Shown here piece after piece: positions 1-64,000 of a stretch of DNA of 64,000 nt. Location: contig NW_024704743.1 of NCBI RefSeq assembly GCF_018977255.1, forward strand, positions 16,432,001 through 16,496,000, given 5' to 3'. This DNA comes from Callorhinchus milii (taxonomy: Eukaryota). The notes beneath the pieces were generated by a model. The model searched no databases, was not told where the DNA came from, and worked only from the letters and a program-made list of their open reading frames with translations. Positions within the stretch are counted from its first letter, which is position 1. Each line of letters opens with the position of its first letter. Both the position numbers and the translations under genes were made by a program.

Positions 1-190
1 CCTGCCTGAAACCCTCTGCCTATCACCTTCTTTGCCCATCTTCAGATCGCACCTGAAAACTTTCTTTCTTGACCATGCCTACAGTCACCTTCCTTTTCTC
101 CCGCCTTGCTGTCAAGCTTCACCATTGTTCAGGGCTTGAAGACATTACTCCATGTGAAAGGAAGCTATATCAGTGCAAGTTATTGTTGTC
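1..190 (+). mobile_element. L2 LINE 3' end, degraded
   Basis: HLKTFFFDHAY-type ORF2 end, then ...tgtgaaaggaagctatatcagtgcaagttattgttg tail as in the other L2 copies. Confidence 0.7.
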
Positions 191-1200
191 TCTAACCCAC
201 TGATATAGTTTTCTTTTACATTTAACTTTCATTTAACTTTTATCTCATGCTCCCCATGACATTTATCTATATAATGACCAATCTTTTATTGGTGGTTAAG
301 TTGCATCAATCAAGGGCATCTGTGTTCACACACAGCGAATAATAGAGCTGTGTTTACATGTGGCCATAATGGACCCCATTATGAGCTCTTGTGCGATGAG
401 ATTGAGACTATAATAGGATAGTTCATGTACTGTTACCATTGTGCACCAATAGTTTTTTAATTCGCTTATGAAGCAGAGCAAGTCTACAGTGGTGGTGCAT
501 CCATCCTCATTATTATGGCCCTATAGCTTGATGTCTTAGAGGCTGCATCTCTCAGTGGAATGAGACTGGCATCTTTCAAAGCACATTTCATAAATGCACT
601 TGTTTTGATGGACTCTTGGATGAGTTCAGTGCAACCTCATTTGTCCTGGGAAATGGAAGGTGTACAGATAATCCATAAATATATTGCAAATTTGAAAAGG
701 AAACTGTTGTGAAATTCCTTTGTAGAAAAATGAAAAGCAGAGAAATAAAACGCGGAGATGTCGGTCAATATGGTTCAGTTGCAAATATCAGTCAATAGAT
801 GCAAACCGAGTAGTCATGTAACGTATTGATTGAACACATTGCAAATACTATAATCAATGGACTGAACAATCTAGTACAGAGAACTGAGGTTATGTAAATA
901 CAATAGTTGCATGTTTGCATTGTTAAAACGTAAGACCATAGGTAGGTAAAGTCGACCTGTTTTTTTTTCATCAAGGGCTCCGTGCTTACTTCAGTGTCCT
1001 ATGTTTAGAATGACATTGGGCAGATGTGAAGCAAGTTCTCTGTAGCCCTAACCAAAGTTGTAGCTAAGATTTATAAAAGCCTAAGTGGCAAGATTAAAAA
1101 GAGTCTTTCAGTGAAAGATTCAAAACATTTTGTGTTCTCTAACCTCCTTCCTCCCCTCCATAAATGGTGTTGGGAAGACAGGAGGCTGGAGAACCACCAT

Positions 1201-1545
1201 GTGGAGTCCTGTAGTGTATTGATTAGAGTAATCACCTCGCAAGCCGGTGGACCCTGGTTTGATTCGGGCAGGAGAAAACCATAGGCAAGTTTCCTTACTC
1301 CACATGCCTCTGATTAACTAGCAGTAAGTAGGAACCCGGTTGTTAGTCAATTGGCAGATCGCTTAAAAAATAATAATAATTTTGTTACTCAATCCACAAC
1401 TGTTTGTGGGACACTGTTATATGGAATTGGCTGCCGTGCTTCGCCCACAAAATATACAGTCAATCTTCTTTACAGTATATTCTATGAAGCGCTTTGAGAC
1501 ATCTCAACAATGTGATAAGGAGCTATATCAACTGCAAGAATTTTT
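1201..1545 (+). mobile_element. tRNA-derived SINE, long-linker type A, with Deu-like 3' half and L2-like tail
   Basis: gtggagtcctgtag head, ggcaagtttccttactccac, ctagcagtaagtaggaacc linker, ctgtttgtgggacactg core, gcgctttgagac tail. Confidence 0.9.
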
Positions 1546-2127
1546 TTCTTATGAATAGATGCTCATTTGCTCACTCACTAGTCTCAAAAAATATACTTGT
1601 GCATTTAGAAACAGAACAATAAATAGCTAACAAGCAGTTGAAGTGTTGTGCAACTGATGAATAAACTTACATTGAGACCTAATATTCCAGGCAATTGTTT
1701 TGGTGTCATCCTAACACAATTTTCCTGCATGGCTGCATTTTTCCTCTCAGACCTCTCTTGTATTTCTCCCACAGGAAGTCTTGTTGATGTGTTCTTCAGC
1801 TGCCATTTCGATGTGTTTCAGGTGGCAGAAGTTTAAGTGACAATGGTTTCTGAACGATGAGCAATGATGAGCAACAACTAGATAAGATGTGAAAATAAAT
1901 GTCTTAAAGGGAGCTTTGAAGCGATGTATTGTTAACGATATGCAAGATGCTCAGTGAGATCGAAATCAATCCAGAACAGAAATTGTAATAGGAAAGCCAG
2001 ATTTCAAGTGGAATGAGTTTACATGGTGCATATTCAACCCAAGTTTATTTTAAGGAATTCTGGGGTTTTCACATTGGTGAGGATGTGCCTCCTAACCTAA
2101 TGGCTGGGGTGGATCATGGGCTTGCTG

Positions 2128-2496
2128 TATTGGTGCAGTAGAGAGTACTTGTCAGGCTTGGGGGTCAGGCACATTGCAAGTAGTGAAGGCGGAAATGCTG
2201 CATTTCTTTTAATTTTTATTGTAGCTCATCTCAAGGAGCTTGATATTGTCAGCTGTTCAAGCAAAAGGATATTCCTTCCCACAGCAGTCATCAATCACCT
2301 CCTCAATACACAAAACCATTACACAGTAGAGCCATGTGAACAAGGAAGAGTAAGATGTGAACTAGTTGTTCTCAACGTGTATGTATATTTCTTTTGTTAA
2401 ATAAATGCTTCCACCTGTTAAAGCCATGACGATACGAATGTGCTTATTATCACTGATAATCCCAAAGCCTGACAAGTACCATCTACTGCACCAATA
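2128..2496. mobile_element. MER121-like non-autonomous element with about 36-bp inverted repeats
   Basis: tattggtgcagtagagagtacttgtcaggcttgggg at the left pairs with cccaaagcctgacaagtaccatctactgcaccaata at the right. Internal catctcaaggagcttgatattgtcagctg matches my recollection of the MER121 core. Confidence 0.75.
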
Positions 2497-2574
2497 TTCT
2501 TATCACCAATAACTACCAAAGGAGCTAGATTAATTACCATAGGAGCTGGATTAATGGTGAGGGCGTTGGATTAT

Positions 2575-2982
2575 GTGTCAGTTTGGCTCAGTGGTAGCAC
2601 TCTCAATCCTGAGTCAGAAGGTTGTGGGTTCAAGCCCCACGTCTAAAATGACATTCCAATGCAGTGCTGGGCTGTCATCGGAGGCGCCATCCTTTGGATG
2701 AGACATTAAATTGAAGTCCCATCTATCTGTTCAGGTGGACGTTAAAGATCCCATGGCACTATTCAAGAAGAGAAGGGAGTTTCACCTGGTGTCCTGCCCA
2801 ACAATGCTCCAAATAAAATAGGCCACTCATTCTGTGGCTGTTTGTGGTGCATTGCTGTGTGCAAACTGGCTGTCGGGGTTTACCCACAAAATACAGTCAA
2901 TCCACTTTACAGTATATCCTGTGAAGCGTTTTGCAGCCGTGATAAGACACCTTAACAAATGCAAGGATTGTTCTTATTGTTA
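2575..2982 (+). mobile_element. Full-length Deu-domain SINE (SacSINE1/AmnSINE1-related)
   Basis: tRNA-like head (ggctcagtggtagcactctc...ggttcaagccc), Deu core (ggatgagacattaaa...caggtggacgttaaagatcccatggcactatt), L2-type tail. Confidence 0.88.
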
Positions 2983-3261
2983 TGTCGGTGACAGCAACCA
3001 TATAGGCAAAAAATATTCCTGCACAAACCTTAACAGGACCCAGTATGACTTGTGCTTTTTTGGTAAATCCAAGAAATTATAAGTAGCTGGTTTACCACTT
3101 TAATTTCCCTTAGGTGGAATCCTGGCAGACAATCAATAATTCATGATTGTCCTGGGATGAAAGTTCCTAAATAATTGTCATTTTGTTTCTTTTAATAGAG
3201 TAAAACCTGGAAATTAATACTTTTTTAAGCATCTGATTTCTATTTTGTAAAACAACACTAG

Positions 3262-3369
3262 GAGGAAGAAAGTGAAGAGGAGCCAAAGCTAAAGTATGAA
3301 AGACTGGCTAATGGAGTCACAGAAATTTTGAAGAAAGATGCAGCAAGTTGCATGACTGTCCATGATAAG
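3262..3369 (+). CDS. VPS41: VPS41 exon (human exon 3 equivalent), [36 protein letters not shown]
   Basis: tag|GAG acceptor, AAG|gtaact donor, 108 nt. Confidence 0.96.
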
Positions 3370-6300
3370 GTAACTCCTTTATCTTTGTTATATTGCAGTG
3401 TTTTTTTTAAAAAAAAGACGTACAAAGATGCAATGGAAACTTGCCTTTCACTTTCCTTACTTTTTTTTCTGTCTGACTAATAATGTGATGTGCAATTACA
3501 TTGCGCTATTAACGTTGAATAATTTGTTTGCATAACCTATAGCATCTCATTGTAATTCATATGCATTGATAATTCTGCTTTAAATAAAACTGTTTTCCCA
3601 TAATTTACTGAATCATTAACCATTTAAGATTCTTTCCCCTCCCCCACCTGCCCCCTTCTTCAGAGTAATTTTTTTTATTTTTAAAGCATCATACTTTCAC
3701 CAGCATCAGTCTGTACCAGATGACTAATCGTCATGGCACTTGGTGCATTCAAGCAAGCTTGTGCAGTGGAATAGTCATACCTAGTTATGTCTGAACACCT
3801 GATGTTTTATTAACCAGTATTGATTTTTTTTTACCCGGGGGACTTTCTTCCTGGGGAAAAAAAAGCAACCTTGCAGGAGCGAAAGACATTGCAGGGCTGA
3901 ATTTGTAATGAGCTGCCTCTTCCTTTTCTCTCCCCTAATGCAGGTTCATGTTATAAGTGCCTGAATTTAATTTTCATTTTAGCAATTCCATCTTGATAAA
4001 TCCTTTTTAAACCTCAAGTTAATGGAAGGTTATTTTTTAGATGGTGCTGGTTGACTGACGTGCTTGCTAGTGCCTGTAAATATGAGCATTTCATTAGAGC
4101 ATCCAATCAAGCATGCCCAGATGCACATAAATACTGTGATTTGAGTTGCCCCAGAATTTGGTTAATGCATCAAACTCAAATTTATTGATTCAATGTTCAC
4201 TTTTCTATTTTTTTAAGCAAAGCATGTTTTAAATGTGCTTTATTTTCTTGTTGAAATTGAAACATTTAACAGAACTTGCAGGTTTATCAACAGAACCCGG
4301 ATGTGTCCATATTATTATTTTTGTGTTTTGCAGCAGATTTTATGTTTAATATTTTCCTAATTCTGTTTTGCTGAATGGTTTCCTTAAACGTTTCTTTTGT
4401 CCTTGCTTCACAAATGCCTAGGTCCTATTTTAGCACTACATTTTTAATTTGCTGCCACAGTTCATCAGTAAGGAAGCACAAGCTGCAAAGACACAATTTG
4501 TTGTCGGTGGATGAGCCGCCCTTCATGACTCATCCTGACAGCTAACCAGTTCTTACACAATCATATTGGCCCGAAAGCCTTATTTTGAGTAAAGATGTCA
4601 CTGGATTAAGGCAAAAATGTTCTTTTCTTAATGCAGGTGAACAGTAAAGTAATTAGCAGAAAAAATCTATTGTCATAATTATAATGCAGTCGGATATTTG
4701 TTAAGTAGGTTGAGCTGTGCATTTTGCACATAAGCAGAATTGCAAAGACAGCAGTCGGGATAGCAATGTCAGGTCCACATAGCACTGTTTGCCACAATGT
4801 GTGCAAAACAGTGAAACTAATGTGAAAGCGAAGAGTCTCCTCTCCTACAATGCAAAATGTATAAAGGGTTACTGTGATTTTATTGTATCAGATAGATGTC
4901 TCTATTATATTGCATACAATGCTGTAGAGCCACACAAAATTTTTTGAATTTGTAAAATGTGTAAATGGATTTTTTAAAAAATTATCAGAGTTTGTCCGAC
5001 CGATGCAAAGAATGCACAACAATAGAATACATGTATAGCTTACGTTCATTGAGCTTCTGATTACAGGTTTGTGTGATAACTGGCAATCCCGGGTACACTG
5101 ATTGTTATTGTGCATTGATTAATGTACCCTTCCGACCCAGATGTGTTTTCATCAGGTGTGACTTAAATTTTAGACAGTGAAAATGAGAAAGATCTTCAAC
5201 TATTTAATCCTACACTATATTACTTGTGTTTTTGCAAATGATTTACCATTATTGCCTTGTCTGTTACCCCATATTGGACTTGTAATATCATACCAGGGTA
5301 ATTCACAGCACATTTTAGAATTGTAATGGGCTCATAAATGTTTAATTTCATCTTGAGTTGATTCTCAGAACTTATTTTTAAATGATACATTTTTTATAAT
5401 ACATTTACCAATGTACTGTGATAAACGGTTCCTTTTGGGCAGTAATGAATAAGGGGAAAGTAGGATGTTTTTGGACAGCAGAATTGGTGTTAGAATTGTT
5501 AGAATTGGATGTATGGTACCCAGATTTGTGCTTTGAGACGTCTTGAAGATGTGAAAAGTGCTATATCAAATTCAAGGATTATTATTATTTGATTGTACTG
5601 TGAACTGTATTACAGTTTTTAGCACTGGGGACACATCAAGGCAAGGTCTACTTACTGGACATTCAAGGAAACAAGACCCAACAATTTGATATTGTAAGTA
5701 TGATATCTAAGTGTTACATTTGTTTTCTCCCCACCTTAATTTTTTATTTTTTTTACCCTCTTGTTTTTTCCCCTCTTTCTCTTTCCTCCCTCCCCCACTA
5801 AAATTTACAACTTGGGACATTGTAAGCATGAAAACACACCCTCTTATACCAATATACCTTGCTGCTGAATTACTGGTGATTTTAATCGGAAGGCTGTGAG
5901 GTTGATCTGAAGGTGTAAAGGATAAGTGAATATATTGCATACTGGTTTTGTTCCAGGAAGTACAGTATGAACCAGTGACACTCCTTGTTCTATAGCAGTA
6001 GCTGATGTAGCATATCTATTCCCTGCAAGTCATGTTTAAAAAGTAATATTATACCATCTAGATGTATATATCTAATTCTTCATTCCTCTTTGACTACGCC
6101 TTCGGTCGCCCTCCTACCCTAACTCTCCCTGCCCTCCACCCCTCGTGATCCCAATCCCCAGCTTGGGTTTAAACCCTTGACTGTCCAGTGCCTTGAGACG
6201 TCCTCATGACGTGAAAGGCACTATACAAATGAAATTTGTTGTTGTTGTTTATTGTTTCCTCATTATTTGTCCATGCCATGATGACCTAAAGTAATATGTA

Positions 6301-9300
6301 TCGTAAAGTACTTTGAAATTTCTTTTGTATGTGAAAGATGCTCAGTAAATACAAGTTGTATATCAAACAACAGGCATTTTTGCTGAGTTTTCCACCCACT
6401 GTTTGTTGAATTCATGAGAGAAAATCCAACTTTAAAAATAGAGTTGTGAACCAATTATTTACTGTGTTCCCTTAGTTTATACTTTTACTCTCATCAGTAA
6501 ATGTTTTCTCTTAAAGAACATGAAGACATTTTTAAAGTCTTGCCCTTTTTCATGGAATTTTACAGCACAGAAAGAGGCTATTTTTAGACATTCCCGCTTC
6601 TCCCCTTCCCCTGCCAACCCCCCCCCCCCCCCCCCCACGTGATTTGTTTCTTGAATACATTTACTTTGTAGAACATCTGGTTAAATTCAGATTAGCTTCT
6701 CTGTTTCCTATTGAGTAACCCTATTTTGGAAAAATGCCAGTCCATTTCGAAACGTTTTAAATCCACCTCTAAGCTGAGGTGGTATATTGTGTGTGCTCGC
6801 TCTTGTGATAAATTTGAGGTTCAAGTCAACTTCTAGTTTCCATTCAAAACTTGGCTATTTCAAATCTAATTTTTAAATAATGGAAACCTTTGCAGCATTT
6901 ATAGTTTATAGTATATGTTCCTGCAATTCCTTCTCGCTTTAGCAGCTTGTTTTTCATTAGCAAACGACAAACTCTCCTTCACAGCATTCTGAGACAATAT
7001 CCACCTCTTGGAAAGAGTTTGTGCCAAGACTGCTAATCTGGAAGAACCTTGCATGAAGCCGGCTTAAAAAGAATTATAAAAAATCAGTACTGGTTAGATG
7101 CCAACTGTATGGATGGTAAAATGGTATACTTGCATACAGAGCAGATGGTTAGCATTGTTCGAGAGAAATGGAGTGAATAAACAAAATTACATAGTTAATG
7201 ACCTGGGTGGAAAGGGGGTGGGAGGTGGTAGAGGAGGATTAAACCTATTTGAGAAAGGGAAGAAAATAACTCGACCATGAAAATCATGCAAATGGAAGCA
7301 GCCAGAGGTGGCTGAATAACTGGCCCAAACTGCAGTTGAGTTTTCCTTTTGTTTTTGTATTTTTCCAAGAAGTTAACTTCTTGAATGAATATAACAATCT
7401 GTTTTTCGCTTCTCTTAACATTGCTGCAACTAATGCCACTATAGACAGTCTCTGTTAAAATAAACCATGTTTTATTATTAAATGAAGTGATGCTACAGTT
7501 CAGATTTGCAACCCGTTCAGTTCGACTCCAATGTGTGATGTGTGACCAGCGTTATTAAAAATGGATACAAGAGCATACATCAAGATGAAAATGTTGGGTC
7601 AGTGACTTCATCATGTCATATCTTCAGATTTTTTAACAAGACCTCTTCAATAATGCCAGAACAGGTATATTTATTCTCCAGAACAGTTTGTGTGTGCACA
7701 ATAGTAGCTATTTTGGGAATATCTTTCTGTGAATCAGTACAGTACTCTGAGCGTGTTCCTTACAGAGAGAGTATTAAAAAAATAAAAGAATTGCAAGGCA
7801 TTGTGAAACTCAATGCGTGCGTGTATGTATGTATCACTGCTATTGACTGTTCAGAGATTGGCTCTGAGGGTATACTGAGCCCAATGGTGCGAGAGAACTG
7901 AATTATTATCAGCAGTTACAGTAATTAAGACCAAGTGCTTCAGTGATCTTGTCAATTAACCATGTGTGCTAATTCAGCTCCTTGTCAGATATAGCTATTT
8001 CCTCCTTCTCCCCCCCCCCCCCCCAACCAGCACAATGTAATTTTCCTTTACGGTTTAAACTGATACGTGCAAAATAAATTCACCAGAGTAGGAGGTAAAG
8101 GATGTTAATCCTAATTCTTTCATATGTTTATTGGTGACTTGTTGGCAAGGTGAGTCTATGTGCAGCCAGTGTGAGGATGGTGTTGCTGCACTTTAACCCC
8201 TTTATCCACAACTATTTTGGCATATAAAGTAAGTTTATATCAGGCAGGTACAGCTTACAATTATGAGAGTCCGACTCACTCGCTGATTCACTCACTCACT
8301 CTCGACCACAGATCTGCTGGCAAAAGCATACCCTCATCTGGGAGCGCTACAGCAATATGCACCAAGACAGTAGAACACAAGGCATAGATTTATTTAGAGT
8401 TACAAAAACCAATTTGCAATTAGGTACCAGGAGGTTTTTCTTCATTCAGAAGTTAATTAATGACATAAACAGGTAGCCAAGAAGGGAATTGAGGCCAGGA
8501 CTTCTTTTTTATAAATATATTGATATATTTATAACATATATATTTTATAAATATATACTTGATGGTGTGATGGGAAGATGGTAGGGTGGGTGCAACAGCT
8601 TGCATTTATATAGCGGTCTTCATGTGGGGTAGAGTCCCGGAGCGCTTGATGGTGGTGGAGTCTGACACCAAGCCGTAGGAGTGGGAGGGGTGAGGTGATT
8701 GTAAACACATTTTGAGGGATTAATAGAGTTCCAGAGTTTGTTTGTGAGAGTCCCACTTCCTTTTGGAAGGATGAAATCAGATGGGCGAAGGGCTTTCTTT
8801 ATCCGAACTGATCTCGTAATTACCAAGCTGTTGGGCTCCTGCTTGTGGTGGTAATCGAGGTGACCACTGATATCAGAGGCTGGTTTCCCACTCCACTTTG
8901 AAAATCCGCTTTGTTGGTAATTGGATCAATTCAGCTCGCTGAATGAATAAAATAAAACATCTAATATTGTGACTGAGACTTTTAGTTCTCACAGCTTGCA
9001 AACGTTCTGACATAATAATAATAAACATAATCCTTACATTTGATATAGTGCCATTCATGTCAGGACGATGTTTCAAAGCGCCACACAAGATCAACTATAA
9101 AGTCGAGTGGATGTTTTTGGAGGTGACATCTGGTCTAGTTGGAAAGTATTAGTGAAATAACTATTTAAAATGTAAATATTACTCCAAAGCTTTGTGCTTG
9201 GTTAGGAAACTGTTGCAACATGATTTATGTGCAGCATTCCTGTATGCTGTTGATCTTAATAATGATAATAATAATAATCATTCTTGCATTTGATATGCAT

Positions 9301-12300
9301 TTATCACATCGTCGCAATGTCTCAAAGCGCTTCACAGAATATACAGTAAAGTGAATTGCGTGATTTATGGGCGAAACGTGGCAGCCAATTGTGCACAGGA
9401 GTGTTCCACAAAGAGTTGTGGATTGAGTGGCCATATTATTATTTAAAAAACTTATTTGACGATCCACCAATCGACTAACAACTGGGTTCTGTCGTACTGC
9501 TAGATAAACAGAGGCGTGCAGAGTAAGGAAGCTTGCCTAAGTTATCGCCCTGCCTGGGAGTCACACTCTTACTTGCTTAGGCGAGTGCTCTAACCACTAC
9601 GCTACAGCACTCCCATCTTTGACAATTCTTCTGAGCCTGTGGTTTGTTCATATTGTAAGCAAATAACTTTCTAAATTAAGATAATGGAGTGGGGGGGGGG
9701 CAGATATGGAGAAGTGGTGACAGTGTTGAGACATTGATGTAGTGGTTTGCTTTCTTTCACTGTTCAAGTCCGAATGTTAGAGTGATGTCTTTCCTGCTCG
9801 GTATCAAAATTACTTGAAAGTAAAAAGGAGTGAAATTCTCCACATATTTGAAGGTAAGCCCCATTTAACACGGGTTGCTGGGCAGCCCATGGAATCACAA
9901 AAACACATCAGAGAAGCAACCTGGAACCAGATACTTCCTTCACTTTGCCCCTGAACAGCATCCTATTTCCTCTCCTCACACAGGCTCGCGCACTTGCTCT
10001 TTCTCCACATAACTATTCTTACAGCATGCTTCCAAACCAGATTTTCCATAGGGATGCAGCATTTGTGAAAGAATCAATTACCTATTTGTTAGCAAGGGAA
10101 GCTTTACAAATTACCCATTAGCTGATTGATCATTCTGGCATCTGTTGGGTATCCGAGTCTGAAGCTGGTGTTATGGGTGTTGAGGGAAAAGACTTCACCA
10201 AAAGGAATAGAATTGTAGAACTCTTTCTTAATGGTAACAATTTTATTTCTAGTTAAGCAGCTGACACAGTGTATGCTCACAGCATTCTGACTGTATTTTA
10301 TAATCTAACAGGGTTAGGGAGGGGATTGACTGCAAAGTTACTTATATTGAATTGTACCTTGTTTTTCTTTGTGGTTTGATTTTGTCTTGAACCAAAAGAA
10401 CGTGAGTTAATTATGACAGTGAAGAGGAAGGATGCCCTGTAAATGTAGAACTGGAGGACATGTGGTGCGTTTTAGTTTGGATAATAATATTGCTTACATT
10501 TGATAGAGCACCTTTCATATCAGGAGGACATCTCAAAGCACTTCATATGATATTCTGTAAAGAGTGTCTGCGTTTTTGTGGACAAACCCGGCAGCCAGTT
10601 TTTCACATAGCAGTGTTTCACAAACAGCCACGAAGTGAATGACTAATTTTATTTGGGGGATTGTTGGCCAGAACACGGAGAAACTCGAATAGTGCAGTGG
10701 GATCTTTAATGTCCACCTAAACAGGCAGATGTGGCCTCAGTTTAACGGCTGATCCAAAGGACGGTACCTCCACCTATGCAGCACACCACCACACTGCATT
10801 GGAGTGTCAATACAGACTATACGAGTTTCAAGTCCCATTGTGCGGCTTGAACCCACAACCTTCTGACTCAGTGGAGTGCTATCAACCGAGTCAGGCTGAT
10901 ACACACGTTTGTTTGCTTTTTAAAATGCAAACTTCTCTTGAAAAATGTCACTGCTGGGTCAAAACCTTAGGTGTTGGACTTCAATTTGTTACATAAATTT
11001 GGACACTGAATTCCTCAAATTTGCATAAAGTAGAATAATCTAACCTCTAATCGAAAGGAAAGTGTTGCTACAAGTGAGGTCAGGTATTGTGCAAAGCTTT
11101 AACCTAAATAGACTTTTTTTGTTAAATCTACCTGTAAGCCTTTTATCTGGTGCCCACAGCTGTTTATTTAACAGTGCTTCTAAATGACCAATCTTGACTG
11201 GCCCCCACCCTCCAAGGGTGAAACACAGATACAGTGCAATCCGCTCAGTCGAGTATAAACACAGCATGAATTGCTGGAAAAAATGCCTGAAACAGAGAAG
11301 TGCATCTCCAGCAGGGATTCCCCCAAGTACATTACGCCAACTCCTGAGAATTGTGCTCTGAGTTTGGTTCAGAACCAAGGTCTCATGCAAATGTGACTTA
11401 AACCGCCTTCTGCAAATGCATTTTACATCTCAAGGCTCAAGAGATCTGATCAAAGATACTATTTACACTACCAATTTGCTGTTCGAGCTCAGTTAATGCC
11501 ATTTGACTGCACAATGTGTTACTGTAAGAAAGAGGATGTGTAGGAGGAGGTGGCGAGAGTGCTGATTTGTTTACACATTATTGATAGAATGGTTATTATT
11601 AACGGAATGGCTTCATAAGGTAGGGAGTTTTATTTTTCTCCCATCTTTCCGTTCTCAGTAAGAACACATTGCACAACCTCCCTTTCCAGGAGAATGGGCA
11701 GCTGGTGGACTCTCATCATGATTTTTCTTTCCTAAGAGGAGCCGTCTAATCTGTAAGTTTATCTTTGGGGAGTCGACGCACAACCCTAGGTCCTAGCAGT
11801 GATTACCATTTTGGATGGGAAACATTCAGTCCCTTTCTGTACAATAGGTTTATGCTGTGCTCAGTTTTAGAATGTAGACGTTTGTTTGAAATGTTGCATT
11901 GCACCGGGGGTAATAATCCCTCCCAAAAAAAATTGGGTCAATCAATCCAAGACTGTTTGTGGGACACTACTGTGTGGGATTGGCTGCCATGTTTCGCCCA
12001 CAAAATATATAATCAGCTCACATCATAGTGTAATCTGTGAGGTGCTTTGTGATGTCTCATTGACGCGAGAAGGTGCTATATCAAATGCAATGATTATTAT
12101 TATGTATGTGAATATATGGGGTGTTTAAGAGGTGCAGCGGATACAACTTCTAGGGTAGTATAGCAGCATTGCTGATTGCATTCCCAGTATTTAGTTTTAC
12201 TATTCAATAGTAGCTTGAGCCTTGCACTAAAGTCATGCATCAGTGGAGTCTGGCAAAGGTGTATGAATTTAATAGCTCCATTAACGCCACTTAACACAAT

Positions 12301-15300
12301 TGAAAAGAGAAGCAAGTTTCTCTCTCTCCCGGTTTCTCTCTCTCCTGGCCAACAATACTCCAAATAAATAAAATTGTTCACTCACTTCATGGCTGTTTGT
12401 GGGATGTTGCTGTGGCATTTGGCTGCCCCAGTTCGCCCACTAAACATGCAGTTACTGTATTATACAGTGTATCCTGTGAAGTGCTTTGGGACATCCTCCT
12501 GGCGTGAAAGGTACTACGCCAAATGCAAGGATTATTATTAAGCCATCACTGCTTTGGGGATCCAGAATTGTCATACAGCACCTGACAGCAGACCTGCCAA
12601 AGTGGTTTAACCACAGCTCTGAATGAATGGTGACTGCAACTGTCTTCAGTGCCTTGGGGCGTCCTCCCGAGGTGCTATATAATTTGTTGTTGTCTTGAAT
12701 ACTTGAGCCCATGTGTACTGTGAGTATCGGGTCTTTTCGACCCATAGCTTCTTAGCAATTTCGTGGTGGTTTATCTTTGAATCGTTCAAAGTAACTCATT
12801 AGAAGAAAGGGGCTAAATCTTTTCCTGTGGAGTATTGCTGTGGATAACATGGTGCAATTTGTTGTGATAATTCTCTTTCCAGCTACCACTCCTTGTTTAG
12901 ATGTGAGCTGAAACCTCTGCAGTGTTGGTAGTATTCAAAGTTCAATGCTCCTCACTTGCTGCATGAGCCCTCGCATCGATTGCATGTTCTCCAGTCTGTG
13001 CTGAGCATTCACACCCCACAGCCATGGACATCTTTCTGGTGTGACAAAACCAGACCCTACAAGGACAAATTCAATAGTTGTTCACACGGACAGGTTCGAT
13101 AGTCGTTTACAAACGTGTTTGAAGATTTTATCATTTAATCAGAATGAACTTGATTCGAATACATTTCATTCTGGAGCAAATGGAGGATGGAAGGTCCTTG
13201 GCCTGTGCACAGGAAACATTTTGTATAACACAGGGGAAACGTCCCACTTGAAAGAGAATTTTTTTATAGCACTTTGTCGTACCAAAATGTCTCCAAGGGT
13301 TTCATGGGCACTTAAGTGTAATGACAGTATTTTGTGGATAAATATGGCAGGTGTTTCCATCAGCAAGGTGAGAGAAACTAACTTTGCTTTTGTGTCCATG
13401 TGAACATGCAGACAGAACCTTATCTGAAGGATGGTGATATTAATAACATTCCTAACATTTGATACAGCATCTTTCATGTCAGGGGGACATCTCAAAGCGC
13501 TTCACAGGATTTGTAAAGTGTAGTAACTGCGTATGTTATAATAATAATCCTTGCATTTGATATAACGCCTTATCATGTCTTCAGTGCTTCACAGAATATA
13601 CTGTCAAGTGAATCAACTCTACTTTGTGGGTGAAATGCGGCAGCCAATTGCGCACAGCAGTGTCCACAAACAGTCTTGATTGAGTGACAAAATAAATTTT
13701 TTTTTTTGGAGGGATTATTACTTCATGTGGAGTAAGGAAACTTGCCCAATGTTTTGCCCTACCAGGAATCGAAACCCAGGTCCTCTCGCTTGCAAGGCGA
13801 GTGCTCTAACCATTAAGCTACAGGATTCCACATATGATATGATATAAGGATTATAGGCAAATGTAGGCCAACACTTTTATAGGAAGGCACCTCTGCCAAC
13901 GCAGTGCTATCCTAGTATTGTACTGGAACATCAGCCTAGACCACAACTTTCTGATCCAGAGATGAGAATGCTGCCAACTGAGCTAAACTAGATTTCAGAA
14001 GTGCAGAAATGTCCATTGTATATTTTAGAATTTCCTTCATTGTCAAACAGACTGTGGTTGACTGATGAAAGAGCTAAAGTAATGTAAATTTCCTTCATTG
14101 ACAGACTGTTCTACCTGATCATGTGTTCTCAGGAATTAAAGTGGCAGCATTATAAATAGATTACCAGTGATGTATGGTAACCATATACTATTCATGTCAT
14201 ATATGATTAAAATTTATGTTGAGTTCAAGCACCATCTGGCAAAACATCTATAAATAAAAACTAAACCCAGTTCTGTTGTCCGTTTGAATATTCTTATATA
14301 TTTTTTTAAAAAATGCAATATATTTAAATGGAGGATGTATGACTGTTGCTAAGTACTGTAGTTTCTAAGTTTGGGATGTACAACACAGTGAGCAATGTTA
14401 TTTATAAGATGGCCGATGAGGCAGGATGTGTGAAAAGGCTAAGCAATTGGGTGGGAAAAGCTGAGTTGTGCCATCAGTTTAGTGGTGTAAAAACCAGCTT
14501 GGGGTCCTTTCTGTGTGTGTGTGTTTGTGGATGTTGGTTGAGGATTGGATCGGGCTAGGCTGTGATGGCTTTTGTTCCACACACAATCAGATAGCTTGCC
14601 AAACACTCACACAAAGCCTTGGGAGATCCCTTTTCATTTGATGGTGATCAGGAAGAGGAACCCTAATTGATATTTTTTTGCACCCTCAAAACCCAAAGAT
14701 GCTAAAGCCATTTCTAGTATCTCCAATACTGCCCCAGGTACCTGTGGATCAAATGCAGGAACTTCCTAATGTATATATAATCAGTGTTTTTGTAAACTAA
14801 AAATAATTTTAGGAGTGCTAGTTTTTGTGGCTTGGGTTTATACTCACTACAATATTTTTTTTCCAGGCTGTGATTGCGATTATTATAAGAACTTGCATTT
14901 AACAGGGCCTTTCACTTGAAATCAACATCTGAAAGTGCTTTACAAGACATAATTGATTAGAGGTTAATTCAATGTTATACAGTAACAATAATTTACATTT
15001 ATACAATGCCTTTCACTTAGGGAGGACATTTCAAAGTGTTTCATACAACTGAATGAGCACCTGAGTTTCTAGAGGGGGAAGCGATGGAGGGGAAGGGAAA
15101 GATGGCAGGAAGCACAGTCAAAGAGATTGGTCTTAAGACGGGCTTTGAAGATGGGTGGGGGGGAGAGAAGAGACAAGGAGAGGGTGCAAAATGGCTGTTA
15201 CCAGTGGTAAGCCAGAACAAGCAGGAGCTTGAAGCAGGCTGCTGTTTGCTGTGCGGAGGGAGTGGCTTACAGAGGAAACAACAACAACAACAACAAGATT

Positions 15301-18300
15301 CCATTTATAAAGCGCCTTTCACGTCAGGAGGACGTCCCAAGGCGCTGCACAGTTGGGTCAGGACCCGAGCAGGGGGGAAATGGTCAGGGTGAGGGGAGGG
15401 AAGGGAGGGAGCGAGGAGGGGGGAAATGGTCAGGGTAAGGGGAGGGAAGGGAGGGAGCGAGGAGGGGGGAAATGGTCAGGGTAAGGGAGGGAAGGGAGGG
15501 AGCGAGGAGGGGGAAGCGAGTCGAGAGGGGAGCTGAAGGCTCGGTCAAAGAGAAAGGTTTTGAGACCGGCCTTGAAGGAGGAAAGGGAGGAAGCGGCGAA
15601 GGCACTGGGGGATGGAGTTCCAGAGCCTGGGGCTGAGAGGCTGAAGGCCCGACCACCGATGGTAGGGCGGTTGGGGCGGGGGACGTGGAGCAGACTGGAG
15701 CCAGAGGAACGGAGGGTACGGGCAGGTAGGTAGGGGGATAGTAGGTTGGAGAGGTAGGAGGGAGCAAGGCCGTGAATGGCCTTGTAGGTGAGGATGAGGA
15801 TCTTGAAATCAATCCTCTGGGGGATGGGGAGCCAGTGGAGGCGAGCGAGGGTGGGAGTGATGTGGTCCCGAAGCCTGGTGCGGGGCAGTACACGAGCTGC
15901 AGAGTTCTGAATGACCTGCAGCTTGTGGAGGGAGGTGGCGGGAAGGCCGACGAGGAGAGAGTTCCCATAGTCCAGCCTTGAGGTGACAAAGGCGTGAACT
16001 AGGGTTTCAGCAGCGTGAGGGGTGAGGTAGTGCCGTAGTCTGGCGATGTTCCGGAAGTTACAGAGGTGGAGCAAGACCTTAGCGGCATTTGAAAATGAGG
16101 ACAAGAATTTTGAATTGTATTCAATGGTGGATGGGGAGCCAAGTGAGAATAGGGGGCAATGGACTCATGGAGCCTTGTGTGGGAGAGATCATGGGCTGTA
16201 GTTCCAGATGGTCTGCAACTTTATTGGGGAATAGTGGGGGAGTCGGGTGAGGGGGGATTGGAATAGTCGAACCTGGAGGTGACGAAGGTGGTAGCCTTGG
16301 AGGAGAGGTAATGGCTGAGGTGAGCGATGTGCAAAGGTGAGGTTGGTGATTGCCCAGATTTAGAGTTTGAAGGGTAGTTGTATGCAACAACAACAACAAG
16401 GTTACATTTGGATAGCGCCGTTCACGTCGGGAGGATGTCCCAAGGCGCTGGACAGAGGACAGCATTTCAGACCCGAGCTGGGGTTGGGGTAGGGGAGGGG
16501 AAGGGGGGTGGCCGATGGCATGGTCGAAGAGGAGGGTCTTGAGGCAGGACTTGAAAGAGGCTAAGGAGGAGCGAGGCGGAGTGATTGGGGGATGGAATTC
16601 CAGAGGTTGGGGGCAGAGTGGCTGAAGGCTCTCCTGCCAGTGGTGGGGCGGGTGGGTTTGGGGACGTGAAGCAGGCCAGAGCCGGCTGAGCGGAGGGAAC
16701 GGGCGGGTTGGTAGGGGGTTAGGAGGTCACAGAGGTAGGGTGAGGCGAGGCCATGGAGGACTTTGTATGTGAGGACCAGGATCTGAAGGGAGCCAGTGGA
16801 GTCGGGCGAAAGTGGGGGAGATGGGGTCATGGAGTTTGGTGCGTGAGAGGACACGGGCTGCAGAGTTTTGGATTATCTGCAGCCTGTGGAGGGAGGAGTT
16901 GGGAAAGCCGACAAACAGGGCATTTGCATAGTCGAGCCTGGAGGTGATGAAGGCATGAACAAGAGTTTCAGCGGCCTGAGGGGTGATGTAGTGGCGGAGT
17001 CGGGCGATGTTACGGAGGTGAAGGAAGGCAGAGCACATTATTAGAGGTGCCGTCCTTCAAGTGAGATGTAAAACAGACATCCCATCTGCCTCTTCATGGA
17101 CATTATAAATCCAATGGCACGATTCAAAAAGATAAGGGAGTTACTCACTGTGTCCTAAGCCAGCAATTCCCCTCCCCCTCAGTAAAATTGATCATCCACT
17201 TCATGGCTGTGTGTTGGTCATTGCTGACTGCTGAGCGCCCATTGTATTTGCCTTCAAGTACAAATATAATTTACAGTAAACGTGGGAAGAGCTTTGAGAC
17301 ATTTTAACAATGTGATAAAGCAGTATATCAGATGCAAGGATTGTTATTGTATATGCAGAGGCTAAATTTGTGCCAACAGATTCACGAGATGAGTGGGCAA
17401 TCCATTGAATTTGGGATGAGAAGGGGAATATAGCCAAGATAACTGAGAGAAACACACTGCCTTTCTTAAGAATATCTACAAGTAGTGGGAGCAGTCCCTT
17501 TATTTTCCACCTGAATCACAAGGCAGATAGAAGCAAAATAGAGAGAATGTAATAATAGAATCAGGTAAGAAAAAAGGCCAGCTGAATTTTTTTTTAAATT
17601 GCAGGGTGCACGCACAGCCAATCTATGCTGGCACTTGTACACCAACTTATTGTGGTTAATAATATATCAGAAGTCTGCTTTGTTAAATATTGGAAAACAT
17701 TCTGAAAATGTTTCCATTGCCTTTATTTTCCCTGCGTCTTTATTACACAAATACGCAGAGAAGCCATCTAATGGATAACTAAATATATGTGAATAAAACA
17801 GCAATCACTGACGTTTTCTACATGATTACTGAATTTCAGAGCTCTGTGAAGGTGAATCAGATAAGCCTGGATGAAAGTGGGGAGCATGTTGGTATCTGTA
17901 CAGAAGACGGCAAGGTAGGAGTTTATAATATACGCTGTATTTTGTTTCATATAATAATTCAGTGCCTACAGTTTATTTTCCAATAATTTTCACTTTGCCA
18001 AGAATCTGTTGCTACATTTTCCTGTGCAGCACTCGGAAACACACATGGAGTGGGGAATCCAGGAAGCTGGTTCTCTTCTCTTAGTATGCTTTCACTTGTG
18101 TTACGAAAGCTTTGATGCATGTTGTAGTATTTATAACTTGCTATCTCTCACTCTGAAGTTTTCAGATGTTTGTTTTATACAAAAAAGTTTAGTGTACAGA
18201 ATTTCAGGAACTTAACTGTACAAAGGACAGGTTGGAGGTACAGTATTTGTAATTTTAGTTAATGTTTGGTTGGGTATCTCTGAAGGCACTCCTATTTTCC

Positions 18301-21300
18301 ACAACATGAGTTGATCACACTAGTATAAAAGTTGCAATATCTCAAAGTAGACATATTCTATAAGGGTGCAAGTACATATTTAATGTAACCCTACCATCTT
18401 CCACATGTTTGTACATAAATTCTAAGAAGTGGATTCATAAGTTTCATTGATTCATCTGAAATTAAGTATTTATGAATCCAGTGAATCGAATGTGAACAAA
18501 TTCTAAGTGCATTTTAACTTGCTGCAATTTAGTTGAGTTAAGTTGACTGTACTGGAATGGCTTTTCTGAAATCTTGTATGTGAATCTAATGAAAACAATT
18601 TTGGACCCATTTAGACAGAATTATGGCGCTCACAAATCATGGATTCTTAACTTGGAAACTGGAATTCCAATCCCAGAAACACTTTATTGATCTATTGCTA
18701 TGTAATACCTATCTAGTGGCATCTCTAAAGCTAAATAAAAGGGTTTTAGCCCAGACTATTGTTAAAGCGTGTTTCATTTGCTTCTGTACATATGTCTTAA
18801 CACAATTGTGAAGAATTAAAAATGCCAACTTGGAAAAATAGAATATAGTGAATTAGCTTGTGGCATCTAGTATTGTGGGTAGATGTGAGATTCAAGCTCC
18901 TGAGATTTATTTTTCAGAGAAGTTAAAATACAAACCTTAGCTTGTGATATCGTTGAGTTTTTTTTATTAGAGGCTGCCAAATTTTGAAGCTATGAGATTA
19001 TTGTGTTTTCTCCATGAAACTTGGTGGGAATTGTAGAAGCTAAGCATCCATTTAAGCCACAAACAAACAGCACTAAAGTACTGGAGGTTACTGTAGTTTC
19101 ACATTTTCTGCCTGCATCCATATTTCAGTCAGGATTCATCAAGTATCTGGAGTCCCCATAGATACGGGATCGCTGGAACCTTAAAATACCACAGATAGTG
19201 TAAGATGGATCTGTTAACCTTTCTGAATTCTACAGCATAGTATCGTCTTTAAAACTGTGTGGTGTGGCGCAGAGGAAAGTGTTCAGTATAATGTGCAGCA
19301 AGTGCCTCCCAGTGGCTAAGAGTTGGTATTGGAAATCGCAAAGATTGCAATAGAAAGAACATGCTCTGTGATTCAGTCTCATTATCTACTTGTATTTTGA
19401 ACGTGTCAGTACCTTCAAAGAACTTTTTTCTCTCTAACAAAAGATCNTTTTTAAAGATTTCTCACTGTACGTGTTTCATTTTGGATCCTTTGAAGAGAAT
19501 TCAAATCCGATAAACGGATCAAAGGATTCAAATGTATGACTAAAGACACAGTCTTCACAACAGTGACTGAAGTTTACCCTCGACATTTATAATTCAGGAA
19601 ATCTATTGCTCTAAGCACTTGTAATACACATAACAATAATAATAATCCTTGCATTTGATATAGCGCTTTTCACGTTTTCCAGACGAGACGTCTCAAAACG
19701 CTTCACAGAATATACTGTAAAGTGAATTGACTGTATTTTTGTGGAATACCTCATTTGTTAAGCACTATGTTTCAGGGAGTATATTTTTATAATTAGAATT
19801 AATCGAATTGGCTTCCCAATTGCAGTGACTTATCCAATGAGTAGCAGAGCTAAATAGTCCTGGGAAGGTCCCAGATTCCATGCACAGATTCTTTCAGCAA
19901 GCAACATCATTTGGGGGCAGCAATAAAGTTGTTACAATTGGCTCTATTGGTCTGGGGCAGGGAGAGGCAAATCAAAAGTTCCTGCTCCTGAACACTGTGC
20001 AGAGATTCAGCTGAAATGTGCTTGTGGACATTAACTGAGGACTGGATCAAACTTGGCTACGGCTCCCCTCTGGACTCGAATAGCCTGCTGCTGATGTTCA
20101 TCATGAAAAGTGGTAATTTGGAGAGTTACCGGACAGGGACTGGTGCCTATGGAGTATCAGCAGAAGAAAAAGAAGTGTTAAAAAACCCTTGAAAAGAGGC
20201 AGGCACTAAAGTAAAACATGACCTGTTCCAGAGAATCCATTTGTGGATTGCAGACCATAGCTGCTCAATTGTATCAGTTCTGAAACCACTTAACCACTTT
20301 TTGTTATTTAGTTTTGAACTGGTTGCTTTCCTAATGAACTTGACCTAGATTTGTTTCAACAGCAACATTTGACACCTGAACATTGTGAGTGAAGTGTATT
20401 TAAACTAAATGCATTGTCACTAGGTAATAGGAATGAACTTCCAGAGATGAGGCAGGAGCTGGCCTGCTTCATGTCCACCTCCCTTGCCTTCTTCAAGATC
20501 TGTTTCAAGACCTTCCTCTTTGACCATGCTTTCAACCACCTTCCTACCCTCCACCTCTCTTGATTCCAAATCCTTTAACTGTCCAGCACCTTGGGCCATC
20601 GTTCCGATGTGAAATGTGCTATATAAATGTAATTTTGTTGTTGTTCCCAACTATTGGTTGATAGGATTAGTACTGCTTTTGGAGTTAGACAGGCCAGCAC
20701 ACCCAAGTTGCTGCAAACTGATGGAGTTCAATCAAATCCTATTAAAAAGCATTATTATCTCTAGATGTTTATGTACTTTTCTCTCATCATTTGATTTCAG
20801 CGTTTGAGCCTACATTGAGCTTACAGTTCAATATTGCCAAAATACATACAAGTATCTTTAGTATGGATTGCTTTAAACATTCAGTTTGGTTCTAACACAG
20901 AGAAATTAAACACTTACCTGCAATGACCTACAAAATCCCCATAGCTGCTGTGATGTTTTAGTCTTTTGAACCCTGTACACTTTTCCATGTCCCCTCCACA
21001 TATTTTCTTTATCGAACTCTGTTGATGAAAACCAGAACTGGGTTAAGCTTTATGAATCTCTTGTCTTTCTTTGAGGAAGTAACTAGTGGTTGAAAGTAAT
21101 ACCATTTACTGAAGTATCAGAAGGTAGTTGACAAATTCCACATTTGTGTCTTCTAAAGAAGATCAGAGTTCATAACTCACGGCATTAATAGCTGAATTAA
21201 AAACTCAATTGGAAGCAGAGGTGAAAACAAATGGGAGAAAATCTGCATCAGTCACGAGCTGATCTTGAGAGGGTTGTCTCGGAGTCTCCTGCTGTTTAAA

Positions 21301-24300
21301 CTATTTATAAATGAATTAAAGGAAAGAATTTGTTGTAATATTTTACACTGAGCTATAACTAATGTCTGAAAGTAAATGATATTGAAGAAACTTGGACAGA
21401 TTAAGCAGTTCCAATAAAAGTGGCATTTTTCGTGTAGATTAATAGGAGTAAAGCATAGGAAGCAAATGTATGCATCAGGGATGTACATTAAATGGAGAGG
21501 AAAAGGACCTGGGTGTGAGTTAAACTGGCTTTTGTTTTTTAGTAAGCCTCCCCACGTATTTCCACCCCAGGCATCTGAAGTGAGGAAGGAAATTTTTCAA
21601 GCACTATAGGACTATTTTAAGGAAATAATGAACACTGAGTAAGTTGTGCCAGGCCAGATCCAAATGCTTTTTTTTCCCTATTTAAGAAAGGTTATCAAGC
21701 TGTATCTGGTAACTATAGATCTATTTGCTTGACCCCAATGATTGGAAAACTAATGGAAGCATTACTACACGACAGGCAGCATGACTTCAGTAGAGGTAGA
21801 TCTTGTCTGATAAGCCTCATTTGAGAATGTGACATCTTAATTTGGTACAGCAACAACTACCCCTGCCCCATAGCTTATATGTCTCAAGTGCTTCGGAGAT
21901 TGAGTCGGATACCGACAGCATAATTTATCTGAAGTTCAAAAAACCTTTGATAAAATATCACACGGGAGACTCTCAACAAAGGGCTTCTGGTATTTTTTTG
22001 TGTACATTTCATTTAGTTTCTGCCTCCGTAATATGGCTGTCTGGCTGGTCTTGGTTTTGGAGATTTTTAATTCCATTCTTTCTAGAGTTTGAGGAGTGCC
22101 TTAAACCTAGTTTGTACCAAACTTTACGCATTGATTGAACACAAAGATTGGGTTGAATTTCAGCTGATTGTGCAGTATAAATGGGGCTTCAGAGAGTTTA
22201 AAATTGTCAACAACTCAATTGCACAGACAGCAATTCAGACTTCGATTTTTGTTTTGTGGAATGCTTTGACCCCCTTAGTTACAAAGAAAACAACCAGACC
22301 TTGAGTGGTTCATTAATCTCAACATCTAGATTACAAAAACCTCAGGGTATAGTACAAGACTCCAGATGCCTGATATATCCTTTGATGTCTAAAGGTCTCA
22401 AGCTTGTATTCTTCACTGTATCAGTGTGCCTGCAGTAGGTTGTATGGAGAGAATGGTTTTGAAACCTGGTTATTGAAACATCGGCGAAGGTAATTAAATG
22501 AATTAAAATAAACATCAAAATTAAATATTGTATGAAGCGCTGCAAAATAGATTTCTGTATAACTGGACTCAAGGGCAAAATAATCCACCAATTTTCTCCT
22601 TTTTAAAAAAAGGATTTCCAATAAAAATACAATTTGTTTATATCGGGCCTTTCATGTCAGGAGGATGTCTCATAGTGTGTTACACAACTCGCTGGGCACT
22701 CAAGCAGGGAGAGAGGGGTGGGGGGTGCAAGCTGAAGATGGTGTGGGGGTGGGGGGAGAAGATGATCAAAAGTAGCATCAAAGATGTAAGTCTTGAGGTG
22801 AGCTTTAAAAGTGGGGAGAAAATGAGTAAGAGATTCCAGGATGTACTCCAGTGAGCAAGGGCAAAGTGGCTGACATCTCACCCACCAACGGTGAGGCAGA
22901 TGGGACAAGGGGCATGAAGCAGGCAAGTGTTCGCTGAGCAAAGGGAGTAGCCCAGGCAATACGGTTGAGGTCACAGGAGAAGTGTGGGACGAGGCCATGG
23001 TTTTTTTATTTCAGTGTAAACATTAATTTCTGCTTGTGTAATCGACAGTAACATTTCTCCTCAATGCAGCATGTTTTCAATACTGGAATTGAATTTTGGG
23101 TTTGATGTACGGTCTATAGTCTATAAAATTCCAGTTATCTTCCCTTTGGAAATGTTTATAAAGTATAGTCAATTTTTGTTGCACAGACTAGCTTGGGAAG
23201 TGTTTGAACAGTTTTCCCTATCACATCACCGACTCCAGCATTCAGGAATCTTAACGACCAACTAGTGACTATCCTTCTTGGGGGGAGGGGAATTGAACTC
23301 GCCCTCTGTGGTGGCCTCGGTAGGCCGGCTCCTGAACCAGGCAGGTCCGCAGTATTCCAGGGCACTGCTGATGACAGCACAGCCAACGTGGCTCATTGGC
23401 AGGACCTAGAAGGGCAGACCAGTCACTGGAGGCAGGGAGTTATCTGACTCAGTTCCTGTTAACCCTGCAAAGCCAAAGCCCTAAGGGTGATCCTAGCTGA
23501 ACAAGCAATGGGAGAGAGCAATATCAATGACAAGCTATGCAGTTTTCGCTGGTTAGACTCCAGAAGTATCCCAACACATATTCTGGGGTCCCTGAGCCCT
23601 TGGCTCTTGCCAACCTGTGCCTAATATCTTCCGGAATTAGGTAAGCAGGATGCATCCCTCCAGGGAAAGTAAGCATTCCATTCCAACAATTTAACTCTGG
23701 GATTTCCATTTGTAAGTGGGATGCATGGAATTCTCAGCTTGGTTTGGATACTCTTAAGCAAGGTGATGGGTTTCCACACATGTGTCAGACACTCGGCTGA
23801 CAAAAAAAAACTGATAGCAAGGATATTCTGTGGGTCACTTGAAGTGCTCTTGAACTGTGTTAAAGTTGTATTTCCCTAATGGTTTCCAAAGATATTCTTG
23901 CATAGCAGAGATCAACATTCAGTGTGTTCAGATAAGGCTGGTGGTTGAACCACCAAAACAGAAGTGCTCAACTTCAGCAAATGGTGACCTATATTTAACA
24001 TCCGCTTGATGTGAAAGGCGCTAGACAAATGTAATTTTGTTGTTGTTGTCAATGCGTTTTTTTAAAAAAAATCATTTTTTAATGTGCTTTAATTTGCCAA
24101 ACTAAAGTATAAATAAATAGTACAATTTCCACAGTCTTTTGGGTTCTGATTTCACAAACTCAATGTCTCAAGTGATGTGATGATGGAAGTGTTAACTGGG
24201 ACTTGCATGTGATTCTGCTGTTCTGTGCCAACAGGTCCAGGTGTTTGGATTGTACACGAGAGAAGGATTTCACGAAAACTTTGACTGTCCTATCAAAGTA

Positions 24301-27300
24301 AGTGTTTCAGAAATTGAATAGTTTCAGCGCTGAAACAGAATTGCCTAGAAGGCTACAGCACAGAAATAGACGTTCAGCCCAACGACCATTCAGTCCACAT
24401 GGGTCTTTATACTCCATAGGAGCTTCTACCCCTCGAGTATTAGATCCAGTGGAAGGGAGATTTTGGCATTGACCATAATAATAATAGTCATTAATTTATT
24501 TAGCGAGCTTCACATAGGATAATGTCTCAGAGCACTTGATTTACTGTTATCATTTTGTATCCTTACACTATTGTGCTCAGTAATTCATTTTTGTCAATAT
24601 CCTAGTGATGTCAACATTAATAGTTTTATTTAATATCGATGAAGTGTATTGGTGCTTGAGAATGGAATTCAGTGGAATGCATAATCAAACTTAGCCATTC
24701 TGCATAAAACTATGCTACTGTTAACCACTCAGATGCCATCCTGCATGAAAAGAGCTATATAAATTCAAGTTGTTGATGTTTATGGGTTAGAATTAGCATC
24801 TTGCACTTACACATCAAGGGCTGCATTGTTTAGAACCTTTCTCTCTGTTCCAATAACATCCCTTATCTCCAACTTCAGCGATGATATCATCCTCCCTTTG
24901 TTAGCACCAAAGTGATTTTTTCTAATTTCAGCCATCTCACCTCTGCCCACAGTGTGATTGGCATTTAATAGTTGTTTTACTACTGTGGACTCAACATTGG
25001 TAAAAACTGAGCCATTATTGTCTGAACACGTTTGTGCAAGATGCTTATAGAGCACATTTGGGTTTGTGTCCAACATAGGTGACACCACACTTTACCTTCA
25101 ACAGAAGGTCAACAGTTAATGGTTCATTTTATAACCGCTTGATTCTTTCGAAAAGAAAAGACTTTAGCATGTTTACTGCATGAGAATTTGATCGATGAAC
25201 AGTATTTCGTGAACATTTCTCTTGCTTTCTCCCCATCCCTATTTGCATGTTTCTCCCTATGCCAGGTGCCGTGCATGACTGACTGAGTGAAAGTAAATGT
25301 GTTGGTTAAGCCTTCCAGGTTTGCCTGTCTTCCTGTGGATATTGGGAGCTCATTGTGGATTGTGGACATGTGGAGTCCTGTGGCTCAGTGGTTAGAGTAC
25401 TCGCCTTGCAAGTGAGACACCTGGGTTCAATTCCAGGCAGGGTGAAACCTTGGGCAAGTTTCCTTACTCCACACGCCTAATAATAATCCCTCCAAAACAA
25501 AACAATAATAAAATTGGTCATTTTCAATCCACGACTGTTTGTGGGACACTGCTGTGCGCAATTGGCTGCCGCGCTTCACCCACAAATATACGGTCAATTC
25601 ACTTTACAGCATATTCTGTGAAGCGTTTTGAGATGTCGAGAAGATGTGAAAAGCTCTATCAAATGCAAGGATTATTATATTGGAAGGGCAATCCCGGGGA
25701 GAGAGAGAGGGGAGGAAGGGACATGTTCAACGTTCAATGCTGTGCCCCCAAGGCGAGTCAGAGGTTATCGATTTTCAATTTTGTGAAAAGCTGAAAGTCT
25801 ATTCAAGCAGAGCTAATTTGCAACCACTATGTAGTAGTAGAAAACAGTTATAATTCAATGATTAATTCCAGAAAATTGTGTAAGCATCAATCTCCTCCTA
25901 TGAGTTATGTAACAGTAATTGGGCATGTAGGCGGATTCCAGTCACTTTCCTCACCATTCTTCTCATTGGAAGCAAAGCAAAGGTCCTATATGCAGTATTT
26001 GTCTTACCTGATTTTCTTAATAACAAATTCCAAGTTGTGCAAACAGGGACTCTTCCCTTTACACAGATGAAAATCATGGTGCCCTGTGGGGAATAAGGTC
26101 TACTTTCAACAACAGTTTGCATTTATACAATATAAGTGCTTATAACACAAGGTAGAGTTTCTGAGCACTTCCCAAGTGGAGGTCCCATGTGTTAGTGTGA
26201 ATTCCTGTTAAAACCACCTCAAATCAGACCTCAGCTTTGCTTCTGAATGCATCCAATGAGGGGGGGGGACCTTTTTTGTTTTCAGTCCACATGATCTATT
26301 AGGAGGAAATCTGTGCAGATCAACAAAGTTCTTGATCTATAAAGGCTTGTTCCATTCTGCGTTCCACTCAACCACTTTAGTGAAAGTTCCATTGGATGGC
26401 ATTTTTTTTTCCACTCGCTCGTTTCCCCATTCTGTCCCTATTCAAAATTTGGTAATGTGGCAAGTGCATAGCAGAGGTGGAGCAAAGCTCAGATCTGCGA
26501 ATAAAGGTACTGATCATTTGAAACCCGTCACTACCTTACTCTATAGAACGGATCTGATGCAGGAGCTCATCCATTTGCCGTGCATCTTTTCTCCACTAAC
26601 CTGAAGGTGCACAGGAGTTCAAGCACAGTGCATCAATTATTTATCATCCAGAATTGGACAGATGCAACAAAAAATGATAGGGTATGAAGAGCGAGGAGGA
26701 GAGTGCGGTTAATCGAGGTGGCTCATGCTGAGGGAAGACAATAGCAGACTTGTTGAGCTGATTATCCTATTTCTGTACCTGGCATTCCATGACTGCAGGG
26801 GGAGCTGTGTAAATAAGATTCAAAGAAATAAACCCCATGAACATTTATTTACTCTGACATTATGTTAATTCTAAAAGGGATGAAAAGTGCTGACTGTTAC
26901 TTCTGACGTTTGAAAGGTCAATAGAGCACAACGTCATATACTTGTGCCCATCTGTTTCACTATCTAAGCTTTTTTTTCTGCACTTTGCTACCTTTTGGAA
27001 ATCTCTGACAGATTTTGTGAGTATCACAACTTGGATCTCAACAAGTTCCCCTTGAAATGATTCGGCAGCTGTGTGTATCATTGTGCATAACTTCGCTGAT
27101 TTGTTTTGTTATATTTTATTTCAGATAGTGGCTCTGAACCCGCAGTTTGGTAGATCCAGCAGCAAGCAGTTCATCACAGGAGGGAACAAGGTAAGCTTGA
27201 CACACCTTTCTCCCATTCCACTCAACTATCAGAAACTGAGCACCAGAATTACAACAGTAGTTACAATAATCCATGCATTTGATTTGACAACTGCCTGACA

Positions 27301-30300
27301 CAAAAGGAGCCGCCTCAATCCTTGTTCGTAATGCACATTTGACGGAAGTTTAAAGACGGTATTAGACGTGCAGTCCATTCATTGGCATAAAATTTGTACC
27401 TACCACTATGAACACCATTAGCATACAGATGTTGTTGCTTAATTTTAAGGCTTTTATTCAGGAACATTCAACCCATCGAGGCCATTTTACAGATCATGAC
27501 ATTATCTTTCTACTCAAATTTCCTCGCTTTTTCTTCATATTAGTGCTTCCAAATATCTTTGAACAGCTTTGGGTTTGTGGATGTCAGCTCTGTAAAGCTT
27601 TATTATACTGCCCTCCTCTGTTTGTTATTTATGCTGTTTTGGCACCAACTTTTTTCCTATTCGGTCAAGCGTCATGGCCTGATAAGGAATAGAGGACTCA
27701 AATGAGCAACACGTGTGCTGAAAACGAATGGATTTACAGCCACTGTAATCCTGGAAGAACCATTCAAATGACTGCTGATTTACAAAAAACAATGTCGAAA
27801 AGGCAGTTGGAAAGTAGAAGTGAACACATACAAAACAATTTTAATTTTAAATTGTTGAAACGTCACATTTAAAGCGATGGTGATATCTGCAGACATGTAG
27901 TTATTATGCCTCTTTTCTATTATGCAAATGTATCTCTACTCGTATATGGATCAAGGGTTAATTTTACACAGGTGCTTCACAACTGAGATGCATAGAAGTG
28001 CTGCAGAATTGCATTTTGAATTGTATTTGAATTGTATGATAGAAATTGTAGGAGTCCTGTAGCTCGGTGGTTAGAGCGCTTGCTTCGCAAACGAGAGACC
28101 TGGGTTCGATTCCTGGCAGGGCAAAACCTTGTGCAAGTTTCCTGACTCCACACGTCTGAGACGTATCTCCACACGTCTGATAAGTTTCCTTACTCCACAC
28201 GTCTTTCTTTTCGACCGTGTCTTTGGTCACCTTCCCCCCCCTCCCGCTGACTCGGCCCCGGGATCCGTTACTGTGAAGCGCTCTGAGACACCGTCCGGCA
28301 TGGAGGGCGCTATATAAATCCAAGTTGTTGTTGTTGATAATAATCCCTCAAGAGAAAAAAATAAATAATAAATTGGTCACTTCAATCCACGACTGTTTGT
28401 GGGTCACTGCTGAGCACAATTGGCTGCCACGTTTCGCCCACAAATATATAGTGAATTCAGCTTACAGTATATTCTGTGAAGCGCTTTGAGAGGTCTAGAA
28501 AATGTGGAAAGCATTATATCAAATGCAAGGATTTTTTTTTATCTTGACTCGTGTTTGCCTTTGATTCTCTCATTCCCCCCTTTTCTCTAAGTTGCAATTG
28601 TATGAACGGAATTGGCTGAGCCGATGGAAAACCTCTACATTACATGAAGGAGAAGGCTCGATAACCAATGTCAAATGGAGAGGAAACCTGATTGCGTGGT
28701 CGAACAGTGTGGTAATTAACTCCAATCACTCCTGAACATGGATCAAAACAAAGTGAACAATTCAATTCAGGAATATATTTTGAATAATCTTTAGGCAGGT
28801 GTTACTGTGCAGGTAGAAGATAGCCATTTGCACTCGTCAGGAGAAAAATCTTTTGCACAAACAAGTACCTATTTTGGCACGGGAAGAGATTCCCTGTAAG
28901 GACAAAAGGCCGATGCCTGTGTGGATGCAGCTATATTCTTGTATGATTCTATCTGTCGCTCTGTGTTCCCCTGACTTGCCTTTCTGAACTGGTTTATTTG
29001 GAGGGAAATGAATGGGTCATTCTGTAAAATAAATCCCAACTGGTTGTTTTGTGAATATCGCAAGTTCGTCACAATTATTGTTTCCCATCCTTTTGTGAAT
29101 GTCACAGCTTAGACTGGGAAGGGTTAATGCATCTCATTGTTTGTTCTCCTCTGTGCATTCCTTTGTTCCGAGGAAGCATATGTCCTGAGGTTTTACTGTA
29201 ATGTCTGTACGGACATACATTTAAGAAATAGGTACAAATATCGGGCAAATACTTCATGTGTCCATTATTCAAAACAATCGTTAATATTGTGACTTGAAGG
29301 CGAACGTTTCTTTAATATGAAGTACTTGGCCCCTTGGGTCCACAGCATTGGCGGGTGTGAGCAAAGCAACATGTTGGTGTCTGCTTTAAAATAAGTTACC
29401 TCTGCCCTTGTTGGCCTGTAAATGTACAAACTGTATGACTTGGAGCTCAGTGACCATTTTTTAAAATCTGAAACGTCAGGCTGTAGGGTACTGGTGCACT
29501 GCTGTCCAGAAAATGTTTGTCTTTGTACAACGAGGTCCTCTTATAATATACTTCAGCCTAAGCACAAATTTGCTTGTAATGCGGGTGCATTGTGGAATCC
29601 AGTGCATTGAATATGACCCCACTCGCTTCCTGAGCACCTACTCACTTTTGATGCCAAAATGGCTAACGTCCATTAAGTTGCTATCGACATCACTTCCTGC
29701 TTTGCTATGCATGCGCAAAGCAGGACATGATGTTCGTGGCGGCTGAATGATCCGAAAGTCGACGATTTCAGCTTCCCGCACTGAAAAAAACAGCTTCCAA
29801 GTCATCAAGTCATCACCAACAGTGCTTCGCACATGCGCACAAAACAGGAAATGGCATTAAGATGACTTGGAAAGTGACCATTTCTTCTTAACACAGATCT
29901 GGCCATTTCTACAATAACATGGGTGGAGATATTACAGATCCCAAACTCAGGGCTGCAAATTAAGTTATCACTTGTTTAAAAAAATTAAAATTGTGAAATG
30001 CAACGAGGTTAGATGCTTCACATTACAGTCGTTTCTTCCCCACAGAATCTCCCTTTACTGTTGACTTGCTTTCTTCATTTGATTCTCTCTCACGCCATTC
30101 AAGTACATTCTACTTTCTTCAGGGAGTGAAAATATACGACACCAGCTCAAAGCAGCGAATCACAACCGTGGCTCGAGACAATACAAGCCTCCGTCCTGAC
30201 ATGTATCTCTGCAGCCTGTGCTGGAAGGACAATGTGACGCTCATTATTGGCTGGGGAACATCTGTTAAGGTACAGATCACTCAATAAGGATGACAAGGGT

Positions 30301-33300
30301 ATAAAATTGACTATTCCTCCCATCCCCGTTAAAAAAAAAATAAGATTATGGTGCAAAATATTCTTTTGCATCGTAGAATAGTCAGTTCCTTTAAATGCTT
30401 CTGCATCTCTTTTTAGCAGCTGCTTCTAATCTTTGGATTGCTGATTTTTTTTTGTGTATGTGTAAATTCCTTATTGTTTGACACACTCACATATTCAGAG
30501 CAATACCCTGGAGCTCCTCTGCCATGGAATGGTAGGATGTGGGTTTGTGCTTTGAATAGCAGATCTGAGGACGTTGAGGGGGCTTGCTTTGTGGAGTTCA
30601 GACACTTCCTCCACAGGGGAAGGGGCAGATAATTGAAGGGCACATCACCTCTGCCCTCTCTTGTGTATCTCCCAATGGCCAATGCAGAGCATCATTGGAA
30701 GAGTCTTGGGAGCAAGTCTGCTCCCGTAGCTGGTGACAGTGTATGCAGCATGTGCAGATTTCAAGTTGAAGAGAAATATATTTTCTTTTTCTCCCCTCCC
30801 CCCCACATATACGCAACCCCTTCATTTCAATAATGTCCCATAGATGACAATTGTAATTTTTTTTAGTGGTCAGTGCAAAGCATTTTCAAGGAAACCTTTC
30901 ACCATTTCTTAATGCAAATTCTGCAAGAAAAATTGTTTTTAACAAACATTATTTTTGCCAGTAAAAGGTTAATGTGGTTTTCCAAGAATGAACCTTTCCG
31001 AAATCGCAAGTCTCTCATTATAAATTTATTTGTAGCATTTTAGATTCTTGTTTTTCTTTTATCCAAGTTACTTAGAATCTGTAAATGGAAAAATAAACTG
31101 GGACGGTTGCTTTAATATATTTCAATTTATTCATTCCACTATTCCCGCTGCTCAGTTTTGATGGATTCATTCACTTCCACAGTTGGCAAGATTGTTATAT
31201 GTGAACTACTGCACTTTCTCATATTACTGGTTGGTCTCCCAGTGCAATGTACACAAACAAGATGTTTTGAAAATCAGTTTTCTGTAACAATTTGGGATAT
31301 AACTACATTATAACAAATACCGAATGTGGTTTATTAATTGTATTCCTGAATAAGTGATCTGGGGTTCCTTTTGGTAACCAAATTGTCACAACATCCCACA
31401 GGAACTCTGATCCACACCGAGTTCCCATGAGTCGACGGAACTTCTAACTAGATTCCCGATAATGGAGTGGAACCAGGACTTGATATTCAGGCTTAGCTCC
31501 TGACCTGTTTGGGTAGTGATTGAGAAGTGGTATACATGTGGAATGTTGACGACTGCATAGCTACAGGCATGCGTGGTACAGAAACTCCACGAATCACTGG
31601 GATTTTCAATGTAAAAGATAATAATAATCCTTAAATATAAATAATATATGTATACATTTTATATATATATACACACATTGTAAAGTGGATTGGCTATGTA
31701 TTTTGCGGGTGAAATAAGATGTGACAGCACAATGAGCGACACTCCAGTGCCTGCACCTCCATTTGAGGCAGTGGCTTCAGGTAAAAGAGCTCGAGCTGAC
31801 TGTCAGATCTGCTGCATTGGATGTGTAAGGTGCCTCGTTCTCTTTTCAGGTCTGCGTGGTGAAACAGCGAGATCCCACTGACGTGAGAGACTTGCCCACT
31901 CGTTATGTTGAAATAGGTGAGAATTCTCCACACTAATCTCTATTATTGTGTTCTGAAATACTGTAATACAACAGAGCTTTGTGAGGCAATGGCCCCATCA
32001 CTGGCCAGTCCTCGCTCTGCTGGATCTTCCAACAAGCCTTTTTTTGACATGCAAGTATAGTTTTTTTTTAAATCTTTGCTACAGAAGTCTAATAATAATA
32101 ATAATTAAGATATAATAATATATAAATATAATGTGTAGTTTCACTTTGACTTGGCTTCTCTTATAATACAAACTTACATTCATGTAGCGCCTTTTACTGG
32201 GTGGGGGACCTTCCAAGCCGTTGGACTCTCTAAGGTTTGTACCTGAGCTGCAGGGGGGATGGGAGTGGGTGGGTGTCGAAGGGTTGAGGAAAGAGAAGGT
32301 GTGCAGGGAGGAACGATGGCGGAAAGTGTGGACAAAAAGAAAGTTCTTGAGGCAGAGCTTGAAGTAGGTGAAGGAAGAGACAAGTTGGATCTTTTGATGT
32401 TCCTTACCTGGATGTGTCTTTTCTCTTGACTGTACTTCAGTATGCCTGCTGCAACATGTATGTGTTTACAGTATCAGTTTCATACAAAAATGTCCAGCAC
32501 ACTTCTGGAGGCCTTATGCTTGTATAGAGTTAACAGTATTGTACGATTCAACATTTCTTCCTCCTTGTCCCTATGATGTTGCAAACACGACAATTTATTC
32601 CAGTAATATTTTATATAAATTGTGCCACTGACAGACTTTGTGCTCACAGTCTAGGCAGCCACTCCAACCCAGTATAGTGCTGCGTGAGCACTGCATTGCC
32701 AAAGGTGCAGTCCTTTGAAAGAAACATTAAACTGCGTTCCTGTCTATTCAAGTGGATTTTAAAGATCCTGTGGCACTATATTAAGAAAAAAAGCAAATTA
32801 AGAGTTTTTCCAAGTGCCCTGGCCAACAATACCCATGATAAAATGGGTCACTCATCTCATGACTGTTTGTGAAGCAGTTTGTGTACAAATCATCTACCAC
32901 ATTGACTTACAAAATGTTGACATTTTGAAGGTGCTATGTCAAAATACAAGAATTATTATTTTATTAAATACAGAGTTGGAAGGATGGCAATGAGTTAAAC
33001 ATACATTTTCATTCACATCACCAAAGACACAGCCATAGTTATCTGCATCTGAGGAAAAAGAACTGATCTCTATGGTATTTGTTTCTTAGAAACGAAGCTC
33101 TCGGCCCAGTGGTCCAGCCATTAAACTTACAATAAATAAATAATCCTTGCATTTGATAACCTTACACAGTGAGGACAGGGGAGCTTGAAGGCCAGTCAAG
33201 TCTGGGAAAAGGGGCAGCACTTTACAGCCAACAGTTCACAGTTAATTCTTCAGAATTTTATTTTATTTCTACATTATGTTGTCCTATGGCCAAGGGAAGA

Positions 33301-36300
33301 GGTTACTGTAAATGTAAAATGACACTGCAGCGTTTGTTGTAATGGGCCTTTTCAAAAAGATCCTAAAATGTCAGAGCATGTGACAGCAAGAAGTCATGTA
33401 CACAAGTGAGCAAACTGAATGCTGAGCAGTTTAATTTATAGCAAGAATATCTCCCTGATGTGTTGTAGCGGTTCTTCTGCAAGAGCCGAGGCGCCACAAG
33501 TCTGAGCAGTGTTGGCGTGAATTAATTGTGATGGTCTCAGTGGTGAAGGGGTTTATTTTGTGGACGTACGGTTCCTGGTGGAGTATTAAGTGCATCTTTA
33601 AATATAATTCGTCTCTATTCAGTGTGCTCCACGCATTGCAGAAATAAGATGAGGATGTCATCTGGGAGAATCACATTGCATTTAAGATGCTTGATGTCAT
33701 GGCTGTGCCAAAAAAAACCTTAACATGTGTGGGTGCTGCTCTGGACTAATACACTGTTCAGTTCATTGTTACCATCAGCATTGTCATTTCTAGGTTTAAG
33801 CTGGTCTCTTCAGTAATGTTTTTCTTCTCTAAAGTTACTTTCAATGTGTCAGTTTACTTTTTTTTAGCAAAAATATAAACTGCTAAACTTGTTTGGCCCC
33901 AGTGACCATAAACATTGTGTAAAAGTGCATTCGAGCGCGAGTTACTGTGAGCAATACTTGAGATGCCTCCATCCAACCATGACTTGACTGTCATGGCTTT
34001 GTGCTCGCACCTGCTAGGACTGACTACAAAAATGAGAAACTTTCCCTTCTGTATCCTTCCCATTTCGTGGCATTGTGGCTCATCTAACAGTACTCTTTAC
34101 TTCTGCATCAAAAGGTTTTGAGTTCAAGCCCCAAGTCAGGACTGGAGTTGAGGTTGATACTCCATTGTATAGGTTGGTCATTCATCTCATGGCTGTTTGT
34201 GGTACCTTACTGTGTGCAAAATGAATACGTGTTTGCCTATCTCCACAGCCATTACATTCAATAGTAATTATTGTAAACCTTTGAGATATTTTGACATTAG
34301 GTTAAAAATACAAATTTTCTTTTTTGAAAAAGAAGGGGAATCCCCTCTGTTCCTTCCCTTTCAAACCTTTACATTCTTTGGAATTTAAGTTAGAAGTCTT
34401 GAGTTCCAAGTGCATTATAGGCCAAACAGCCATTGAGATATTTTTGGTATAATTAGCTGTCAGCAGTTGGTAGCACTTTCACCACTGAGTCAGAAGGTTG
34501 TCGGTTCAAGCCCTCCGTTGGGGCCTGGAACTCATACAGTCTAAGCTGGTATTCCAGTGCAGTATTGTGGACTGAGATGTTAAATGGAGGTCCTGTCTAT
34601 TCAGATGGATGTGAAAGCTCACATGGCACTATTTGAAAAGAGAAGTGATTTTTGTGGAGTCCTGTAGCTCAGTGGTTAGAGCACTCGCTTTGCAAGTGAG
34701 AGACCTGAGTTCAATTCCAGGCAGAGGGTGAAACCTTGGGCAAGTTTCCTTACTCCACACGCCTAATAATAATCCCTCCAAAACCAAAAACAATAATAAA
34801 TTGGTCATTTTCAATCTACGACTGTTTGTGGGACATTGCTGTGCGCAATTGGCTGCCGCGTTCGCCCACAAAAAATATACAGTCAATTCACTTTACAGTG
34901 TGTTCTGTGAAGCGCTTTGGGACGTCCTCCCGATGTGGAAAGCGCTATATCAAATGCAAGGATTATTATTATTATTAGAAGTGATTTTTTTCCTGATGTT
35001 CTGGCCAACATCCCCGCAAAGCAAATTGGTTATTCACTTCACGGCTGTTTTGGGGACTTTGCTGCGTGCAATTTAGTTACGCCGTTCGGCCACACAAACA
35101 CACAGTCGTAGATTGAGTGACCAAATTATTATTTTATTTGTTTTTTTTTTGAAGCGAAAGTAATAATTTGGTCACTCAATCCACGATTGTTTGTGGGGCA
35201 CTGCTGTGTGCAATTAGCTGCCACATTTTGCCAACAAAATATACAGTCTATTCACTTTACAGTATATTCTGTGAAGCGCTTTGAGACCTTTTGAAGACAT
35301 GATAAGGCGCAAGGATTATTATTGAAATGCAAGGATTATTATTGTTATCCGCCAATTGACTACCAAGTTCCCACTTACTGTTAGGTCAACAAAGAGATGT
35401 GGAGTAACCCAGGCCCTCTCTTTTGCTAGGTGAGCACGCTAAGCACTACACTACTGGTGTAGAAGATACTCATTTAACCCAAGAGGAAGATCCTGAAGGG
35501 TTGGAAGGCTGTGTATATCTGTTAATTATATTGCCATTGTGTGGCATATTTGTACTGCAGACAACTGTAAAACTGCTGTGAAATTTTCTATTTACAAACT
35601 GTAAACACAAAAGCTTCCTAAATGCGACATAATTTACAGTGGTAGGAACTCACCAAATTGAAGTTACTACTTCTGATCCTGCTGAAAGACACTACTGAAG
35701 GGGATTTGTGTCAATTGCTTTTCAGAATTGCAAACGTGAAGGGTGAAGTTGCAGTGCCCTCTACAGGAAATGTGTTGGAAGAAGTGTAAATTGTGCTCTA
35801 GTCCAGTTCAAATAGGTTTTGACTTACTTTACAGAGGAACTGTCAATAATCATAATAAATAACAATAATAATCCTTGAATTTGATAGAGTGCATAATAAT
35901 AATAATATTTTGTGGCATTTCTTATAACATCATTGAGATGTTTCAAAACTCTACCCAGAATATACTAATAATATCCTGTAAGATGAATTGACTGTATATT
36001 TTGTGGGCAAAGGTCGGCAGCCAATTGCACACAGCAGTGTCCCACAAATAGTCTTGGATTGAGTGACAAATTATTATTATTTTTAAAGGGATTATTTACA
36101 CTTGCAAAGCGATCCGCCAATCGACTAACAACTGGATTCCTACTTACTGCTAGGTAAACGGAGGTGTGTGTAGTAAGGAAACTGCCTATGGTTTTGCCCT
36201 GCCTGGGAATTGAACCCGGGTCCTCTTGCTTGCAAAGCGAGTGCTTTAACCACTACCCTCCAGGACTACTGTAATTCTTCTTCCAGCAGTACCAAAACAG

Positions 36301-39300
36301 TATAAGGTTAATGATCCACATCAGAGATATCTCAACACTATTATATATTACAGTGAAACCAGTTAAGATCAACCTAGTTTAACAGAGGTCTTAGTGGATC
36401 CAGACATCTGAGATGTCGACTCGCAGGGACACCTTAACTCTACTGTGTTTGGAGTGGGGTTTCCTCGAGTCAGAGTAAGATGTGTGACACTTCAGTATGG
36501 AAGGGATGACCACTTGGATTTCCTCATTAAGATATCTGTTAAGAAATGCTGCAAAATTGACTCTTTGTGTTTTATTTCATTAAAAGCTAATAGACTGTTT
36601 TCCCTCTTTCTGCAGTTTCTGTCTTTGAGTCAGAGTTTTACATTAGTGGAATTGCACCACTTGGTGAGCATCTGGTCCTCTTGTATTATGTGAAGGAGGT
36701 GTTTGAACAAGCGGTAAGGAAACAATGGCTCAAACCTGTCAAGTTAATAAGGGATGTGATGTTGCTTAATGCTTTTCTAGTTTGGGGAAATCATGGAAAC
36801 TCTAACTCTTAACAACAACTTGCATGTTTATAGCTGCCTTCATAAGGGATAGCATCTCGCATCTTCTTAAGCGGGGTTACCTTGGAGCGATCAGTCACCG
36901 GGGGCAGGGGAGTCATCCCGCTCAGCTCCTTTTAACCCTGCAAGCCAAAGCCCTAACAGGTAGGGTGGTCCTAGCTGGGCAAGCAGTGGGAAAGCTTGCC
37001 GGACAGCAATATCAATGGAAGCTATGTGGTTTTAGCTGGTTAGACTCCAGCAGTACCCTAACTCACACTCTGAGGTCCCCAAGCCTTGGCTCTTGCGAAC
37101 CTGGGCCTAATACTTTTCTGAATTAGGTGAGCAGGATGCATCCTTTCATGGAAAGAGTGCATATTCCATTCCAACAATCTATCTCTGGGATTTCCATGTG
37201 TAGTTGGGATGCATGGAAATCTCAGCTTGGTTTGGATACTCTTAAGCATGGTGATGGGTTTCCGCATATGACAGCCATCCGGCTGACCAAAAAAAAAGGC
37301 TTCTCTGAGCGCTGAGTCTTAAGACTTTACAGAAAATAATTTAGTTGTCAAATGATGAGATCAAGACTTTCCCCTTACTTCTCATTATAAACCGCTGTAA
37401 TGATGACATGTTTGGTCAATTGTCTTAATGTTGGATCATCCATTTTCTCTCCAAAAGACTTCTGAAAATGCATTAATTTGCTCCAACACTGCTTCCGAAG
37501 CAGTAAAATTAATCTTGTGGAGTATTAAGGCCCAAACAATGAATCTGTATTCTAATGGAAACTTACCTTAAGGTACCCAACTAATCTGATCAACTCACTA
37601 TGGTGTGTCACTCTTTTTCACTGCAACATATTAAATAGTACAGTAATGCAAACTCTAGTGACCTCAGCCTCCTCATGTGTCAAAATTCCTCACTTTGTTT
37701 TCTGACCTTACCTGTAAGTTTCCACTGTGTTTTGTTTGCTTTCAAAAGTACAACTGCATATTTCAAATGACTGTTATACTTCTGTTTAGATAATCAGCAG
37801 ATGATGTGAAATATGTTAAGATATGACACTATTTGAAAAAAGAAAGGAATTTCTCTTGGTGTCCTGGCCAACAATCCTCCTGATCAAATTGGTCATTCAC
37901 TTCATGGTTGTTTGTGGCACCTTGCTGTTGTGTTCATCTGCAAATACAATCACTATTCTTTACAGTAAATCTTGTGAATCTCTTTGTGATGGTTCAACGA
38001 TCTGATCAGGAGATATATCAAATGCAAGGATTATTAATGTGAGTTTCAGTTACAGTTCACAAAACGCTCCCATCTTGAGATGCTGATTTAATTGTTTGTA
38101 GCGACATTACCAAATGTAATAAAACTTTGGAACTTAAGAAAATTAGTATTTTCCCTAATTATTGCAAATTCTATTTGATATTATTATGCTTGCATTTGAT
38201 ATAGGGTCTTCCACATCACAAGGATGTCTCAAAGTGCTCGTGGCCTATGGTGGAAGTGAATTTGCGTACATCAATGTCTGTTAAACAGCCATGAAGTGAA
38301 TGACCAAGTTTCTTTGGGGATTGTTGGTCTGGAATAGTATTGGGAATCTTTAAAATCCAGGAACTGGTGGGAAAAATTAGAGATTGAGATAATGTATAAA
38401 TGTGTATAAGAGTAAATTGATCATTGATCATTTCTTTATTAAAAAGGACAAAGAGCATTGTTCACGACCCCGGCTTGACATCGTTCAGCATTTGCCAGAT
38501 TCGTATGAGGAAGTCTCCTCTGATGCTCTGTCTGTTCGAAGCTTCCAGGAAAATGAATGTAGAGATTACCGTTTAGGTGAGGAATGGACCAATATCTGCT
38601 CCCTCAGGTCAGCTTTATGGGGGCAGGAGTCGGAGGGGAGAAGAGAGAGAGAGGAGCACAAAAGACATTTGATTTTTAATTGTATTACAGCCGTTAAACA
38701 CAAGTGGGTCAATCTTATATTTAAAGGTATAACAGTACAAATACTAAACATGTAATAAAACTGCATAATAATCAAATTAACAGAATAAAAAGGATTAAAA
38801 TGTCTACAACTATAGGGTTCACATGAGTAAAATTTAGCAAAAGCATATACACATTCTCATGATGCATCATTCTTAACTCACAGCCAGAATGCTTCCCAGG
38901 TCAGTTTGAAAATGTCCATCACTATAATGAATAACTAATATCTCATTCGGAACCACAAATGCCATGGCAGTTTATATGTGAACATCTAAAATTCCACCAA
39001 CTTATGCGTGTTCCCACCAAGATGTGGCCCCATTGCCAAGTCACTAGGGGACCATTGGAAGGCTCCTAAATATACTGCTGTTGAATTGGAGTTCTAACAT
39101 TCTGGCTTTGTTGTGTTTTTCTTAATATAAATAGTTTTTCATTCTTATACCTAATAATCAGGATATAATATCTATCCATCTCTCTCTCCCCTAAATCCCT
39201 CAACTGATTTGTCATCTATGACTTTCTCTACTGTGCATTCCAGTTTCTTATTGCTCTTTATAAGAAGATTTTTTTTCCCCTCAACTCATTCCTAAACCGT

Positions 39301-42300
39301 TTTGCCCTAATTTACAGCCCATGTCATCCTGATTGATCCACCAAGGGGAAAAATCATTCAATGTTTTTGTCAAACCCTTTCATAATTCTAAATACTTTGA
39401 TCAAATCAATCATCCTTGGCTCTACAGATTAATTTCCAACCTGTCCAGCCTTTCATTATAGATTAGCAACTCCCCCCCACCCCCCACCATGCCCCCACTA
39501 TATGATTTCTATGAACCTACAATGCATTCTCTCCAAAGTCAAATTTCTGTCATAAGGTGCACAAAACTGCACACCCAGGTTTTCTAACACGGTTAATTGT
39601 AATTTTTGAAATTTGTGTCCCTGTTTTGGATTTCTCGACCAGAGGGAAAAGTTGATAGCTGTCTAAGTGGTCAATTCCCTTTATTATTAATTGCCTTAGA
39701 AGTCTAAAATGCAACAATTTCCAATGGGATTCCTTATTTAAGGACACTGGAATCGTTAAATAAACAGCTTGATGCTATGATGAGAGGACAACAGGGAGGG
39801 CTATTCTGGAAGGATGAGATCAAAGGACCTTCTTCATCCAAACCTCTCTTGATCTTGTGGGTACAATGCACCAAAAGTGGAGTTTGCAAGTGGAAATCCC
39901 TTGAGCCTGAGTGATGTGCATCCACATCCACTTTAATTATGGAATTCCATTTGACATCAGTGTGTTTTAGCCTCCAATGTGCTACCGTCTCAACGAACGT
40001 AAATTATTTAAAATAAATGGAAAAGACTTATTGAACCTGGAGTGTTATGTGGCAGGCTTGAAAGACATGAGGTTTATATTTAGTGATTATGAATAATTGA
40101 AAACCAAAATGGAAATGTGTTTCTATAATATAATGTTCAGATGAATTGTAAAGTAGGTGAAGGGTTGGCCCTGTGGTTTTTAAAAGAATATAATACATTC
40201 TTCAGAGTGATTCCTCATATGAACCCTAACTGATTATTGGGATGGTAGTTTTTTTGGTGCACATCATATAACTTTATAAATTTTGCACAGATTTACAGTG
40301 AGTTGAATTTACTGTAAATGTAGTTTGTTTTGGGGCAACCCATAATTTAAGCATGTTTTTCTGGATATTTTATAGTTTACATTTTATAGGCATTTAAGCA
40401 TACAGAAAATGCCTCAGATTTCTGGACATGGATAACCTTTGTATTTGAACTCTGGCAAAACGTACTAGCAAATATTTCAACTTCTAATTCTCTGAAACCT
40501 TTCTGTTCATACCTAACTCTGTCTGAGCCAGCGTTTCTCACAAAGATGATGAGTTGTGTCCTCTTGCAGCTCCAAGGTATAAGAATGACCAATCTCACAA
40601 AATTCCAGTCTCATTCACTTCATATATCTTCATTGTGTTTTGGCACATTGCATACACTTAGAGCTTATTGCCCACAAAATACACTGTCACTGCACTTTAT
40701 AGTAAATTAGTGAAGCGTTTGAAACATCCTCTGCCTCTGCGACCTCCTAACCCCAAATCTGCCTGTCCGCTCCCTCCACTCGACGGACACCGGCCTACTT
40801 CAGGCCCCCCGCACTTCCTGCCCTACTGCCAGTCGGGCATTCAGCATCTCTTCCCCCATACGCTGGGATTCTATCCCGCAATCCCTCTGCCTCACCCCCT
40901 CTCTTGCCCCTTCAAGTCCCGTCTGTCATGTTTTACCTACAAATAATAATAATAATCCTTGCATTTGATATAGTCCCTGATCATGTTGTTGAGACGTCTC
41001 AAAGCACTTCACTGCAAAGGGAATTGACTGTATATTTTATGGGCGAAACACAGCAGCCAATTGTGCACAGCAATGTCCCACATACAGTCGTGTTTAATAT
41101 AATACAATAATTAAATACAGTCACGTAACCTCACAGTAATTTCTTGTGAGATGTTTCGATGTGATGATTCACAGTAAAAATGCAAATTTTACTTTCTGGT
41201 TCCAAATAAACTTGGATTTGGGCCTCAGTGTAAAGCAGACTATTTACGAAATGAAAAATGACCTTCTTACTCTTGATGCAGAGCACTCTGAGGGCGAGTC
41301 GCTGTTTTATATCATCAGTCCGAAGGACATTGTTGTCGCCAAGGAACGGGATCAAGATGACCACATTGAGTGGCTACTTGGAAAAAAGAAGTATGAAGTA
41401 GGTATCCTTCTCTTACACTCTCTTTGTATGTTAATGTTGTAAAGCTTTTGTTTTGGGGAAATCTACAGATTTCTTTATCTTGTTTTTAGGAGGCTATGAT
41501 GGCTGCTGAAATCAGTCAGAAGAATATAAAAAGGCACAACATGCTGGTGAGTAAGAATGCATGCTGGTGGCATTATGGTGGAATCTTGATTTCATTCTCT
41601 TCCTTGATTATCCACCGAATACTGGTATTTTAGGATTTCGGGATGGGAGTTTATCAGAGTGGACAATAGCAGTGGAGATCTGTTTTTCATTGCATACTCG
41701 ATTTAAATATTAAGAATAACGTATATTGAGAGAGAAAATCTCTGGTGGATTGAGCTAGAGGACTTGGAAGTTATACTTGTAACTACAGTTGAAACCCGGT
41801 TTGCGGTCACCTCACAACCACCTCACAATTGCGGGCACATTTTCACAGTACAAACACCCCCCTACTACTAACCTGTACAGTACACAGTGCGCTAGGCCTC
41901 GGGCTTCTCGCGCTGTTTCCTCAGCTCTGCTACTGCGGGTGCAGTGGGCTCTGGTTGCGCATGCGCCACGCAGGGAGTGTTGGGATTCTGGAAGCGGCGC
42001 AAACGGAAAATCAACTTCGCCCGGTGCCTGTGGCCTAACCTGAGCTCCTGTAGCCAATTCTTGGTAAGTGCTGTAAACATGCCACCATGGAAGGAGTTGT
42101 CCTTACGTGAGAGAGTGGACTTAACCAAAAACAGTGGGAAAAAGTCAGACCGTTAGCTGTGATCTATGGCATTGGCAGAACATAAGTTGGATGCATTCTT
42201 AAAAGGATGGCTGAATATATGACAGCTTTTGTTTTATGTGTGACAGTGCCTTTATTTTAATGAGATTGCAAAGTACGGTTGTTGAACATTCATCACACTT

Positions 42301-45300
42301 ACAGGGTGAAATCTTGGGAAAGTTTCCTTACTCCACACCCCTGATAATAATCCTTCAAAAAAAAAACAATAATAATTTGATCACTTCAATCCACGACTGT
42401 TTTTGGCACACTGCTGTGTGTTGGCTGCTGCGTTTCGCCCACAAAAATGTGGTCAATTCACTTTACAGTATATTCTGTGAAGCGCTTTGAGACGTCTCGA
42501 AGATGTGAAAAGCGCTATATCAAATTCAAGGATTATTATTTTTATTATTGTTGCCCGTTACCAACGCCCTTAACATTACCAATGCCCTTAACATTACCTC
42601 AGTATATAACCCGACCTGTTATAGTAATCAGGTCACCTCACTCTTTAGGTCCCTTTTACCCAGTCACTTGAGTGACCGGTTAGTGAGGTTCTACTGTACT
42701 TTAAAATCCCAAAGTCTTCATGCTTCTCTGTGTGTGCGTATGAGTGTGTGTACTTCCAAAGTATTAACACTCGGGTCTGATTATGTTTAGAGTAAGATTT
42801 TTTCAAAGATAATGACCAAGTTCTTCTGCACCTCGAATTGAACGAATCATTTGAGTTTCCCTGAAACTCACTCCGATTTGTTAAAAGATACAATACAAAT
42901 TTGCATTAATATAGCAACAACAACAACAAAATTACATTTGTATAGCGCCTTTCACGTAGGGAGGACGTCACAAGGCGCTGGATAGATAGAGTTATGGACC
43001 CGAGCTGGGAGTTGGGGTGGGGGAGAGTGGAGGGCCTGGAAAGTAGGGAGATCAAAAGCATGGTCAAAGAGGAGGGTCTTGAGATGGGTCTTGAAGGTGG
43101 CAAGCGAGGAGGCGAGGTGGAGGGATTGCGGGATGTAGTTCCAGAAGGTGGGGCCAGAGCTGCTGAAGGCCCGCCCGCCACTAGTGGGACTAGCAAGGCA
43201 GGGGGATGTGAAACAGGCAGGAGTCCGTTGAGCGGAGGGAGCGGGCAGGTTGGTAGGGGGTTAGGAGGTCGCAGAGGTAGTGGGGAGCAAGGCTTTGGAG
43301 GGCTTTGAAGGTGAGGACCAGGATCTTGAACTGTATCCTCTGTGTGATGGGAAGCCAGTGGAGTTGGGCAAGGATGGAGGTGATAGGGTCGCGGATCCTG
43401 GTGCAGGAGAGGCCACGGGCTGCAGAGTTCTGGATGATCTGCAGCCCGTGGAAGGAGAAGTTGGGGAGGCCGACAAGCAGTTAGTTTGCATAGTCGAGCC
43501 TCGATGTAATGAAAACGTATATGAGGGTTTTGGCAGCCTGCGGTGTGAGACTGTGGCGGAGCTGGGCGACATTGCAAGAGGTGGGGGAAGGGAAAGCGGG
43601 TCATGGCACAGATGTGCGGTAGAAAGGATAGTTGAGGATCGAACAAGACCCCAAGGTTCTGGACTGACTTAGTGAGGTGAAGTGTGCATCTGTGGATGGT
43701 GATGTTATCAGCGCCTGAGGTGTGGAGGCGCTGACGGGAGCCAATCAGGAGAGCCTCGGTCTTGTTGACGTTCAACTGAAGAAAGTTAGTTCTCATCCAG
43801 GACTTGACGTCTGACAGACATTCTGTCAGGTCAGCAGTGGTCCTGGAGTCAAGGGTGGAGGCATAGAGGTAGGGTGTCATATAGGGTGTCATCCACATAC
43901 ATGTTTGTGTTTGTGGATGATGCCACCAAGAGGGAGCATATAGATACTGAAGAGGAGGGGACCAAGGACGGAGCCCTGAGCACACTGCACGAGACGGTCC
44001 GGGGACTAGAGGAGAAGCCGTTTGTGGAGATGGTGTGCAGGCGGTGTGAGAGGTATGATCTGAACCAGTCAATGACAAAGCCGTGAAAGGTTGAGGTGAG
44101 AGGAGAGTTGGTGGATGAGGATAGAGTGGTTGACGGTGTCGAAGGCAGCAGAGAGGTCAAGGAGGACAGGAGGCAGAGGGAGCCCTGGTCGCAGATGGAC
44201 AGAATGTTATTTGTCACTTTGAATATGGCTGTTTCTGTGCTGTGGGCGGCACGGAAACGTGATGGGAGGGGTTCAAGAAGGGAGTGGCGGGAGAGGAAGG
44301 TGCAAAGCTGAGAAGCAACAACTCATTCCAGGACCTTGGATAAGAAAGAGAGGTTGGAGATGGGGCGGTAGTTATGGAATAGAGAAGGGTCCAAAGGAGG
44401 GCTTTTTAAAGAATAGGAGCGATGACAGCAGTTTTTAATGGGGTGGGAACAGTGCCAGAGGACAAGGAGAGGTTTACTATGTCAGTGAGTAGAGCGGCAA
44501 GGAGGTGAACTGAGAGTTAAGGAGAGGGGTAGGAATGGCGTCAAGGGGGCAGGTGGTCGGTTTCATACGGGTTATGGCAGTGATGAGAGAGGAGGTGAAT
44601 ACAGGTTCAAAGGTGTGGAGGGAGGGATGGGTAGGGGCTGGGGTGGGATGAGGAGATGGGGAGGGGGTAGCAGATGCAGAGGTAGCTGAGTGGATTCCCT
44701 TGACTTTGGATTCGAGGAAGTCCAGCATCGCCTCGCAGTTGGCATTTGAGGTGAGGATGGGCGAGGCGTAAGAGGGTGGCCGGAGGAGCCAGTTCGTGAT
44801 GGAGAGGAGGAGCCTGGGGTTGTCCTTAGCCTCCAAGATTGCCTTTGAGTAGAACGACGATTTAGCGGAGGCGAGGGTGGAGTGGTAGGACTTGATATGG
44901 TCCAACCAGATCTGCCGATGGACCATTAGGTTAGATTTAAGCCAGGTGCGCTCAGCGGAACGCGCCTGTGCTTTAAGGGAGCGGAGATGGCTGGTGTACC
45001 TTTCATGCTGGGAGGATGTCCCAAGATCAACGACTCTTTCTTGTTGGTAAACCTCTGAAACTGTTTATCTGGAGAAGCTAGTGGGGGAAATCATCAGAAC
45101 AGCAGATCTGAACTACAGAACGGGATTGAGAGATCTGCATCATTATTTTCAGTATTATTAAGAAAATGTACAATTTTGCAATTGTTTTCTGTTTTGCATT
45201 TGACTTTTTTACCATCTACTTTTAAAGTAATAATCCTTTCATTTGACATTGCATCTTTTAAGTCAGTAGGAATAAAGAGCTTCACAGGATATACTGTAAA

Positions 45301-48300
45301 GTGTAGTAACTATGCATTTTTATAAGCGAACATCTGTGTATGTCCATACATATTTAAATTTATGATTCGTATATTTGGAATTCACAGATTATTTTTAATT
45401 GGAAAACAAACTAGTATGATTGCTGATATGTTTCTGCCCTTATTTTGTGGAGGCCGAAGAACGACTTCCTGGTGTTTTATTGTTGGCCGAGGTTAGCCTC
45501 AGTTAGGTGGTTTGCACCTACATAATGGGTGCAACCTGCAGAATAAAGTCAGAAGGAGCGAATCCAGGTGCAGCTGAGATTTGTAGTAACTAAGAATGGG
45601 GCTACAGAGAGGGCATTCAATGATAGATAAGCCAATCGATTGTAAAGTTGTGACAATATTGTATTTCTAGAATCATCTATTGTGTTTTTATTGTTTTTTT
45701 CAATAAAGTGCTTCAGAATTTTATTGTGAAATTTCTTTTGAAATTTTTCAAGGACATTTATCAATAATATGTTGAGGGCACTTCTTGTATTTTGACTTAA
45801 AGGTTCCCCTGGAGTATGTGTTTTTTTTTTAACTGCATCTGTATCCGTATTATAGGCAAACGTGGAAAATATGTGTTCCATTCCAGACTCAGGAAAATTT
45901 CCACGTATAGGTTGGCGTACATATGGGAAAATCTGTCAGGGTTGGATACTGCAAAGTGTTTTCTGCCAATGTCAGATTATTTAATATAATATTAAAACGT
46001 AATATTATACCCAGTATTACGTTTCCCCAAAACGTAATACCGGGTATAATATGATTGTTGGAAACTAACTCATTAGAATATAATGCAATATATGTATTTG
46101 ATGGCTTTTTGTTTTCTAGGATATCGGCAGAGCCTATATAGACTATTTAGTGGAGAAAGGAGATTATCATGGAGCCGCAAGGTAAGTTTAATACTTGCCT
46201 TGAAGAGAACCTGTGGATGGCGGCTGTTGTTTTCATGACTACTTTGTCTTCTAGGAAATGTCAGAAAGTACTTGGCAAGAACATGGATCTCTGGGAAAAT
46301 GAAGTGTACCGATTTAGAAAGATGGGGCAGCTCAAGGCAAGTGCTCGCTCTGTGATTTTTTAATAAATATATGTATTCAGCTGTACAGTATTGGGAAACC
46401 TTGTGCAGAGGGTACAACTCGGCAAGCTGTTCAACAGCAATGAGGTTCCTTTCGCGAATGGAGAACGCCTCAGAGTTTCACATAGCCAACAAGAAAAGCT
46501 GAGGAAACGGAGAGTAAGGCGATTGAAAGTGCAGTCACAAAGATGAGTTTGAAGCAGGCTTTAAATGTCGGGATTGAGCAATGGAGGCAGACTCCAGGAA
46601 GGGGTTCCAGAGAGCCAAAACAGAATGGGCAAGAGCTCGGCCATTGGAGCGGTGGGAACGTGAAGCAGGGCAATGTTAGCTGAGCAGATGGAGTGGTCGT
46701 GGCAGTAGGGTTGTAGGAGGTTGCAGAGATAAGGTGAGGTTGAGGTGGTTGGACAAGGCCATGGAGGGATTTGAACACGAGGTCAAGGATCTTAAATTCA
46801 ATCCACTAGGACATTGGGAGCCGAAGGAGCTTGGCGAGGATGGGGGTAATGGACTCCTGAAGTCTGGTATGAGAGGATGGAGGACACGGGCTGCAGAATT
46901 CTGAATATTCTGCGTCCTGTGGAAGGCGGAGCTGGGGAATTAGGCAAACGGTGGTGGAATAACGAAGCTGTGGATGAGGGTCTTAGCAGCCTGGGAGGAG
47001 AGGTAGTGTCAGAAGTGGGTGATGTTAGAGAGGGAAGGAAATGCCGAGCGAGTGATCCATGGTTTGAACAAGAACCTGAGGTTCCACGTGGGCTTTGTGA
47101 AATGAAGTGAGCATCCTGACAGATCGATGCAGTAAGCAGCTGAGGTAAGAAGGTGCTTATGGGAACCAAGCAGGAGAGTCTCGGTCTTGTTGACATTCAA
47201 CTGAAGAAAGTTAATGAGTGCAGGTCATTCAGAACTCTGCAGCTCGTGTACTGTCCCGCACCAGGCTTCGGGACCACATCACTCCCACCCTCGCTCGCCT
47301 CCACTGGCTCCCCATCCCCCAGAGGATCAAATTCAAGATCATCATCCTCACCTACAAGGCCATTCACGGCCTTGCTCCCTCCTACCTCTCTGACCTACTA
47401 TCCCCCTACTTACCTGCCCGTACCCTCCGTTCCTCTGGCTCCGGTTTGCTCCACATACCCCGCCCCAACCGCCCTACCATCAGTGGCCGGACCTTCAGCC
47501 TCTCAGCCCCGAGGCTCTGGAACTCCATCCCCCAGTGCCTTCACCGCTTCCTCCCTTTCCTCCTTCAAGGCCAGTCTCAAAACCTTTCTCTTCAACCGTG
47601 TCTTCACCTCCCCTCTCGACTCTCTACCCCCTCCTCGCTCCCTCCCTTCCCTCCCCTCACCCTGACCAGACCCGACCCAACTGTCCAGCTTGGGACTTGG
47701 GACGTCCTCCCGACGTGAAAGGCGCTCTATAAATGCAATCTTGTTGTTGTTGATGATGATAGTCCTGGAATCGATGTTTGAGGAAATAATAGTTGGGTGT
47801 TGTTCATGTACGTGTGATTGGGGGACTTGATATTTGCAGATGATGTTGCTAAGGGCGAGCATACAGACGGTGAAATTAACCCCATGATCATCTTCTGTCT
47901 TTACGACTGTAAAACTTTAATATGTGCTCCCTCGCTTGGTTCCTCAGTCCCACAATTATTTTATGTAATAACTGAACTGTTTCTACCACCGAACACTGGA
48001 CTGTCCAGTTCTCTAAAATGTATCTAATCTTTGAGTCTGCGTGCATTGTTCCTTATTGTTTGCTCTCTCTCCTAGGTCTGATAATGTCATTTTTCCAGTA
48101 TGTTGCTGTCCTGTCACAACAGGAGACATTTATAGATTTATTCATCATATGTGCAGCTTGGTTTCAAATCCATTTATCGTACAGTGGCTATAATGTCAAT
48201 GTCTTTCTCTAAGTATTGCAGGTTTTTCAGTTAAATACCTACCACCCTATCAATCTGTATTACTTTAGGGATTTCCGATCGGTCCCAAAGTAAATCGTTT

Positions 48301-51300
48301 CCTGCTGTTTCAAGCCCTACACTTTCCCAGCTCCAGCTGTGCTTTGTTAGCCAGTGAAAGGCTTGAATATTTGAATGTTTTCTCTATATTTTGATGACTG
48401 TCCAGTATTAAAAAGATTACTGATCATTTCAAATGATGTTAGCTTTAGTTAAACTATATTTGATGGTCTATTGTACCTTGTACAGTCTAAATTATGTTGA
48501 TATGAGTTTTAAAAATAAGATTTTAGGGATTACACATGATCATTTTTCACTTTGACATTTGGGATGGCAGCAGTTTTTCTTGCAATAACAACAGCAATTT
48601 GCATTCATACAGCACCCCAGAGCGCTTGATAGTGGCAGAGCACGTCACTGAGCCGAGGGAGGAGGGAGGTGACCATAGACATGATTGAAGAGAACGATCT
48701 TCAGACCCGACCTGAAGATGGGGCAGGAGGGGGCAAGACATAGAGATAGAGAAAGTGTTCCAGGTTTTGTTGGGGGTGTACTGCTTGAAAGCAATAGTGG
48801 AATGGAGGGGCACAAGGGACAAGAAGGAGGCTGTATGCAGTCAAGCGGAGGAGTGGGTTGGGGAGTAAGCAGGTCGGAGAGATAGGGAGGTGCAGGGCAT
48901 GAAGGGATTTGAAGACAAGTGAGTGGAGCTTGAAATCGATCCGTTTGGTGATAGTGAGCCAGTGGAGACTGGCAGCTAGAACTGGTGTGATGGGGATAAT
49001 GAGTTTAGTGCAATTGAGTATGGTGCAGCACAGTTTTGGATTAACTTGATAGTCAGTTAATTAACTAGTTGTCCTGGCGAACCACACTCTGGATAAATTG
49101 GTCACTCACCTTATAGCTGTTTGCAGAACCTGCTATGGGCAAAAGGCTTCCACATCTGTCTACAAAAATAATCATTAGAGTTAATGTTTGATGTCATGAA
49201 GAGCTATAAAAAATGTAGGTGTTTCCAAGTTCTTTCTTCTAATTTATACTTTCCTGCTCTACTTACTCACTGATGATTTATCACTATGTTTGGCAACAAG
49301 TGGGCTAAATTCCTATTAAATAACCATTCACTTACACACAGGTCATGTTTCTGAAATATGGTTTCATTCAGTTGTATTACATTGACGTCCAACGATAATG
49401 AGGTGATAATTTCACCACTGAAATCAGACCAGATAAAATGATAAAGTAGCCAGAAGTCTTTGTGGTCTCGAGGTTTCTTGTTGAGCACTGAGGTCAAACA
49501 ATCCTTAGGGCAAAATTATACACTCAAAATTGACAGAGAGAATGGCATCATTGATGAGCAGCCATGTGATACGGTCAATCCAAATTTGGTATTACATGCG
49601 GAGACAAATGCAGTAAACTCCTGGTAACTCGTCACTCAAAGAAAAAGGGTTCAGCGATGAGGCATCTTAGGTTAGGCACATGTATAAATACATAAATAAA
49701 TGCAGCGGGATATTGACTGCAAGATGACTTAAGTGGCAGTGACTTGTTAAACCAGGTTTGAGTTAGCGAGAACTTACTGTAGTTACTATAGTTTGAGGTG
49801 CTAAAGAAATATGATTGGGTTGGTCAGCAAGTTAAGGAAAAAGGGGGCACAGGTAGTGTAATCTGGATTTCTTCATTATTCTCCAGAAGCAGTGCAAGAG
49901 GAGGTGGGATAATTGACTTCAATAACAGTTTTAGTTATTGGCCTATAGAGAAGGGAATTGAATTTGCTGATAACTGCAAAACGTTTTCAAGTGGAAGAAA
50001 TGAACATAACTAGATGATAGCTAAACTGTTGGCACAAAGCAAAAATACAGTAATTGGAATTGATTTGAACATAGGTATAGAAAGGGAGGGCAAATGCTCC
50101 AGAAGATGAGAACGAGCTCAGGACTGTTCCATCAAAGAAACAGGGAAAGACTAGAGTTCAGAGTAAAGAATAAAACTGAACAAAAAAGAGGAAATGATGA
50201 TAATAATAATAATAATAATCCTTGCATTTGATATAGTGCCTTATCATGTCGATGAGACGTCTCAAAGTGCTTCACAGAATATATTGTAAAGTGACTTGAT
50301 TGTATTTTGTGGGCAAAAGGCAGCAGCCAGTTGTCCACTGCAGTGGCACACAAACAGTTGTGGAATGAGTGACCCAAATCTTTTTCGAACGAGTAATTAC
50401 TCACAGAGAGCGATCCACCAATCGACTAACAATCAATTTCCTACTTACTGCTAATTAATAATCCTTGTATTTGCTATAGTGCCTTTCACATCGAGAGGAT
50501 ATCTCAAAGCATTTCACATCATTTACTTTTAAATATAGTGACTGTATTTGTAGGCGAATGCAACAGGTAATTTGGACACAATAATGCCTCACAAACAGCC
50601 ATGAAGTGAATGAACAGTGTATCTGGGAAATTATTGGCCAGGACATCGGGAGGAACTCCTTTCTCTTAGCGAATAGTGGTGTAGGACCTTTAACAACCAC
50701 CTGAATAGGCAGATTGGACTTTGGGTTAACATCTCATCTGAAGGACTGTACCTCTGACAAGGCAGTTTATCCCCTGCATATCACTAGTCTGGCAGCCTGA
50801 ACGATCAATTCAAAGTCCCAAAATGGTGCTTGAAGCCACAACCTTCTGACTTGGGACGAGAGTGCTGTAACTGAGCCAACCTGATACCTAAATTAAATTA
50901 AATCACTTAAATTAAATATATAGCAAAGGGATCAAAGCAAGATTTGAGAAAAGTTTAAGGGCAAAAAGACTAAAATTGGATACTTGTTTGCTGTGTTCAT
51001 CTACGAAATACCCAGGCTTTACTCTTTACACAAAATGCTATTTGAGACTCTCTTTGGATATGAAAGGCTCAATACCAAATACCTGGTCTATTATTTAGTA
51101 GTCTCAACAGTTCAAGAGGCACAAACAGCAGTGTTTTTAAGGAGGTCTACATCAACGCTTTTCCTTTGACTTGTCAGGCTTCACATTAAAATAACGGCTT
51201 CTGAGTGGTCTAACAGTACAGAACTGAGCAGTTCCTAGCCAGCAGACAGCACAGCAAGCTCTGTCCCAATAAAACCAAAATGCCTGCATTATTGCTGGGC

Positions 51301-54300
51301 TGCAGGGTCACATTCTCCCCACAGTATTTATCTGAACAGTCAAACCCTCTTGGCAAGTGCAACTTTGGTTCATAGAGTAAAGGTAGGAGAATGGATGTAA
51401 ACAAGAGTTCTTTCAGAGAGTCTGCACAGTCACAGTGGTCAGTGGCATCCATCCATTCTGTAAATTTGTATTCTAGGAAGGATTGCTCTGCAGAGATCAG
51501 CTTGTGTTTGAAAAGCTCAGGGACGATACCTTGCATGAGGGGCGCTAGATATATGCATGTTGTTGATGTTGTTGAAACGGATACAGAGGGACAATTTACC
51601 AAGTAATTACTTTTACTTGCGTGTGTCCTCTCCTTCACAGATGGCAGCAGATTAGAATACTGCAACCTTTTTAGGCACATCCTTTTACTCTTTCAATGTC
51701 TCCATAATTTTATCCCAGAGCCACATCCAATAATAATTATAATAATAATAATAATCCTTGCATTTGATATAAGGCCTCACTGCTTTGTTGAGATGTGTCA
51801 AAACAGTTCACAGAATATATTGTAAAGTGAATTGACTATATTTTGTGGGCGAAATGCAGCAGCCAATTGTGCACAGCGGTGTCCCCCAAACAGTCGTGGA
51901 TTGAGTGATAAATTATTATTATTATTTTTGCCTCTTTCTGCAGCTGTATGTTGGAAGCCTCTGTGCCCCAGATTCAATGGTTTAGCAATAATACAAGAAG
52001 TAATGCACTATTTGGGGTGAAAAATTAACATTGTTTTCTCCTGGGATTTGACCTGATCCAGTTGCTGCATTTCTCCCAAATCACTGTTTGTTTCTCTTCC
52101 CAGGCAATCAGTCAGTATTTACCCAGAGGTGACCTGCGCCTGAGAGCTGCAATCTATGAAATGATCCTTTATGAGTTTTTGGAAAGTGATTATGAGGTAC
52201 CGTTTTTTTTTGACTGCTACGGGGGTGGGGTTGGGAGTTGGGGTGGGGTCGCGGGCGGCATGTGTGTGGTGTGGCAGCTGAGCACCACACTCCTACCAGC
52301 ATGTTTGTCTTGAATCTCATTGCTGCGACTTGCTCTTCAGCTGGTGCCCTTCAGACAGAGTGTTGTATACAAATGGTTACTCAGACAATTCTGTTTGCCA
52401 AAGGCAGTTGTGGGGAAGCCCATCACCTACTTGCCCACAAATACTATCCTTCTGACGGAAGTAGTGGAACATGCATGGCAGTGAATTGAGAGCCACAGTT
52501 TGGAGGAATGAGGAATAAAGCTGTTAGACTGAGGGTCAAATTCTGCACTTGTCCATCAGGCAGCAGGGTCAGCAATCTGGAACATGAACCCTGGCCGATT
52601 TATCCCCCTCCCTGTAAACACAAGGCTTGAGCTGGATTGTACAGCTGCCCTGACTGAGAACAGACTAAGGTTGAAACCTGGGGCCGTACCATTCTTCACA
52701 GATCAGGTGCTTGTGGCTTAGGCTTATTTGAGACATCTTTGCAGCCTTTTCATTCAGGGTTTAACTCCAAAAACAGGAAACTAATCAATTTTTCAAAGTG
52801 ATATTTTTAGGTCTGAGAAAGAAATCATCTCCTTTATTTTACTTGAGCGAGATGGACAAAACCTTTGTACGCAGATATGTAACGGGTGTGTGCCAAACTG
52901 GAAATTGGATAAGATGAGATCTAATGGTGATAAGCTGATGTATTTCTGATTCAAAATGTTTCGATGAATTTTCCTATGTATTTCACAGTTGATTTTCTCG
53001 CACGTTTCAACTGATTTTTCACAGGACAAAAATCCCTCATAAGAACAAGAAATGCCCAGAAAAGGTCGGTCAGCAACCGAGAAAGATAGGAGGAAACTAG
53101 TACCTTAGCATTCAGTGTGCGCTCCTCGGTCATTTGCGCACTCGTGTTTTTTTTATATAAAAATAACTCCAATGAAAGCTATTGGTTTGGAAGAAATCCT
53201 CAGGAGGTGACTCTCAAAAGCAAAAACATTTTCTTGAGGTAAAAAGTGTGAAAGGGCTTCCCACTAGGAGAGCACAATATCGATCGAAAATCTTTAAATT
53301 TCTGGTCAGGCGTCAGTTCAGTGATGGTTTCGTTTCGGGTGGGGGGGTGGGGGGTCGCACAGGGGAAGAGGGAGTATGTATAGGTTTGGTATCACAGACC
53401 GCACACTGTGCAGAAACATTTCCAAATGCCATTTTTCTCCAGTGCTGAAAACAGTAATAGGTTAATAGCTGCTTTCAGGCCCTGAATAGCAAATTGCCAG
53501 GTACAGGGAGGCTTTGCATTTGACTAATCAAGCAAATAAAAAAATGGGGAAAAGTAGCACAAAAACATTCAGAACCTTTCCTGGTGTATTCAGATTGAAG
53601 AAGAATGTATAATAATTTTTTAAATAGAACAGTTTTGTAAACGATTGCAAGCTTCACATTTAGGTAACCTCTGTTTAGCTGTCTTGTCAAATATTTAATC
53701 AAACTGATATTGGTCAATTTGCTTATATTTGTCATAGATAGAATGATCTTTAAACTGCAACTTTAGCAATTCAGAGGTGGCTGTGAAATGCTTTATAGTG
53801 AACGCAGTTCAGTAAGGTTTCTGTAACATATTTGTCAATCTGTGCTCTCATGAGAATTGGGTATATTGTAAAAAAAAAATCTATTGTTTTTAAGGGTTTT
53901 GCATCACTGATCAGAGAATGGCCGGGCGACCTATATAACCACACGGCTGTGGTCCGAACTGTGTTAGATCATTTGGACAGGCATCCAAATAACAGAACGC
54001 TGCTGACAACTCTAGCAGAATTGTGAGTACTTTGTATGGGTACTTCATTGGATTTGTGGAGTCCTGTAGCTCAAAAGAGAATTCGCCTTGCAAGCGAGAG
54101 ACCTGGGTTCAGTTCCAAGCAGGGTGAAATGTTGGGCAAGCTTCCTTACTCCACACTCCTCTATTTACCTGGCAGAAAATAGGAACCTGGTTGTTAGTCG
54201 ATTGGTGGATCGCTTTTCTGGGGGTAATAATTTCTTCAAAAAAAAAAGTAAATTGGTCACTCAATCCACGACTGTTTGTGGGACACTGCTGTGTGTAATT

Positions 54301-57300
54301 GGCTCCTACATTTTGCCCACAAAATATACAGTCAATTCACTTTACAGTATATTCTGTGAAGTGCTTTAAGATGTCTTGAAGTCATATTAAGGTGCCATAG
54401 CAAATGCAAGGATTATTATTATTATGATTTGCAAAATGGCCTCTCAAAGTGAAGGTGGCAGGATGTGTCGCTGGCTGGCTACACTTGGATCTTAATAATA
54501 ATAAAGTTTGCATTTGATACAGCGCCTTTCATGTCTTTGAGAGACTTAAAGCACTTTACAGAATATACTCTAAAGAAGAGTGACTGTATTTTGTGGGCGC
54601 AATGCAACAGCCAGTTTCGTACAGCAGTGTCCCACAAACAGTCATGGAGTGAGTGACCAAATTTTATTTGGGGAATTTGTTGGCCAGGATACTGGGAGAA
54701 ACTCCCTTCTCTTTTCGAATAGTGGCATGGGATCTTTAAAGTCCACCTGAACAAGCAGATGGGACCTCAGTTTATTACATTATACTGTGGTTGGCCTGAG
54801 ACACAGCCACTAACTTCAGGATCGGCTGTTTGCAAATCAATTCATGAATATTGAAAAGTATTCTCCAATGATGCTCAAAGAGAACAAATGCCTTTAATAA
54901 TCATAATGGTTTCAGAGCAAACTGTTCGTGTAGCTATTATCCACCAGGCTAAACATAAAGCTGTCTTTTGCCAGTGGAGGGGGGCTGTGTGATAATTAGT
55001 CCTCTGCCTGTTTTGTTTTATTATTTTCAGGTACACATATGACCAGCGATACGATAAAGCTCTTGAAATTTACCTAAAGTTACGACATAAAGATGCTTTC
55101 CAGCTGATACACAAGCACAATCTCTTCAGCTCTATCAAAAATAAAATTGTTCTGCTCCTGGAGTTCGATACGGAGGTAGGGAACCATGTTTTGTGTGTGC
55201 TGCAGATCTTGCGTTCTGCTTCCGTGAAGGTAGAACACCATCAGTTGCTTGTTATTTGTTCTGTTTTTGTTAAAAAAAACTAAACTAGGATCTTCAACAA
55301 ACGGAAATTCTGCAAAGTTGTTTCACTCTTTCCCCGCCGACCCCAACAATGGCATTTGACTCCTTTTTCCTTTTAATGAGCTACGGTTCCTTGGGTGATG
55401 GGCAGCCTTGTACATCCATCAAGTGGCCATTGTTAATGTGTGAATATCAGTAAGCTATTCTGCTTCACAGCTGAGCCCAACCATGTTTTCACTAGACGTC
55501 AACACACAGTTCTGTTCCAGCAGGGAAATATGATACGTTTTTTTTTCCTTGACCCAGGGGACACTGAGACCAATTTCAGCACCCAACTGTTGCTCCAGCT
55601 GAGATCGCATATCAACCTTCTGTGTGTATGATTTTGTACTGCGCCAGTTATTTTTGCAAAGTTTATCCCGAACAATTCATCCAACAGAAATGTACAGGGT
55701 GACCAAAAAGTCATGGTACCATTGCAATGTCTAATAAGTCTTAAAGAAATTATGATATTTTTGTTTTGTCTAAGATGATAGAGTAGTTATAATAACTTTT
55801 TGTTCACCCTGTACTTCATTTCAAATAATGCTAAAACAGCCTTAACAATGTATAAATCTGCAAAAGAAACTTATATATTTGTATTTTTGCCCACATAATG
55901 GATGATGTATACATTAGAGTAGCTGAGGCTAAGTAAAGGTGGTGTAAACGGTAGATTAATTCCATATTTCCATTAAGACCTCAACTTACAAAAGTCTGCA
56001 AATATATCTGGGCAATCTAGCCTGCACGGCGTTTCATATCCTGGTAGAGTAAACCTCTGGGTTACCACACTCTGGGTATCCAGAATTCATACCTAACCAG
56101 ACTGCGACCAAAAGGGAAATTTTTTTAAAAATTCTGCGTTCCCATGTGTAGCCTCCTGCTAGCACACTCTCCTAGCCACACCCCCGCTTCACTATGCTGG
56201 CTGACCTTCAGTGGCCAGCGATATTGACTTGAATCCCCTGAGCAAATTATTCACCGTCTTCGGTTCGCAGAATCCAAACAATTACAATGCCTGTACCATC
56301 ATTGTAATTACACATAGCCACAAATTCCATCTCTCCGACTGGATAATAGGGTAGTTATCACAACTATTTGGGCACCCAATACTTCATATGAATAATCCCC
56401 ACCTCAATTGGTCCAGCCAGCCAGGGTTTCAGTGTACCTGATGTTTCTCAGGGAATAATGATAATCCTTACACTTGATATGGAACCTTTCATGTCAAGGG
56501 GATGTCCCAAAGTGCTTCACAGAATATACTGTAAAGTGTGTGAACTGTTTTGTGGGCGAATGCATTTATTTTTATTTGAGGTAAATATTCTGGAGCAAAT
56601 GCATTGTGAATCACCTAGACTGCTGCTTGACAAGTAACCTGCCTGAGGCCTTAATGACTGCTTTATCATTGTGTCGATTTCAACTTCTTTTTCAGAAAGC
56701 AGTGAACATGCTTCTGGACAATGAAGATAAAATTTCGGTAAGTAAGGTCCCAACTTGTCCTTGTCCTATAACTTTTGAAATGATGCTATTTAGAAAGAAT
56801 ATTCACCAAAAATAAATTGTGCAGTAAAGACTACTTTTATTAAAGTAAGAGTTGGCTGTTTTGCTAAATGTTGTTTTTTGGTTTATTTTGGTAAAGATTG
56901 ATAAAGTTGTTGAAGAACTGAAGGACCAACCAGAACTACAGCATAAGGTAAGTGTGCATTGTGTTAATATTAAAGAGCATCTCTTTTGTTTTCAGCATTA
57001 CGTTCAGTGAGTGTGGCTCATCCGTGCTGGGTACCGTTTGTACCTGTGATCGCTGATTCCCATTGCAAGATTACACCTGTAATTACAATCGTATCTATGT
57101 TGTCAGGCTTCATGACCAGCGAAAGCTTTTTTTTAATCAGGAGCTGAAAGGATGAAGTCTATGTCTCTAGATGATACGAAAAGCGTGAAGACCGAGCAAA
57201 GAGAGGAATTTCACACTCTTAATGTGCTGAACATTGCGCAATGAAGTTTAATATCTACACAGTGAGAATGCAGGACGAAGTAGAGCAAGTGGCTTCCTTG

Positions 57301-60300
57301 AACGAATGCACAACTCGAAGGAAAGATCACACTGAGCAGCTTGTCCATGACTGCTCTGATTCAGAGCAATGGCGATAAAATATATGCAGTAACTCGGCCA
57401 TGTGTGGGGTGCAGGTGGGGTAGGGGTGGTGTGTGCATGTGACGTGCACTCTTGTGCATGGAGTGCAGGTGGGACTTGTCTGTATGTGGGATGCAGGTGG
57501 ACGGGGGGCATTAGAGATGAGTGTAATAACAAAATTAAAATGTCCTATTATGCAGGAAGTATGTCGCATAATTTCTTATTTATAGAACATTTAACTAGCA
57601 CTTTGCGTGTCAAATCCTATCTTAATTCAGGATGGGCACTAATGTCTGAATTGCATGTATTATGCAGTCCTTTTCTGAGCTCAAGATGTACTGGAGCAGA
57701 AACGATGCTGCACCATACTGTGTCAGGGTGCTCACAGCACTTCAGAAAACGTCACTGAATTAGCCTTTGATCGATCCCAGTTCTTAAGTGTTGCATGAAA
57801 ATGCAGTGAATACGCTGAAGAGAATAGCACAGAGGGAATGGTCACAATTGTTGATTATTACTTGAATAATTTCTGTTGATGGAAACCGTTTTTACCGTGA
57901 AGGTTTGCCAGGGATGGCACCTCTTCACCGCCCACCCCTATCCCCAATCACACACTGACGGTAAAATCGTGACCTGCCTGATGAAAAGTCAAAGTAATGA
58001 CCTGCAGATTTTTTATGTTGTTCCTTGCACAAGAGAGAGCTAGTTCTGTTTTGTTGAGTGATGAATTTGTGGGCTTGGCAATTGCACAGGATCTTTGAGA
58101 TTGTTCAGCGCCTTAGGACGTCCTTTCCGACCGTAGCAAGTTTCTTCTTCAACCATGCGTACAGCCACCTCCCCCTCACCCCCGGCTCGGAGTCAGGCTC
58201 CGCCACTGTTAAGCCATCTGAAATGCTGCCCTGCTTGGAGGGCGCCTTATAAGTTAAATTGTTGTTGTCCTCCCGACATGAAAAGCGCTATACAAATTAA
58301 TTTTGTTGTTTTGTTGTTGTTCCTAATTACTATTCCATATTAATAATTAATGGCAACAAAACCAGAAAAGGGAAACGTGAGTAAAATTATCTGATATTTA
58401 GGCACATCTCCTGGCTTCTTCTATTATGGAGTCTTGTAGCGTAGTGGTTAGAGCACTCTCCTCGCAAGCGAGAGGACCCGAGTTTGATTCCCAGGCAGCG
58501 TTAGGCAAGTTTCCTTATTCTGTTTACCTAGCAGTAAGTAGGAATCCAGTTATTAGTCAATTGGCTGATCGCTTTTCTGGGGGCAATCATTCAAAAAAAT
58601 AAATTTTAAAGAATAATACTTTGGTCACTCAATCCACACATTTGCCCACAAAATATACAGACAATTCACTTTACAGTATATTCTGTGAAACGCTTTGAGA
58701 TGTCTCAAAATATGATGAGGAGCAATATCAGATGCAAGGATTATTATTATTTAGTAGAATTTGATGAGGAATAAATTGGTCCAGAGATCCCATATAACTG
58801 CAAAATGCATCATTTCTATTCCAACATGAAATGACTAGAGAATTATCTCTATTCACTACTCCCCACCCCCCACCACACCATAAAAAACACCTCTCTGATT
58901 TAGAGGGTGCACTGTTAATGAACAGACTTTGAGAAGCCAAGTTCTGCCAAATCTGATGGTCGTTCTCAATTCTCAATCGTGTCAGGCAAGGGTGGTGTGT
59001 GTGGGCAAAGTGAGACAAATAAGAAAATAATTCACTTAAAAAAAAAGCAAACAATTTGAAAGGTGCTGTTGAGGGAATAGACCTGGGCACAGCAGTCTTA
59101 TATTGGGCTCTGTTTCATCTCTGACTGCCTGCCTGGATAATGTGTGTGGAAGAATGGATATCCTGGACTGCGATAGAAAGCTATAACCTGGTAAAGGAGT
59201 TTACTGCTTGGCATTAGGTTACACACTAAGCTGACTCTGATATTTTATACAAGCAATATGGCTTTATTTTAAAACTGAAATATAAAATTGCTTCTCTTAC
59301 CTGATTCAGATTTTTGCTAAGTCCAGGTCTTCTATGTCATATAGTTTCCAGTGTTAAATTGGGAAGTCACCTCAAAACGGTTTGAGGTTAGCCCTACAAC
59401 TTTGTAATGTCCAAAACTGTCCGCAGTTAGATACTTCCAGTTCTTTCTCGATGGAGTTATGGATGAGCATCACTTGTTTTTGTTTGGGTCTGTGTCCCAC
59501 ATATCCATTGCCATGGGGCAGAGGGAGGAAATCATCTCTTGCTTTTTTACATTTTAAACCCATGTCCTCGTGTGGGTTTAAAATGGTAGTGAGAATGTTG
59601 AACTCATTGCCTGAAGCAGTGATTTAATTATAGGTATTATAGGTGCAGTTAAGAGGAAGCTAGATATACACATGAGGGGAAAGGGCATGGTGGGGGTAAG
59701 GAGTGGATGGGAGCCATTTGGAGCCATTATGAGATGGTTAAACATGATCACAGATTAGTTGGGCCAAATGGCTTGTTTCTTGCTATACATTCTATGTAAA
59801 TCTACATCAATAAGTCATTTTGTATCTATTTGCATCATTTCTGTGTCTCAGCATTTTCTAGTCCTGGATCATGGCCCCTTCATTTTTTTGTCTAATTTAA
59901 AAAACAGCTCAGCTTTGTAAATCTCTCCTCATAACTGAGCTTCAAGTCTCTGTCCTCCTCATTGCCTTACTCACCACCTCTGTAACATTTCTTTTGATAG
60001 TGCCAGAGTCCACAAAGGCGTTTGAATATGATGTATTTCAATGTTTCTTTATTGTGCAGCAGATCACAGATGTGTTAAATTTAGCATGTATTTGAGCCCC
60101 CCCAAAAATTGGTGATTTGCGTACATGATTCACCAATAGCAACTCTTGAGTCATTTACTGGCAATGCTTTGCATAACTGGCGTATTGCAGTCCATTCTTA
60201 GGGCCACAGCCCTCCCATTCGCCTCCGATGCTTTGCAGTGGGGTTCAGACAAGTAAGTCTACCATGGCCAATGCTGCCCATTACCAGCAACATACCCTGT

Positions 60301-62027
60301 TCTTCACTGTGAATCACTATTAAGAAATTCTGTTTTGAAACACTGATTTTACTACCCCATTTAATGTGTATTCACAATGCTAGGCAGCAGGGAATGATTG
60401 TCACCATGTTTCCAGTGTTTGGGTGCAGGGATCATTGAGCAGTTGGAAGAATTTTATTGAAAGCTCCAAATTACACTGGAACCACATATTGGCACAGTTC
60501 TATTCCCTATAGATGTCTTACAGTTTTCCTCCACAGTCTCGTGCTTGTGATATAAGGAACCTATGGATGTAGTTCCCATTCACCATTTTGTTACAATTCC
60601 ATGCATATTATATCTATATCCTTCCTAAGTGGTGATATAAAAAGGGTGCTTGAAAGTTGAGATTTGTTTTTTGATTTTTTTTTAAGGTTTATTCCAATAC
60701 GTTTATATAAAGAAACTTACAGCAGCTCCTCATGTTTTTCTTTCGCTGAACAGTATCTGCATAACCTGTTTAAGCGAGATCACCATAAGGGACAGAAGTA
60801 TCATGAGCTACAGATCAGCCTGTTCGCTGAATACGATCGAAAAAATCTGCTTCCGTTCCTGCGAAACAGCACCCATTGCCCGCTGGAGAAGGTAAGAGCA
60901 TCTGACTGCACCATGGTGTGTCCAAGTAACCAAAACCTTAGGCAGGTTTCCTTACTCCACACGTCTCTGCTTACCTAGCAGTGAGTAGGAAACCAGTTGT
61001 TAGATGATTGGTGGATTGCTTTTCCGGGGGTATTAATGCCTATTAATTAATGTGGAGTCCTGTAGCTCAGTTGTGGAATCCTGCAGCTCAGTGGTTAGAG
61101 CACTCGCTTTGCAAGTGAGAGACCTGTGTTCAATTCCAGGCAGGGGGCGAAACCTTGGGCAAGTTTCCTTACTCCACACAGAGCCTAATAATAATCCCTC
61201 CAAAAACCCAAAACAATAATTAAATTGGTCATTTTCAATCTACGACTGTTTGTGGGACATTGCTGTGCGCAATTGGCTGCCGCGTTCGCCCACAAATATA
61301 CAGTCAATTCACTTTACAGTGTGTTCTGTGAAGCGCTTTGGGACGTCCTCCCGACGTGAAAAGCGCTATATCAAATGCAAGGATTATTATTATATATTAT
61401 TATTATTATTAACAATAAATATATATAAAAAATAAAAATTTGGTCACTCAATCCACGACTGTTTGTGGGACACTGCTGTGTGTAATTTGCCAACAAATGG
61501 CCAGTCACTCCAGTATACAGTACATTCTGTGATGGGCTTTGATACATCTCAATGACATGGAAAGGCGCTATATTAAATGCAAGGATTATTAGTATTCAGT
61601 CAATTCATTTAACAATATATTTGTCAAGTGGTTTGAGACATCTCAACAACATGATGGAGCGCTATATCAAATGCAAAGATCATTATTATTATTAAAATAA
61701 ACATGATGTAATTAACTCGCTCGAGTTACCAGAAGTGTTCTGAGGCCTGATATTCCATTGAAACTTCAACCATAATTTGGAAGTTGCTTTTCCAATGGAA
61801 AACTATTTCAACTCTTAATTCAAAGTGAGGGAAAATTGAGAAAATCCACATTTCTTAATTCCTGCTGCACCACTCCCAACAAGTATGATTAATTAATGTC
61901 AGAATAATTATTTACTTATTTTGCTCCCGGTCTGCCAGGTATCATACAATTATTACTGTTTGTTTTTTGTAGGCTCTCGAAATTTGCCAGGAGCGGAATT
62001 TTGTTGAAGAAACCGTATTTTTACTAA
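3262..62027 (+). CDS. VPS41: VPS41 (vacuolar protein sorting 41, HOPS subunit), partial gene: 21 spliced internal coding exons; 5' and 3' ends outside the window
   Basis: Exons join in frame with AG acceptors and GT donors (one GC). The peptide runs [19 protein letters not shown]...KCQKVLGKN...[14 protein letters not shown]...[18 protein letters not shown], colinear with vertebrate VPS41 (WD40 region, then clathrin-repeat region). Confidence 0.98.
5616..5693 (+). CDS. VPS41: VPS41 exon 4, [26 protein letters not shown]
   Basis: tacag|TTT, ATT|gtaagt, 78 nt. Confidence 0.96.
6085..6250 (+). mobile_element. L2 LINE 3' end
   Basis: cagtgccttgagacgtcctcatgacgtgaaaggcactatacaaatg followed by (gtt)n. 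Confidence 0.85.
9258..9612 (-). mobile_element. SINE type A
   Basis: Reverse-complement copy of the 1201-1545 family, with (aat)n tail at left. Confidence 0.88.
10482..10900 (-). mobile_element. Full-length Deu-domain SINE
   Basis: Reverse-complement homolog of 2575-2982 (gggatctttaatgtccacct, acaaccttctgactcag). Confidence 0.85.
11905..12541 (+). mobile_element. Two 5'-truncated Deu-type SINE copies (about 11905-12101 and 12305-12541)
   Basis: ctgtttgtggga cores and aaatgcaa(g/t)gattattatt tails. Confidence 0.8.
13440..13831 (-). mobile_element. SINE type B (13538-13831) plus adjacent tail fragment
   Basis: Reverse-complement tRNA head (ctctaaccattaagctacaggattccac) and shared core and tail. 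Confidence 0.85.
14505..14768. mobile_element. AmnSINE2-like fragments in opposite orientations
   Basis: gtggatgttggttgaggattggatcgggctaggctgtgatg (+) and gatcaggaagaggaaccctaattgat (-), both homologous to 19860-20165. Confidence 0.6.
15276..16057 (-). mobile_element. Young 5'-truncated L2 LINE (ORF2 C-terminus and 3' UTR), flanked by 9-bp direct repeat ttacagagg
   Basis: ORF 15430-16104 contains [13 protein letters not shown]...[10 protein letters not shown]...[21 protein letters not shown], typical of L2 ORF2; (caa)n tail; ttacagagg at 15267-15275 and 16058-16066. Confidence 0.95.
15371..15513 (+). repeat. 46-bp G-rich tandem repeat, about 3 copies, in the L2 3' UTR
   Basis: aaatggtcaggg recurs at 15378, 15424 and 15470. 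Confidence 0.9.
16385..17030 (-). mobile_element. 5'-truncated L2 LINE
   Basis: ORF fragments [12 protein letters not shown]...IQNSAARVL and [14 protein letters not shown]; (caa)n tail. Confidence 0.93.
17035..17350 (+). mobile_element. Deu-domain SINE, 5'-truncated
   Basis: gaggtgccgtccttcaagtgagatgtaaa core and gatgcaaggattgttatt tail. Confidence 0.75.
17840..17914 (+). CDS. VPS41: VPS41 exon 5, [25 protein letters not shown]
   Basis: ttcag|AGC, AAG|gtagga, 75 nt. Confidence 0.96.
19860..20165 (+). mobile_element. AmnSINE2-like SINE, degraded
   Basis: gggaaggtcccag...tacaattggc...gttcctgctcctga...tgtggacatt...gaggactggatc...tcgaatagcctgc...catgaaaagtgg, colinear with my recollection of the AmnSINE2 consensus. 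Confidence 0.65.
20445..20645 (+). mobile_element. L2 LINE 3' end
   Basis: [14 protein letters not shown] ORF2 end and gctatataaatgtaattttgttgttg tail. Confidence 0.75.
21050..21980 (+). mobile_element. Old CR1 LINE reverse-transcriptase remnants
   Basis: Degraded NLL.FFEEVT, D..K.FDK.PH, GNYR.I.LT and EEKDLGV motifs with frameshifts. Confidence 0.6.
22622..23000 (-). mobile_element. L2 LINE 3' fragment
   Basis: [11 protein letters not shown] in ORF 22657-22998; L2 tail at left. Confidence 0.78.
23260..23810 (+). repeat. Unclassified poly(A)-ended interspersed repeat, copy 1 (5' boundary uncertain)
   Basis: About 400 nt alignable by eye with 36887-37297; both end cggctgac(c) followed by A9. 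Confidence 0.8.
24235..24297 (+). CDS. VPS41: VPS41 exon 6, [21 protein letters not shown]
   Basis: aacag|GTC, AAA|gtaagt, 63 nt. Confidence 0.96.
25370..25678 (+). mobile_element. SINE type B (short linker)
   Basis: Full tRNA-like head, ccttgggcaagtttcc, core and tail. Confidence 0.92.
27125..27190 (+). CDS. VPS41: VPS41 exon 7, [22 protein letters not shown]
   Basis: ttcag|ATA, AAG|gtaagc, 66 nt. Confidence 0.96.
28048..28535 (+). mobile_element. SINE type B with internal duplication and nested L2 3' end (about 28205-28336)
   Basis: ctccacacgtct occurs three times; an L2 tail ending (gtt)n precedes resumption of the SINE linker ataataatccctc. Confidence 0.85.
28592..28711 (+). CDS. VPS41: VPS41 exon 8, [40 protein letters not shown]
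   Basis: ctctaag|TTG, GTG|gtaatt, 120 nt. Confidence 0.95.
30123..30269 (+). CDS. VPS41: VPS41 exon 9, [49 protein letters not shown]
   Basis: ttcag|GGA, AAG|gtacag, 147 nt. Confidence 0.97.
31850..31916 (+). CDS. VPS41: VPS41 exon 10, [22 protein letters not shown](V)
   Basis: ttcag|GTC, ATAG|gtgaga, 67 nt. Confidence 0.95.
32165..32385 (-). mobile_element. L2 LINE 3' fragment, degraded
   Basis: aacttacattcatgtagcgccttttac tail plus purine-rich UTR and ORF end. Confidence 0.6.
32660..32965 (+). mobile_element. Deu-domain SINE, degraded
   Basis: aagtggattttaaagatcctgtggcactat core. Confidence 0.7.
34455..35455. mobile_element. Nested SINE cluster: Deu SINE host, young type B insert, inverted fragments
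   Basis: Host Deu core is interrupted at 34653 and resumes at 34977; a minus-strand type A copy (about 35095-35455) is interrupted by a plus-strand fragment. Confidence 0.8.
34654..34976 (+). mobile_element. Young SINE type B with 13-bp target-site duplication AGAAGTGATTTTT
   Basis: Direct repeat at 34641-34653 and 34977-34989; nearly identical to 61073-61410. Confidence 0.93.
35860..36270 (-). mobile_element. SINE type A
   Basis: Reverse-complement head, linker, core and tail. Confidence 0.87.
36616..36713 (+). CDS. VPS41: VPS41 exon 11, (V)[32 protein letters not shown]
   Basis: tgcag|TT, GCG|gtaagg, 98 nt. Confidence 0.95.
36860..37297 (+). repeat. Unclassified poly(A)-ended interspersed repeat, copy 2
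   Basis: Homologous to 23416-23810; appears to interrupt a minus-strand L2 tail. Confidence 0.8.
38447..38576 (+). CDS. VPS41: VPS41 exon 12, [43 protein letters not shown](E)
   Basis: ttattaaaaag|GAC, TTAG|gtgagg, 130 nt. Confidence 0.94.
39140..39560 (-). mobile_element. Old CR1 LINE 3' fragment
   Basis: ccctttcataattctaaatactttgatcaaatc is the reverse complement of the DLI.VF.IMKG motif. Confidence 0.55.
41282..41397 (+). CDS. VPS41: VPS41 exon 13, (E)[38 protein letters not shown]
   Basis: tgcag|AG, GAA|gtaggt, 116 nt. Confidence 0.96.
41490..41546 (+). CDS. VPS41: VPS41 exon 14, [19 protein letters not shown]
   Basis: tttag|GAG, CTG|gtgagt, 57 nt. Confidence 0.96.
41786..42696 (+). 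mobile_element. Tigger/pogo-type non-autonomous DNA transposon with transposase N-terminal remnant; SINE nested at about 42300-42550
   Basis: TA-flanked imperfect TIRs (cagttgaaacccggtttgcggtcacctc / gagtgaccggttagtgaggttctactg); from ATG 42079 a disrupted [40 protein letters not shown], resembling a CENP-B/psq HTH. Confidence 0.8.
42915..44998 (-). mobile_element. About 2.1-kb 5'-truncated, frameshifted L2 LINE (RT region to 3' end)
   Basis: Fragments [59 protein letters not shown]; (caa)n tail. Confidence 0.95.
46120..46181 (+). CDS. VPS41: VPS41 exon 15, [20 protein letters not shown](R)
   Basis: tctag|GAT, AG|gtaagt, 62 nt. Confidence 0.96.
46255..46336 (+). CDS. VPS41: VPS41 exon 16, [27 protein letters not shown] (GC donor)
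   Basis: tctag|G, AAG|gcaagt, 82 nt; the GC donor is needed to stay in frame with the next exon. Confidence 0.93.
46455..47870 (-). mobile_element. Old L2 LINE fragment split by a young opposite-strand L2
   Basis: [11 protein letters not shown] and FKSLHGL fragments left of the insert; RT homology resumes after 47753. Confidence 0.75.
47218..47752 (+). mobile_element. Young 5'-truncated L2 LINE, same subfamily as 15276-16057
   Basis: [39 protein letters not shown]; tail gggacgtcctcccgacgtgaaaggcgc followed by (gtt)n. Confidence 0.95.
48582..49045 (-). mobile_element. L2 LINE 3' fragment, degraded
   Basis: Tail at left; gagccagtggag is the reverse complement of the LHWL codons. Confidence 0.7.
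50200..50885 (-). mobile_element. Tandem SINEs: truncated type A (50200-50452) and full Deu SINE (50455-50885)
   Basis: Reverse-complement cores, tails and Deu head (acaaccttctgact...actgagccaa). Confidence 0.83.
51730..51930 (-). mobile_element. SINE 3' half
   Basis: (aat)n tail and core. Confidence 0.82.
52104..52196 (+). CDS. VPS41: VPS41 exon 17, [31 protein letters not shown]
   Basis: cccag|GCA, GAG|gtaccg, 93 nt. Confidence 0.96.
52545..52685 (-). mobile_element. AmnSINE2-like fragment
   Basis: gaaccctggccgatttatccccctccc is the reverse complement of the gggagggg..aatc.gccagggttc motif. Confidence 0.5.
53895..54022 (+). CDS. VPS41: VPS41 exon 18, [42 protein letters not shown](L)
   Basis: tttaag|GGT, TT|gtgagt, 128 nt. 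Confidence 0.96.
54056..54425 (+). mobile_element. SINE type A
   Basis: Head, linker, core and tail present. Confidence 0.9.
54494..54775 (-). mobile_element. Deu-domain SINE, 5'-truncated
   Basis: atagtggcatgggatctttaaagtccacctgaa is the reverse-complement Deu core. Confidence 0.85.
55031..55175 (+). CDS. VPS41: VPS41 exon 19, [48 protein letters not shown]
   Basis: ttcag|G, GAG|gtaggg, 145 nt. Confidence 0.97.
55380..55610 (-). mobile_element. AmnSINE2-like copy, degraded
   Basis: caagtggccatt...cccaggggacactgagaccaatt...cagctgagatc, reverse-complement colinear with 19860-20165. Confidence 0.6.
55695..55811. mobile_element. Tc1/mariner-type MITE (about 117 bp) with TA target duplication
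   Basis: ta|cagggtgaccaaaaagt ... actttttgttcaccctg|ta; 16/17 TIR match. Confidence 0.8.
56696..56737 (+). CDS. VPS41: VPS41 exon 20, [14 protein letters not shown]
   Basis: ttcag|AAA, TCG|gtaagt, 42 nt. Confidence 0.95.
56897..56947 (+). CDS. VPS41: VPS41 exon 21, [17 protein letters not shown]
   Basis: ggtaaag|ATT, AAG|gtaagt, 51 nt. Confidence 0.94.
58095..58322 (+). mobile_element. L2 tail interrupted by a second, different L2 tail
   Basis: gtcctttccgac (58120-58131) and gtcctcccgac (58267-58277) flank the insert. Confidence 0.75.
58427..58751 (+). mobile_element. SINE type A with internal deletions
   Basis: Head, linker and tail present. Confidence 0.85.
59580..59805 (+). mobile_element. 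CR1 LINE 3' end
   Basis: VVR.WN.LP..V and KRKLD remnants; gttgggccaaatggcttgtttct...attctatgt tail. Confidence 0.7.
60754..60891 (+). CDS. VPS41: VPS41 exon 22, [46 protein letters not shown]
   Basis: aacag|TAT, AAG|gtaaga, 138 nt. Confidence 0.97.
60930..61693 (+). mobile_element. SINE cluster: type A host, nested young type B (61052-61410, 21-bp head duplication), extra tail
   Basis: Host linker ends at about 61045 and resumes at about 61430; gtggagtcctgtagctcagtt precedes gtggaatcctgcagctcagtgg. Confidence 0.85.
61973..62027 (+). CDS. VPS41: VPS41 exon 23, [18 protein letters not shown](S)
   Basis: tgtag|GCT, CTAA|gtaagt, 55 nt. Confidence 0.96.
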
Positions 62028-62689
62028 GTAAGTGGAAGCTAAACTTGGTGAGGTGGTGGGTGGAAGGGAAGGAGAGAGATTGATGAGTTTCAAAGTCTAG
62101 CCTGGAAAATAAGCCTCAATCTCCAATACAATAGCCACTAAACACTTCAAGAATCGAGTTAATGTCACAGTTGTGATGAATATCAGCTCAATGCAATAAT
62201 TTCTATCATTCCATCTGTGGACCAGTGTAAGCCTACCAAATGTAAATCAAAGGAAGGTAGGTGTAGGAAATGTTCAATGTATATCAAGGGATGTCTTGAA
62301 TTCTTGATGTTATTCTGGCATCAGACAGCCATCCCTGGGCTATCGTCTTGGATGTAACGTACACTCTATAACACGGGATAGACTGTATCATTTTGCTTGA
62401 AACCCAAACCATTCTCTGTCTCTGAAGCACTTATTGTCTCACAACTTGCAAAACAAGGTGGCATATCAATCCAATAGAAAGCAAAAGCTGGTTGCATGTA
62501 ATATGAACAGAAATGAAAACAACCAAGATATTGACATTCCCAGTTCTATGACATGTTCCTGTTGCAATTTTTCAGTTGTGTAATGGAGACAAATTTACCT
62601 CCAGTAATAAATGTGCTATTTGTTGTGACACGGTTTAGAAAGAGGCAATATTTTTTTTTAAAATACCCTTTTTCTGTTCTATCCATCCA

Positions 62690-62830
62690 GCATGATGGCT
62701 AACTGCTGTGCGTAATTGGCTGCTGCGTTTCAGCCACAAAATATGCAGTTAATTCACTTTACAGTATTTCTGTGAAGCGCTTTGAGACGTCTCAACGACG
62801 TGATAAGGCGCTATACCAATACAAGGATTT
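62690..62830 (+). mobile_element. SINE 3' fragment
   Basis: Core and tail. Confidence 0.8.
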
Positions 62831-63604
62831 GTATTTTTTTTGTACTTTTGCTTTAAGTGGTAAATACTGCCATCCACTGGACTTTATCTCTCATTGACAA
62901 TAATGGTGACAAAATAAGTGGATGTGAAACAACAGTAATTCCTGAAGAAAACATTTGTAGCACTTGGGGTTTCAGATATCTGGAGAGGTATTTGGGAGTG
63001 ATATGGCCTGCATATATTTAGGATCCATTCTCTGTAAAATGAATTGTTTTTGAAAGGTCTTGACCAGTGGTTGCTGTGCAGCACTTGATATGGTGTTTCA
63101 ATATGATGTGGTGTTAAAAATGCTAGTTCTCTCCCCAAAAAATAGCGTGACCTGAACAGTAATGATTTCTACAGTGTTTCTGTAAATATGCTTTCCTTTT
63201 AATTTACTGTTCTCCGAAGTAATTTGAACAGAAACATAAAAGGTTTCTATAGTGTTTTAGTATATGTATCCTCCTTCCTTCCCCTTCCTCCCCACCCCCA
63301 CCTTCAATGTAGTAACCTTTGCTAAGTCACCTCAACGCTGTAGCTACAGGGGCAGTGCAGGGAAGAGCCTAGGTACTCTGCCAACTGGCTCATCTGCTAA
63401 TTCCTCAAAACCTTACCACAATGGCCAAGGTTCAAGTCTAGAGTTTGATGGGTGCAGCTAAACCAACATCTTCTTGGAGCAGATAGTTCACTTGATCAGG
63501 GCCCCGGCCACTCAGGTCAATATCTGCTGTCGCTCTCACACAGGCACTTCCAAGTCGCTCACAATCCTGACTCAGATGCACGTTGCTGTTATTTCATCGA
63601 TAAT

Positions 63605-63770
63605 TTCAATCCACAACTGTTTGTGAGAGATTGCTGTGCGCAATTGGCTGCCACTTTTTGCCCACAGAATACACTGTCAATCCACTTTACGGTATATTCT
63701 GTGAAGTGCTTTGAGACATCTCAATGACGTGATAAAGCATTATATCAAATGCAAGGGTTATTATTATTTA
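63605..63770 (+). mobile_element. SINE 3' fragment
   Basis: Core and tail. Confidence 0.8.
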
Positions 63771-64000
63771 TAGTATCACAAACTCAGTCCTCAACATATG
63801 AACTAGTTTCACCCGATTTTACACTTCCGTTATTGGATGCCTATGGGATTTATGCTCTCAGGATTTTGTAGTACTTCTAATAATAAGTAACTATTCCAAT
63901 CAATTCAGATGCGGCTGTGGTTTGCTGGCGACCGATATTGTTGAATTATCCAAAGATTTAATAGAAACCACACTCATTAGTCCAAAGTTACACTCTTTCG

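What the first reader, a model, noticed from the sequence alone, without database searches (positions are those of the whole stretch)
2128..2496. MER121-like palindromic element in a probable cartilaginous-fish intron
Seen: about 36-bp inverted repeats (roughly 33/36 matching) bracket a 370-bp element. Recalled: the blocks cttgtcaggctt(t)ggg, catttctttaatttttatt, catctcaaggagcttgatattgtcagctg, ggatatt.cttccc and tgcttattatcactga...atcccaaagcctgacaag occur in this order in MER121, an ancient repeat described from mammals with unusually strong conservation and unclear origin. Inference: a relative in this lineage would push the family toward the gnathostome ancestor or indicate horizontal transfer. 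The outer arms differ from the mammalian ends as I recall them, so this may be a sister family.
Basis: partly seen in the sequence, partly recalled or inferred. Interest (0 to 1): 0.72.

Follow-up and report, generated by a model that had tools for sequence, protein, structure and literature searches.

The report
Inverted repeat in elephant-shark VPS41 intron
A real 36-base inverted repeat sits in an intron of the elephant shark VPS41 gene, but two related species lack one arm and no other copies turned up, so it is more likely a local DNA-copying scar than a transposon; the proposed link to the mammalian repeat MER121 could not be tested.

Summary
The repeat is real: arms 2128-2163 and 2461-2496, 33 of 36 complementary, against a best of 27 in 200 shuffles. 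The host is Callorhinchus milii VPS41. No second copy was found in the window, and no paralogous contig at 80% likeness or more was laid in four runs of three species (no positive control). Two other species, about 12% diverged, hold the orthologous left arm and most of the spacer, but have 5 letters where the window has 63 (2445-2507, the whole right arm). The region is no better conserved than its flank, the spacer does not fold, and only TA could serve as a target-site duplication. Best reading (0.55): a fold-back, repair-type inverted duplication in the Callorhinchus line. Rivals: an old non-autonomous DNA transposon whose right end the relatives deleted, either MER121-related (0.25) or not (0.15). 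Polarity is unresolved without an outgroup. MER121 membership is untested, because no MER121 sequence or model was reachable; its Dfam model is 401 nt, Repbase lists it as hAT, and it is reported absent in chicken. The scan had noted no look-alike before. One nhmmer run against Dfam would settle it.

The parts
2128..2163 (+). Left arm of the inverted repeat. Covered in organisms B and C, which carry the right arm's letters at 2143, 2144 and in the T run after 2157.
   Evidence: (tables 3, 4, 8)
2164..2460 (+). Spacer: unstructured, single-copy in the window, about 12% diverged in organisms B and C over 2111-2422.
2169..2175 (+). 7-mer complementary to 2437-2443; candidate priming site for fold-back copying (7 of 7 in the window, 5 of 7 in B and C).
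   Evidence: table 3 (2171 and 2173 differ)
2437..2443 (+). Partner 7-mer, shared with B and C, just before the window-only segment.
   Evidence: table 5c
2445..2507 (+). 63-nt segment present in organism A (window, run X4, run X5). Organisms B and C have 5 other letters here.
   Evidence: tables 5, 5c, 8; alignment of the 23 bridging letters done by eye
2446..2460 (+). Perfect 7-bp snap-back hairpin with a 1-nt loop, inside the window-only segment.
   Evidence: a hairpin of this kind in 12 of 2558 25-nt bins of the window
2461..2496 (-). Right arm of the inverted repeat; absent in organisms B and C.
2504..2511 (+). Direct repeat of the last 8 nt of the right arm (2489-2496). Its last 4 nt fall in the stretch that aligns again with B and C; candidate exit microhomology.
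   Evidence: (family D6)
2510..2555 (+). Tandem repeat, period 21, 2.2 copies. The 5 letters seen in B and C equal part of this unit (2547-2551).
   Evidence: table 5c
2571..2985 (+). Neighbouring SINE-like repeat with many copies in the window; not part of the finding; end approximate.
   Evidence: tRNA-like heads at six other places in the window
3262..3369 (+). Next VPS41 exon, residues 20-55 of the C. milii protein.

Best explanation
The right arm is a local inverted copy of ordinary intron DNA, made in the Callorhinchus line after it split from organisms B and C by fold-back (template-switch) synthesis during repair or replication. Proposed steps, all inferred: (1) a 3' end at about 2444 folded back and paired 2437-2443 with 2169-2175 on its own strand; (2) a polymerase copied leftwards to 2128, giving the inverted arm; (3) short slips and re-priming added the snap-back at 2446-2460 and the repeat at 2497-2511; (4) the end rejoined the native strand through a 4-nt microhomology at 2508-2511, replacing 5 nt by 63. 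The left arm then took three changes. The pre-mRNA could form a 36-bp stem about 765 nt before the next splice acceptor, but nothing suggests a function. Shown: the repeat, the species difference, the junction motifs and the flank-like divergence. Inferred: the direction of change and the mechanism.
For: In runs X10 and X11 (organisms B and C) one contig each joins 2422 to 2508 (tables 5, 5c, 8). By eye, 18 of the 23 bridging letters align to 2427-2444 (15 of 18 for X10), which leaves 63 versus 5 nt. A 63-nt segment placed at random in 1678-2559 covers a whole arm in 56 of 820 positions (6.8%). No paralog: none in the window, and only 1, 2, 2 and 1 contigs were laid in the four runs, all of them this locus. 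No target-site duplication of 3-10 nt at any of 12 end positions tried; only 2-nt matches. Junction motifs against backgrounds from the window: 7-nt complement 109 of 5000; 8-mer recurring within 20 nt 122 of 63949; 7-bp snap-back 12 of 2558. Divergence of 2111-2422 is 39 of 312 against 35 of 328 in the flank, Fisher p 0.54. Fold-back and reiterative templated inserts are described for polymerase theta (PMC5068794, passages). The elephant shark is poor in DNA transposons (PMC4350176, passages).
Against: There is no outgroup, so the direction is not shown. The B/C junction reads equally well as a deletion with a 5-nt insert templated from the tandem unit nearby, a common outcome in PMC5068794. 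In that paper most inserts are under 25 bp and map within 20 bp of the junction; a 36-nt copy from 300 nt away is not the common class. 27 of the 63 nt are not a direct copy of the left arm and need extra steps. The priming 7-mer is only 5 of 7 in B and C. The junction motifs were picked after looking, so their backgrounds overstate the evidence. Size (369 nt), 36-nt arms and TA at both ends (TA frequency 6.3%) fit a MITE. The paralog search had no positive control, used contigs, and silently drops human-like records; copies under 80% alike would be missed. That the right arm keeps the B/C letters fits both this reading and a transposon.
Confidence: 0.55

Rival explanations
1. It is an old non-autonomous DNA transposon related to mammalian MER121 (a sister family, or a horizontal transfer), inserted before the split of A from B and C. 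A partner transposase bound the 36-nt ends and cut and pasted it; it is now dead, and the B/C ancestor lost the right end by a deletion with a templated 5-nt insert. A variant: only the left arm and spacer are MER121-like and the right arm is a later fold-back copy.
For: The Dfam 1.2 MER121 model is 401 nt against 369 here (PMC4229909, passage). MER121 is classed as a non-autonomous DNA transposon (PMC5753468 table 5). The left arm and spacer are shared with two species about 12% diverged, so they are old. If B and C are other chimaera families (inferred from contig totals of 0.94-1.05 Gb and alignable intron), that means about 170 Ma or more (PMC11521621, passages). One HOX13-like motif and others occur in the spacer (motifs recalled, chosen after the fact, weak).
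Against: No MER121 sequence was compared. Repbase lists MER121 as hAT, yet no 8-bp duplication flanks this copy. MER121 is listed as absent in chicken (PMC3500645 supplement). It has 757 to 1025 human copies, 471 of 757 in conserved regions, whereas here no second copy and no excess conservation were seen. It needs a deletion in B/C that ends within 16 nt of both ends of one arm.
Confidence: 0.25
2. It is a relic of a holocephalan MITE unrelated to MER121, with TA target duplication (Tc1/mariner-like), of low copy number or old enough that other copies are under 80% alike; B and C deleted the right end.
For: MITE-like size and arm length, TA at both ends. With gaps the arms align further inward, to about 2175 and 2437. 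The B/C junction fits a repair deletion.
Against: No second copy. Arms that differ at 3 of 36 suggest an age at which sister copies should still be about 80-90% alike (inference). The same coincidence of the deletion with one arm is needed. The host genome is poor in DNA transposons.
Confidence: 0.15
3. It is a functional, selected element: an intronic RNA stem that affects VPS41 splicing or editing, or a conserved enhancer.
For: A 36-bp stem can form. The arms still match at 33 of 36.
Against: The stem cannot form in B and C. Substitution rate equals the flank. The spacer is unstructured. No Rfam match. No exon lies between the arms.
Confidence: 0.05

Closest known systems
Templated (fold-back and reiterative) insertions of polymerase theta-mediated end joining; PMC5068794, passages read
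   Same: Short replaced segment, inverted copy of nearby sequence, microhomology at the junctions, overlapping repeated pieces.
   Different: The template here is about 300 nt away and 36 nt long; most described inserts are under 25 bp and come from within 20 bp. Those data are from mutagenised C. elegans.
MER121 (Repbase hAT list, PMC5753468 section 9; Dfam 1.2 model of 401 nt, PMC4229909)
   Different: MER121 is a family of about 750-1000 constrained copies in human and is listed as absent in chicken. This is, as far as seen, single-copy, unconstrained, without an 8-bp duplication, and in a holocephalan.
MITEs and other non-autonomous DNA transposons (general knowledge)
   Same: A few hundred bases, terminal inverted repeats, a possible TA duplication.
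   Different: No second copy, no empty site and no partner transposase were found; one arm is confined to one of the three species seen.

Membership tests
MER121 | Significant sequence match to the MER121 consensus or profile | not testable with these tools
   No Dfam or Repbase here; Kamal 2006 not held; no window 16-mer in paper texts; supplements of PMC5753468 unavailable.
MER121 | Length about 400 nt | tested here: inconclusive
   369 nt against 401: close but unspecific.
MER121 | Dispersed family of hundreds of copies | tested here: inconclusive
   0 further copies in 64 kb; 0 paralogous contigs at 80% or more among the 6 records laid from 4 runs; no positive control and no whole genome.
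MER121 | Copies more conserved at orthologous sites than neutral flanks | tested here: not met
   39 of 312 against 35 of 328, p 0.54; one species pair, and the flank itself may be mildly conserved.
hAT non-autonomous element (Repbase class of MER121) | 8-bp target-site duplication (recalled) | tested here: not met
   Best 8-nt flank match 5 of 8 over 12 end positions; 2 of 8 at the outer ends. Decay with age is possible.
MITE / non-autonomous DNA transposon | Terminal inverted repeats | tested here: met
   33 of 36 in organism A; the right arm is absent in B and C.
MITE / non-autonomous DNA transposon | Target-site duplication | tested here: inconclusive
   Only TA or AT, which are part of the inverted repeat itself.
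MITE / non-autonomous DNA transposon | Empty orthologous site in a relative | tested here: not met
   B and C hold the left arm and spacer; neither shows an empty site.
Fold-back templated insertion | Inverted copy of nearby unique DNA confined to one lineage | tested here: inconclusive
   Present in A, absent in B and C; direction not polarised.
Fold-back templated insertion | Microhomology at the entry and exit junctions | tested here: inconclusive
   7 nt at entry in the window (5 of 7 in B and C), 4 nt at exit; picked after the fact.

The most novel reading that the evidence does not exclude
The stretch, at least its left arm and spacer, is a true relative of MER121 that was already in the ancestor of Callorhinchus and other chimaeras. 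A repeat family thought to be mammalian, exapted as developmental enhancers and absent from chicken, would then have a holocephalan counterpart with long terminal inverted repeats. That would reveal its transposon ends, and point either to horizontal transfer between early mammal and chimaera lineages or to an origin in the jawed-vertebrate ancestor.
Probability: 0.25. Interest if true: 0.7.

Novelty: new member of a known kind. Interest (0 to 1): 0.3.

Why it matters
On the best reading it is an ordinary mutational scar and matters little. It would matter if the MER121 link held. MER121 is a textbook case of a constrained ancient repeat of unclear origin, tied to limb and mesodermal enhancers (PMC3757057, PMC4158753, PMC6904449; passages) and listed as absent in chicken (PMC3500645 supplement). 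A slowly evolving chimaera copy would give its ends, its superfamily and a date. The test takes seconds with Dfam.

Tried and rejected
No whole genome was held, so no genome-wide copy count. Exact-pattern scans: 22-mer in viral contigs, 0 hits; 17-mer in metagenomes, 54 loci; 15-mer in viral contigs, 99 loci; 18-mer in prokaryote genomes, 35 loci. None extended beyond the seed: best nhmmer E 0.5 for the spacer alone over 153 loci, and best E 0.046 for the whole element over 35 loci. Distant blastn on plasmids and phages gave 1 and 2 records with short chance matches. The stop-free frame 2140-2397 (86 aa) was searched to catch other copies mis-called as genes: none at E up to 1 among near lengths, none at E up to 10 among longer proteins, and two hits among 1.84 billion representatives, both tandem-repeat proteins with weak single matches. 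Only this one of six frames was searched. The frame is broken by indels in B and C and is rejected as coding. Rfam: nothing at the gathering threshold in the element, and two hits at E 6.9 and 8.6. PDB search with the first exon found nothing. No RNA holder was listed; run X5, guessed to be RNA, covers 1600-1925 and 2197-2570, and its gap proves nothing. My idea that X5's share of 0.46 marked an empty-site allele was wrong. I considered ends at CAG/CTG (2136-2488) with an 8-bp duplication; the flanks there are inverted, not direct. A first estimate that all 33 outer arm bases are identical between B/C and the right arm (probability 1-3%) is withdrawn: table 3 shows 40 of 110 rows and appears to omit rows near piece ends, so 2128-2140 is not shown for B and C. 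Literature: 24 papers name MER121; I read the MER121 passages of 8 and none mentions fish copies. brought up no paper on MER121 in sharks or chimaeras (listings only, except PMC5753468, PMC9004415, PMC4350176 and the two papers already read); two searches gave no usable sequence source. Dfam, Repbase and unseen supplements may already annotate the family.

Full report
Observation. None of 200 dinucleotide shuffles of 1500-3200 came near it (best 27). The whole folds with z -6.0 as DNA, but the spacer alone does not (RNA z +0.86), so it is a pair of arms and not a palindrome throughout. Most longer inverted repeats in the window lie in repeat copies; this one does not.

Host. Exon 30123-30269 is identical to Callorhinchus milii VPS41; the next best of the 120 listed hits is 88%. 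tblastn maps residues 20-661 across the window, starting at 3262, and residues 8-20 were not found upstream. The repeat therefore lies in the intron before that exon, about 765 nt from its acceptor, with a SINE-like repeat between.

Copies. There is no second copy in the window (blastn word 7 and nhmmer). No whole genome was held. I laid 4 of the 24 listed runs on 1600-2570 at 80% likeness: 1, 2, 2 and 1 contigs were laid, all belonging to this locus. A young family is unlikely. An old one is not excluded: there was no positive control, contigs drop variants, and human-like records are removed silently. Scans of viral, metagenome, prokaryote, plasmid and phage collections gave only chance hits, which is expected for vertebrate DNA and says little. 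Protein searches with the one long frame found nothing real.

Orthologs. Runs X10 and X11 (organisms B and C) hold the same locus. X10 differs at 35 of 328 sites in the flank and 39 of 312 in 2111-2422 (p 0.54); X11 differs at 94 of 745 over 1678-2422. So there is no sign of extra constraint. Both join 2422 to 2508 with 23 letters between (tables 5 and 5c). By eye, 18 of these align to 2427-2444 (15 of 18 for X10), and the last 5 equal part of the 21-nt tandem unit at 2510-2555. The real difference is 63 nt in the window (2445-2507) against 5 nt, and it holds the whole right arm. In B and C the left arm has the right arm's letters at 2143, 2144 and in the T run, so the window's left arm is the changed one; they also differ at 2160. 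Table 3 shows 40 of 110 rows, so 2128-2140 cannot be read for them. B and C are coded; that they are other chimaeras is my inference from contig totals and alignability. If so, the shared part is about 170 Ma old or older (crown age 173 Ma from morphology; PMC11521621, passages).

Which way did the change go? Reading 1, a gain in Callorhinchus by fold-back copying. The species difference ends 16 nt inside and 11 nt outside the arm; a random 63-nt segment would cover a whole arm in 56 of 820 placements. 2437-2443 is the exact complement of 2169-2175, just inside the left arm (background 109 of 5000). The arm's last 8 nt recur at 2504-2511 (122 of 63949), and the last 4 of these fall in the stretch shared with B and C. 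A perfect 7-bp snap-back sits at 2446-2460 (12 of 2558; all). Reiterative and fold-back templated inserts of this kind are described for polymerase theta (PMC5068794, passages). No copies and no target duplication are then expected, and none were seen. Unchecked notes of this scan describe similar local inverted copies in this genome; they raised my prior but are not evidence.

Reading 2, an old transposon that lost its right end in B and C. Size, arm length and TA at both ends fit a MITE. With gaps, the arms align further inward. The B/C junction is itself a plausible repair deletion with a short templated insert. Against reading 1 also stand these points: the priming 7-mer is only 5 of 7 in B and C; 27 of the 63 nt need extra steps; long and distant templates are not the common class in PMC5068794; and my junction tests were chosen after looking. 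Without an outgroup the direction is not shown. I put 0.55 on reading 1 and 0.40 on a transposon origin of all or part of the stretch; before the junction analysis I had given the transposon 0.75.

MER121. Kamal et al. 2006 is not held, and I know it only through citing passages and recall. The supplements of PMC5753468 were unavailable, and four window 16-mers occur in no held text. What papers give: Repbase lists MER121 among hAT elements (PMC5753468 section 9); the Dfam 1.2 model is 401 nt (PMC4229909, passage); it is listed as absent in chicken, with 471 of 757 copies in conserved regions (PMC3500645 supplement rows); it shows signs of selection and developmental enhancer activity (passages of PMC2689173, PMC4158753, PMC3757057, PMC6904449, PMC3649963 and bioRxiv 2024.03.11.584453). 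Here the length is close, but an 8-bp duplication, excess conservation and copy number were not met or not shown. These failures lower 'it is a MER121 copy' less than it may seem, since an unexapted old copy in another lineage need not be constrained.

Print status. One search found 24 papers naming MER121; the MER121 passages of 8 were read and none mentions fish copies. Searches showed no paper on MER121 in cartilaginous fishes; PMC9004415, which covers C. milii, does not name it. Dfam, Repbase, subscription papers and unseen supplements may still hold such an annotation. This scan had no look-alike stretch and no finding naming MER121.

Verdict. A real inverted repeat, most likely a neutral local duplication scar and otherwise a dead non-autonomous transposon: a new member of a known kind, interest 0.3. 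The remaining value lies in the untested MER121 link (probability 0.25, interest 0.7 if true), which one Dfam search and one genome-wide search would decide.

Noticed in passing
window 46002-46052: Hairpin with 23-nt arms, 96% complementary, 5-nt loop, ending about 67 nt before the VPS41 exon at 46120; it could lie near the branch point.
   Followed up: no
window 29671-29749: Hairpin with 35-nt arms, 74% complementary, 9-nt loop, about 370 nt before the exon at 30123.
   Followed up: no
window 58301-58369: AT-rich hairpin with 33-nt arms, 73% complementary, 3-nt loop; may be low complexity.
   Followed up: no
window 1636-1963: Intron stretch about 89% identical in organism B (35 differences in 328); it holds pyrimidine tracts ending in AG at about 1740-1775, a possible cryptic acceptor.
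   Followed up: no
window 14000-18000 and 42000-49500: Purine-skewed blocks with broken reading frames that look like L2 LINE 3' regions (label recalled, not searched).
   Followed up: partly
window 1198-1554, 2571-2985, 25363-25681, 34651-34980, 54049-54429, 61071-61404 and others: Many copies of at least two SINE-like families sharing a 3' part; six tRNA-like heads pass the Rfam tRNA threshold. Most of the longest inverted repeats in the window lie in such copies.
   Followed up: partly
window 19447: The single N of the window; possibly an assembly gap.
   Followed up: no
window 2101-2400: Stop-free frame of 99 codons across the left arm and spacer; no homolog found, and broken by indels in organisms B and C.
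   Followed up: yes
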